Positions 1-24,000 of a stretch of 24,000 bases of DNA are shown one piece after another. Source of the stretch: an uncultured Actinomycetota bacterium. Its GTDB lineage: Bacteria; Actinomycetota; Actinomycetes; Mycobacteriales; Jatrophihabitantaceae. Location of the stretch: positions 21,279 to 45,278 of the forward strand of contig CAWBOV010000003.1 in assembly GCA_963790525.1 (NCBI GenBank), given 5' to 3'. How positions within the stretch are numbered: the stretch's first letter is position 1; the number at the start of each line of letters is the position of its first letter. The notes under the pieces are model-generated. The model saw only the letters and a program-made list of their open reading frames with translations, was not told where the DNA came from and did no database searches. The translations under genes and the position numbers were made by a program.

Positions 1-237
1 CCGGGCATCGCGGTTCCGGCGACGATCCTCGGGCTGCTCGCCCGTCCGCTGGCGCTCGCCGGCCTGGCGCTGGCGGCAGTGTGCGAACTGTCGAGCCTGA
101 CGCTCGCCACCAGCGCGCTGTACCCGCTGCTGCCGATCGGTCGATTCGCCTCCCTGGCCTGGCTCATCGCGGTCGGATTCGCGCTCCCCAGCCGGCGAAG
201 CTCGATCCCCCGACGGCAGGGAGCGACGCGGCTGTAG
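1..237 (+). CDS. 3' end of a hydrophobic (membrane) protein of unknown function; 5' end lies outside the window
   Basis: Frame 1 is open from base 1 to TAG 235-237. It translates as PGIAVPATILGLLARPLALAGLALAAVCELSSLTLATSALYPLLPIGRFASLAWLIAVGFALPSRRSS..., which looks like two or three TM-like stretches. Third-codon positions are GC-rich. The ORF is not in the track because it has no start in the window. Confidence 0.45.
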   Translation, partial: PGIAVPATILGLLARPLALAGLALAAVCELSSLTLATSALYPLLPIGRFASLAWLIAVGFALPSRRSSIPRRQGATRL

Positions 238-280
238 CAGTCTGACGTATCGATCGACGCTCACCGCCAGAAGGAAGACG

Positions 281-754
281 ATGCCGAGACCACCCATCGC
301 CCGCCTCGCGCCGCTGATGCCACAACTCGCCCTGGCGCTCCAGAAGGGCCACGAGCATGTGCCCGAGGAGCTCAGAGCCACCGGCACCATGGGCATCCGG
401 CACATCGGCACGCTGGTCTCGCTCGCAAGCCAGGGAACCGGCACGGTCGGCGAACTCGCCGAACGGATGGGCATGACACCCGCCCACGCCAGCCTCGTGG
501 TCGGTGACCTGGTCCGCGCCGGCCTGGTCAGCCGCACCTCGGCAACGGAGGACCGTCGGCGCGTCGTCGTGGCCCTCACCGATCACGCCCGGCCGCTGCT
601 CGAGCAGATGCGCAGGCAGCGCGCCGCACCGCTGCGCGCGTTCCTGTCCACGCTGTCCGACGACGAGGCGAACGTCTTCATCGACCACCTGCACGCCCTG
701 GTCGACGCCCTGGCATCCGTACCGGCGCCATCGGACGGACCGGGACCGCACTGA
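281..754 (+). CDS. MarR-family winged-helix transcriptional regulator
   Basis: 157 aa. RBS GAAGGAAG at 270-277 precedes ATG 281. The MarR wHTH core reads GTVGELAERMGMTPAHASLVVGDLVRAGLVSRTSATEDRRRVVVALTDHARPLL. It lies directly upstream of hypAB on the same strand. Confidence 0.8.
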   Translation: MPRPPIARLAPLMPQLALALQKGHEHVPEELRATGTMGIRHIGTLVSLASQGTGTVGELAERMGMTPAHASLVVGDLVRAGLVSRTSATEDRRRVVVALTDHARPLLEQMRRQRAAPLRAFLSTLSDDEANVFIDHLHALVDALASVPAPSDGPGPH

Positions 755-838
755 CCCTGCCCCGGGCGGAGCTGTCCGCGCGGACCTGTTGACAGGGCGC
801 CTACCGTGGCAGCATCCGGCGATGGGCAGATCGAAGGC

Positions 839-1177
839 ATGCACGAGCTGGCGATAACGCAGAGCATCGTCGACGCGGTGAGCGAGCGCGTCGGCGATAC
901 ACCGGTGTCGGTCGTGCGCATCCGGGTCGGCGCGTTGTCGGGCGTCTTCCCGCACGCGATGCAGTTCGCTTTCGAGGTCGTCACTGTGGGCACCGCGTTG
1001 GAGGGAGCCGAACTGGTGATCGACGAGCAGCCGGGCCTTGGACACTGCCGCGATTGCGGCCGCGATGTCTCGCTGCCCGATCTGATCCTGTTGTGCGACT
1101 GCGGCAGCGCGAACGTCCACGTCGTGTCCGGTCGCGAGCTGGCGATCGAGTCGATCGAGTCGGCTGCGGCGATCTAG
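839..1177 (+). CDS. hypA: [NiFe]-hydrogenase nickel-insertion metallochaperone HypA
   Basis: The N-terminal MHE nickel-binding motif (MHELAITQSIVD) sets the start at ATG 839 rather than the track start at 806. The zinc site CRDCG...x13...CDCGS is present. The TAG stop abuts the hypB ATG. Confidence 0.9.
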   Translation: MHELAITQSIVDAVSERVGDTPVSVVRIRVGALSGVFPHAMQFAFEVVTVGTALEGAELVIDEQPGLGHCRDCGRDVSLPDLILLCDCGSANVHVVSGRELAIESIESAAAI

Positions 1178-1984
1178 ATGTGCGCGACCTGCGGCTGCGG
1201 CGACGACGGCGACGTGCGCGTGACCACCGTCGATCGCCAGCACCAGGACGTTCACGCCGCCGGCCATCCCCACGAGCACGCGCATGAGCACGCGCATGAG
1301 CACCCGCACGAGCATCCGCGCACGGAACCGGCCCCGACTCGCACGCAGGTGCTCGAAGTCAACATCCTGGCCAAGAACGACGACCTCGCCGCGGCGAACC
1401 GCCGGTGGCTGGCCGGCCGGTCGATCACAGCCCTGAACCTGATGAGTTCACCGGGATCGGGCAAGACCACGTTGCTGGTGCGGACGCTGTCCGAGCTGGC
1501 GTCCGGGCGGGCGCTCGCCGTGATCGAGGGTGACCAGGAGACGCTGCTGGACGCCGGTCGCATCAGTGCGACCGGAGCGCCCGTGGTGCAGGTCAACACC
1601 GGAGCCGGCTGTCATCTGGACGCCGAGATGATGAGATCCGCGCTCGATCAGCTGGCGCCGGAGGACGCGTCGATCGTGTTCGTCGAGAACGTCGGCAACC
1701 TCGTCTGCCCTGCCCTGTTCGACCTGGGTGAGGCGGCGAAGGTCGTGGTGATCTCGGTGACCGAGGGCACGGACAAGCCGCTGAAGTATCCGCAGATGTT
1801 CGCCGGCGCCGACCTGATGATCGTGAACAAGGTGGACCTGTTGCCCTACGTGGACTTCGACGTGGACGCCTGCGTGCGATTCGCCCGTCAGGTGAATCCC
1901 GAGCTGCACGCCATTGCGGTGTCGGCGACTACGGGCGAGGGCATGGCCCGGTGGTACGACTGGATCGACCGTGTTGCCTCTTGA
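1178..1984 (+). CDS. hypB: [NiFe]-hydrogenase nickel-incorporation GTPase HypB with a His-rich N-terminal tract
   Basis: The N-terminus MCATCGCG carries the CxxCGC high-affinity Ni motif. A His/Glu tract HPHEHAHEHAHEHPHEHP at 1265-1318 is encoded by direct CACGCGCATGAG repeats. The P-loop SPGSGKTTLL, ENVGNLVCPA and NKVDL G-motifs are all present. Confidence 0.93.
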   Translation: MCATCGCGDDGDVRVTTVDRQHQDVHAAGHPHEHAHEHAHEHPHEHPRTEPAPTRTQVLEVNILAKNDDLAAANRRWLAGRSITALNLMSSPGSGKTTLLVRTLSELASGRALAVIEGDQETLLDAGRISATGAPVVQVNTGAGCHLDAEMMRSALDQLAPEDASIVFVENVGNLVCPALFDLGEAAKVVVISVTEGTDKPLKYPQMFAGADLMIVNKVDLLPYVDFDVDACVRFARQVNPELHAIAVSATTGEGMARWYDWIDRVAS

Positions 1985-2016
1985 TCGTCACGGTGATGTT
2001 CGGTGCCAGGAGGCTA

Positions 2017-2045
2017 TTGACCGCATGGGCTAGCGGGTCTATGAA
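2017..2045 (+). promoter_or_regulatory. Candidate sigma-70/SigA-type promoter for hhySL
   Basis: TTGACC (2017-2022), a 17-nt spacer, then TATGAA (2040-2045), about 80 nt upstream of the hhyS ATG in the 140-bp hypB-hhyS gap. This is sequence pattern only. Confidence 0.3.
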
Positions 2046-2124
2046 CGGTAGGTAGGGCCGCAGGGTGGATCGGGCGCCGAGCCGCAGGCGACTTCATATC
2101 CGCTTGGGCGAAAAGGCGGTCGCG

Positions 2125-3180
2125 ATGCCTTCTGATGCTGCGATCAAAGCAGAGGAAACCCTCATTCATGTGCTCTGGATCAATGCCGGGCTCAGCTGCG
2201 ACGGTGACTCGGTCGCGCTCACCGCGGCCACCCAACCGTCCATCGAAGAGATCGCGCTGGGCGCCCTGCCGGGGCTGCCGAAGATCGCGGTGCATTGGCC
2301 ACTGATCGACTTCGAGTGCGGCCCGACCGGGGGCGCCGACGACTTCCTGGAATGGTTCTTCAAGGCCGACCGAGGCGAACTCGAGCCCTTCGTGCTCGTC
2401 GTCGAGGGCTCGATACCCAACGAGGCGCTGCACGAGGAGGGCTACTGGTGCGGGTTCGGCAACGACCCGGCCACCGGTCAGCCCATGACGACCAGCGAGT
2501 GGCTCGATCGGCTCGCCCCGAAGGCGACGGCCATCATCGCCGCGGGCACGTGCGCGACCTACGGTGGAATCCATGCCATGGCCGGTAATCCGACAGGGGC
2601 GATGGGGGTACCGGACTACCTGGGTTGGGACTGGAAGTCGAAGGCCGGCATCCCGATCGTCTGCGTGCCGGGATGCCCGGTGCAGCCGGACAATCTCTCC
2701 GAGACGATCACGTACCTGCTGTACATGGCCACCGGCCAGGCGCCGATGATCCCGCTGGACAACGCGCTCCGTCCGAGCTGGCTGTTCGGCCAGACAGTGC
2801 ACGAGGGGTGCGACCGGGCCGGGTACTACGAGCAGGGTGACTTCGCGACCGAGTACGGCTCGCCGAAGTGCATCGTCAAGCTCGGCTGCTGGGGCCCGGT
2901 CGTGAAGTGCAACGTGCCCAAGCGCGGCTGGCTGAACGGCGTCGGCGGCTGCCCGAACGTCGGCGGGATCTGCATCGGCTGCACCATGCCCGGTTTCCCC
3001 GACAAGTTCATGCCGTTCATGGACGAGCCGCCCGGCAGCAAGGTGTCGGCCACGGCGTCGGGGGTGTACGGCAAGGCGGTCCGTAGCCTGCGCGCGATCA
3101 CGAACAAGACGCTCGACCAGGAACCGAAGTGGCGTGGCCGCGGAGCCGAACTGACCACCGGGGCGACCAGAACCTGGTAG
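2125..3180 (+). CDS. hhyS: [NiFe]-hydrogenase small subunit, group 1h/5 type (no Tat signal)
   Basis: MPSDAAIKAEETLIHVLWINAGLSCDGDSVALTAA..., followed by Fe-S ligand motifs GTCATYGG, CVPGCP, HEGCDR, KLGCWGPVVKCNVP and GGICIGCTMPGFPD. I chose ATG 2125 because the track start at 2065 adds an Arg-rich leader. No RRxFxK twin-arginine leader is present. Confidence 0.9.
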   Translation: MPSDAAIKAEETLIHVLWINAGLSCDGDSVALTAATQPSIEEIALGALPGLPKIAVHWPLIDFECGPTGGADDFLEWFFKADRGELEPFVLVVEGSIPNEALHEEGYWCGFGNDPATGQPMTTSEWLDRLAPKATAIIAAGTCATYGGIHAMAGNPTGAMGVPDYLGWDWKSKAGIPIVCVPGCPVQPDNLSETITYLLYMATGQAPMIPLDNALRPSWLFGQTVHEGCDRAGYYEQGDFATEYGSPKCIVKLGCWGPVVKCNVPKRGWLNGVGGCPNVGGICIGCTMPGFPDKFMPFMDEPPGSKVSATASGVYGKAVRSLRAITNKTLDQEPKWRGRGAELTTGATRTW

Positions 3181-3243
3181 GCGGCCCAGCGCAACGACCC
3201 GCCCCATCCGGGCAGTGCCCGGCGACCCAGAGAGGCACCCGTC

Positions 3244-5040
3244 ATGACCTCGACCCGCTCCCGCCCGAGCCACGCCAGCGCCGAGGGCTCGGATGGCCTC
3301 GTCGAGATGTCCTGGGATCCCATCACGCGGATCGTGGGCAGTCTCGGCATCTACACAAAGATCGACTTCAAGCAGCGGGTCGTCGCCGAGTGCCACAGCA
3401 CGTCCTCGATCTTCCGCGGGTACTCGATCTTCATGAAGGGCAAGGACCCCCGGGACGCGCACTTCATCACCAGCCGGATCTGCGGGATCTGTGGCGACAA
3501 CCACGCGACGTGCTCGTGCTACGCGCAGAACATGGCCTACGGCGTGAAGCCGCCGCCCATCGGCGAGTGGATCGTGAACCTGGGTGAAGCGGCCGAGTAC
3601 ATGTTCGACCACAACATCTTCCAGGAGAACCTCGTCGGCGTGGACTACTGCGAGAAGATGGTCTCCGAGACGAACCCCGGCGTGCTGGAGCTGGCCAACA
3701 ACACCGAAGCGCCGCATGTGGGCGACCACGGCTACCGGACCATCGGCGACATCATGCGCTCGCTGAATCCGTTCACCGGCGAGTTCTACCGCGAGGCGCT
3801 GCAGGTCAGCCGCTCGACGCGGGAGATGTTCTGCCTCATGGAGGGGCGTCACGTGCACCCGTCCACGCTCTACCCGGGCGGCGTCGGCACGGTCGCGACG
3901 ATCCAGTTGATGACCGACTACATCACCCGGCTGATGCGCTACGTCGAGTTCATGAAGAAGGTCGTGCCGATGCACGACGACCTGTTCGACTTCTTCTACC
4001 AGGCACTGCCGGGCTACGAGCAGGTCGGCCTGCGCCGCACGTTGCTGGCCTGCTGGGGCTCGTTCCAGGACCCCGACTACTGCAACTTCGACTACAAGGA
4101 CATGACCCAGTGGGGCCGCAAGATGTACGTCACGCCGGGCGTCGTGGTCGACGGAAAGCTCGTGACCACGGACCTGGTCGAGATCAACCTGGGCATCCGG
4201 ATCCTGCTCGGCAGCTCCTACTACGACGACTGGGACGGCCAGGAGATCTTCGTCAAGAACGACCCGCTGGGCAATCCGGTCGATCGGCGCCACCCGTGGA
4301 ACCAGCACACCAACCCGCGTCCGCAGAAGCGCGATCTGGACGAGAAGTACAGCTGGGTGATGTCACCGCGGTGGTTCGACGGCAAGGACTATCTCGCGCT
4401 CGACACCGGCGGTGGCCCGCTGGCTCGGCTGTGGTCGACGGCGCTCGCCGGACTGGTCGACATCGGGTACGTGCAGTCGACCGGCAGCAGCGTCAAGATC
4501 AACCTGCCGAAGACGGCGCTGAAGGGTCCGGTCGAGTTCGAGTGGAAGATCCCGCAGTGGAGTAACACGATCGAGCGCAACCGGGCGCGCACGTACTTCC
4601 AGGCGTACGCGGCCGCGTGTGCGCTGCACTTCGCGGAGAAGGCGCTCGTCGAGATCCGGGCCGGCCGCACGAAGACGTGGGAGAAGTTCGAGGTGCCGGA
4701 CGAGGGCATCGGCTGCGGCTTCACCGAGGCCGTCCGCGGCGTGCTGAGCCACCACATGGTGATCAGGGACGGCAAGATCGCGAACTACCACCCGTATCCA
4801 CCGACGCCGTGGAACGCCAACCCGCGCGACTCCTTCGGCACGCCGGGTCCCTACGAGGACGCGGTGCAGGGTCAGCCGATCTTCGAGGAGAACGACCGCG
4901 AGCACTTCAAGGGCATCGACATCATGCGGACCGTGCGCAGCTTCGATCCGTGCCTGCCGTGCGGCGTGCACATGTACCTCGGCGGGGGCGTGACCCTGGA
5001 GGCGCTGCATTCGCCCACGCAGTCCGTCACCGGCGAATGA
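3244..5040 (+). CDS. hhyL: [NiFe]-hydrogenase large subunit, group 1h/5 (high-affinity, actinobacterial type)
   Basis: 598 aa. RBS AGAGAGG is about 8 nt upstream. The N-terminal Ni-Fe ligand motif is TSRICGICGDNH (RICGICGDNH = 3475-3504). The C-terminal motif SFDPCLPCGVH is at 4939-4971, followed by a 22-aa tail (MYLGGGVTLEALHSPTQSVTGE) expected to be removed by the endopeptidase. These motif variants are diagnostic of group 1h/5. Confidence 0.95.
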   Translation: MTSTRSRPSHASAEGSDGLVEMSWDPITRIVGSLGIYTKIDFKQRVVAECHSTSSIFRGYSIFMKGKDPRDAHFITSRICGICGDNHATCSCYAQNMAYGVKPPPIGEWIVNLGEAAEYMFDHNIFQENLVGVDYCEKMVSETNPGVLELANNTEAPHVGDHGYRTIGDIMRSLNPFTGEFYREALQVSRSTREMFCLMEGRHVHPSTLYPGGVGTVATIQLMTDYITRLMRYVEFMKKVVPMHDDLFDFFYQALPGYEQVGLRRTLLACWGSFQDPDYCNFDYKDMTQWGRKMYVTPGVVVDGKLVTTDLVEINLGIRILLGSSYYDDWDGQEIFVKNDPLGNPVDRRHPWNQHTNPRPQKRDLDEKYSWVMSPRWFDGKDYLALDTGGGPLARLWSTALAGLVDIGYVQSTGSSVKINLPKTALKGPVEFEWKIPQWSNTIERNRARTYFQAYAAACALHFAEKALVEIRAGRTKTWEKFEVPDEGIGCGFTEAVRGVLSHHMVIRDGKIANYHPYPPTPWNANPRDSFGTPGPYEDAVQGQPIFEENDREHFKGIDIMRTVRSFDPCLPCGVHMYLGGGVTLEALHSPTQSVTGE

Positions 5041-6012
5041 CCATGCCCGGGCCCGCGACCGCGGCCGACCACGCAGGTCGACCGAGCCAGCCGGCCCAGG
5101 CTGATCAACTGCGAGCCGCGGGGGACCGCATCGAGTCGCTCATCGACGCGTGCGCGACCGGTGGCCCGTCCGCGCGCGCACGGGCCGAGGATCTCGTCGC
5201 GTCGGTGTCGACGCTCTACGGCGCCGGTCTCGGACGGCTGCTCGAGATCCTCGACGAGGCCGGCCGACTCGGGCCGTCCGTGCTCGACGCGCTCGCCGAC
5301 GACGAGCTCGTCTCCGGCCTGCTGCTGGTGCACGACCTGCACCCCTACGACGTCGACACCCGGATCGGGCGCGCGCTGGACAAGGTCCGGCCCTACCTGG
5401 GCACGCACGGCGGCGATGTCGAGCTGCTCGGCATCGACGACGAAGGGGTCGTGCGGCTGCGCCTGCTCGGCAGTTGCGACGGCTGCCCGTCCTCGTCGGT
5501 GACGTTGGAGCTGGCGGTGGAGGGTGCGGTGGCCGCGGCCGCGCCCGAGATGACGCGCATCGAGGTGACCGCAGGCGCGGCGACGAAGGCGCAGCCGGTG
5601 GGAGGCCTGATCACACCCGACTCGCTGCGGTCCCGCATCGACCGGCAGCCGGCGCGCGTCGGCCGACCTGGCGCGTCGCTGCCCGAGCTCGCGGAGCTGG
5701 CGCCGGGCCGACTGGCGGGCTTCGAGTTCGACGGCCTGACGCTCTGCGCCTGCCGCATCGGCAACGACTGTCTACTGTTTCCGCGACCGGTGCGGGCACT
5801 GCGGGCAGAGCCTGGCCGGCAGCGTGATCGAGCGGCGGCTCGGTGACGCGGTCGGTTCCGGCGTGCTGCGGTGCGCCCGCTGCCGTGCGCACTTCGACGT
5901 GCGTCGCGCCGGTGTCGGTCTGGACGACGCCGAGGAGCACCTCGAACCGTTGCCCGTCCTCGTCCGCGACGGCGTCCTGTCCGTGGCGCTCCCGTCCCCA
6001 GCCGTGCCATGA
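5037..6012 (+). pseudogene. hhyE: HhyE-like putative Fe-S protein (NifU-like domain plus Rieske-type Cys/His domain), with the frame broken by one extra nt at about 5769
   Basis: ATG 5037 overlaps the hhyL stop (ATGA); ATG 5043 is an alternative start. Frame 0 gives the NifU-C-like sequence GGDVELLGIDDEGVVRLRLLGSCDGCPSSSVTLE. After ...LCACRIGND the track frame degenerates and stops at 5846. Frame +1 from 5770 instead reads VYCFRDRCGHCGQSLAGS...VLRCARCRAHFDV (C-x-H ... C-x2-H) through to TGA 6010-6012. Confidence 0.7.
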
Positions 6013-6675
6013 GTACCCCGCCGCTGTTCGTCCTGCGGCGCATCGCGCAACGCCCGCCGCCACCTCCGGCCGGCGAGGTGTGCGAGATGTGCGGCGTCGC
6101 GATCGACGAGCACGAGCACGGGCATGTGGTCGACCGGGCGAGCCGATCGCTGATGTGCACCTGCCGCCCGTGCTACCTGCTGTTCACCGCCGAAGGGGCG
6201 GAGCTGCGCTTCCGGGCCGTGCCCGATCGCTACCTCTCCTTCCCCGACTTCCAGCTCGGTCCGGGGCAGTGGGATCAGCTCGAGATCCCGGTCGGGCTGG
6301 CGTTCTTCTTCCACAACTCGACGATGCAGCGGATGGTCGCCTTCTACCCGGGTCCGGCCGGCGCCACCGAGTCCGAACTTCCCTTGGATGCGTGGAGCAC
6401 GGTCACCGCGCAGAATCCCGCAGCTGCGGCTGCTGACCCCCGACGTCGAAGCCCTGCTCGTGCGCACCCCGACCGCGGCAGCGGCGAGGTGAGTTGTCAT
6501 CTCGTCCCGATCGACGTCTGTTACGAGCTGGTCGGCGGGCTGCGCTCGGTGTGGCGGGGTTTCGACGGCGGGCGTGAGGCGCAGCGACCGCATCGACGGG
6601 TTCTTCCGGAAGGTCGCCGAGCGCAGCCGTCCGGCGCCCTCCGTCCTCGCGATGCAGGACGAGGTGGCCCGATGA
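6009..6675 (+). pseudogene. Conserved hydrogenase-cluster protein of unknown function with a Cys-rich N-terminus (recalled as the DUF5947 family, unverified); three frame breaks
   Basis: ATG 6009 overlaps the hhyE stop (ATGA). MSTPPLFVLRRIAQ...CEMCGVAIDEHEHGHVVDRASRSLMCTCRPCYLLF... GC3 and peptide coherence show frame 0 to 6419, an extra nt at about 6420 and frame 1 for QLRLLTPDVEALLVRTP. A 1-nt loss at about 6470 returns to frame 0 for DRGSGEVSCHLVPIDVCYELVGGLRSVWRGFDGGREAQ. An extra c at 6585 then gives frame 1 for DRIDGFFRKVAERSRPAPSVLAMQDEVAR, ending at TGA 6673-6675, which overlaps the next ATG. Confidence 0.6.
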
Positions 6676-7315
6676 CCGCGCTCAGCTTCGCCGTGGCGGA
6701 CGTGTTCGCCGAGCCGTACGCCGTCGCGCCGCAGCTCACCGCCCGCCTGCGCATCGAGGAGTCGACCGGCGCGACGATCCACGCGATCGCGCTGCGCGCC
6801 CAGGTGCGCATCGAACCGCAGCGCCGGCCCTACAGCGCGGACGAGGAGAGCGCTGCTGCTCGACATCTTCGGAACGCGTGACCGGTGGTACGACACGCTG
6901 AAGCCGTTCATGTGGATGCAGGCCGGCGCGATGGTGCAGGGGTTCACCGGCATCACCGAGGTCGACCTGGCATTGCCGTGCACCTATGACTTCGACGTCG
7001 ACCGCGTCGAAGTACCTGCACGCGCTGCGCGACGGCGCGGTCAGCGTGGTGCTCCTGTTCTCCGGGACGGTGTTCATCCGGGGCGAGCGTGGGTTCGGCG
7101 TCGAGCAGGTGCCATGGGATCGCGAAGCCCGCTACGAGATGCCGATCACGGTGTGGCGCGACCTGATCGACCGGTACTTCCCGGGTACCGGCTGGCTGCG
7201 CCTCGATCGCGACCTGATCGAGGCACTGGCGCGCCACAAGGCCGACCACGGCCTCATCTCCTGGGACGAGACGGTGCGGGCGCTGCTGGCCGAGGCGGAC
7301 AGGACGCGGACGTGA
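6672..7315 (+). pseudogene. Conserved hydrogenase-cluster protein of unknown function (recalled as the DUF6084 family, unverified); two frame breaks
   Basis: ATG 6672 (ATGA overlap). Frame 0 reads MTALSFAVADVFAEPYAVAPQLTARLRIEESTGATIHAIALRAQVRIEPQRRPYSADEE. An extra a at 6849 leads to frame 1, ALLLDIFGTRDRWYDTLKPFMWMQAGAMVQGFTGITEVDLALPCTYDFDV. An extra nt at about 7000 leads to frame 2, TASKYLHALRDGAVSVVLLFSGTVFIRGERGFGVEQVPWDREARYEMPITVWRDLIDRYFPGTGWLRLDRDLIEAL...DRTRT, ending at TGA 7313-7315. Confidence 0.6.
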
Positions 7316-8699
7316 AGCCCGCCCCGAGCGCGGCCGAGTACGCCCGTACGGTCGCGGATGCCGTGCTCTACGAGGGGTACCTGCTCTATCCCTACCGGGC
7401 CAGCTCCGGCAAGAACCGGTCCCGCTGGCAGTTCGGCGTGCTCGGTCCGACCGGGGCGGCGTTGTCGGGTCACGGCGAGGACTCCTCGCTGGCATCGCAG
7501 TTCCTGGTGCGCGCACCCGATCCCGCGTCGGCCGCCATCACGCTCGAGCTGCGATTCCTCCACCTGCAGAAGCGCAGCGCCCAGCTGGCCGGAGCGGACG
7601 GCCGGTTCGTCGAGGTCAGCGAGTTGGTGGCCGGCGAGCAGCGCTGGCTGACCTGGGAAGAGGCCGCCGCGCACGAGCATCTCGTGCGGACCGTGGTCGC
7701 TGGCGGCACTGGCCGAGGGCCGGACCGAGCCGATCGAGGTCGCCGCCGGAGCGGAGACGGAGCCGAACCCCGGCAGCACCCCCGCGGCCCGGTTGGTGCG
7801 CAGCCGCCGCCGGCTGCAGGCCGAGCTGGATGTCCGAGCCGAGCCGGTCGGCGGCGACCTCGTCCGCATCTCGATGCAGCGTCACCAACACCACGCCGGA
7901 CGCGGCCGGTGACCACGCTGCGGCGACCGCCGCGTCGTTCCTCGGCGCCCACCTGCTGGTCGAGGTCGAGCACGCCGAGGCACTGTCGATGACCGATCCT
8001 CCCGAGGACGCAGTCGACGCGGCCGGTCGGTGCATCCAGCACCGCTGCTGGCCCGTGCTGGCCGGGCCGGCCGATGACACGTCGCTGGTGCTGGTGTCGC
8101 CGATCATCCTGTACGACCACCCCGAGATCGCCGAGCAGAGCGCCGGTGCGCTGTTCGACTCGACCGAGATCGACGAGATCCTGACCCTGCGGGTGATGAC
8201 CCTGACCGACGAGGAGAAGGCCGCCGCCCGTGCCACCGATCCGCGGGCCGCCGAGATCATCGACCGGTGCGATGCGATGTCGCCGGACGCCATGGCGCAG
8301 CTGCACGGGATCCTCCGCGATCCGCATGCCCTGACCGATGCCGTCGATCCGGCCGGCTCGTTCGGGTTCGACGCCGAGGTGCCCTGGTGGGATCCAGCCG
8401 TCGACGCGAGCGTCTCGCCCGAGACGGACGAGGTCATCGTCGGCGGGGTGGCGGTGTCGGCCGGCAGCATCGTCCGGATCCATCCGTCACGGCGCGCGGA
8501 TGCGCAGGATCTCTTCTTCACCGATCAGGTCGCCCGGGTCGTGGCGGTCCAGTCCGACGTGGACGGCGACACCCACGTCGCTGTGGTTCTTCTCGACGAT
8601 CCGGCCGCCGACCTGCACGAGTGGTACGGCCGGTACCTGTACTTCGCCCCCGACGAACTCGAACCGATGCACGACAACCGAGAGGAGAGCCGATCGTGA
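7312..8699 (+). pseudogene. Conserved hydrogenase-cluster protein of unknown function (about 460 aa); two frame breaks
   Basis: GTG 7312 overlaps the preceding stop (GTGA). Frame 1 reads VKPAPSAAEYARTVADAVLYEGYLLYPYRASSGKNRSRWQFGVLGP...WLTWEEAAAHEHLVRTV. An extra nt at about 7696 leads to frame 2, SLAALAEGRTEPIEVAAGAETEPNPGSTPAARLVRSRRRLQAELDVRAEPVGGDLVRISMQ. An extra c at 7880 leads to frame 0, VTNTTPDAAGDH...ILYDHPEIAEQSAGALFDSTEIDEILTLRVMTLTDEEK...YLYFAPDELEPMHDNREESRS, ending at TGA 8697-8699. Confidence 0.55.
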
Positions 8700-8815
8700 G
8701 AACCGTAGGAATCGCCGCCACCGTACTGGCCGTGGCGGCGGTCGCCGGTGCGGTGGCGCTGGGTGTCACGTCGATACCGGACATCAAGCGCTACCTCAAG
8801 ATGCGCGCGATGTAG
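8696..8815 (+). CDS. Tiny (39-aa) single-pass membrane protein, in a conserved position before the endopeptidase gene
   Basis: GTG 8696 overlaps the preceding stop (GTGA). VRTVGIAATVLAVAAVAGAVALGVTSIPDIKRYLKMRAM has one hydrophobic helix and a basic tail. It is embedded in a longer Arg-rich track ORF (8267..8815) whose upstream part is the shadow of the previous gene. Confidence 0.45.
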   Translation: MRTVGIAATVLAVAAVAGAVALGVTSIPDIKRYLKMRAM

Positions 8816-8829
8816 GAGGACGGCAGCCC

Positions 8830-9360
8830 ATGACCGACCGCGTACTGGTCGCCGGGATCGGAAACATCTTCTTCACCGACGATGGATTCGGCCCAGCGGT
8901 CGTCGAAGCATTGCTCAGCGATGCTGCCCGATGGCCGTTTCCGGCGCCGGTGCGGGTGGTCGACTACGGCATCCGTGGCATGCACCTGAGCTACGACCTC
9001 CTGGCCGGAGTGGGGGCGCTCGTCCTCGTCGATGCGGTGCCGCCCGGGACCGGGCAGACGGCCGTGCCCGGCGCGCTCGTCACGCTGCGGATCGGCCCGC
9101 GCGACATCGCCCACGCACCTGCCGACGTCGACGCGCACAGCATGTCGCCGGTCGCAGTGCTCGCCGGCCTCGCCCCGATGGGTGGCGAAGTCCCGACCAC
9201 GTACCTCGTCGGCTGCATCCCGGCGGACGTGTCCGACGGAATGGGCCTGAGCGAAGCGGTCCGGGCTGCCGTGGCACCGGCGGCCGACCTCGTCCACGAC
9301 CTGGTCGGCCGGTTGCTCATGGAGCGGGAATCAGCCGAACCGATGGCGGCGGGTGGTTGA
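8830..9360 (+). CDS. hupD: [NiFe]-hydrogenase maturation endopeptidase (HupD/HyaD/HybD family)
   Basis: MTDRVLVAGIGNIFFTDDGFGPAVVEAL...VRVVDYGIRGMHLSYDLL...LVLVDAV...DAHSMSPVAVL matches the family's GxGN..xxDDGxG, D and H metal-ligand pattern. The start is internal to track ORF 8338..9360. Confidence 0.85.
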   Translation: MTDRVLVAGIGNIFFTDDGFGPAVVEALLSDAARWPFPAPVRVVDYGIRGMHLSYDLLAGVGALVLVDAVPPGTGQTAVPGALVTLRIGPRDIAHAPADVDAHSMSPVAVLAGLAPMGGEVPTTYLVGCIPADVSDGMGLSEAVRAAVAPAADLVHDLVGRLLMERESAEPMAAGG

Positions 9361-9361
9361 C

Positions 9362-9591
9362 GTGTGTCTCGGAATTCCCGGCCAGGTGGTCGCACGGGTC
9401 GAGGGCTACGGCGATCAACTCGTCCTCGTCGACGTGGTGGGCGCCCAACGACAGATCAACATCGGCATGCTCGACGACGGCGACCAGGCCGCGCTGGCGG
9501 TCGGTGACTGGGTTCTGATCCACATGGGCTTCGCCGTCGAGCGGGTCGACGAGGCCGGGGCGGCGACGGCGATGGCCGGGCTGGAGCTGAT
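9362..9591 (+). CDS. hypC: HypC/HupF-type hydrogenase assembly chaperone (copy 1); no in-frame stop as sequenced, so it reads into hypF
   Basis: GTG 9362 followed by TGT gives the obligatory (M)CLGIPGQVV N-terminus. ...GDWVLIHMGFAVERVDEAGAATAMAGLEL is typical HypC. The nominal end is set at the TGATG motif (9589-9593). The TGA there is one base out of frame with hypC. Confidence 0.75.
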
Positions 9592-11896
9592 GGGACAGGC
9601 GCGCGAGACGCGTGCACGCCGGCGCTTCCGGGTGCACGGGGTCGTCCAGGGCGTGGGTTTCCGGCCGTTCGTCTACGTGACCGCCACCGAGCTGGAACTG
9701 ACCGGGTCGGTGGCCAACGACGCGGCCGGCGTGAGCATCGAGGTCGAGGGCGAGCCGGCGGCGCTGGCCGAGTTCGCCCGCCGGCTCGAGCGGGATCCGC
9801 CGCCGCTCGCGATGGTCGAATCCGTCGAGTCGACCGAGCTCGAGGTGCTCGGGGGGACCGGGTTCGTCATCGAGGGCAGCCGGCCGGATGACCGGGCGCG
9901 CACCCTGGCCTCGCCGGACGTCGCCACGTGTGCCGACTGCCTGAGCGGAGTTCGCCGATCCGTGGCGACCGCCGGTACCGCCACCCGTTCATCACCTGCA
10001 CCAACTGCGGCCCGCGCTTCACGATCATCACCGAGCTGCCTTACGACCGGGCGGCCACGACGATGGCCGACTTCGCCCTGTGCGACGCCTGCAGGGCCGA
10101 GTACGCGGACCCGGCGGACCGGCGCTTCCACGCCCAGCCGATCGGCTGCCACGACTGCGGTCCGGTACTGGAGTTCCGCGACCGGCACGGCGGCACCGCG
10201 ACGGGTCCCGCGGCGCTGCGGACCGCGCGCGCCGCGTTGCGTGCGGGCGCGATCGTCGCCGTGAAGGGACTCGGCGGTTACCACCTGGCCTGCGACGCCG
10301 GCGACGACCTGCGGTGACCGAGCTGCGGCGCCGCAAGGGCCGCGGTCGGCAAGCCGTTCGCCCTCATGGTCGCCGACCTGGCCGTGGCCCGTGAGCTCGT
10401 GGAGATCGACGACGGAGGAGCAGGCGCTGCTGACCGGCGCTCGGCGGCCGATCGTCCTGCTGGCCCGGCGCCCCGAGGCCGCCGGGCCGGTGGCCGCGTC
10501 GGTGGCCCCGGGCACCCCGGATCTCGGGCTGATGCTGCCCTACACGCCGTTGCACCACCTGCTGTTCGGACTCGACGGTGATGACGCCGGACCGCGGGTG
10601 CTCGTGATGACCTCGGGCAACCTCGGCGGGGAACCGATCGTCACCGACGACGAGGACGCGGTGTCACGCCTGGCGGAACTGGCCGACGGCTGGCTATGGC
10701 ACGACCGGCCGATCGAGGTGCCGTGCGACGACTCGGTCGTGCGCATCGTCGACGGGGCGGAGATGGCGGTCCGGCGCTCCCGCGGTTACGCGCCCCTGCC
10801 GATCGCGCTGCCGTTCCCGGTCGCCCCGCTCCTCGCGGTCGGCGCCGACCTGAAGAGCACCTGCTGCGTGGCCGAAGGGCGCTACGCGTGGCTCAGCCAG
10901 CACGTCGGTGACATGGACGACCTGGCGACCCTGGATGCGTTCACGCACGCGGAACTGCACCTGGAGATGCTCACCGGTGTGACGCCCGAGCGCGTGGTCG
11001 CCGACGCGCCATCCGGGCTACCGCTCGAGCCGTCTGGGCACGGAGCCACGCCGCTGGACGGCCGGTCGAGACCGTCCAGCACCATCACGCCCACATCGCG
11101 TCGGTGATGGCCGAACACGGACTGGACGGCAGCGCCCCGGTCATCGGCATTGCCTTCGACGGGACGGGGTACGGCGACGACGGCGCGGTCTGGGGCGGTG
11201 AAGTGCTCGTCGCCGACTACAAGCAGTACCGCCGAGCGACCCACCTCGCCTACGTGCCGCTGGCCGGCGGCGATGCGAGCGTCGAACGTCCGTACCGGAT
11301 GGCGCTGTCGCACCTGCGAGCGGCCGGCATCGAGTGGGCCGACGACCTGCCGTGCGTCGCCGCCTGCCCGGCCGCGGAGCGCGACGTGCTGGGCCACCAG
11401 TTCGAGACCGGCTTCGGCTGCACGCCGACCTCGAGCATGGGCCGGCTCTTCGACGCGGTCGCCTCCGTGCTCGGAGTCCGTCAGCGCGTCGACTACGAAG
11501 CGCAGGCCGCGATCGAGCTGGAGGGTCTGGCCCGCTCCGCTGGCGCCGTGCAGCGGCTACCGGTTCGGTACGGATCCCGCCGGCTACGTCGACGCTTCCC
11601 CCGTTCTCCGCGCGCTCGTGCGCGACCAGCGCACCGGGGTCGCTACGGGCGAGATCGCGGGGCGCTTCCACCAGGGCGTCGCCGACCTGATCGCCGAGGT
11701 CGCCGTGCGTGAACGCGCGAACACCGGTATCGGCACCGTCGTGCTGGGCGGCGGCGTCTTCCAGAACGTGGTGCTGCTGTCGAGCGCGCGCCGGCTGCTG
11801 CGTGACGCCGGGTTCGCCGTGCTGGTGCCGTCGCGGCTGCCGCCGAACGACGGCGGTCTGGCGCTGGGACAACTCATGATCGCCGCGACGAGGTAG
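9590..11896 (+). pseudogene. hypF: Carbamoyltransferase HypF (CN-ligand synthesis), frame broken at about 8 single-nt indels
   Basis: Acylphosphatase domain: MGQARETRARRRFRVHGVVQGVGFRPFVY. Zn fingers: CADCLS|EFADP|[22 protein letters not shown]...[28 protein letters not shown]. YrdC-like region: [23 protein letters not shown]|GKPFALMVAD...EIDD|EEQALLTGARRPIVLL. Kae1-like region: HPGYRSS|VWARSHAAGRPVETVQHHHAHIASVMAEHG...GGGVFQN...PPNDGGLALGQ. Frame switches lie at 9947(+1), 9963(+1), about 10309(-1), 10347(+1), 10414(+1), 11009(+1), 11031(+1) and about 11548(+1). The stop is TAG 11894-11896. Confidence 0.88.
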
Positions 11897-11906
11897 GGAG
11901 ACTCTC

Positions 11907-12214
11907 ATGTGCCTTGCGGTTCCCGGGCAGATCATCAGCATCGCCGAGCGCGACGACACGCTGATGGCCGACGTCGACTTCGGGGGAGTGACCAAGGACG
12001 TCTGCCTGGCCTACATCCCCGATGCGGTCGTGGGGGAGTACGTCGTCGTCCACGTCGGCTTCGCCATCCAGCGACTGGACGAACGTTCGGCCCGGGAGAC
12101 GCTCGCGAACTTCGAGAAACTCGGCATCCTGACCGAGGAGTTCGGGGACGGCTTCGAGCTGGCGGCCAGGCAGGCCGGCATCACCGAGCAGGCACACACG
12201 GGAGAGGACCCCCG

Positions 12215-12218
<4 letters not shown>
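11907..12218 (+). CDS. hypC: HypC/HupF-type hydrogenase assembly chaperone (copy 2)
   Basis: RBS GGGAG at 11897-11901. [14 protein letters not shown]...[24 protein letters not shown]. The stop overlaps the hypD start (ATGA, 12215-12218). Confidence 0.9.
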
Positions 12219-13316
<1,098 letters not shown>

Positions 13317-13324
<8 letters not shown>

Positions 13325-14423
13325 TCCGCTGCTGGCCGAGCCGCGCGAGGCGGCCGACGACCCGGAGGCCGCGACGATAGACCTGGACACCTGGGTGTGC
13401 CCGGCTCCGCTGCGCGAATCGCCCGTCATCGTCATGGGACACGGTGGCGGCGGGGCGATGTCGGCCGAGCTGATCGAGCACCTGTTCCTGCCGGCCTTCG
13501 GCAGCGCCGCTGACGCGCACCTCGCCGACTCCGCCGTCGTCGAGATCGGCGGGGTGCGGCTCGCGTTCTCCACCGACTCGTTCGTGGTCAAGCCGATGTT
13601 CTTCCCCGGCGGCTCGATCGGTGACCTGGCCGTCAACGGCACGGTCAACGATCTTGCGATGGTCGGCGCGATGCCCTTGGTCCTGTCGACCGCCTTCATC
13701 CTCGAAGAGGGGACGCCGCTCGCGGAGCTGGGTCAGGTGGCCGAGGCGCTCGGCGCGGCCGCACGGCTGGCCGGCGTCAAGCTCGTCACCGGTGACACGA
13801 AGGTCGTCGACAGTGGCAGCGGCGACGGCGTGTACATCAACACCGCCGGCATCGGTCTCGTGGCCGAGGGCGTCGACATCCGGCCCGAACGGGCGTCGGC
13901 GGGCGACGTGGTGATCATCAGTGGTCAGATCGGGGTGCACGGGATCGCGGTCATGAGCTGCCGTGAGGGACTGTCCTTCGGCACCGCTGTCTCCAGCGAT
14001 TGCGCCGCCGTGCACGGGTTGGTCGCCGCGATGATCGCCACCGGCGCCGACATCCACACCCTGCGCGACCCGACCCGCGGCGGCGTCGCGGCGTCGCTGA
14101 ACGAGATCGCCCAGGCCGCCGGCGTCGGTATCACCCTGGACGAGAGGGACCTGCCGATCCCGCAGGCGGTGCGCGATGCCTGCGGGCTGCTCGGGCTCGA
14201 CCCGCTCTACGTGGCCAACGAGGGCAAGCTGCTCGCGATCGTCGCGCGGGAGGATGCCGACACGGTGCTCGCGGCCATGCGAGCGCACGAACTGGGGCGC
14301 GACGCGCTGGTGATCGGCGAGTGCGAGGCGCAGCACCCGGGCCTGCTCACGGCGCGTACCGCACTCGGCGGTACCCGGGTCGTCTCGCTGCCGATCGGTG
14401 AACAGCTGCCGCGGATCTGCTGA
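13317..14423 (+). CDS. hypE: Hydrogenase maturation carbamoyl dehydratase HypE
   Basis: 368 aa with a PurM-like fold signature ([43 protein letters not shown]). The diagnostic C-terminal PRIC motif is present. There is an 8-nt overlap with hypD. Confidence 0.93.
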
Positions 14424-14436
14424 TGGGCCGGGGCTG

Positions 14437-15162
14437 ATGGGTTCGCCGGGCGCGATCATGTTCGCGCGCTACGCCTACCCACCCAACGTCCTCGGCTACT
14501 GCGGCCCCGATGACGCGTCCACGCTGTTGAGCCGGGACGCCCCCGACACGGACGCGCGCATCGCCCGGCACGCTCGCGAGTTCGAGGGCGCGTGGACCTA
14601 CCTGGCGCTGATCGCAGCGTCCGCCGGGATCGCCGACCCGCTCGACGAACGCGTCGTCGAGGCCTACTGGGTCGGCAACGAGCTGCTCGACGAGATCGAC
14701 CAGGGCGCGATGCTGGACGAGCTCCGGCGGCGTTTCGTCGGCCAGAACGATGCCGGCTGGATCCCGGGGCCACCGCACCACGGCTTCCACGTCTTCACGA
14801 TCTACCCCTGGGTGAGGCTGCTGCGCCGGGACGCCAATCGCTCGGTGGCCGTGTCCGTGCTGGAGCAGTGCCGCATCCGCTGGGGCCGGGTACTCGCCGT
14901 CGAGGGCGAGCGGGTCCGGGTGCTGACGCACCCACTCGTCTTCGCCGACGGCGTGCTCCGACTCGGGCCCGCTCGGGAACAGACAGCGGCCTGGTCGATC
15001 GACGGGGTGTCGGTGCTGCCCTCGCTCGCCGTCGGCGATCACGTCGCACTGCACTGGGACTGGGTGTGCGACGTCCTCGATGATCGGCAGCGCAAGGAAC
15101 TCGAAGCCCGCAACGACGAGCAGCTCGCCGCGACCAATCTCGCTCTGCGCGCCGATCGGTGA
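14437..15162 (+). CDS. Conserved protein of unknown function that follows hypE in group 1h loci (recalled as DUF6390, unverified)
   Basis: MGSPGAIMFARYAYPPNVLGYCGPDD...VVEAYWVGNELLDEID...HHGFHVFTIYPWVRLL...ALHWDWVCDVLDDRQ. Codon bias is coherent. Possible starts are 14437 or 14458; the track start at 14398 overlaps hypE. Confidence 0.55.
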   Translation: MGSPGAIMFARYAYPPNVLGYCGPDDASTLLSRDAPDTDARIARHAREFEGAWTYLALIAASAGIADPLDERVVEAYWVGNELLDEIDQGAMLDELRRRFVGQNDAGWIPGPPHHGFHVFTIYPWVRLLRRDANRSVAVSVLEQCRIRWGRVLAVEGERVRVLTHPLVFADGVLRLGPAREQTAAWSIDGVSVLPSLAVGDHVALHWDWVCDVLDDRQRKELEARNDEQLAATNLALRADR

Positions 15163-15218
15163 CGCCTACAGCGAGCGAGTGCCTCTCCGGTCCTGGTGAC
15201 CGGCACCCGGCCTGACCG

Positions 15219-16031
15219 TCACCGGGACGCGTCGCTCTCCTTCTGCGCCCAAGCCTCGATGTGTCGGGGGCCCGCGTAGATCGTGGTGGGGTCTGCGGCG
15301 AAGGCGGCGAGCGTCGCCACGGCGGCGTCCACCTCTTGGCGGGTGGCGACGCCGGCATCGATCATGGCGTCCGCGCTCTCCTGCAGCGTCAGTACCGGAA
15401 TCTGCTTGGTCGGGCCGTCCCGCAACAGCCGTTGCGTCACGTGCACGCTCGGCAGCGGCAGCCCTGCTTCGACGAACAGCCGGACGAGCTTGCGCCCGAG
15501 CGTCGCATCGCCGCCGTGGTGGCCCACCACCGCGGAGTACCGCTCGCGCCAGAAGTCGAACCCGTCGTTCGCGGGGTAGCAGAAGGCGCCGTCGAAGTCG
15601 GCGTCGTCCACGGCGAGACGGCCGCCCGGCCGCAGCGCCGTCCACATGCGGCGGAGCACCTCGGCGGGCCGCGCCAGGTGGTGGAGCAGGAGCCGGCTGT
15701 AGGCGAAGTCGAACCTCTCGCTCGCGACGAGGTCGTACGCGTCGCACACCGCGAACTCGATGTTCGTCAGGCCCGCTGCGTCCGCCCTTCGCCGTGCAAC
15801 CGCGAGAGCCTCGGGGTCCCGATCGAGGGCGAGCACGCTTCCGGACCGGCCGACCCGACCTGCCAGGCTGACCGACACCGCGCCCGAACCGCAGCCGAGA
15901 TCGAGGCAGTCAGCGCCCTCCTGGAGGCCCGCCCGATCCCAGAAGGCCGATATGGCGTCACTGTCGGCCTCGGCGAGCAACGCCAGCCGGTCAGCACCCG
16001 GTTCGCCGCCTCGAAGCACATAGCGCTCCAC
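15219..16031 (-). CDS. Class I SAM-dependent methyltransferase
   Basis: 270 aa with a GTG start. SAM motif I is CLDLGCGSGAVS, the post-I acidic residue is in VLALDRD, and motif II/III is PGGRLAV. It lies downstream of the ClC gene on the same strand (44-bp gap). Confidence 0.8.
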   Translation of the reverse strand: MERYVLRGGEPGADRLALLAEADSDAISAFWDRAGLQEGADCLDLGCGSGAVSVSLAGRVGRSGSVLALDRDPEALAVARRRADAAGLTNIEFAVCDAYDLVASERFDFAYSRLLLHHLARPAEVLRRMWTALRPGGRLAVDDADFDGAFCYPANDGFDFWRERYSAVVGHHGGDATLGRKLVRLFVEAGLPLPSVHVTQRLLRDGPTKQIPVLTLQESADAMIDAGVATRQEVDAAVATLAAFAADPTTIYAGPRHIEAWAQKESDASR

Positions 16032-16075
16032 GCGCAGAGCCTATGCCTGCGCGTCGATTCCCGCGTCCAGTCGGG

Positions 16076-17902
16076 TCAGCGCAGGGCGGCTGGATCCGGA
16101 GTGGAGCTGCGGAGTGCGGCGAGCACTCGCTGGTGGCTGAGCCAGCCGACGAGGGCGGAGGTGCCCGGGTCGATCACGGGGATCGCTCCGGTGGCCGATT
16201 CGAGGGCGGGGAGGGTGTCGGAGACGTGATCGGTGATGGTGGCGTGGTCGGGCCACTCGACGACGGAGGCCACGTCGGCCCCGTCGTGGTCCCCGTCGGC
16301 CATGGTGTCGGCCACTGCGCGTGCGGTCGCGACGCCGCGGTAGCGGCCGTCACGATCCAGGACGGGTAGCTGGCCGTTGTGCGCGTGGGCGAGCGCGCCG
16401 GCGGCGTCGAGGAGTGTGGCCGTGTCGAGCAGGGCCGGTCCTACCGGTTCCATCACCTCACCGACGATCACCGAGTCCAGGACGTGGGAGTGGGTGGCGG
16501 CGGTGAGGTCGACGCCGCGGCGGCGCAGTTTGAGTGTGTAGATGGTGTCGGCGGAGAGGAGATGGCTCACGCCGGTGGCCAGGACGATCGCGGCCATGAG
16601 CGGCAGGATGATCGTGTATTCCCCGGTGAGCTCGAACATGATCACCACCGCAGTGATGGGGGCGCGGGCCGCTCCGGCGAATACCGCGCCCATGCCGATG
16701 AGACCGTAGGCGCCGGCGGGACCTGCGATCCCGGGAGTGAGGTGGTGCAGGATCTGGCCGTAGCCGGATCCGAGCATGGCCCCGATGAACAGGCTGGGGG
16801 CGAAGACGCCGCCGGATCCGCCGATGCCGATGGTCAGGCTGGTGGCCAGGATCTTGCCGACGAGCAGAGCCAGCAGGAAGGCGACGGTGTACTTGCCGGC
16901 GACGCTCGAACCGAGGACCGGGTATCCCACGCCGTACATCTGCGGCAGCACGAGCAGCAGGCCGCCGAGAAGGAATCCACCGGCTGCGGGACGCAGCCAC
17001 TCCGGTCCGCGCCAGGCCCAGTCGCAGACGTCCTCGATCCAATACAGGACGCGCGTGAATCCGACGCCGACCGCTCCGGCGATCAGGCCCAGTACGGCGA
17101 AGAGCGCGTACTGCGCGAGATTTCCTACCGTGAAGGGCGGCAGGTGCAGGAACGGTTGGTTGCCCAGCGCCGCCCGGCCGATCACGCTCGCCGTGACGGA
17201 GGCGATCACGACCATGCCGAAGGACTGCGCGGCGAAGTCGGCCAGGATGAGCTCCATGGCGAAGAACACGCCGGCCAGGGGGGCATTGAATGTCGCGGCG
17301 ATCCCGCCGGCCGCGCCACACGCCACCAGCACGCGCATGCGGGACTCGGCGACCTTCACGACACGCCCCAGGGTCGAGCCCAGGGCGGATCCGATCTGGA
17401 CGATCGGTCCCTCCCGCCCGACGGAGCCGCCACCGCCGATGCACAGCGCCGACGCCAGCGCCTTGACCGCGGCCACCTGCGGGGCGATCCGACCGCCCTT
17501 CCGGGCGACGGCGTACATCACCTCAGGGACACCGTGCCCACGGGCCTCGCGGGCGAAGAAGTGGACCAGCGGGCCGTACAGCAGGCCGGCGACGACGGGG
17601 GCGAAGATCACGAAGTAGCGGCCCAGTGCCGGCACATGCGGATTGGCGACATGCCCGAGGCCGGCGTAGTCCGCATGGCCGGACAGCGCGCGGGTGAACG
17701 TCGTGATGAGCCAGCGGAAGACCACCGCACCGCCGCCCGCCCCCGCACCGACCACCAGCGCCAGTGCCAGCAGGCCACCGTTCGAGGAACGCACCGCAGT
17801 GACCACTCGCGCCCGCCCGGACTGCAGCGGAACGCCCGCCCCTGTCGGCGACCGAGACGCGCGGCGAAACCATCGACCCGATGCTGCAACCGTATCCATC
17901 AT
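16076..17902 (-). CDS. ClC-family voltage-gated chloride channel / H+-Cl- antiporter with a C-terminal CBS-domain pair
   Basis: ClC selectivity motifs GSVGREGPIVQIG, GIAATFNAPLAGVFFAMEL and GGSGGVFAPSLFIGA are present among many TM helices. The C-terminal region of about 140 aa is CBS-like (VGEVMEP...LPVLDRDGRYRGV...IPVIDP). The start is uncertain: ATG 17902 or 17899, or TTG 17917 as used in the track. Confidence 0.9.
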   Translation of the reverse strand: MMDTVAASGRWFRRASRSPTGAGVPLQSGRARVVTAVRSSNGGLLALALVVGAGAGGGAVVFRWLITTFTRALSGHADYAGLGHVANPHVPALGRYFVIFAPVVAGLLYGPLVHFFAREARGHGVPEVMYAVARKGGRIAPQVAAVKALASALCIGGGGSVGREGPIVQIGSALGSTLGRVVKVAESRMRVLVACGAAGGIAATFNAPLAGVFFAMELILADFAAQSFGMVVIASVTASVIGRAALGNQPFLHLPPFTVGNLAQYALFAVLGLIAGAVGVGFTRVLYWIEDVCDWAWRGPEWLRPAAGGFLLGGLLLVLPQMYGVGYPVLGSSVAGKYTVAFLLALLVGKILATSLTIGIGGSGGVFAPSLFIGAMLGSGYGQILHHLTPGIAGPAGAYGLIGMGAVFAGAARAPITAVVIMFELTGEYTIILPLMAAIVLATGVSHLLSADTIYTLKLRRRGVDLTAATHSHVLDSVIVGEVMEPVGPALLDTATLLDAAGALAHAHNGQLPVLDRDGRYRGVATARAVADTMADGDHDGADVASVVEWPDHATITDHVSDTLPALESATGAIPVIDPGTSALVGWLSHQRVLAALRSSTPDPAALR

Positions 17903-17933
17903 TGCAGTATGCAACAATTGCTACAGCATGCAA
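17901..17933. promoter_or_regulatory. Palindrome-rich AT-rich operator candidate between the ClC gene and the divergent marR
   Basis: TTGCA-GTA-TGCAA (17902-17914, perfect 5-bp arms), CAATTG (17915-17920) and TTGCtacaGCATGCAA (17918-17933) lie in the lowest-GC stretch of the window. The segment overlaps the ClC start-codon candidates and sits just upstream of the marR RBS. Confidence 0.4.
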
Positions 17934-17952
17934 AAGGGAGGATGATGAGCGG

Positions 17953-18456
17953 GTGAGCAAACCGACAGCGCCATCGACAACGGCGAACAAAGCCGACGTC
18001 GACGAATTCGTGACCGCGATGCTGACGGCCTCACGGGTCCTGGTCGCCGTCTCCGCGCGATCTCTGGCCGACGTCGAGGACGCTGTCACCCTGACGCAGT
18101 TCCGCACCCTGGTGGTGCTCGACGGACACGGCGAGATCAACCTCAACCGCCTCGCCGACAGCCTCGACGTCACGCCCTCCACGGCGATGCGCATGATCGA
18201 CCGGCTGCTCACCGCTGACCTCGTCACCCGCCGGGACAATCCGACCAACCGGCGTGAGGTGCTCCTCGGTCTCACCGAGACGGGCTCGCGACTGGTCCGT
18301 CAGGTCACCGCCAAGCGCCGCAAGGAGATCACCCGAATCGTGCGATCCATGCCGTCGCACCGGCGCGACGATCTCATCCGCGCGCTCCGCGAGTTCGCGG
18401 ACGCGGCCGGAGAACCAGCACCTCACCCCGACGCCGCCACCGCCCTCGCGTGGTAG
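17953..18456 (+). CDS. MarR-family transcriptional regulator, divergent from the ClC-methyltransferase pair
   Basis: I favour GTG 17953, about 11 nt after AGGGAGG at 17935-17941; the track start at 17881 would overlap the ClC 5' end. The wHTH reads LTQFRTLVVLDGHGEINLNRLADSLDVTPSTAMRMIDRLLTADLVTRRDNPTNRREVLLGLTETG. Confidence 0.8.
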   Translation: MSKPTAPSTTANKADVDEFVTAMLTASRVLVAVSARSLADVEDAVTLTQFRTLVVLDGHGEINLNRLADSLDVTPSTAMRMIDRLLTADLVTRRDNPTNRREVLLGLTETGSRLVRQVTAKRRKEITRIVRSMPSHRRDDLIRALREFADAAGEPAPHPDAATALAW

Positions 18457-18502
18457 CAAGACCTCTGCCGCAAGGCCGAATCTGTCAACGGTAGCGGGGT
18501 GA

Positions 18503-19591
18503 TCAGACGGGCGGAGCGCATCCGCAGCTGCGGCGAACCACGAGTTCGCTGTTCTCGATCTGCACGACCGGCCCGCCTGAGGGTTGTTCGACGGCGTCGA
18601 TGAGCAGGTCCGCCGCGGTCGCGCCCATCTGCTGCATGGGGTGGTTCACGGTGGTCAGTGCCGGTTCGATGGCCTCCGCGGCCTGAAGGTTGTCGAACCC
18701 GGTGACGGCCAGGTCGCCGGGAACCGCCAACCCGGCCGCGGTCGCGGCGGCGACGGCATAGGCGGCATGGAGGTCCGATGCGCACACGAAGGCGTCCGGG
18801 ACTCCCCGGGCGATCGACTGCCGGAAGGCGTCCAGGGTCTCGTGTGCATGCCATACCGCCCCGAACCCACCCTCCGGGCTCGCGGGTGGTGTCGCGCCGG
18901 CGGCGCGGAGCGCGTCGCTGAACCCCTCGAAACGGACGTCGTAGTCGACCGATCCGGACCCGATGAAGCGCAGATCGCGGTAGCCGTGGACCTCCAGCAG
19001 GTGATGCGTCAGCCGCGACATCCCCTCCCGGTTGTCCGTCCCTACCTGCCACTCCTGTCGGCGCTCGGCCTCGACCTCTGCGATCGCCACCACCGGGCGA
19101 TAGGTGGCGATCGTCTCGCGGATCTTCGTCGCCATGGAGTTGGGCATCACGGCGATCGCGTCCACCCGCGAGGCGAGGTCGCGTACCCGTTCCTCCTCGT
19201 CGCCGAGACCGTTGCCCAGAACCAGGATCGAATAGCCCCGCGCCCACGCCCGCCTCGTGAAGCCGCGTTCGACCTCGTCGATGAACAGCGGCCAGTCCCA
19301 GCACCGGGACAGGCCGTGCGCGGCGGCTGTCGAGTGGCTGAACTCGGTGTAGTCGTAGGTCCAGAATCCCAGTACCCCGGTGCGCCCCAACGCGAGGTCC
19401 CGGGCGGCACCCCGAGGGACGTAGTGCAACTCGCGGGCAGCCTGGAGGATCCGTTCCCGCGTCGCCGGAGCCACGCGTCCCGGCTTGGAGAAGGCGAACG
19501 ACACCGTCGCGATCGAGACGCCCGCCCGCTCCGCGACCGTGTAGATCGTCGGCTGCGTGGACCGGGACGTGTCCTCTGGCGGTTCGCTCAC
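18503..19591 (-). CDS. LacI-family transcriptional regulator
   Basis: The N-terminal HTH is TIYTVAERAGVSIATVSFAFSKPGRVAPATRERILQAARELHYVP, followed by a periplasmic-binding-protein-like sugar-binding core. I favour GTG 19591 (VSEPPEDTSRSTQPTIYTV). The upstream in-frame ATG 19645 and TTG 19648 would place the operator palindromes inside the CDS. Confidence 0.85.
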   Translation of the reverse strand: MSEPPEDTSRSTQPTIYTVAERAGVSIATVSFAFSKPGRVAPATRERILQAARELHYVPRGAARDLALGRTGVLGFWTYDYTEFSHSTAAAHGLSRCWDWPLFIDEVERGFTRRAWARGYSILVLGNGLGDEEERVRDLASRVDAIAVMPNSMATKIRETIATYRPVVAIAEVEAERRQEWQVGTDNREGMSRLTHHLLEVHGYRDLRFIGSGSVDYDVRFEGFSDALRAAGATPPASPEGGFGAVWHAHETLDAFRQSIARGVPDAFVCASDLHAAYAVAAATAAGLAVPGDLAVTGFDNLQAAEAIEPALTTVNHPMQQMGATAADLLIDAVEQPSGGPVVQIENSELVVRRSCGCAPPV

Positions 19592-19621
19592 CAAGCCACC
19601 ATAACTTGCGGAGAGTGCGTC

Positions 19622-19686
19622 TAAGCGCTTAAATGCTCCCAGCATCAAAGCGCTTAACAGGAAGCGCGCCCGGTTATGTGCGCGCT
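19622..19686. promoter_or_regulatory. Two LacI-type operator palindromes plus a GC-rich inverted repeat in the lacI / giant-ORF divergent region
   Basis: TAAGCGCTTA (19622-19631) is a perfect 10-bp palindrome. AAGCGCTT (19648-19655) is a perfect 8-bp palindrome, 25 bp centre to centre from the first. AGCGCGC-N10-GCGCGCT spans 19663-19686. The AANCGNTT core is the classic LacI/GalR half-site pair. Confidence 0.5.
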
Positions 19687-19714
19687 CGGATCAGCCGACG
19701 AGTGAGGAAGAACC

Positions 19715-22700
19715 ATGCGAGCGAGCACCTGGCACGATGCTGTCGAGGCATCCGCGATGGCCGGTCGGCCATCGCGATTCTCGTGGCACCCGGGGCTACG
19801 TTCCGCTCGGCGACGTCGCCTGGCCATGGTGACGATCCTCGGGCTGCTCGCCGGCATGCTGGTCGGCGGTTCGAACGCGATCGTCGGGCACGTGGCCACC
19901 GCGAGCGCGGCGACGACGCCGAGTTGCGTCAACACGCTGTACTCGGTCGACTGGTTCACGGGCACTGTCAACCAGATCGCGCTTCCGAACGGCAGCGCGA
20001 GCGGCGCCGCCGTGAGTTCTGTGGTCGGCGACCTCGGCGTGGACGAGCCCTTCGCCCGCTACAACGCACTGGCGCTCACGACGGACGGCACGACCCTGTT
20101 CGCCGCGGACCAGTCCTCGGGTACCGGTGACTACATCTACCGCATGGATGTGGCGACGGGGACCGTGACGGCGTACCCCAACGCGCAGTCCGGCATCGTG
20201 GGGTCGCTCATCGGTGGCGCGATCGATCCCGTGAACGGGCTGTACTACCTGCTCACCTTCGGCACGACGCCCACCCTCTACGCCTTCGACACCACCACGA
20301 ACACGTGGATCGGCAAGGTCGGGTCGTTCCCCGGGACAGCGGCAGGGATGAATGGTCAGAACATCTCCGACATCGCGTTCGACGCCAACGGAACGATGTT
20401 CTTCACCGCCAACACGACGTCCAACGGCCACTCGCTCTACCGCGTGAGCGGCCCGGTCCCCGCCACGGCAGGATCGGCGACGCTCACGCCGGCGCTGGTG
20501 TCGGCCGATCTGTTGCCGAACGACAACGAGATCGGCTCGTTGGCCTTCGGATCGACGGGTGACCTGTACCTCGGCCAGATCGCATCACCCCAGATACAAG
20601 AGCTGAACCCTGCGAACGGCGCGGTGGTCTCACAGTCCAGTGGTACCCCGATCCCCGGTAATCCGTCCGACTTCGCCTCCTGCGCGCAACCGTCGACCTT
20701 GACCGTGGTCAAGGACGTCGTGAACCGGACGAACAGCTCCGACGAATTCACCCTGGGCATCGGCGGCCTGGACACCCCCGCAACAGCCACCACGACCGGC
20801 ACGGCGACCGGCCTGCAGAGCGCCGCCGCCGGCCCGGTCGTCGTGAGCCCGGGCGTCGCCTACCCCGTCTCGGAATCCGGCGCGGGAAGCACCGACCTCA
20901 GCACGTATTCGGCGAGCTACCAGTGCGTCGATTCCGACAACAACGTGCTGGCATCCGGTGCGGCCACGTCGTTCGACTACACGGCGCCACCACCGGTCGA
21001 CGGGCACGGTGTCGCGGCAACCTGCACCTTCACGAATACGCCGCTCCCGCGCAGTTACACGGTGAAGAAGACCTCGTCGGCCGCGACCGCCCTTCCCGGT
21101 GACGTCGTCACCTATTCGGTGAAGGTGACCAACACGGGCCCGGTCGCCTACACCGCGGCCGACCCGGCGTCGTTCACCGACGACCTGTCCGCCGTCCTCG
21201 ACGACGCGACCTACAACGGCGACGCGTCCGGCGGCGCGACCGTCTCGGGATCCACCCTGTCGTGGTCGGGCGCTCTGGGCGTCGGCCAGACGATCACAGT
21301 CACGTACTCGGTGACGGTCAAGGACCCTGATACGGGCAACCGGACGTTGACCAACACGGTCACGCCGACCGGTCCAGGCGGCTCCTGCGTCTCCACCGCG
21401 GATTGCACCACCACGACCACCGTCCCCGGCCCCACCTACACGGTCGCCAAGAGCGCGTCGGCGAATACGGCGCAGCCCGGCGATGTCGTCACTTACTCGG
21501 TGGCGGTGAAGAACACCGGTCAGGTGGCCTACACGGCGGCCGACCCTGCGTCGTTCACCGACGACCTGTCCGCCGTCCTCGACGACGCGACCTACAACGG
21601 CGACGCCAGCAACGGGGCGACGGTCAGCGGCACCACCCTGTCCTGGTCGGGCGCCCTCGCCGTCGGGCAGACGGTGACCGTCACCTACTCGGTCACCGTG
21701 AAGAACCCCGATACCGGCGACAGGACGCTGACCAACGCCGTGGTGCCGACCGGGCCGGGCGGCACGTGCGCGACCCCGGGCGGCTGCACCACCACGACGA
21801 CCGTGCCGACGACCGGTTACACGGTCGCCAAGTCCGCCTCGGTCACCTCGGCGCAGCCCGGGGCCACGGTGACCTACACCGTGGCGGTCACCAACACCGG
21901 CCAGACCGCCTACACCGCCGCGAAGCCCGCCTCGTTCACCGACGACCTGTCCGCCGTCCTGGACGACGCCACCTACAACGGCGACGCCACCAACGGCGCC
22001 ACGGTCAGCGGGAACACGCTGTCCTGGTCGGGCGCCCTCGCGGTCGGGGCCACGGTGACAATCACCTACTCGGTCACCGTGAACGATCCCGATACCGGCG
22101 ACCACACCCTGACGAACGTGGTGGTGCCGACCGGCCCCGGCGGCTCCTGCGCCACGCCCGCCGGCTGCACCACGACCACCCCCGTGGCCTCGTTCACGGT
22201 CGCCAAGACCGCCTCCGCTGCCAGCGTCCTGCCCGGCGGAACCCTCACCTACTCGGTCGCCGTGAAGAACACCGGCGAGGTCGCCTACACCGGAGCGAAC
22301 CCGGCCTCGTTCACCGACGACCTGTCCGCCGTCCTGGACGACGCCACCTACAACGGCGACGCCGACCATGGCGCCACCGTCACCGGCCACACGCTGTCCT
22401 GGTCCGGCGCCCTCGCGGTCGGGGGAACGGTGACGATCACGTACTCGGTCACGGTCGCCAGCCCCGACACCGGCGATCATCTGCTGACGAACGCCGTGGT
22501 GCCGACGGGCCCGGGTGGCGGCTGTGTCAGCGCGGCCGGCTGCACGACCACCACCCCGGTCGCGTCGTACACCGTCGCGAAGACGGCCTCGGTGAACTCG
22601 GCGATGCCCGGCGACACCGTCACCTACACCGTGACCGCCGTGAACACCGGCCAGGTCGCCTACACGCAGGCCACTCCGGCGACCTTCACCGACGACCTCT

Positions 22701-24000
22701 CGGCGGTGCTGGACGACGCCACCTACAACGGCGACGCCACCAACGGGGCGACGGTCACCGGCAGCACGCTGTCCTGGTCCGGCGCCCTCCCCGTCGGCGG
22801 GACCGTGACGGTCACCTACTCGGTCACCGTGAAGAACCCGGACACCGGCAATCACCTGCTCACGAACGCCGTCGTGCCGACCGGCCCCGGCGGCGGCTGC
22901 GCCACCGCGGGCGGCTGCACGACCACCACGCCCGTCGGGTCGCTGCACGTCGTGAAGTCCACGACGGCGACCCAGGTACTGCCCGGCGCGACGGTGCCCT
23001 ACTCCGTCACCGTCACCAACACCGGCCAGGTCCCGTACACAGCGGCCCATCCGGCCTCGTTCACCGATGATCTGTCCTCTGTCCTGGACGACGCCACCTA
23101 CAACGGTGACGCGGCCAGCTCCAGCGGGCAGGGCGTGACCTACAGCGCTCCGGTGCTGTCCTGGTCGGGTGCCCTCGCGGTCGGGGCCACCGTCACGGTC
23201 ACCTACTCGGTGACCGTGAGCAGCCCGGACACCGGTGACCACCAACTCGAGAACGCGGTCGTCACGCCGCCCGGCGCAGGCGGCAACTGCCCGGCCGGCT
23301 CGACCGACCCCGACTGCGTCGTCAACGTCCCTTCAGGTTCGTTCACGGTCAGCAAGACGGCATCGGCGACCACCGCGAAGCCGGGCGACACCGTCACCTA
23401 CACGGTCACGGCCCACAACTCCGGCAACATCGCCTACACGGCGCAGAACCCGGCGTCCTTCACCGACGACCTGTCGGCGGTGCTGGACGACGCGACCTAC
23501 AACGGTGATGCCACCGCAGGCGCGACCGTCGCCGGTGACACCCTGTCGTGGTCGGGTCCGCTCCCCGCCGGGGGCACTGTCACCGTCACCTACTCGGTGA
23601 CCGTGCACGACCCGGACACCGGGGACCACGTCCTCACCAATGCGGTCGTGCCCACCGCGCCGGGCGGCGGGTGCGCCACCGAGGGCGGCTGCACCACCAC
23701 GACCCCGGTGTCCGGGTACACGGTCGCCAAGAGCGTGGACACGGTCGTCGCCCAGTCCGGGCAGAAAGTGACCTACACGGTCAGCGTCACGAACATCGGC
23801 CAGGTCGCCTACACGGCAGCTCACCCTGCGTCGTTCACCGACGATCTGTCGAAGGTGCTCGACGACGCCACCTACAACGGCGACGCCACCGCGGGAGCCA
23901 CGGTCACCGGCAGCACGCTGTCGTGGTCGGGCCCGCTCGCGGTCGGCGCGACGGTGCACGTGCGCTACTCGGTGACGGTGAAGACCCCGGACACCGGTGA
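19715..24000 (+). CDS. Very large secreted/surface repeat protein (>1428 aa, 3' end outside the window). It has a signal peptide, a beta-propeller-like region, a prealbumin/Cna-B-like domain and at least 8 tandem DUF11-like (TIGR01451-like) domains
   Basis: The ORF is absent from the supplied track. In my manual translation the frame starting at 19715 has no stop through 24000. RBS GAGGAAG at 19704-19710 precedes the ATG; ATG 19757 is an alternative start. The N-terminus ...RSARRRRLAMVTILGLLAGMLVGGSNAIVGHVATASA is signal-peptide-like. GC3 is strongly elevated in this frame only. Confidence 0.85.
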   Translation, partial: MRASTWHDAVEASAMAGRPSRFSWHPGLRSARRRRLAMVTILGLLAGMLVGGSNAIVGHVATASAATTPSCVNTLYSVDWFTGTVNQIALPNGSASGAAVSSVVGDLGVDEPFARYNALALTTDGTTLFAADQSSGTGDYIYRMDVATGTVTAYPNAQSGIVGSLIGGAIDPVNGLYYLLTFGTTPTLYAFDTTTNTWIGKVGSFPGTAAGMNGQNISDIAFDANGTMFFTANTTSNGHSLYRVSGPVPATAGSATLTPALVSADLLPNDNEIGSLAFGSTGDLYLGQIASPQIQELNPANGAVVSQSSGTPIPGNPSDFASCAQPSTLTVVKDVVNRTNSSDEFTLGIGGLDTPATATTTGTATGLQSAAAGPVVVSPGVAYPVSESGAGSTDLSTYSASYQCVDSDNNVLASGAATSFDYTAPPPVDGHGVAATCTFTNTPLPRSYTVKKTSSAATALPGDVVTYSVKVTNTGPVAYTAADPASFTDDLSAVLDDATYNGDASGGATVSGSTLSWSGALGVGQTITVTYSVTVKDPDTGNRTLTNTVTPTGPGGSCVSTADCTTTTTVPGPTYTVAKSASANTAQPGDVVTYSVAVKNTGQVAYTAADPASFTDDLSAVLDDATYNGDASNGATVSGTTLSWSGALAVGQTVTVTYSVTVKNPDTGDRTLTNAVVPTGPGGTCATPGGCTTTTTVPTTGYTVAKSASVTSAQPGATVTYTVAVTNTGQTAYTAAKPASFTDDLSAVLDDATYNGDATNGATVSGNTLSWSGALAVGATVTITYSVTVNDPDTGDHTLTNVVVPTGPGGSCATPAGCTTTTPVASFTVAKTASAASVLPGGTLTYSVAVKNTGEVAYTGANPASFTDDLSAVLDDATYNGDADHGATVTGHTLSWSGALAVGGTVTITYSVTVASPDTGDHLLTNAVVPTGPGGGCVSAAGCTTTTPVASYTVAKTASVNSAMPGDTVTYTVTAVNTGQVAYTQATPATFTDDLSAVLDDATYNGDATNGATVTGSTLSWSGALPVGGTVTVTYSVTVKNPDTGNHLLTNAVVPTGPGGGCATAGGCTTTTPVGSLHVVKSTTATQVLPGATVPYSVTVTNTGQVPYTAAHPASFTDDLSSVLDDATYNGDAASSSGQGVTYSAPVLSWSGALAVGATVTVTYSVTVSSPDTGDHQLENAVVTPPGAGGNCPAGSTDPDCVVNVPSGSFTVSKTASATTAKPGDTVTYTVTAHNSGNIAYTAQNPASFTDDLSAVLDDATYNGDATAGATVAGDTLSWSGPLPAGGTVTVTYSVTVHDPDTGDHVLTNAVVPTAPGGGCATEGGCTTTTPVSGYTVAKSVDTVVAQSGQKVTYTVSVTNIGQVAYTAAHPASFTDDLSKVLDDATYNGDATAGATVTGSTLSWSGPLAVGATVHVRYSVTVKTPDTG
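21056..24000 (+). repeat. In-frame tandem coding repeats, 8 copies (the last truncated by the window edge), unit 375-399 nt
   Basis: Unit starts ([YFL][TH]V.K) are at 21056, 21437, 21818, 22193, 22568, 22943, 23342 and 23717, giving periods of 381, 381, 375, 375, 375, 399 and 375 nt. A 59-nt run (21167-21225) is identical at 21548-21606. Conserved peptide blocks are PASFTDDLSAVLDDATYNGDA, LSWSGAL.VG.TVTVTYSVTV, PDTGD and GPGG.C....GCTTTT. Confidence 0.95.

Follow-up and report, generated by a model that had tools for sequence, protein, structure and literature searches.

The closest described system to the locus examined here is the Hhy [NiFe]-hydrogenase cluster of Mycobacterium smegmatis (MSMEG_2722-2718), where a gene for a NifU-like protein comes after hhyS and hhyL, with conserved hypothetical genes and the hyp maturation genes further downstream. 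The NifU-like protein, HhyE, carries a NifU-like domain and two C-terminal CxxC motifs, and it is needed for Hhy activity in M. smegmatis (PMC6883350). For genes interrupted by frameshifts, two known situations are comparable. One is the decay of bacterial pseudogenes during reductive genome evolution, where several frame-disrupting mutations may be found in adjacent genes; indels in bacteria are usually deletion-biased, of mixed sizes and located in slippage contexts. The other is the consensus error of long-read assemblies, and Nanopore errors are usually described as biased toward homopolymers and deletions. The Microflora Danica (MFD) long-read MAGs, in which one-base frameshifts split genes into fragment ORFs and are concentrated in certain assemblies, were assembled with metaFlye --nano-hq and polished once with Medaka (PMC12313526). 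Their description deals chiefly with low coverage and long homopolymers in low-GC archaea and does not take up clustered non-homopolymer insertions in high-GC actinobacteria (PMC12313526).

In our study, a window of 24,000 nucleotides (GCA_963790525.1, CAWBOV010000003.1:21279-45278) from an uncultured high-GC actinobacterium was analysed. The source is one unannotated contig of 961 kb, which is consistent with a long-read assembly, and no near-identical public genome was found for it; HypE, HypB, and HypC2 each formed a singleton cluster at 90% identity. The window contained hypAB, hhySL, hhyE, genes for DUF5947, DUF6084, a protein of 461 amino acids, DUF6893, and a protease, followed by hypC-hypF and hypCDE. 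This cluster is syntenic with loci of Mycobacterium, Nocardia, Streptomyces, and Knoellia; in contrast to the M. smegmatis cluster, it has hypC and hypF joined into a single ORF, an arrangement also found in some Streptomyces. Our reading, with a probability of about 0.9, is that the window carries an ordinary and complete group-1h-type (Hhy) hydrogenase cluster and that the 16 indels in it would be errors of the consensus. The features are as follows.

806..1177, + strand: hypA, intact; Pfam HypA matched over positions 1-111 of 112
1178..1984, + strand: hypB, intact; CobW/HypB domain (Pfam)
2065..3180, + strand: hhyS, [NiFe]-hydrogenase small subunit, intact; Pfam/NCBIfam matches
3244..5040, + strand: hhyL, [NiFe]-hydrogenase large subunit, intact; Pfam/NCBIfam matches
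5037..6012, + strand: hhyE-like gene; one extra base at 5769 (5768 or 5769)
6009..6675, + strand: DUF5947 gene; two extra bases, at about 6417 and about 6585, and between them one missing at about 6472 (6466-6475)
6672..7315, + strand: DUF6084 gene; extra bases at 6855 and 7000
7312..8699, + strand: conserved 461-aa gene; extra bases at about 7678 and about 7880
8696..8815, + strand: DUF6893 small membrane peptide (Pfam), intact, between the patches
8830..9360, + strand: HycI-like maturation protease (Pfam), intact, between the patches
9353..11896, + strand: hypC-hypF fusion; extra bases at 9944, 9963, 10347, about 10414, 11009, about 11034, and about 11545; missing base at about 10309
11907..12218, + strand: hypC2, intact
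12215..13324, + strand: hypD, intact
13317..14423, + strand: hypE, intact
14398..15162, + strand: DUF6390 gene, intact
5769..7880, + strand: probable error patch 1, with 8 single-base events over 2.1 kb
9944..11545, + strand: probable error patch 2, with 8 single-base events over 1.6 kb, each of them within hypF

Genes for the small and the large [NiFe] subunit were present, and an HhyE-type protein was encoded downstream of hhyL. The HhyE association, together with the synteny with mycobacterial, Streptomyces, and Nocardia loci, points to group 1h. Both hhyS and hhyL aligned in a single frame to at least 14 orthologues, with 84-95% identity and no frameshift. The small subunit matched the Pfam families NiFe_hyd_SSU_C and Oxidored_q6; the large subunit matched the NCBIfam nickel-dependent hydrogenase large subunit model below its equivalog cut-off, and its cluster mates in a protein-cluster look-up bore the same name. 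The hhyE-like product contained a Pfam NifU match at residues 111-176, and its corrected C-terminus contained the motifs CGHC and CARC, the event at 5769 separating the NifU-like part from the CxxC part. After correction, the DUF5947 protein matched positions 2-176 of 177 of its Pfam family and the DUF6084 protein positions 1-211 of 213. The product of the 461-aa gene had no match in Pfam or NCBIfam profile searches, and the gene was found in synteny in all related loci. The corrected HypC-HypF matched TIGR00143 over positions 2-740 of 741 with 759 bits (cut-off 466), whereas the raw fragments reached 86, 182, and 54 bits.

Orthologous proteins from 14 loci were aligned to the DNA of the window with a purpose-written, frameshift-tolerant protein-to-DNA aligner, the false-positive rate of which was about 1 event per 420 kb on the same operon in isolates and other MAGs. 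This alignment revealed 16 single-base events, comprising 14 insertions and 2 deletions. The first patch contained +5769, +6417, -6472, +6585, +6855, +7000, +7678, and +7880, and the second patch +9944, +9963, -10309, +10347, +10414, +11009, +11034, and +11545; conserved residues adjoined all 16 events on either side in the orthologue alignments. When the 14 extra bases were removed and the 2 gaps were padded, hhyE, the DUF5947, DUF6084, and 461-aa genes, and hypC-hypF were each restored as a single ORF, with the stop/start overlaps ATGA at 5037, 6009, and 6672 and GTGA at 7312 and 8696. The corrected path contained no in-frame stop, and the broken genes contained no deletion larger than 1 bp. 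An earlier note on this DNA had placed 16 frame switches from GC3 and peptide coherence, with the overlaps from 6009 onward, and had reported neither premature stops in the correct frames nor large deletions. All of this was recovered here; each sign was correct and the positions lay 0-18 nt from ours. Its count of 16-17 indels, mostly +1, was borne out at 16, and the suspected 17th fell away.

Orthologue alignments switched frame at 16 of the 17 sites that had been listed. The exception was the switch suspected just before 9589, which was rejected because HypC and HypF form a natural fusion there; the two proteins are encoded in one uninterrupted ORF in five other loci as well (L002, L027, L065, L068, and L080). 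Additional aligner calls at 1126-1177, 5036-5087, 6569, 7275-7323, 8820, 9589-9615, and 11890-11901 were located at gene boundaries and were not counted as events, since they arose where stop-to-stop query segments enter the neighbouring gene or where the loci have separate hypC and hypF. The calls +1165 and +1177 at hypA/hypB were boundary artefacts of such query segments.

A net shift of +1 or -1 at each site and perfectly conserved corrected frames are also what recoding would give, in which case programmed ribosomal frameshifting or transcriptional slippage would keep the genes functional as written. However, the orthologues (14 to 80 loci) ran in a single frame at all 16 sites, and neither a conserved recoding site nor a two-frame arrangement was found in them; switches shared with orthologues had been named beforehand as evidence that would speak against sequencing error. 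The 16 sites were distributed over five genes in unrelated contexts with no common motif. To our knowledge, 16 motif-less sites in five genes are unlike any known recoding system, and we consider this explanation to have a negligible chance of being correct.

The events were confined to the two patches. For 16 events placed uniformly over 14.4 kb, the probability that all of them land within 3.7 kb is about 4e-10, the patches having been defined post hoc. The first patch covers the final 240 nt of hhyE and breaks off midway through the 461-aa gene, the last 820 nt of which carry no event; the second stops 350 nt short of the hypF stop codon, and that remainder of hypF is likewise clean. The patch limits ignore gene boundaries, and the two clean stretches would already be non-functional if the indels were real. 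Within the cluster, hypA, hypB, hhyS, hhyL, the protease gene, hypC2, hypD, hypE, and the DUF6390 gene were unbroken; elsewhere in the window, the same was found for a methyltransferase, a CLC channel, a LacI regulator, and a repeat protein of more than 1266 codons. The intact flanks and the clean interval between the patches, as seen in the earlier note, thus hold, with no frameshift in the genes outside 5769-7880 and 9944-11545. The GC content of the patches (0.70-0.76) was only slightly higher than that of their intact neighbours (0.65-0.73) and did not discriminate them, and the insertion contexts showed no evident motif in common, for example a methylation site.

Real indels would mean a very recent loss of hhyE, the DUF5947, DUF6084, and 461-aa genes, and hypF, with hhyS, hhyL, and hypABCDE intact, i.e., an early stage of pseudogenisation. 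The frame-disrupting mutations are indeed present in the deposited sequence, all 16 of them, and fragments of the broken genes have been called as proteins from the contig. A pathway is also free to decay after the loss of one essential gene, and HhyE is required for Hhy activity in M. smegmatis (PMC6883350). Relaxed purifying selection was examined at residues invariant in at least 15 orthologues, in a leave-one-out comparison with intact orthologues. Within the patches, 1 of 342 invariant residues deviated in the corrected proteins, compared with 6 of 1192 elsewhere; for the intact orthologues, the same comparison gave 0-2%. With 3, 5, or 10 substitutions per real neutral indel, 9, 15, or 30 deviations would be expected, and the probability of finding at most one would be 1e-3, 4e-6, or 2e-12, respectively. 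Codon bias was not eroded either, as GC3 in the corrected frames was 0.907 in the patches against 0.899 outside. The window thus differs from known pseudogene decay: it carries no substitution load, its codon bias is kept, stops and deletions above 1 bp are absent, and the patch edges lie inside genes. Moreover, the downstream segments of the broken genes were untouched. The same holds for hhySL, hypD, and hypE, genes that the loss of HypF would make just as useless.

The spectrum of the events was also not that of bacterial decay, judged against general knowledge of bacterial indels. Insertions outnumbered deletions by 14:2 (binomial P = 0.004 vs 1:1), all events were of one base, and 11 of the 14 insertions were isolated bases outside homopolymers, as had been noticed before for most of them; three (6417, 10414, and 11009) could duplicate an adjacent identical base. 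We therefore consider real pseudogenisation improbable. The earlier supposition that real indels would leave hhyE and hypF dead beside intact hhyS/hhyL is right as to hhyS/hhyL; inactivation is unlikely, and it would also kill the DUF5947, DUF6084, and 461-aa genes. A localised mutational process, insertion-biased and independent of homopolymers, which would have hit five genes in two short tracts, sparing the structural genes and the remaining cluster, too recently for substitutions to follow, appears slightly more improbable still.

The same operon was compared in 80 loci, and only events with conserved peptide on the flanks were counted. The 24 Nanopore-only MFD MAGs (205.7 kb) yielded 18 insertions and 1 deletion, whereas 23 isolates contained no insertion and 1 deletion in 214.8 kb, and 33 other MAGs, taken as short-read from their contig names only (k127_, k141_, NODE_), contained no event in 204.8 kb. 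The difference between the Nanopore-only MAGs and the isolates plus other MAGs (1 event in 419.6 kb) was significant (P = 9e-9), and the signature therefore follows the sequencing and assembly technology. The insertion bias of the window and of the MFD loci (18:1 in the 24 loci) is an empirical finding of this count and is contrary to the textbook behaviour of Nanopore reads. The contexts of the MFD events were similar to those of the window, being often non-homopolymer, and the events clustered in single assemblies, with 10 in L041 and several in L061, two of these within hhyL. The density in the window, 16 events in 3.7 kb, greatly exceeded the MFD mean (0.9 per 10 kb) and was higher than in any MFD locus examined except L041, which came near it with 10 events in 10 kb.

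The absence of a decay signal, the 14:2 ratio, the non-homopolymer contexts, the mid-gene edges, and the Nanopore-only signature in relatives together point to assembly error and not to dead genes, in agreement with the preference for sequencing error over decay in the earlier note. Tests on the sequence, rather than observation of the reads, strongly support consensus error as the source of the events. The organism's own DNA would then be free of these mutations, and the 16 indels would belong to the deposited consensus only. Positions 5769-7880 and 9944-11545 would represent two patches poorly resolved by a long-read assembly, in which the consensus took up stray extra bases; the assembly would most probably be that of a metagenome sequenced by Nanopore only. 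The immediate cause may be low local coverage, mixed strains, or a failure of polishing.

One specific form of such an error is that the consensus of the patches was built from mixed close strains, or from cross-mapped hydrogenase-bearing actinobacteria, with both alleles written at polymorphic sites. For the majority of events, the removable base and the one beside it were two alternative third-position bases of one codon, and Hhy loci are highly conserved among co-occurring soil actinobacteria (HhyL was 86-95% identical across genera in the orthologue alignments). However, two thirds of random insertion slots adjoin a wobble position, so that 11-12 of 14 is not significant, and hhyL, the most conserved gene, was untouched in the window. 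We regard this form as possible but rather doubtful. The proposal that each insertion holds both alleles of a wobble SNP was dropped as unsupported, as the cases in two-fold codons showed no preference for synonymous partners.

Annotation of the raw sequence yields false pseudogene calls and chimeric ORFs at 5871..6881, 6910..7992, and 9353..10264, with GC3 of 0.71-0.82 compared with about 0.90 in the corrected frames; their description as frame chimeras in the earlier note was correct. The fragment ORFs should be annotated neither as proteins nor as pseudogenes. Two fragment proteins from here (7830..8699 and 10391..11107) have already entered a collection of 15 billion proteins, each as the representative of a singleton cluster. 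For this operon, clustered and insertion-biased frameshifts, often outside homopolymers, were found in Nanopore-only MAGs and essentially not in isolates or other MAGs. Metabolic inference from Nanopore-only MAGs should be frameshift-aware. The biological weight of the finding is small, as the corrected cluster would be a standard and complete hydrogenase of the high-affinity type. The organism should be scored as hydrogenase-competent and not as dead for hhyE and hypF.

The window DNA, with a G+C content of about 70%, was found to contain a tightly packed hydrogenase gene cluster on the + strand between 800 and 15,200. The genes were assigned by their matches to Pfam and NCBIfam models.

Genes of the hydrogenase cluster
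806..1177, +, hypA
1178..1984, +, hypB
2065..3180, +, hhyS
3244..5040, +, hhyL
5037..6012, +, NifU-like gene with two C-terminal CxxC motifs
6009..6675, +, DUF5947
6672..7315, +, DUF6084
7312..8699, +, conserved 461-aa gene of no family
8696..8815, +, DUF6893 peptide
8830..9360, +, HycI-like protease
9353..11896, +, hypC-hypF
11907..12218, +, second, free-standing hypC
12215..13324, +, hypD
13317..14423, +, hypE
14398..15162, +, DUF6390

The locus is a conventional Hhy-type (group-1h-like) hydrogenase cluster, and its gene order was kept in Mycobacterium, Nocardia, Streptomyces, Knoellia, and many actinobacterial MAGs. The gene at 5037..6012 had the same architecture, NifU plus two C-terminal CxxC motifs, as HhyE of M. 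smegmatis, a putative iron-sulfur protein whose gene lies downstream of those of the group 1h hydrogenase and which that enzyme needs for its activity (PMC6883350). The 461-aa protein (7312-8699) matched no Pfam or NCBIfam family and was strictly syntenic in all Hhy-type clusters examined; it is an uncharacterised accessory gene of these clusters. HypB (1178-1984) contained an N-terminal His-rich stretch (HEHAHEHAHEHPHEH), presumably a nickel-storage region. The nearest relatives, an Actinomycetota MAG (L002) and a Kribbellaceae MAG (L001), shared about 78-95% protein identity with the window. No near-identical public genome was found: in a collection of about 15 billion proteins clustered at 90% identity, HypE, HypB, and the second HypC were each the sole member of their cluster.

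In the GC3 frame plot, the coding phase shifted repeatedly between 5.7 and 11.6 kb, where stop-free segments held recognisable pieces of protein, each resuming in another frame. The orthologous proteins of 14 loci were aligned to the DNA with a purpose-written local protein-to-DNA aligner in which single-base gains and losses are permitted. Every orthologue query called one shared set of 16 events, whose positions varied by a few bases (+, extra base; -, missing base).

Single-base events from the frameshift-aware alignment (+ strand)
Patch 1: +5769, +6417, -6472, +6585, +6855, +7000, +7678, +7880
Patch 2: +9944, +9963, -10309, +10347, +10414, +11009, +11034, +11545

The two patches together contained 14 extra and two missing bases, and each event was directly adjoined on both sides by conserved residues. 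The 16 frame switches listed in the earlier note agreed in sign and lay within 0-18 nt of these positions. Additional frameshift calls in the window alignments were all at gene boundaries and were produced by stop-to-stop query segments. Recoding across the frame changes is excluded because the orthologues are single-frame.

Once the 14 bases were removed and the two gaps padded, five genes were again uninterrupted, with exactly the stop/start overlaps that had been proposed between the reconstructed genes. The family models, which are independent of the orthologues, agreed with the reconstruction. The stitched DUF5947 and DUF6084 proteins matched positions 2-176 of 177 and 1-211 of 213 of their Pfam models, respectively. 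The corrected HypC-HypF matched positions 2-740 of 741 of TIGR00143, the curated HypF equivalog, with 759 bits (cut-off 466), whereas the three raw ORF fragments scored 86, 182, and 54 bits (model positions 2-109, 259-452, and 647-740). The originally listed ORFs 5871..6881, 6910..7992, and 9353..10264 were chimeras, as had been claimed, joining pieces of different genes to out-of-frame sequence with a GC3 of only 0.71-0.82.

A 17th event, suspected before 9589, was rejected because HypC-HypF forms a single ORF, with a homologous linker, in five other loci (L002 and L027, and the Streptomyces isolate genomes L065, L068, and L080). In these loci, as in the window (9353-11896), a HypC domain was followed by a short linker and the HypF acylphosphatase domain. 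The two were separate genes in different frames in 51 other loci.

Every other gene of the window was unbroken, as the earlier note had held for the flanks. The hhyS, hhyL, protease, hypD, and hypE genes were in one frame against every orthologue; full-length Pfam matches were found for MarR, HypA, HypB, DUF6390, the methyltransferase, the CLC channel, and the LacI regulator. For 16 events scattered uniformly over 14.4 kb, the chance of all falling within 3.7 kb was about 4e-10, with the patches defined post hoc. An ORF of more than 1266 codons (~20201-24000, +) was stop-free from about 20.2 kb and continued past the window end. A 375-bp (125-aa) unit bearing a PGDxVTYTVTVTNTG-type motif was repeated about 7.6 times in tandem within it (21095-23997), and the product is probably a large repeat protein of the cell surface; two listed ORFs, 20630..23245 (-) and 21403..23070 (+), were off-frame shadows of this ORF. 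The intergenic stretch at 17880-17945, flanked by the CLC channel gene on the minus strand and a gene on the + strand, was AT-rich and contained repeated palindromic elements with TGCA (tgcaaccgtatccatcattgcagtatgcaacaattgctacagcatgcaaaa); it is possibly a divergent promoter or operator.

Signs of decay were examined in the corrected sequence. At columns with an identical residue in at least 15 orthologues, the window proteins deviated at 1/342 inside the patches and 6/1192 outside; intact orthologues deviated at 0-2%. Neutral indels accompanied by 3-10 substitutions each, ratios assumed from general knowledge of bacterial pseudogenes, would have given 9-30 deviations (P(<=1) 1e-3 to 2e-12). 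The GC3 of the corrected frame was 0.907 in the patches vs 0.899 outside, and no in-frame stop was found along the corrected path. All events were single-base, and the ratio of 14 insertions to two deletions departed from 1:1 (P = 0.004). Bacterial indels lean towards deletion, and natural frameshifts typically arise by slippage in runs; just three insertions (6417 in CCC, 10414 in GG, and 11009 in CC) could be repeats of a neighbouring base. Patch 1 started 240 nt short of the hhyE end and ended midway through the 461-aa gene, the last 820 nt of which were without events, though already useless if the frameshifts were real. Patch 2 was wholly within hypF and ended 350 nt ahead of the gene end, and hhySL, hypD, and hypE were untouched, though equally pointless without HypF. 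It is very improbable that the indels are real and the genes were inactivated very recently, which would need an unusual insertion-biased, homopolymer-independent mutational burst with no accompanying substitutions and no damage to the remaining cluster.

The strongest evidence on artefact versus decay was the technology control, in which gene-body frameshifts flanked by conserved peptide were counted in the same operon of all 80 fetched loci. The Nanopore-only Microflora Danica MAGs (24 loci, 205.7 aligned kb) contained 18 insertions and one deletion, the isolate genomes (23 loci, 214.8 kb) no insertions and one deletion, and other MAGs, grouped by MEGAHIT- or SPAdes-style contig names (33 loci, 204.8 kb), neither (P = 9e-9). 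For the Microflora Danica MAGs, assembly was by metaFlye (--nano-hq), followed by one Medaka polishing round (PMC12313526). The window comes from a single 961-kb contig, unannotated in NCBI and ENA, in keeping with a long-read origin of this kind. When the corrected window proteins were compared with 26 and then 80 other loci, essentially no gene-body events were found in isolates, and therefore the false-positive rate of the aligner is very low. Events were concentrated in single assemblies. Among the Nanopore-only MAGs, two loci carried clusters of +1 insertions: L041 (~5833-16349) contained 10 strict events from hhyL through hypE, and L061 (~5694-11717) contained two insertions 22 nt apart in the conserved ICGDNH/ATCSCY segment of HhyL and further events in hhyE, DUF6084, and hypF. 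The contexts resembled those of the window and were often non-homopolymer. In the 461-aa gene, two different Microflora Danica MAGs (L036:9580 and L041:9579) had an additional C at one and the same site (GGCAT[C]GGYGAGGA), the result of either a systematic error specific to that context or a real variant common to both.

Substitutions, GC3, spectrum, patch placement, and the technology control thus support sequencing error over decay, the reading preferred in the earlier note. With a probability of about 0.9, the indels mark no pseudogenes but errors of the consensus, made where a long-read assembly was poorly resolved over two stretches. The immediate cause may be shallow local coverage, a mixture of strains, or failed polishing; the writing of both alleles of wobble SNPs into the consensus was tested and was not significant. 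The indel storm belongs to a known class of artefact, consensus errors of long-read assemblies, and is not a biological feature. Clustered, insertion-biased frameshifts mark the Hhy operon in Nanopore-only MAGs and are absent from isolates and other MAGs. The 15-billion-protein collection contained the exact sequences of the fragments 7830-8699 and 10391-11107, each as the representative of a singleton cluster (P0019 and P0018); therefore, the assembly errors have already spread into protein databases. The chimeric ORFs of the window should be left unannotated, and the organism should be scored as hydrogenase-competent.

What the first reader, a model, noticed from the sequence alone, without database searches (positions are those of the whole stretch)
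6009..8815. Four translationally coupled genes of unknown function embedded between the hydrogenase and its protease
Three mid-sized proteins and a 39-aa membrane peptide sit between hhyE and the endopeptidase. All are linked by 4-nt overlaps, implying stoichiometric co-expression with the enzyme. None carries a motif of known Hyp maturation factors. The first has a metal-site-like CEMCG...HEHGH...CTCRPC cluster. The third (about 460 aa) has an acidic C-terminal half with a PEIAEQSAGALFDSTEIDEILTLRVMTLTDEEK block. To my knowledge, the roles of this module in group 1h hydrogenases have not been defined experimentally. Possible roles include O2-insensitivity, membrane or quinone coupling, and assembly. 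It is the best candidate in the window for uncharacterized biology attached to a known enzyme.
Basis: partly seen in the sequence, partly recalled or inferred. Interest (0 to 1): 0.6.

Follow-up and report, generated by a model that had tools for sequence, protein, structure and literature searches.

The report
Uncharacterised helper genes of air-hydrogen hydrogenase
These four genes are this genome's copy of a known but still unexplained helper set. It always accompanies the hydrogenase that soil bacteria use to live on atmospheric hydrogen, and it most likely helps build and position that enzyme. In this assembly three of the four genes are garbled by what look like sequencing errors.

Summary
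The four genes are real. A is DUF5947 (6009-6675), B is DUF6084 (6672-7315), C is a family of about 460 aa with no Pfam model (7312-8699), and D is the 39-aa DUF6893 membrane peptide (8696-8815). The four ATGA/GTGA overlaps from hhyE to D are real.

They carry 3, 2 and 2 single-base frame changes. These are probably consensus errors. About 9% of this genome lies in similar insertion-biased patches, and the stitched proteins are as conserved as intact orthologues. Reads could not be checked.

In 80 related loci the order S-L-E-A-B-C-(D)-protease is constant. In 201 Actinomycetota genomes A, B and D occur only where a group 1h large subunit occurs.

No Pfam, NCBIfam, PDB-sequence or fold match gives a function. 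Natural C-protease, B-C and A-C fusions point to enzyme assembly rather than electron transfer. D is a plausible membrane tether.

The literature already lists this block as conserved hypotheticals (PHG067-069 and MSMEG_2717 onward). This scan has met it at least 21 times on other DNA. It is ordinary for a 1h locus, and its function remains open.

The parts
5037..6012 (+). hhyE (NifU-like plus Rieske-like halves). This is upstream context. It has one frame change at about 5769.
   Evidence: Pfam NifU hit. tblastn with L002 HhyE is split between frame 3 (to 5768) and frame 1 (from 5770).
6009..6675 (+). Gene A: DUF5947 protein (PHG067 / MSMEG_2717 type) with an invariant Cys/His cluster. Read through, it is about 222 aa.
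   Evidence: PF19372, 198.7 bits. Frame 3 runs 6009-6414, frame 1 6418-6474, frame 3 6477-6582, and frame 1 6586-6675. C25, C28, H36, H38, C49, C51 and C54 are invariant, including in C. necator.
6672..7315 (+). Gene B: DUF6084 protein (PHG068 type), about 213 aa when stitched.
   Evidence: PF19562 profile positions 1-61 (frame 3), 58-110 (frame 1) and 109-211 (frame 2). tblastn gives three HSPs.
7312..8699 (+). Gene C: a protein of about 460 aa with no Pfam family (PHG069 type). It has an N-terminal YEGYLLYPYR motif, a beta-sandwich, a conserved acidic block and a C-terminal SH3-like barrel.
   Evidence: tblastn pieces lie at 7321-7686 (frame 1), 7679-7870 (frame 2) and 7881-8669 (frame 3). 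AF2 model of the orthologue L011 has pLDDT 80. The family has 4549 representatives at 50% identity.
8696..8815 (+). Gene D: 39-aa DUF6893 peptide, intact. It has one hydrophobic helix followed by the basic tail SIPDIKRYLKMRAM.
   Evidence: PF21833, 56.2 bits. A D-like peptide follows C in at least 64 of 80 loci.
8830..9360 (+). HycI/HupD-type maturation endopeptidase. This is downstream context and the fusion partner of C in other lineages.
   Evidence: PF01750 hit. Junction sequence. C-HycI fusions.
6410..6420 (+). Frame change in A (+1; AATCCCGCAG has one base too many).
6470..6480 (+). Frame change in A (-1).
6578..6588 (+). Frame change in A (+1).
6848..6858 (+). Frame change in B (+1).
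6996..7004 (+). Frame change in B (+1; GTC G ACC).
7674..7682 (+). Frame change in C (+1; GAG C ATC).
7870..7882 (+). Frame change in C (+1; CAG C GTC).

Best explanation
The stretch holds the standard accessory set of an actinobacterial group 1h (Hhy-type) [NiFe]-hydrogenase. It comprises DUF5947, DUF6084, an unnamed three-domain protein of about 460 aa, and the DUF6893 single-pass membrane peptide. It sits between hhyE and the maturation endopeptidase.

Shown:
- The genes are conserved and specific to 1h loci.
- They are joined by conserved 4-nt overlaps.
- They match no characterised family.
- In other lineages they occur fused to each other and to the protease.

Inferred:
- A, B and C form a hydrogenase-specific assembly complex. 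It acts at or around the protease step, which is processing of the large subunit and joining with the Fe-S small subunit in air.
- A contributes a Cys6His2 metal site.
- They are helpers, not stable subunits or the electron acceptor (about 0.55).
- D, through its conserved basic cytoplasmic tail, tethers either the finished enzyme or this assembly complex to the membrane (about 0.4).

The seven frame changes in this copy are most likely consensus errors of the assembly (about 0.8), so the organism probably has working genes.
For: - Identity: Pfam hits. Orthologues are intact and collinear in 9 relatives and 80 further loci.
- Specificity in a 201-genome phylum sample: DUF5947 is in 25 and DUF6084 in 26 sampled genomes besides G000. 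All of these have a 1h HhyL of at least 63% identity. Neither family occurs without one. DUF6893 is in 20 of them and nowhere else above cut-off.
- Cross-phylum: C. necator pHG1 has S, L, NifU, DUF5947, DUF6084, a 476-aa hypothetical, then the protease.
- Assembly role: 7 of the top 150 representatives of the C family are C-HycI protease fusions. One is a B-C fusion with 28 members on many contigs. One is an A-C fusion. One C-protease fusion lies in a bona fide S-L-x-A-B-[C-protease]-D locus.
- Not stable subunits: the only 1h structure in the PDB (5AA5) comes with no A, B or C homologue, and none is found anywhere in the PDB.
- The most conserved block of C has low pLDDT, as expected for a segment that folds on a partner.
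- The accessory proteins evolve much faster than HhyL: 63-77% versus 92-95% identity.
- D as tether: M. smegmatis Hhy is found only in the membrane fraction and resists 5% cholate, although it has no TM segment (10.1101/769216). The C. necator locus has no D, and its enzyme is described as cytoplasmic (PMC7174314).
- Errors rather than decay: 123 of about 1390 3-kb bins genome-wide are frame-switch storms with a +1 bias (530 versus 278). The rest show no bias (920 versus 989). An unrelated ABC transporter is broken in the same way. The stitched proteins are as similar to L002 as the intact orthologues of L003 and L004.
Against: - No biochemical or genetic data exist for A-D.
- Fusion and neighbourhood evidence shows partnership, not activity.
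- A carries eight invariant Cys/His. It could be a redox protein, as Schafer et al. proposed for PHG067 (cited in PMC6883350).
- The membrane-associated Methylacidiphilum 1h enzyme is reported with hhyS-hhyL-hupD adjacent and no such genes between them (PMC5364354). The set is therefore not universal for 1h function or membrane binding.
- D is not found in 5 of 25 sampled 1h genomes.
No second assembly of this species exists in the protein collection; the nearest is 82% identical.
- Most of the indels are not in homopolymers.
Confidence: 0.55

Rival explanations
1. Electron-transfer or quinone-coupling module. A is an Fe-S protein that takes electrons from HhyS/HhyE. Together with B, C and the membrane peptide D it relays them to menaquinone, playing the part that cytochrome b or HucM plays for other hydrogenases.
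For: A has invariant C-x2-C, H-x-H and C-x-C-x2-C motifs plus a further Cys, across phyla. PHG067 and MSMEG_2717 have been suggested as the electron acceptor (PMC6883350). Hhy lacks a known membrane or quinone partner. D is a TM peptide. The C-terminal barrel of C resembles PetP, a peripheral subunit of cytochrome b6f (TM 0.65-0.76 on the target).
Against: No Fe-S, ferredoxin, Rieske or cytochrome family is hit by A-D. C is repeatedly fused to the maturation protease, not to redox domains. No A-C homologue is present in any PDB entry, including the 5AA5 enzyme. A locus with an A-C fusion plus protease lies away from any structural genes. The proteins evolve fast relative to HhyL. The SH3-like fold is generic.
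Confidence: 0.2
2. The module, together with hhyE and hypF, is truly pseudogenised in this organism. On this view a recent burst of small indels has inactivated the accessory genes while hhySL stays intact.
For: Eight frame changes lie within 5769-7875 while hhyS and hhyL (2.9 kb) have none. Most indels are not in homopolymers. An earlier first-reader note describes the storm as running to about 11551 with intact flanks (e1-2456300).
Against: There are only single-base indels. There is no nonsense codon in the stitched frames and no larger deletion. Divergence does not exceed that of intact orthologues. The strong +1 (insertion) bias is opposite to the usual deletional bias of bacterial gene decay. 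Similar storms cover about 9% of the genome, including an ABC transporter. The genome is 89.8% complete in only 7 contigs, as expected of a long-read MAG with broken marker genes.
Confidence: 0.12
3. The set protects or repairs the enzyme under O2 (for example Fe-S cluster repair with the NifU-like HhyE) rather than building it de novo.
For: It is always adjacent to a NifU-domain protein. A has a Cys/His metal site. The set is restricted to an O2-insensitive hydrogenase class.
Against: Nothing distinguishes this from assembly. The fusions to the endopeptidase, a one-time maturation enzyme, point to biogenesis.
Confidence: 0.1

Closest known systems
PHG067-PHG069 region of the actinobacterial-type hydrogenase (AH, hofKG) cluster on Cupriavidus necator H16 megaplasmid pHG1 (H16_RS31855, RS31860, RS31865)
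   Same: The order is the same: small subunit, large subunit, NifU protein, DUF5947, DUF6084, a hypothetical of about 476 aa, then the protease. The overlaps are also present. The L011 orthologue of C is 35.5% identical over 96% of its length to the C. necator C. The Cys/His motif of A is invariant.
   Different: C. necator has no DUF6893 peptide, because C overlaps the protease start directly. Its NifU protein (192 aa) lacks the Rieske-like half. Its enzyme is reported as cytoplasmic and low-affinity (PMC7174314).
M. smegmatis hhy cluster genes downstream of hhyE (MSMEG_2717 onward; called conserved hypotheticals, and hhaABC in some accounts)
   Same: Mycobacterial loci fetched here (for example Mycolicibacterium septicum, L028) show the same S-L-E-A-B-C-D-protease order. 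MSMEG_2717 is stated to be homologous to PHG067 (PMC6883350).
   Different: The M. smegmatis record itself was not fetched. The hhaABC naming comes from memory and from earlier scan notes, not from a paper read here. One paper uses hha names for Hyp homologues instead (PMC5364354).
Accessory genes of O2-tolerant membrane-bound hydrogenases (hoxLOQRTV / hyaEF / hupGHIJK)
   Same: They occupy the same operon niche between the structural genes and the hyp genes. They too are enzyme-specific helpers for building a [NiFe]-hydrogenase in air.
   Different: There is no sequence, profile or fold similarity. The 1h small subunit has no Tat leader, so Tat proofreading chaperones are not expected. This is an analogy only.
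HucM of the group 2a hydrogenase Huc (PMC10017518)
   Same: It is a small operon-encoded partner that links a cytosolic, O2-insensitive, high-affinity hydrogenase to the membrane and quinone pool. This is the role proposed here for D, perhaps with C.
   Different: No homology was detected. HucM is a stable structural subunit seen in the cryo-EM complex, whereas nothing comparable has been shown for A-D.

Membership tests
Pfam DUF5947 (PF19372) | Match to the family HMM above the gathering score (25 bits) | tested here: met
   198.7 bits, profile positions 2-164 of 177, in frame 3 of 6009-6878. The last 13 positions lie in another frame.
Pfam DUF5947 (PF19372) | Invariant C-x2-C ... H-x-H ... 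C-x-C-x2-C cluster | tested here: met
   The window reads CEMCGVAIDEHEHGHVVDRASRSLMCTCRPC. The columns are invariant in 74 sequences and in C. necator.
Pfam DUF5947 (PF19372) | One uninterrupted ORF of about 205-245 aa | tested here: not met
   There are three frame changes at about 6415, 6475 and 6583. They are probably assembly errors.
Pfam DUF6084 (PF19562) | Match to the family HMM above the gathering score, over the full length | tested here: met
   Profile positions 1-61, 58-110 and 109-211 are all present but lie in three frames (66.2, 62.8 and 152.2 bits).
Pfam DUF6893 (PF21833) | HMM match above 24.6 bits, one hydrophobic helix and a basic C-terminal tail | tested here: met
   56.2 bits, profile positions 1-32 of 32. 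The sequence has a hydrophobic stretch of about 21 residues followed by SIPDIKRYLKMRAM.
PHG069-type protein (gene C; no Pfam model) | Collinear homology to the C. necator and actinobacterial ~430-510 aa proteins, including the N-terminal YEGY.LYPY motif, the acidic TEIDE.L.L block and the C-terminal barrel | tested here: met
   Three tblastn pieces cover residues 3-469 of L002 C at 44-71% identity. The motifs are conserved in a cross-phylum alignment.
Group 1h hydrogenase accessory gene set | Position between hhyE and the maturation protease, downstream of hhyS-hhyL | tested here: met
   The window order is S-L-E-A-B-C-D-protease. The same order holds in 80 of 80 loci where the contig allows.
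Group 1h hydrogenase accessory gene set | Occurs only together with a 1h large subunit | tested here: met
   In the 201-genome sample there are no DUF5947, DUF6084 or DUF6893 hits above cut-off in genomes without a 1h HhyL.
Known [NiFe] maturation factors (HypA-F, HupF/HypC, HyaE/F, HupH, HupK, rubredoxin HoxR) | Significant match to the corresponding Pfam or NCBIfam models, or to solved structures | tested here: not met
   No such hit for A-D or their intact orthologues. Foldseek and PDB profile searches were negative.
Fe-S electron-transfer proteins (ferredoxin, Rieske, HybA-type, cytochrome b) | Recognised cluster-binding family signature or fold | tested here: not met
   No family hit. The Cys/His region of A is modelled with low confidence and has no structural neighbour. 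The metal content cannot be tested in silico.

The most novel reading that the evidence does not exclude
A, B and C form a dedicated chaperone complex that presents the nickel-loaded large subunit to the endopeptidase and joins it to the small subunit. The 39-residue DUF6893 peptide is the long-sought membrane anchor of actinobacterial Hhy. That would explain its detergent-resistant membrane binding and, indirectly, why membrane-bound 1h enzymes scavenge atmospheric H2 while the peptide-less cytoplasmic C. necator enzyme does not.
Probability: 0.25. Interest if true: 0.6.

Novelty: new member of a known kind. Interest (0 to 1): 0.28.

Why it matters
Group 1h hydrogenases are the main biological sink for atmospheric H2 and are wanted as air-stable catalysts. 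Two things remain unresolved: how they are assembled in air, and how they connect to the membrane. Knowing which helpers are needed limits heterologous production.

The helper set is very large. The C family alone has 4549 representatives at 50% identity, none has a name, and there is no Pfam model. No function is known for any member.

This particular copy adds no new biology, and its sequence is damaged. The comparative results do sharpen testable hypotheses for work in M. smegmatis or C. necator. Those results are strict co-occurrence with 1h, fusions to the protease, and a membrane peptide that is present in Actinomycetota but absent from the cytoplasmic C. necator system.

Tried and rejected
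- Pfam and NCBIfam at lenient thresholds gave only DUF names. A sub-threshold Phage_TAC_7 hit on the acidic block of C (E 0.002, below cut-off) was not used as evidence.
- hhalign among A, B and C showed no internal homology.
- PDB sequence and profile searches found nothing.
- Foldseek of the A model found nothing (best E 0.15).
- Foldseek of the C model gave a DrmA hit (E 2e-5) with TM 0.22/0.09 and rmsd 25 A. I rejected it as uninterpretable. Only the small C-terminal barrel has neighbours (PetP, BAH, nitrile hydratase beta), and that is a generic SH3-like fold.
- Apparent C-D fusions in L059 and L078 were an artefact of my ORF extension. An in-frame TGA separates the two genes.
- GC-biased coverage as the cause of the frame-change storms is only weakly supported (Spearman 0.19).
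- A search for a second assembly of this species failed. The nearest C protein is 82% identical.
- Literature searches for HhaA/B/C, the DUF names, PHG067/MSMEG_2717 and HhyE found no functional study.


Full report
**What is in the window.** The window has about 70% GC and lies on a 961-kb contig of a 4.18-Mb, 7-contig genome scored 89.8% complete.

The + strand carries these genes:
- hhyS, 2065-3180
- hhyL, 3244-5040
- hhyE, 5037-6012
- the four genes of the finding
- a HycI-type endopeptidase, 8830-9360

Pfam names three of the four genes. A (6009-6675) is DUF5947, B (6672-7315) is DUF6084, and D (8696-8815) is DUF6893. C (7312-8699) hits nothing.

The junctions hhyE/A, A/B, B/C and C/D are ATGA, ATGA, GTGA and GTGA. 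D and the protease do not overlap. D stops with TAG at 8813-8815, a GGAGGA follows, and the protease starts at ATG 8830.

**The frames are broken.** Intact orthologues from relatives (L002, L005) align to the window in pieces that change frame:
- hhyE at 5769
- A at about 6415, 6475 and 6583
- B at about 6852 and 7000
- C at about 7678 and 7875

Pfam confirms this independently. DUF6084 positions 1-61, 58-110 and 109-211 lie in three different frames. All the changes are single-base events. Six of the seven inside the finding are +1, and most are not in homopolymers. In nine relatives every one of these genes is one HSP in one frame, apart from one split C in L010.

**Error or decay.** I built a codon-position GC model and segmented the whole genome.
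- It recovers the known breaks in the window.
- 123 of about 1390 3-kb bins hold five or more same-strand frame switches.
- In those bins +1 steps outnumber -1 steps 530 to 278. Elsewhere the counts are 920 to 989.
- One such patch on another contig breaks an ABC transporter. Its ABC_tran domain is split over frames.
- The link to GC content is weak.

The stitched window proteins are as similar to L002 as the intact orthologues of two sibling genera:

| Protein | Window vs L002 | L003 / L004 vs L002 |
|---|---|---|
| HhyL | 94% | 93-95% |
| E | 75% | 74-77% |
| A | 73% | 73-77% |
| B | 75% | 72-73% |
| C | 67% | 63-64% |

So the pattern is single-base indels only, with an insertion bias, no excess divergence, and a patchy genome-wide spread. 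I read the breaks as consensus errors, with probability about 0.8. No second assembly of the species is in the protein collection; the nearest C is 82% identical.

**Conservation and specificity.** The best 80 are almost all Actinomycetota, including Mycobacterium, Rhodococcus, Arthrobacter, Nocardioides and many soil MAGs.
- In all of them the order is S-L-E-A-B-C-(D)-protease.
- The 4-nt overlap is kept at E/A in 44 of about 70 loci, at A/B in 54 of 76, and at B/C in 71 of 79.
- A D-like peptide follows C in at least 64 of 80 loci.

I also searched an evenly drawn sample of 201 Actinomycetota genomes.
- A 1h-type HhyL (at least 63% identity) occurs in 26, plus one fragment.
- DUF6084 occurs in the same 26.
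- DUF5947 occurs in 25 of them.
- DUF6893 occurs in 20.
- None of the three occurs above cut-off in a genome without 1h, and none in the 14 control genomes.

The one 1h genome without DUF5947 (G161) has a locus in which the NifU half of HhyE runs through an Arg-Asp repeat straight into B. It has neither the Rieske-like half nor A.

Outside the phylum, C. necator pHG1 and Methylocystis plasmids carry A, B and C. In C. necator the C gene overlaps the protease start directly, and there is no D. For Methylacidiphilum, a paper lists hhyS, hhyL and hupD as consecutive locus tags (PMC5364354). The set is therefore probably not universal among 1h enzymes, but I did not check that genome myself.

**What the proteins look like.**

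*Protein A.* C25, C28, H36, H38, C49, C51 and C54 are invariant in 74 actinobacterial sequences. They remain invariant when C. necator and two divergent clades are added. C170 is invariant in the 74 and appears conserved in the full-length distant sequences. The AF2 model (pLDDT 80) has a confident alpha/beta domain (residues 70-205) and a poorly modelled Cys/His region. Foldseek finds no neighbour in the PDB, with a best E of 0.15.

*Protein B.* It has no conserved metal ligands.

*Protein C.* The AF2 model (pLDDT 80) shows four parts:
- an N-terminal helix bearing the invariant EGYLLYPYR...KN..RWQ.G motif
- a confident beta-sandwich (residues 54-262)
- the family's most conserved stretch, which is acidic (SPIILYDHPE...DSTEIDEILTLRVMT.TDEEK...) and has low pLDDT
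- a C-terminal SH3-like barrel

The only structural neighbours of the barrel are PetP, BAH domains and nitrile hydratase beta. The C family has 4549 representatives at 50% identity (E up to 0.001). At least 8000 clusters at 90% identity match, and every one that carries a name is called 'hypothetical protein'.

*Protein D.* It has a hydrophobic helix of about 21 residues and then a conserved basic tail, (S/A)(I/L)PD.(K/R)RY(L/M)(K/R).R.M. By the positive-inside rule the tail should face the cytoplasm.

hhalign shows no relationship among A, B and C.

**Function.** No database gives one.

The strongest clue is gene fusion. Earlier follow-ups of this scan reported this on other genomes, and I tested it independently.
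- Seven of the best 150 representatives of the C family are 606-682 aa and carry a HycI protease domain after C.
- One is DUF6084 plus C (765 aa).
- One is DUF5947 plus C (623 aa).
- These are not one-off miscalls. The B-C fusion cluster has 28 members from JGI, NCBI, ENA and Logan. Several C-protease clusters have two to four members from independent sources.
- One C-protease fusion sits in a complete locus: hypF, S, L, a 181-aa gene, DUF5947, DUF6084, [C-protease], DUF6893, then hypA, hypC and hypD.
- The A-C fusion, followed by a separate protease, lies away from any structural genes.

The endopeptidase acts once, on the nickel-loaded large subunit. This is established knowledge of [NiFe] maturation. 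A protein repeatedly fused to it is most simply a maturation partner.

Other observations agree with this. The only 1h enzyme in the PDB (5AA5) has no A, B or C homologue, and none exists anywhere in the PDB. The accessory proteins also evolve much faster than HhyL. I therefore favour an assembly complex over an electron relay, at about 0.55 versus 0.2. The eight invariant Cys/His of A keep the relay proposal alive (PHG067 as electron acceptor, cited in PMC6883350).

**The membrane peptide.**
- M. smegmatis Hhy has no TM segment, yet it is found only in the membrane fraction and is not released by 5% cholate (10.1101/769216).
- The R. eutropha enzyme is described as cytoplasmic and low-affinity (PMC7174314), and its locus has no D.
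- D occurs only beside 1h loci.

This makes D a reasonable candidate tether, for the enzyme or for the assembly complex, at about 0.4. It is inference from correlation across two systems. Five sampled 1h genomes lack D.

**About 'stoichiometric co-expression'.** Four-base overlaps account for about 38% of same-strand frame-changing junctions in this genome. An earlier, unchecked first-reader note (e1-2456308) describes the same chain continuing into the protease and hyp genes. The overlaps show coupling within an operon. They do not show that the products are subunits.

**Novelty and score.** The block has Pfam DUF entries. It corresponds to PHG067-069 of C. necator and to MSMEG_2717 onward in M. 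smegmatis, and it has been noted in the literature as conserved hypotheticals (PMC6883350). This scan has already reported it on at least 21 other genomes, with similar conclusions. This copy is an ordinary member and a damaged one. The open question of what the set does is real and worthwhile, but this window does not add to it beyond the comparative evidence gathered here.

Noticed in passing
window 5769-11551 and genome-wide (e.g. G000:C4:299000-306000 = L091): About 9% of the genome lies in patches dense with single-base, insertion-biased frame changes, flanked by clean sequence. The hydrogenase accessory region is one of about 120 such 3-kb bins. In another patch an ABC transporter is broken in the same way. 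This looks like patchy consensus quality in a long-read or hybrid assembly.
   Followed up: partly
window 5037-6012: hhyE is split at 5769 between its NifU-like half and its Rieske-like half by one extra base (GAC T GTC TAC).
   Followed up: yes
L093 (G161:C308:27000-30824): A natural 1h locus in which the NifU half of HhyE continues through an Arg-Asp/Gly-Asp low-complexity linker directly into DUF6084. It has no Rieske-like half and no DUF5947. This may be joint loss of the two Cys-rich modules. The contig ends inside B.
   Followed up: partly
L097 / L098 7001-9339: A DUF5947-C fusion (623 aa, no DUF6084) followed by a separate HycI protease. It sits among unrelated genes (glycosyltransferase, GSDH, pirin, BON) with no hydrogenase structural genes within 7 kb.
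   Followed up: no
L096 7001-9039: In an Acidimicrobiaceae-like metagenome contig C is fused to the protease. The DUF6893 peptide follows the fusion with a 4-nt overlap, so the peptide keeps its place after the C/protease unit even when the order changes. A YceI gene follows.
   Followed up: no
window 8696-8815 and 64 related loci: DUF6893 peptides almost always end in Met immediately before the stop (…R.M*). It is unclear whether this is a constraint on the peptide or on the overlapping or adjacent start signal of the next gene.
   Followed up: no
L059 and L078 (Mycobacterium), end of gene C: C and D are in the same frame, separated only by a TGA, a short AAGGAG spacer and an ATG. My ORF script first read them as a fusion.
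   Followed up: yes
L060, L061, L065, L071, L080, L087: Several long-read soil MAG loci show one isolated frame split in hhyE, hhyL, hhyS or A. These are occasional single errors, unlike the storm in this window.
   Followed up: no

Follow-up and report, generated by a model that had tools for sequence, protein, structure and literature searches.

A probable fibrillar adhesin of Actinomycetota with a β-propeller head and a predicted isopeptide stalk, encoded by an open reading frame that runs off the analysed window

The window, that is, the whole 24,000-nt stretch of DNA analysed here, ends within a long plus-strand reading frame that begins at ATG 19715. Re-translation confirmed the claim of the first-pass annotation that this frame contains no in-frame stop up to base 24000 (1,428 codons, zero stops); the nearest in-frame stop upstream of the ATG is TGA 19703–19705. 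A stop-free run of 1,428 random codons has a probability of 7.6 × 10^-13 at the base composition of the window. Open length alone is weak evidence for the frame, because the DNA is 70% GC and other frames are open for up to 900 codons. We judge the frame to be real because of its GC content by codon position (GC1/2/3 of 0.58/0.60/0.915, with GC3 at 0.85–0.97 in each 450-nt sub-window) and its Pfam scores (468.7 bits for DUF7927 and 66.5 bits for SpaA_3), both of which set it apart from the three overlapping ORFs that, as had been pointed out, are the only ones listed in this interval. Those ORFs show GC1 of 0.90–0.95 and GC3 of 0.56–0.62, have Gly/Arg-rich products, as the earlier dismissal of them as junk implied, and yield no Pfam matches. 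That the 871-aa minus-strand or the 555-aa plus-strand ORF is the true gene and the long frame a chance opening has nothing beyond the length of those ORFs in its favour and is refuted by their shadow-frame signature (GC1 0.93–0.95, GC3 0.57–0.62), by their Gly/Arg/His-rich products without Pfam matches and by the very strong homology of the long frame to DUF7927, SpaA_3 and an orthologue, P0020 (1,373 aa; Logan assembly SRR22924627), which is colinear with it and 56% identical over 1,339 aa. Better codon usage or homology for the 871-aa ORF had been named as grounds for rejecting the long frame, and the opposite was found. The long frame is the true gene, the 5′ part of one encoding a probable cell-surface adhesin (Table 1).

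The mechanical ORF list leaves out, by its stated convention, ORFs that run off either end, and the adhesin ORF is absent from it because it runs off the window. The truncation is a window cut, because the source contig is 961 kb long. A public gene caller had already called the gene as a partial CDS in an independent assembly, and the portrayal of the missing ORF as an annotation trap was therefore overstated.

The adhesin gene follows chromosomal housekeeping genes, namely a hydrogenase/hyp cluster, a CLC channel, and MarR and LacI regulators, and its GC content is like that of the rest of the window. The LacI-family regulator, of which the exact protein occurs in public assemblies, is transcribed divergently from the adhesin. 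No sigma-70 consensus promoter was found in the intergenic region (19592..19714), which carries two exact copies of AAGCGCTTAA, out of three matches in the whole window (0.14 expected). On sequence grounds these sites are candidate LacI-family operators, through which the regulator possibly controls the adhesin.

Table 1. Features of the adhesin locus and their positions in the window.
Feature	Position	Strand	Evidence and remarks
LacI-family regulator gene, divergent from adhesin	18503..19591	-	Pfam LacI and Peripla_BP_3
Divergent intergenic region	19592..19714	.	Two exact AAGCGCTTAA sites, 19623-19632 and 19648-19657
Shine-Dalgarno-like GAGGAAG	19704..19710	+	Read from sequence; 4 nt before ATG 19715
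Adhesin gene, 5′ part, 1428 codons	19715..24000	+	No stop, GC3 0.915, Pfam/NCBIfam matches, P0020 orthologue; 3′ end beyond window
Leader, aa 1-65	19715..19909	+	RRRR n-region aa 32-35, h-region LAMVTILGLLAGMLVGG, predicted cleavage ASA/A after ~aa 65
Shadow ORF, not a gene	19796..20431	-	GC1/GC3 pattern, 0 Pfam matches
Head domain aa 66-326, five-bladed β-propeller	19910..20692	+	AF2 model, profile self-alignment; Cys71 and Cys323 at the two ends
Shadow ORF, 871 aa, not a gene	20630..23245	-	GC1 0.93, GC3 0.57, 25% Gly, 19% Arg, 0 Pfam matches
SpaA_3 (PF20674) CnaB-like domain, aa 328-443	20696..21043	+	66.5 bits; candidate triad K333/E387/N441; Cys404, Cys437
R1 (DUF7927), aa 448-574	21056..21436	+	K452, D489, N547, C558/C564
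Shadow ORF, 555 aa, not a gene	21403..23070	+	GC1/GC3 pattern, 0 Pfam matches
R2 (DUF7927), aa 575-701	21437..21817	+	K579, D616, N674, C685/C691; modelled unit
R3 (DUF7927), aa 702-826	21818..22192	+	K706, D743, N801, C812/C818
R4 (DUF7927), aa 827-951	22193..22567	+	K831, D868, N926, C937/C943
R5 (DUF7927), aa 952-1076	22568..22942	+	K956, D993, N1051, C1062/C1068
R6 (DUF7927), aa 1077-1209	22943..23341	+	K1081, D1118, N1180, C1192/C1201
R7 (DUF7927), aa 1210-1334	23342..23716	+	K1214, D1251, N1309, C1320/C1326
R8 (DUF7927), aa 1335-1428, cut by window end	23717..24000	+	K1339, D1376

The Shine-Dalgarno-like motif reported earlier is present, at a spacing of 4 nt and not 5 nt; ATG 19757, which retains the same predicted signal peptide, may be the start instead of ATG 19715. 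A basic and hydrophobic signal peptide ending in ATASA had been proposed, and a basic n-region, a hydrophobic segment and an ASA/A site are indeed seen in the leader, with a Kyte–Doolittle maximum of 2.5 at aa 36–50, a 17-aa hydrophobic core and AXA sites; the leader of P0020 has the same layout. The segment SARRRRLAM contains RR and is followed by a strongly hydrophobic h-region, whereas the Tat motif is S/T-R-R-x-F-L-K with a mildly hydrophobic h-region. Tat export is possible given the RRRR n-region, but the signal peptide would most likely take the protein across the membrane by the Sec route.

The suggestion that the N-terminal region of about 250 aa might be a propeller was borne out, at about 260 aa, by structure prediction, Foldseek and profile self-alignment. 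The AF2 model of the head has a pTM of 0.80 and 20 strands, with low confidence in the first 48 residues, and the head profile aligns to itself at shifts of about 53, 100 and 153 aa. The eight G..[LIMF][YF] motifs previously counted were not recovered: the strict motif occurs four times in aa 66–326, and hydrophobic-aromatic strand motifs number seven. No Pfam or NCBIfam family reaches threshold over the head, and of the named propeller families (NHL, Kelch, WD40, YVTN, SBBP and Reg_prop) none scores above its Pfam gathering threshold, the best sub-threshold scores being those of Reg_prop (15.1 bits, cutoff 20.4), SBBP (14.2, cutoff 20.5) and Kelch_3 (12.7, cutoff 22). The head has in common with six-bladed NHL/TolB and with Kelch-type propellers an all-β toroidal fold; its blade motif xxAFDxxGxLY is reminiscent of those in NHL and Kelch propellers, and its profile matches a designed Kelch propeller (E 0.005). 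It differs from them in having five blades of about 52 aa instead of six or seven and in a Cys pair that ties the domain ends, and in the PDB its model matches generic propellers alone (Foldseek E 1e-7 to 1e-8), at a TM of just ~0.5. Relatives of the head fall into 1,525 clusters and are nearly always fused to SpaA_3; this unnamed propeller plus SpaA_3 cassette is the sole mildly new element of the adhesin. Outside the cell, the five-bladed head, its ends tied by the conserved Cys pair, would bind a ligand.

The TLTVVKDVV...CTFTNTP domain that follows, for which a prealbumin-like fold had been guessed correctly, is SpaA_3 (66.5 bits, cutoff 24, covering profile positions 1–121 of 121). Its candidate triad is spaced at +54/+108, compared with +55/+111 in the reference (PMC12617251, Table 1). 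The remainder of the frame is a stalk of at least eight tandem repeats of about 125 aa, 64–82% identical to R2, the last cut by the window end; at the DNA level the period is 375 nt (7.6 copies). R6 is a divergent 133-aa variant (64% identity to R2) with a longer Cys loop, and this variant type also occurs in P0020. Tandem Ig-like repeats of the DUF11/TIGR01451 kind had been anticipated, and both models match (DUF11 at 173 bits), as do DUF7507 and the NCBIfam isopeptide-forming domain TIGR04226; the more precise assignment is DUF7927 (PF25549), which scores 468.7 bits (cutoff 31) over eight stretches of the adhesin. This family, a relation of CLIPPER/DUF11, dates from 2025 and was set up as an isopeptide domain with a predicted Lys-Asp-Asn triad.

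Lys and Asp of this triad are present in 8/8 repeats and Asn in 7/7 complete repeats, at K+37 and K+95, compared with +36 and +100 in A0A6G8FG97 (K125/D161/N225; PMC12617251). In 91 related domains from 22 other proteins, 92% of the non-gap cells in the respective columns hold K, 90% the first Asp and 78% Asn. All 18 Cys residues occur as pairs inside domains. The AF2 model of R2 (pLDDT 84.5, nine strands) has as its best PDB match 9IFR, the crystal structure of a CLIPPER isopeptide domain (TM 0.71/0.73, rmsd 2.7 Å, 28% identity). Next come Cnm (N2), FimA and Cna, all adhesins of the CnaA type, and in a profile alignment the adhesin Lys and first Asp pair with the Lys and Asp of 9IFR. As modelled, the repeats are DUF7927 domains with a CnaA-like Ig β-sandwich fold. 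Their sequences, like that of SpaA_3, predict a Lys–Asn isopeptide bond. In the literature, too, the bonds of SpaA_3 (Lys/Glu/Asn) and DUF7927 (Lys/Asp/Asn) are predictions, a crystal structure being available for DUF11/CLIPPER alone; both families are described as typical of fibrillar-adhesin stalks, and disulfides as frequent in Actinomycetota (PMC12617251). The head would sit on a rod of one SpaA_3 and at least eight CLIPPER-like DUF7927 Ig-type domains, each presumably locked by one disulfide and a spontaneous intramolecular Lys–Asn bond, the catalytic residue being Glu in SpaA_3 and Asp in the repeats; cross-linked in this way, the stalk would withstand pulling, heat and proteases.

No sorting motif (LPXTG/LAXTG, hydrophobic segment and basic tail) occurs within aa 1–1428, the 3′ end of the gene lying beyond the window. 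Sortase anchoring is nonetheless likely by analogy, because the colinear orthologue P0020 has LAQTG, a hydrophobic segment and RRRR at its C terminus; LAXTG is the signal of class E sortases (PMC5148588). An LPxTG, LAxTG or IPxTG motif lies within the last 50 aa of 62 of 155 relatives. A sorting signal beyond the window would be cut by the housekeeping (class E) sortase, linking the protein covalently to peptidoglycan. We regard it as unlikely that the protein is instead released, or held non-covalently by a C-terminal membrane helix alone, with no sortase step. Its C terminus does lie outside the window, and in 93/155 relatives the final 50 aa are free of sortase motifs, but many of these 93 are truncated metagenome fragments with visibly frame-shifted or cut tails, and P0020, the sole close orthologue, has a complete signal.

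P0020 has the predicted signal peptide, propeller, SpaA_3 and DUF7927 repeats in the same order as the adhesin, with seven repeats compared with at least eight. Its neighbourhood differs, comprising an ECF sigma factor, T4SS genes and a weakly sortase-like downstream gene. Named relatives from Streptomyces, Kitasatospora and Conexibacter (for example, WP_051837505.1, WP_147409011.1 and ADB52439.1), for which DUF11, DUF7507 or LPXTG cell-wall-anchor protein is the routine annotation, likewise have a propeller–SpaA_3 cassette and then tandem isopeptide-type Ig repeats; their heads are just 35–39% identical to that of the adhesin, and their stalks consist mostly of DUF7507 (CLIPPER_2) or SpaA domains, not DUF7927. 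Some relatives carry two or three cassettes in one chain. Gene context lends no functional support, because the neighbourhoods of the relatives are not conserved.

Taken together, these data make it probable that, in this high-GC Gram-positive bacterium (Actinomycetota), the ORF encodes the N-terminal part of a fibrillar adhesin displayed on the cell surface, with a propeller head, an isopeptide stalk and a sortase anchor. Propellers can also be enzymes, and the stalk might hold a catalytic one (lactonase, phosphotriesterase or glycosidase-like) off the cell. Local similarity of the propeller profile to DFPase and strictosidine synthase is marginal (E 0.5–1.1), one relative adjoins GH32 and sugar-transporter genes and the adhesin adjoins a LacI regulator. 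However, neither similarity is significant or extends beyond one blade, the top sequence matches in the PDB are Kelch-type blades without catalytic function, and searches of Pfam and NCBIfam gave no catalytic family above threshold; multiple cassettes per chain also suit multivalent binding better than catalysis, which leaves a surface-tethered enzyme quite improbable. The position of P0020 directly downstream of a T4SS-type module (TrbC, SCO6880-family, VirB4-like and TraG/VirD4) raises the idea of a PrgB-like aggregation adhesin that holds mating cells together on behalf of a mobile element. The housekeeping genes and even GC content of the present locus, and the unrelated neighbours of three other relatives, argue against it, and we consider a role in conjugation very doubtful. 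A sortase-polymerised pilus subunit is extremely improbable: Gram-positive pilins typically contain SpaA-type and isopeptide domains, and FimA and SpaA are weak matches to the repeat model, but the YPK pilin motif is absent from all 1,428 aa, a chain of >134 kDa with at least eight tandem repeats is the build of a monomeric fibrillar adhesin, and neither a class C sortase nor a pilin cluster lies within the window or near relatives.

As a fibrillar adhesin, the protein belongs to a class already known and is of an ordinary actinobacterial kind. Firmicutes MSCRAMM adhesins and pilins of the Cna/Cnm/RrgB type combine Lys–Asn cross-linked CnaA/CnaB Ig-like domains with sortase anchoring, as predicted here, and TIGR04226 (RrgB D2-type) matches the adhesin at 104 bits; the adhesin differs from them in its head and in lacking a sequence-level PDB match and collagen-binding or pilin motifs, the likeness to Cnm N2, Cna and FimA coming from Foldseek matches to the repeat model. 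CLIPPER (DUF11) fibrillar adhesins such as B9T28_05395 (PDB 9IFR; PMC12617251) share its layout of a predicted signal peptide, a head and tandem CnaA-like Ig domains; like its repeats, their domains have the Lys-Asp-Asn triad and, towards the C terminus, a Cys motif. The adhesin departs from that group in its Gram-positive host, its expected sortase anchoring and its unnamed propeller head; its repeats score higher to the sister family DUF7927 than to DUF11, and in place of the CTTC tetrapeptide they carry a CxxxxxC Cys pair.

The first-pass annotation had proposed that the longest ORF of the window, a secreted repeat protein, was missing from the supplied ORF list, and translation of the plus strand from ATG 19715 to base 24000 yielded 1,428 codons with no stop. 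An in-frame TGA (19703–19705) precedes the opening, and the reported ribosome-binding site GAGGAAG is present at 19704–19710, its spacing to the ATG being 4 nt and not 5 nt. The probability of finding no stop in 1,428 random codons at the base composition of the window is 7.6e-13; however, in this 70% GC DNA even non-coding frames run without a stop for as many as 900 codons, so open length alone does not prove a gene. The frame has GC1/2/3 values of 0.58/0.60/0.915, with GC3 at 0.85–0.97 in each 450-nt sub-window, and matches DUF7927 (468.7 bits) and SpaA_3 (66.5 bits) in Pfam. By contrast, the listed ORFs 20630..23245(−), 21403..23070(+) and 19796..20431(−) show GC1 of 0.90–0.95 and GC3 of 0.56–0.62, the classic signature of shadow frames; their products are rich in Gly, Arg and His, and a Pfam search of the three returned no matches. 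The 871-aa minus-strand ORF therefore surpasses the plus-strand frame in neither codon usage nor homology, and we give no weight to the reading in which one of the listed ORFs is the real gene.

Although the frame is indeed absent from the list, this is no anomaly of biology or annotation: the list is mechanical and by convention omits ORFs that run off either end. A 961,287-bp public contig encodes exact copies of the nearby LacI, MarR and AIR-synthase-like proteins, so the truncation of the adhesin gene was caused by the window cut. Omitting end-truncated ORFs conceals the largest gene at the edge of a window, and in high-GC DNA long shadow ORFs appear in its place; a GC3 test resolves these cases immediately. 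In an independent assembly, a short-read contig of 3.7 kb (L003, Logan ERR11523676) equals window positions 17439–21196 with no mismatches, and the adhesin gene is called there as a partial CDS of 457 aa. This contig terminates within the first repeat (R1), which shows how repeats of 375 nt disrupt assembly from short reads; repeat counts should therefore be checked in every assembly of the gene. Towards the 3′ end of the adhesin gene, queries for exact matches to the adjacent LacI and MarR proteins led only to L003, and a genome-contig scan with aa 1–450 gave only 25–27% identical matches, in one Planctomycetota and one Eubacteriales MAG.

Features of the adhesin gene, its surroundings and the loci of its relatives. 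Residues (aa) are those of the adhesin and nucleotide positions those of the window unless a contig is named; P0020 (on contig L005), P0118, P0140 and P0016 are relatives from the head profile search.
Feature	Position	Strand	Description
Leader	aa 1–65	+	RRRR in n-region; hydrophobic core; small-residue sites
SpaA_3 domain	aa 328–443	+	match over profile positions 1–121 of 121
Repeats	from aa 448	+	eight in tandem, about 125 aa each; identity to second repeat (R2, aa 575–701) 64–82%
LacI-family regulator	18503–19591	−	divergent from adhesin gene
Two exact AAGCGCTTAA sites	19623–19632, 19648–19657		25 bp apart in the 123-bp LacI–adhesin gap
Also upstream in window			[NiFe]-hydrogenase and hyp maturation cluster, DUF6390 gene, methyltransferase, CLC channel, MarR regulator
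Hydrogenase genes	2065–5040, 11909–14423		[NiFe]-hydrogenase small and large subunit pair, then HypD, AIR-synthase-like (HypE-type) gene, DUF6390
hypF	9353–11896	+	apparently broken by four frame switches
P0020 neighbours			T4SS/ICE genes, ECF sigma factor, weakly sortase-like downstream gene
Module adjoining P0020	L005 1–7233		T4SS-type conjugation module (TrbC, SCO6880 family, VirB4-like, TraG/VirD4, DUF4913)
Gene overlapping P0020 stop codon	L005 14119–14772		217-aa protein with N-terminal membrane helix
P0118 neighbours			LuxR-type regulator, second CLIPPER adhesin
P0140 neighbours			GH32, sugar ABC transporter, LacI
P0016 neighbours			NRPS cluster

Inspection of the leader is consistent with the basic, hydrophobic signal peptide described earlier: the RRRR n-region is followed by the core LAMVTILGLLAGMLVGG (Kyte–Doolittle 2.5) and by small-residue sites, the last of which, near aa 65, is ASA|A. 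Translation might instead begin at ATG 19757, and the N terminus of the orthologue P0020 aligns from about residue 12; the predicted signal peptide is kept with either start.

The Ig-like tandem repeats were recovered by profile searches of Pfam and NCBIfam, with DUF7927 (PF25549) scoring best and with further matches to DUF11, DUF7507, TIGR01451 and TIGR04226, the last being an isopeptide-forming fimbrial domain. At the DNA level the period is 375 nt (7.6 copies, 74% match); R6 is a variant of 133 aa, and the window ends within R8. A 2025 survey of intramolecular isopeptide bonds introduced DUF7927, among ten new families with a predicted CnaA-like Lys–Asp–Asn bond; the same work renamed DUF11 as CLIPPER and solved the CLIPPER structure 9IFR (PMC12617251). 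The Lys (TVxK) and Asp (FTDDLS) occur in all eight repeats, and the Asn (LTNxV; LENAV in R6) and a Cys pair in every complete one. Across 91 related domains from 22 other proteins, the non-gap cells of the triad columns are K in 92%, D in 90% and N in 78%; within the DD pair, conservation is higher for the first Asp. Searched against PDB sequences, the whole adhesin had no match, and the repeat profile alone reached 9IFR (E 0.038). The AlphaFold2 model of R2 (pLDDT 84.5) also matched 9IFR best (TM 0.71/0.73, r.m.s.d. 2.7 Å, 28% identity), followed by Cnm N2, FimA and Cna. All 18 Cys residues of the 1,428 aa pair within domains; isopeptide domains form the stalks of fibrillar adhesins, and disulfides that co-occur with isopeptide bonds are common in Actinomycetota (PMC12617251).

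The head (aa 66–326) had no family in Pfam or NCBIfam searches. Its AlphaFold2 model, built from a five-sequence alignment, contains 20 β-strands (pTM 0.80, pLDDT 73), and a Foldseek search of the PDB with it found only generic propellers (TolB, NHL, Pizza6, YVTN, YjiK; TM about 0.5). When the head profile of 194 domains is aligned with itself, matches appear at offsets of about 53, 100 and 153 residues; the strand count together with the roughly 52-aa period indicates a predicted five-bladed propeller over 263 aa. The two ends of the domain carry Cys71 and Cys323. All five aligned relatives have Cys323, and the four with a complete N terminus also have the N-terminal Cys, a layout that fits a disulfide closing the propeller ring. 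In the SpaA_3 domain that follows, K333, E387 and N441 are spaced as in the predicted Lys/Glu/Asn isopeptide triad of that family.

A word-indexed search recovered very few homologues of the head (five matches by sequence, at no more than 39% identity, and three by profile), and an exhaustive HMM search was needed. It gave 1,525, 644 and 156 representative clusters at E ≤1e-3, ≤1e-10 and ≤1e-30, respectively. Among the best 155 relatives, a SpaA_3-like domain directly follows 174 of 194 propellers, and proteins carry one to three of these cassettes. Three occur in one chain in P0006, P0008, P0011 and P0013, so the head module also serves as a repeated unit along the stalk. Named relatives come from Streptomyces, Kitasatospora and Conexibacter, where their annotations refer to DUF7507, DUF11 or an LPXTG cell-wall anchor. 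The five-bladed propeller and its fixed SpaA_3 pairing are the only piece undescribed in the libraries searched, and a common, unnamed head family of this kind would merit a Pfam entry and a search for its ligand.

P0020 (Logan assembly SRR22924627) is a true colinear orthologue, with 56% identity over 1,339 aa and 63% in the head; it has seven repeats, whereas the adhesin here has at least eight, the eighth being window-cut. The C terminus of P0020 carries LAQTG, then a hydrophobic segment and RRRR, and LAXTG is recognized by class E sortases, which act as the housekeeping sortases in Actinobacteria (PMC5148588). A sortase motif lies within the last 50 aa of 62 of the best 155 relatives (LPxTG 26, LAxTG 22, IPxTG 13, NPxTG 1), and many of those without one are visibly incomplete sequences. 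The best-supported reading, and a probable one, is that the product is a sortase-anchored fibrillar adhesin. The predicted signal peptide would export it, by the Sec or the Tat route, the propeller head is predicted to bind a ligand, a stalk of at least nine Ig-type domains would be cross-linked by predicted isopeptide bonds and disulfides, and the C terminus would be attached to the cell wall. Beside these terminal motifs, a protein that is secreted or held non-covalently is improbable. A surface-tethered enzyme is slightly less probable again. Lower still we place an aggregation adhesin linked to conjugation: T4SS/ICE genes neighbour P0020, and no operon partner is conserved across the P0020, P0118, P0140 and P0016 neighbourhoods. 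A pilin is very improbable and was rejected, as the 1,428 aa lack a YPK motif. On the adhesin reading, the gene is ordinary and its kind is known, and a propeller–SpaA_3 head is unsurprising in this protein class; it adds one more large isopeptide-stalk adhesin to the class surveyed in 2025 and leaves current understanding unchallenged.

The AAGCGCTTAA sequence has an expected count of 0.14 in the whole window, and the palindromic AAGCGCTT core of its two sites resembles LacI-family operators on comparison with the cre consensus; the pair are candidate LacI operators. A search of 19500–19800 found no sigma-70 consensus promoter and no terminator. For P0140, a DUF7927-stalk relative on a JGI contig (3300056388), the adjacent genes encode GH32 fructan hydrolases, a sugar ABC transporter and a LacI regulator. 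This neighbourhood weakly hints at a connection with carbohydrate use, in parallel with the LacI gene next to the adhesin here. We entertain only tentatively, at rather less than even confidence, the fuller reading that the cassette is an undescribed adhesive head, present in at least 1,500 clusters, mainly of Actinomycetota, at one to three copies per protein and with no Pfam or NCBIfam model, perhaps lectin-like and sugar-binding, and perhaps with its expression set by the adjacent LacI through the two sites.

Two ECF sigma factor genes flank the P0020 locus. The 217-aa protein encoded downstream of P0020 has a weak full-length match to class F sortases (16.7 bits against a cutoff of 166), shows an MHS...VITC...R pattern and had no match among PDB sequences; it could be a dedicated sortase that has diverged strongly. 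A dedicated sortase gene after the adhesin was rejected as a conserved feature, being weak in P0020 and absent beside P0118, P0140 and P0016.

Elsewhere in the window, the hydrogenase genes look like a hydrogen-oxidation cluster. In hypF, the GC3 signal passes back and forth between frames 1 and 0, changing near 9900, 10320, 11000 and 11460, and the HypF domains follow in order across the frames (acylphosphatase, two zf-HYPF, YrdC, HypF_C and HypF_C_2, split at position 141), with a HypC-like domain in the same ORF as the acylphosphatase domain. The switches reflect either a pseudogene or assembly indels; if they are real, hydrogenase maturation may be impaired.

Follow-up and report, generated by a model that had tools for sequence, protein, structure and literature searches.

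The 24,000-nucleotide window analysed here, from an uncultured high-GC actinobacterium, contains at its 3' end a tandem array that very probably forms the stalk of a secreted fibrillar adhesin, itself probably anchored to the cell wall. The stalk is made of DUF7927 units, each most likely locked by an intramolecular isopeptide bond. A chain of at least eight such units, standing behind one SpaA_3 isopeptide domain, would hold a beta-propeller head tens of nanometres off the cell wall.

The eight units lie head to tail on the + strand from position 21056, in a single reading frame (GC3 0.91), the eighth ending at the window edge (Table 1). The array (21095–23997) was the sole call of Tandem Repeats Finder (period 375, 7.6 copies, 74% matches, score 2219). 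Anchoring of the units on their FTDDLS motif gave periods of 381, 381, 375, 375, 375, 399 and 375 nt. Both results bear out the initial annotation of this DNA, which had described at least eight tandem units with these periods.

Table 1. Coordinates of the adhesin gene, its parts and its upstream region in the window.
Feature	Position	Strand	Description	DUF7927 (bits)
LacI family gene	18503–19648	-	divergent from the adhesin gene	
Two copies of self-complementary TAAGCGCTTA	19622–19656		inverted repeat (16+3+16) separating the start of the adhesin from the lacI-family gene	
Adhesin ORF	19715–24000	+	open at 3' end, at least 1428 aa; GC3 0.91	
Putative secretion signal	19715–19909	+	RRRR n-region, hydrophobic core aa 36–52, ATASA then ATT; read by eye	
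N-terminal head, aa 66–327	19910–20695	+	predicted beta-propeller	
SpaA_3 (PF20674)	20696–21043	+	Pfam E 2.8e-18; K333/E387/N441, Cys404/Cys437	
Unit 1, 127 aa	21056–21436	+	K5 21068, D42 21179, N100 21353; Cys111/117, C-x5-C	69.5
Unit 2, 127 aa	21437–21817	+	K 21449, D 21560, N 21734; C-x5-C	72.1
Unit 3, 125 aa	21818–22192	+	K 21830, D 21941, N 22115; C-x5-C	75.1
Unit 4, 125 aa	22193–22567	+	K 22205, D 22316, N 22490; C-x5-C; in AF2 model	67.7
Unit 5, 125 aa	22568–22942	+	K 22580, D 22691, N 22865; C-x5-C; in AF2 model	71.9
Unit 6, 133 aa	22943–23341	+	K 22955, D 23066, N 23252; C-x8-C (CPAGSTDPDC)	75.7
Unit 7, 125 aa	23342–23716	+	K 23354, D 23465, N 23639; C-x5-C	79.4
Unit 8, clipped after PDTG	23717–24000	+	K 23729, D 23840; Asn and cysteines beyond the window	57.6

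Family and predicted fold of the units

All eight units passed the gathering threshold of DUF7927 (PF25549), with 57.6 to 79.4 bits for a threshold of 31, and the whole protein matched this family in eight stretches (468.7 bits, E = 1.9e-142). The DUF11/TIGR01451 plan that had been noticed initially was also recovered: each unit passed DUF11 (PF01345; 31.1–36.4 bits, cut-off 24.6), and the whole protein scored above the curated threshold of TIGR01451 (eight stretches, 136 bits, E = 2.8e-40) and matched TIGR04226, “isopeptide-forming domain” (E = 7.8e-30). Since the DUF11 and TIGR01451 scores were weaker than those of DUF7927, it is to DUF7927, which belongs to the same clan, that the units are best assigned. 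This family of the E-set clan, defined only in 2025, is listed among ten new families for which an isopeptide bond is predicted (Costa et al. 2025, PMC12617251). As in the present gene, its members form tandem repeats within long surface proteins of actinobacteria.

The terminal cysteine loop had been described as Cys-x6-Cys. Its actual spacing is C-x5-C in units 1–5 and 7, and C-x8-C in unit 6. The insertion and the CPAGSTDPDC loop attributed to unit 6 are indeed present, but this unit is not the outlier it was taken for: its C-x8-C form is the commonest subtype of the family (615 of 1358 domains, versus 229 for C-x5-C), and not a degenerate copy. Compared with the family, the array is unlike in two respects. 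Seven of its eight units, counting unit 8 whose cysteines lie beyond the window, are assigned to the minority C-x5-C subtype, and it is unusually uniform, with a mean protein identity of 72% over all unit pairs for a family median of 52%.

An AlphaFold2 (AF2) model of units 4 and 5 (pLDDT 96.8, pTM 0.86) displayed nine main strands per unit. Foldseek matched this model to 9IFR (TM 0.69, 26% identity) and to the isopeptide domains of SspB (2WZA), and these matches support a CnaA-like Ig beta-sandwich of the DUF11/CLIPPER clan as the predicted fold, in line with the Ig-like fold initially proposed. A profile of the units, compared to PDB sequences, retrieved 9IFR only, at a marginal E of 0.038.

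9IFR is the crystal structure of CLIPPER, from the Gram-negative fibrillar adhesin B9T28_05395, with a K715-N806 bond, D748 and a CTTC disulfide; its isopeptide bond was shown to confer thermostability and protease resistance (PMC12617251). The units and 9IFR have in common the nine-strand CnaA-like sandwich, a Lys on strand 1, an Asn on the penultimate strand, an Asp as catalyst, and a disulfide placed where the last strand begins, followed in both proteins by TTTTPV. Beyond the low identity and marginal E value, they differ by the disulfide, which spans four residues in CLIPPER versus C-x5-C or C-x8-C in the units, and by the canonical DUF11 segment LGQGLSFVSG, in place of which the units have LSAVLDDATYNGDA. 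In the profile alignment N100 falls three residues off the crystal Asn806, so that the residue-level match is inexact. Taken as a pair of domains, the model was best matched in structure (TM 0.59) by the C-terminal domains of the Antigen I/II family (SspB 2WZA, SpaP 3OPU). These are also tandem Ig-like domains with a Lys-Asn isopeptide bond in each; however, they share only some 11–15% identity with the units, belong to another family, come from streptococci and do not form long uniform arrays.

Residues that may stabilise each unit

Every unit has K5 and D42; N100 is seen in units 1 to 7, unit 8 ending before the Asn position. Their spacing (37/58) is close to that of the triad predicted in the DUF7927 reference A0A6G8FG97, Lys125/Asp161/Asn225 (36/64; PMC12617251). 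Among 1353 family domains, K5 was present in 90%, D42 in 95% and N100 in 91%. K5 and N100 were retained or lost as a pair (odds ratio 58, Fisher p = 1e-67), and D42 was conserved in 100% of the domains having both K and N, against 32% of those having neither. Mean-field DCA over 1718 domains placed K5-N100, D42-N100 and K5-D42 at ranks 1, 2 and 4 of 7260 pairs; both these ranks and the co-occurrence counts concern domains chosen by similarity to the units of this window, and carry no correction for shared ancestry. Such conservation and co-variation suggest that K5 and N100 most likely form an intramolecular isopeptide bond, which is a prediction in PMC12617251 and here alike. Lys5 lies on the first strand (YTVAK) and Asn100 on the last but one (LTNAVV); the two would react spontaneously after folding, with Asp42 (FTDD) as the catalytic acid and Tyr84 packing against the site.

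The cysteine loop had been interpreted as a disulfide-stapled linker. The disulfide itself is supported, both by the family, in which 83% of 1478 domains have exactly two cysteines, and by the disulfide at the matching place in 9IFR. The loop, on the other hand, is not an inter-domain linker, as in the AF2 model it is a hairpin preceding the last strand of its own domain. A Cys111-Cys117 disulfide would close this hairpin ahead of the last strand (CTTTTPV), which would run directly into the next unit. Isopeptide bond and disulfide together would let each unit resist heat, proteases and pulling force.

Each unit also carries an acidic block of 21 residues, PASFTDDLSAVLDDATYNGDA, initially reported as invariant and as a possible Ca2+ site. 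Invariance holds at 19 of the 21 columns, with variants in units 5 (PATF), 6 (LSS) and 8 (LSK). Among related adhesin Ig domains there are examples with calcium sites, and it could be proposed that the whole block is a Ca2+ site, calcium and the disulfide stabilising each unit without any isopeptide bond. We consider this improbable. It is true that D49, D50 and D56 are conserved across the family (85, 85 and 65%), even in domains devoid of K5 and N100. D49 and D50 are moreover coupled with G94 and D/N95 (DCA ranks 7, 9, 12 and 19), and position 95, an Asp in 73% and an Asn in 13% of family domains, disappears along with D50; a cluster of three carboxylates would, in a secreted protein, fit a cation site. 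However, the block is not one site: D42 tracks K5 and N100 and is coupled with these two, not with D49/D50, in a predicted isopeptide triad that the initial annotation had left out of account. By DCA, N54 and D56 pair with T87 and S85 in an antiparallel ladder, about a strand length from D49/D50, and a basic residue is frequent at position 96 (K, H or R, 36% of family domains), so that D50 could form a salt bridge instead. Finally, a calcium site at D49/D50/D95 is compatible with the isopeptide bond, and only the version lacking this bond truly competes with it. The predicted isopeptide-locked unit therefore keeps a composite acidic block, in which D42 is likely the catalytic Asp and N54/D56 belong to a beta-ladder; of the Ca2+ site initially proposed, D49/D50 with D/N95 is retained as a possible candidate.

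This residue map, in which the K5/D42/N100 triad, the Y84 packing, the C111-C117 disulfide and the separate D49/D50/D95 acidic cluster are distinguished on a clean natural DUF7927 stalk, could guide a first crystal structure of the family. It could also guide the design of SpyTag-like ligation parts, the domain being small and very confidently modelled.

Head, putative secretion signal and probable cell-wall attachment

The first ATG (19715) is preceded by GAGGAAGAA, and an alternative start is found at 19757. The protein would begin with a putative signal having a 17-residue hydrophobic core and an ASA/A end, to which corresponds ...TVAQA/ATVSC in the relative P0099. No Pfam match was found for the head (aa 66–327). 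Modelled together with SpaA_3 by AF2, it was all-beta (pLDDT 77.7), and Foldseek related it to generic propellers (WD40, YWTD, YncE, TolB). Homologues of the head were present in P0001, P0002, P0099 and nine others. The triad of the SpaA_3 domain is spaced 54/54, where PMC12617251 gives 55/56 for SpaA_3; in A2 neither its K, E and N nor the two Cys vary.

The order putative signal peptide, predicted beta-propeller head, SpaA_3 and stalk is typical of a fibrillar adhesin. Gram-positive fibrillar adhesins are recognised by a non-repeat head followed by a tandem stalk, and the propeller head, SpaA_3 and at least eight DUF7927 units correspond to this pattern. An LPXTG/LAXTG sorting signal was absent from the visible 1428 aa, the C-terminus lying beyond the window. 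In all ten relatives with a matching head, the C-terminus carries an L[PA]xTG- or HTGG-type motif, next a membrane-spanning segment, and last an RRR tail. We infer that the head is adhesive and that a sorting signal is located at the C-terminus.

Could the protein be instead a pilin subunit polymerised by sortase, or a DUF11 protein of the S-layer or porin type, rather than a monomeric fibrillar adhesin? The name of TIGR04226 refers to fimbrial proteins, SpaA_3 is a domain of pilin type, and archaeal S-layer porins contain DUF11 proteins (PMC12617251). Nevertheless, the features of sortase-assembled pilins, a YPKN Lys in a YPK pilin motif and an E-box, were not found in the visible 1428 aa, which leave out the C-terminal part. 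The large size, the non-repeat N-terminal head and the long single-chain stalk fit the fibrillar adhesin pattern (PMC12617251, PMC8286594). As for porins, the isopeptide signature is missing from most of their DUF11 domains (PMC12617251), whereas it is intact in units 1–7. Both options thus appear very unlikely. The fibrillar adhesin is an ordinary case of a known class, and leaves general knowledge of bacterial adhesins unchanged.

In the upstream region, TAAGCGCTTA had two matches for 0.05 expected, and none elsewhere in the window; the two copies are probably LacI-type operators. A more speculative extension of the adhesin model, which we regard as rather doubtful, combines three elements. 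The co-varying Asp49/Asp50/Asp-or-Asn95 cluster, at the end of the unit that faces the next one, could bind Ca2+ and so make the junctions between units stiffer, as a third stabiliser beside isopeptide bond and disulfide that may be without earlier description for DUF7927; the propeller head could bind a sugar; and the LacI-family repressor could control expression via the two TAAGCGCTTA operators.

Divergence among units and copy number

The units had been called near-identical, which is too strong. Pairwise identities between units ranged from 58 to 82% for protein and from 63 to 81% for DNA; between adjacent units, protein identities were, in order, 80, 82, 78, 78, 62, 58 and 68%. Synonymous divergence (dS) was 0.5–0.95 and dN/dS 0.2–0.6, with pS of 0.37–0.54 even within the conserved peptide block. 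The exact 59-nt run noted between units 1 and 2 was found again (21167/21548), and a run of 60 nt is common to units 3 and 4.

As nucleotide differences between units reach 19–37% and dN/dS is 0.2–0.6, the units are old paralogues under selection, in a real array and not an assembly duplication. The worry initially expressed, that the array was wholly or partly a duplicated or collapsed repeat and that the true copy number differs, is accordingly a most improbable one. Repeats of a 375-nt period with exact runs of 59–60 nt can mislead short-read assemblers, and hypF, elsewhere in the window, needs at least four frame changes, which points to indels in the assembly or the genome. False duplicates, however, are expected to be identical, and every pair of units differs here; the reading frame stays open over 4.3 kb, no sequence sign of collapsed additional near-identical copies was seen, and arrays of 4–31 units are normal in the family. 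For annotation, the gene can be recorded as encoding a surface adhesin of the sortase type, from a soil-type actinobacterium, with a real repeat array.

Copy-number variation driven by the repeats had also been anticipated. Unit number does shift in the family over evolutionary time, and relatives with matching head and SpaA_3 have 4 to 17 DUF7927 units. In this respect the protein resembles the Periscope Proteins, surface proteins with an N-terminal head, a long stalk of similar tandem domains and a copy number that varies among relatives, although the relatives compared here are more distant. The Periscope screen required tandem repeats at least 80% identical (Whelan et al. 2021, PMC8201768), a level reached by only two of the seven adjacent pairs (80–82%), and at the DNA identities given above fast recombinational switching of stalk length is therefore unlikely.

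A diverged repeat array in a single open frame

Tandem Repeats Finder detected one array, lying wholly within a single forward-strand reading frame, that of the adhesin (see table). Anchoring on the FTDDLS motif gave unit starts and successive periods (381, 381, 375, 375, 375, 399 and 375 nt) in exact agreement with the initial annotation, and the 59-nt exact run that it had reported for units 1 and 2 was confirmed; a 60-nt exact run is common to units 3 and 4. The tandem repeat as a whole is real. Its units had been described as near-identical, but their pairwise identity ranges from 58 to 82% for protein and from 63 to 81% for DNA. Between units, pS was 0.37–0.54, dS 0.5–0.95 and dN/dS 0.2–0.6 (Nei-Gojobori), and synonymous changes occurred nearly as often within the conserved peptide block (pS 0.39) as in the rest of the unit (pS 0.45). 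Given these values, the units are old paralogues under purifying selection and not assembler duplicates. The earlier worry that the array might be an assembly duplication is ruled out by this divergence, and each unit is uniquely placeable.

The 4.3 kb adhesin frame is intact despite frame shifts elsewhere in the window. Two other long ORFs lie over the array. Both are shadow ORFs arising from the high-GC repeat, since the GC3 of 0.91 belongs to the adhesin frame, and no gene annotation is warranted for them.

Positions of features in the window
Feature	Position (nt)	Strand	Remarks
[NiFe]-hydrogenase cluster with hyp maturation genes	1178-15162		upstream of the adhesin
DUF6084 gene, split	5871-6881 and 6910-7992		profile positions 1-61 and 80-110
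hypF	9353-11800		coding signal (GC3, domain order) switches frame at least four times
HypE	13317-14423		100% identical to P0176, an NCBI/ENA protein
10-mer, first copy	19622-19631		TAAGCGCTTA
10-mer, second copy	19647-19656		AAAGCGCTTA
Inverted repeat formed by both 10-mers	19622-19656		16+3+16
Adhesin frame	opens 19706, first ATG 19715, open at window end	+	at least 1428 aa
Tandem array	21095-23997	+	period 375, 7.6 copies, 74% matches, score 2219
Starts of units 1 to 8	21056, 21437, 21818, 22193, 22568, 22943, 23342, 23717	+	
59-nt exact run, units 1 and 2	21167 and 21548	+	
Shadow ORF	20630-23245	-	871 aa
Shadow ORF	21403-23070	+	555 aa, other frame

The closest full-length relative, P0099, has the same N-terminal head (61% identity) and seven units. 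Units 1–5, 7 and 8 share 67–82% identity with each other, versus at most 69% with any P0099 unit, which points to amplification or homogenisation of the array within the window's own lineage. For this family the array is unusually uniform, with a mean pairwise unit identity of 72% versus a family median of 52%; only 2 of 149 proteins have a higher value. Along the array, adjacent units are 80, 82, 78, 78, 62, 58 and 68% identical. Periscope Proteins were defined with an 80% identity criterion (PMC8201768), which this array does not reach.

Predicted isopeptide-domain family and triad

The assignment of the units to DUF11/TIGR01451 in the initial annotation was right: all eight passed the DUF11 cut-off of 24.6 (31–36 bits), and TIGR01451 was matched in NCBIfam by the whole adhesin, together with TIGR04226 ('isopeptide-forming domain-containing fimbrial protein'). 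All eight also passed the cut-off of 31 for DUF7927, with 57.6–79.4 bits. In Pfam, the whole adhesin matched DUF7927 (PF25549, E 1.9e-142) over eight stretches, DUF11 (3e-51), DUF7507 (2e-33) and one SpaA_3 domain at aa 328–443. Searching 1.84 billion representative proteins with a profile built from the eight units gave 4241 matches at E ≤ 1e-3, of which 951 reached E ≤ 1e-30. The matched proteins have up to 31 repeats and lengths of up to 5652 aa, so that an array of at least eight units is ordinary for the family.

Costa et al. (2025) looked for intramolecular isopeptide bonds across the AlphaFold database and built ten new Pfam families (PMC12617251). Among these ten, DUF7927 is a CnaA-like family of the E-set clan, with a predicted triad Lys125/Asp161/Asn225 in A0A6G8FG97, and DUF11 was renamed CLIPPER (PMC12617251). 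In the one CLIPPER domain solved, PDB 9IFR, K715 is bonded to N806, D748 is close by, and the last strand carries a CTTC disulfide; the isopeptide bond gives thermostability and protease resistance (PMC12617251). Disulfides often accompany such bonds, in 41% of actinobacterial isopeptide domains (PMC12617251).

Units 4 and 5 were modelled together with AlphaFold2 from a 27-sequence alignment (pLDDT 96.8, pTM 0.86). The model shows nine main strands per unit, plus a short helix (S45-L48). By positions within the unit, strand 1 contains K5, strand 3 has D42 at its end and the penultimate strand contains N100; the Cys111-Cys117 loop is a hairpin joining the penultimate and last strands (C117-TTTTP). 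Foldseek searches of the PDB returned tandem Ig-like integrin legs, the C-terminal isopeptide domains of SspB (2WZA, TM 0.59) and 9IFR (target-normalised TM 0.69, 26% identity). Among PDB sequences, 9IFR was the sole match of the eight-unit profile, end-to-end including ...C-TTTTPV, with a marginal E of 0.038; a single unit gave chance matches only (V-ATPase, E > 0.7).

All eight units have K5 (in YTVAK) and D42 (in FTDD), and units 1–7 have N100 (LTNAVV, or LENAVV in unit 6), unit 8 being cut before this position. An HMM made from the window's units was run on the 150 best family proteins and 23 short homologues; of the 1932 domain instances that it collected, 1353 span the key triad positions. 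Conservation in these was 90% for K5, 95% for D42 and 91% for N100. Lys and Asn are retained or lost as a pair: both were present in 1189 domains, neither in 81 and one only in 83 (odds ratio 58, Fisher p 1e-67). D42 was conserved in 100% of domains with both residues versus 32% with both absent. Mean-field direct-coupling analysis of 1718 domains ranked K5-N100 first, D42-N100 second and K5-D42 fourth of 7260 pairs, and coupled Y84 to all three. Independently of AlphaFold, these statistics, from which shared ancestry is not fully removed and which come from a set picked by similarity to the window, are evidence for K5, D42 and N100 forming a functional and spatial triad. A stalk of predicted self-cross-linking isopeptide domains (DUF7927, CLIPPER clan) is the better mechanistic reading of the array.

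The acidic block, a conserved 21-residue segment, had been proposed as an invariant, possible Ca2+ site. Invariance holds at 19 of the 21 columns and fails at the other two. The block as one Ca2+ loop is rejected on the co-variation pattern, according to which it is a composite of three separate parts. D42 and, to a lesser degree, D43 belong to the predicted isopeptide triad. T52, N54 and D56 pair as an antiparallel ladder with K89, T87 and S85 (coupling ranks 3, 5 and 14), and are therefore strand residues. D49 and D50 are each 85% conserved, and still 88–91% where K and N are lacking; their coupling partners are P91, G94, D/N95 and H96 (ranks 7, 9, 12, 19, 32 and 36). At position 95, 73% of domains have Asp and 13% have Asn, with a change to Gly where D50 is lost. 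The three acids D49, D50 and D95, clustered at the domain end that faces the next unit, fit a candidate cation site, so that the Ca2+ idea is kept in reduced form. Alternatively, D50 may form a salt bridge to residue 96, which is often basic, instead of binding a cation. The acidic block would combine a predicted catalytic Asp with a separate, possible cation site.

The terminal cysteines, reported earlier as C-x6-C, are spaced C-x5-C in units 1–5 and 7 and C-x8-C in unit 6. Exactly two cysteines occur in 83% of 1478 family domains, and C111-C117 ranks 82 of the 7260 coupled pairs. The commonest loop in the family has eight residues (615 of 1358 domains, typically CPxGSTDPxC), followed by the five-residue loop (229 of 1358). 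The exact loop of unit 6, CPAGSTDPDC, was found in six family domains among those examined, and this unit is longer at positions 56–62, the form accompanying the eight-residue loop. By loop and segment, it is a mainstream subtype inside an expanded block of a minority subtype. Thus unit 6, singled out as the outlier, does differ within the array but belongs to the commonest subtype of the family; it is not a decayed copy.

Head, anchor and relatives of the adhesin

The adhesin N-terminus (an RRRR stretch, a 17-residue hydrophobic core and ATASA|ATT) looks like a putative secretion signal, with a counterpart in P0099. The head, residues 66–327, had no Pfam match. Modelled jointly with SpaA_3, which separates it from the stalk, it was all-beta (AF2, pLDDT 77.7), with generic beta-propellers (WD40, YWTD, YncE, TolB) as structural neighbours. 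In SpaA_3, K333, E387, N441 and two cysteines are invariant in an alignment with two same-head homologues, P0001 and P0002, and the triad spacing matches that of the SpaA_3 triad in PMC12617251.

A word-indexed homologue search with the head found two relatives only. BLAST against 150 family representatives found ten same-head proteins, one at 61% identity, so that the head being very rare was a sensitivity artefact of the former search. A genome-contig scan with the head gave one unrelated match (25%). The combination of head, SpaA_3 and DUF7927 stalk occurs in 10 of the 150 top family proteins, with 4–17 units, and all ten same-head relatives have, at the C-terminus, an L[PA]xTG- or HTGG-type motif, then a hydrophobic segment and an RRR tail. 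The stalk of P0001 is made of CLIPPER_2 repeats and that of P0002 of SpaA-type domains with an LPXTG anchor; since they differ, the head is a module travelling with interchangeable stalks. Neither a pilin motif nor an E-box was present in the visible adhesin sequence, and a pilin subunit is rejected on this ground; a fibrillar adhesin with a predicted isopeptide stalk is the better reading.

At a homologue locus, L002 (10001–15527), the same propeller head and SpaA_3 are found with a CLIPPER_2 stalk in place of DUF7927. The gene is split there into three ORFs (510, 185 and 1140 aa) and ends without an LPXTG motif; the contig name suggests nanopore sequencing.

Putative operators and the hydrogenase locus

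In the gap that separates the adhesin start from the divergent LacI-family gene, a self-complementary 10-mer occurs twice, the two copies jointly forming an inverted repeat. The window contains these two matches and no other, versus a chance expectation of 0.05. The repeat is probably a pair of putative LacI-type operators, in which case the adhesin, the regulator or both would be under sugar-responsive control. The first ATG of the adhesin ORF is preceded by GAGGAAGAA, and a scan 5' of this ORF for promoter and terminator consensus sequences gave no matches. We consider it rather unlikely that a Ca2+ site at the domain junctions goes together with a lectin-like propeller head under LacI control.

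The hydrogenase locus looks complete, with small and large subunits, HypB-like and NifU-like proteins, DUF5947, a HycI-like protease, HypC/F/D/E and DUF6390. Soil actinobacteria have [NiFe]-hydrogenase clusters of this type, and the locus is unrelated to the adhesin. After it come a methyltransferase, a CLC channel and the LacI-family regulator, all three on the reverse strand. These neighbours have no obvious link to the adhesin, the regulator possibly excepted. The domain order of hypF is acylphosphatase, Zn fingers, YrdC and Kae1-like, and the splitting of the DUF6084 gene suggests another frameshift in the cluster. The breaks in both genes would reflect either decaying hydrogenase maturation genes or assembly indels. 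The nearest named relatives of HypE, at 78–87% identity, come from MAGs labelled Actinomycetota, Nocardioidaceae or Propionibacteriales.
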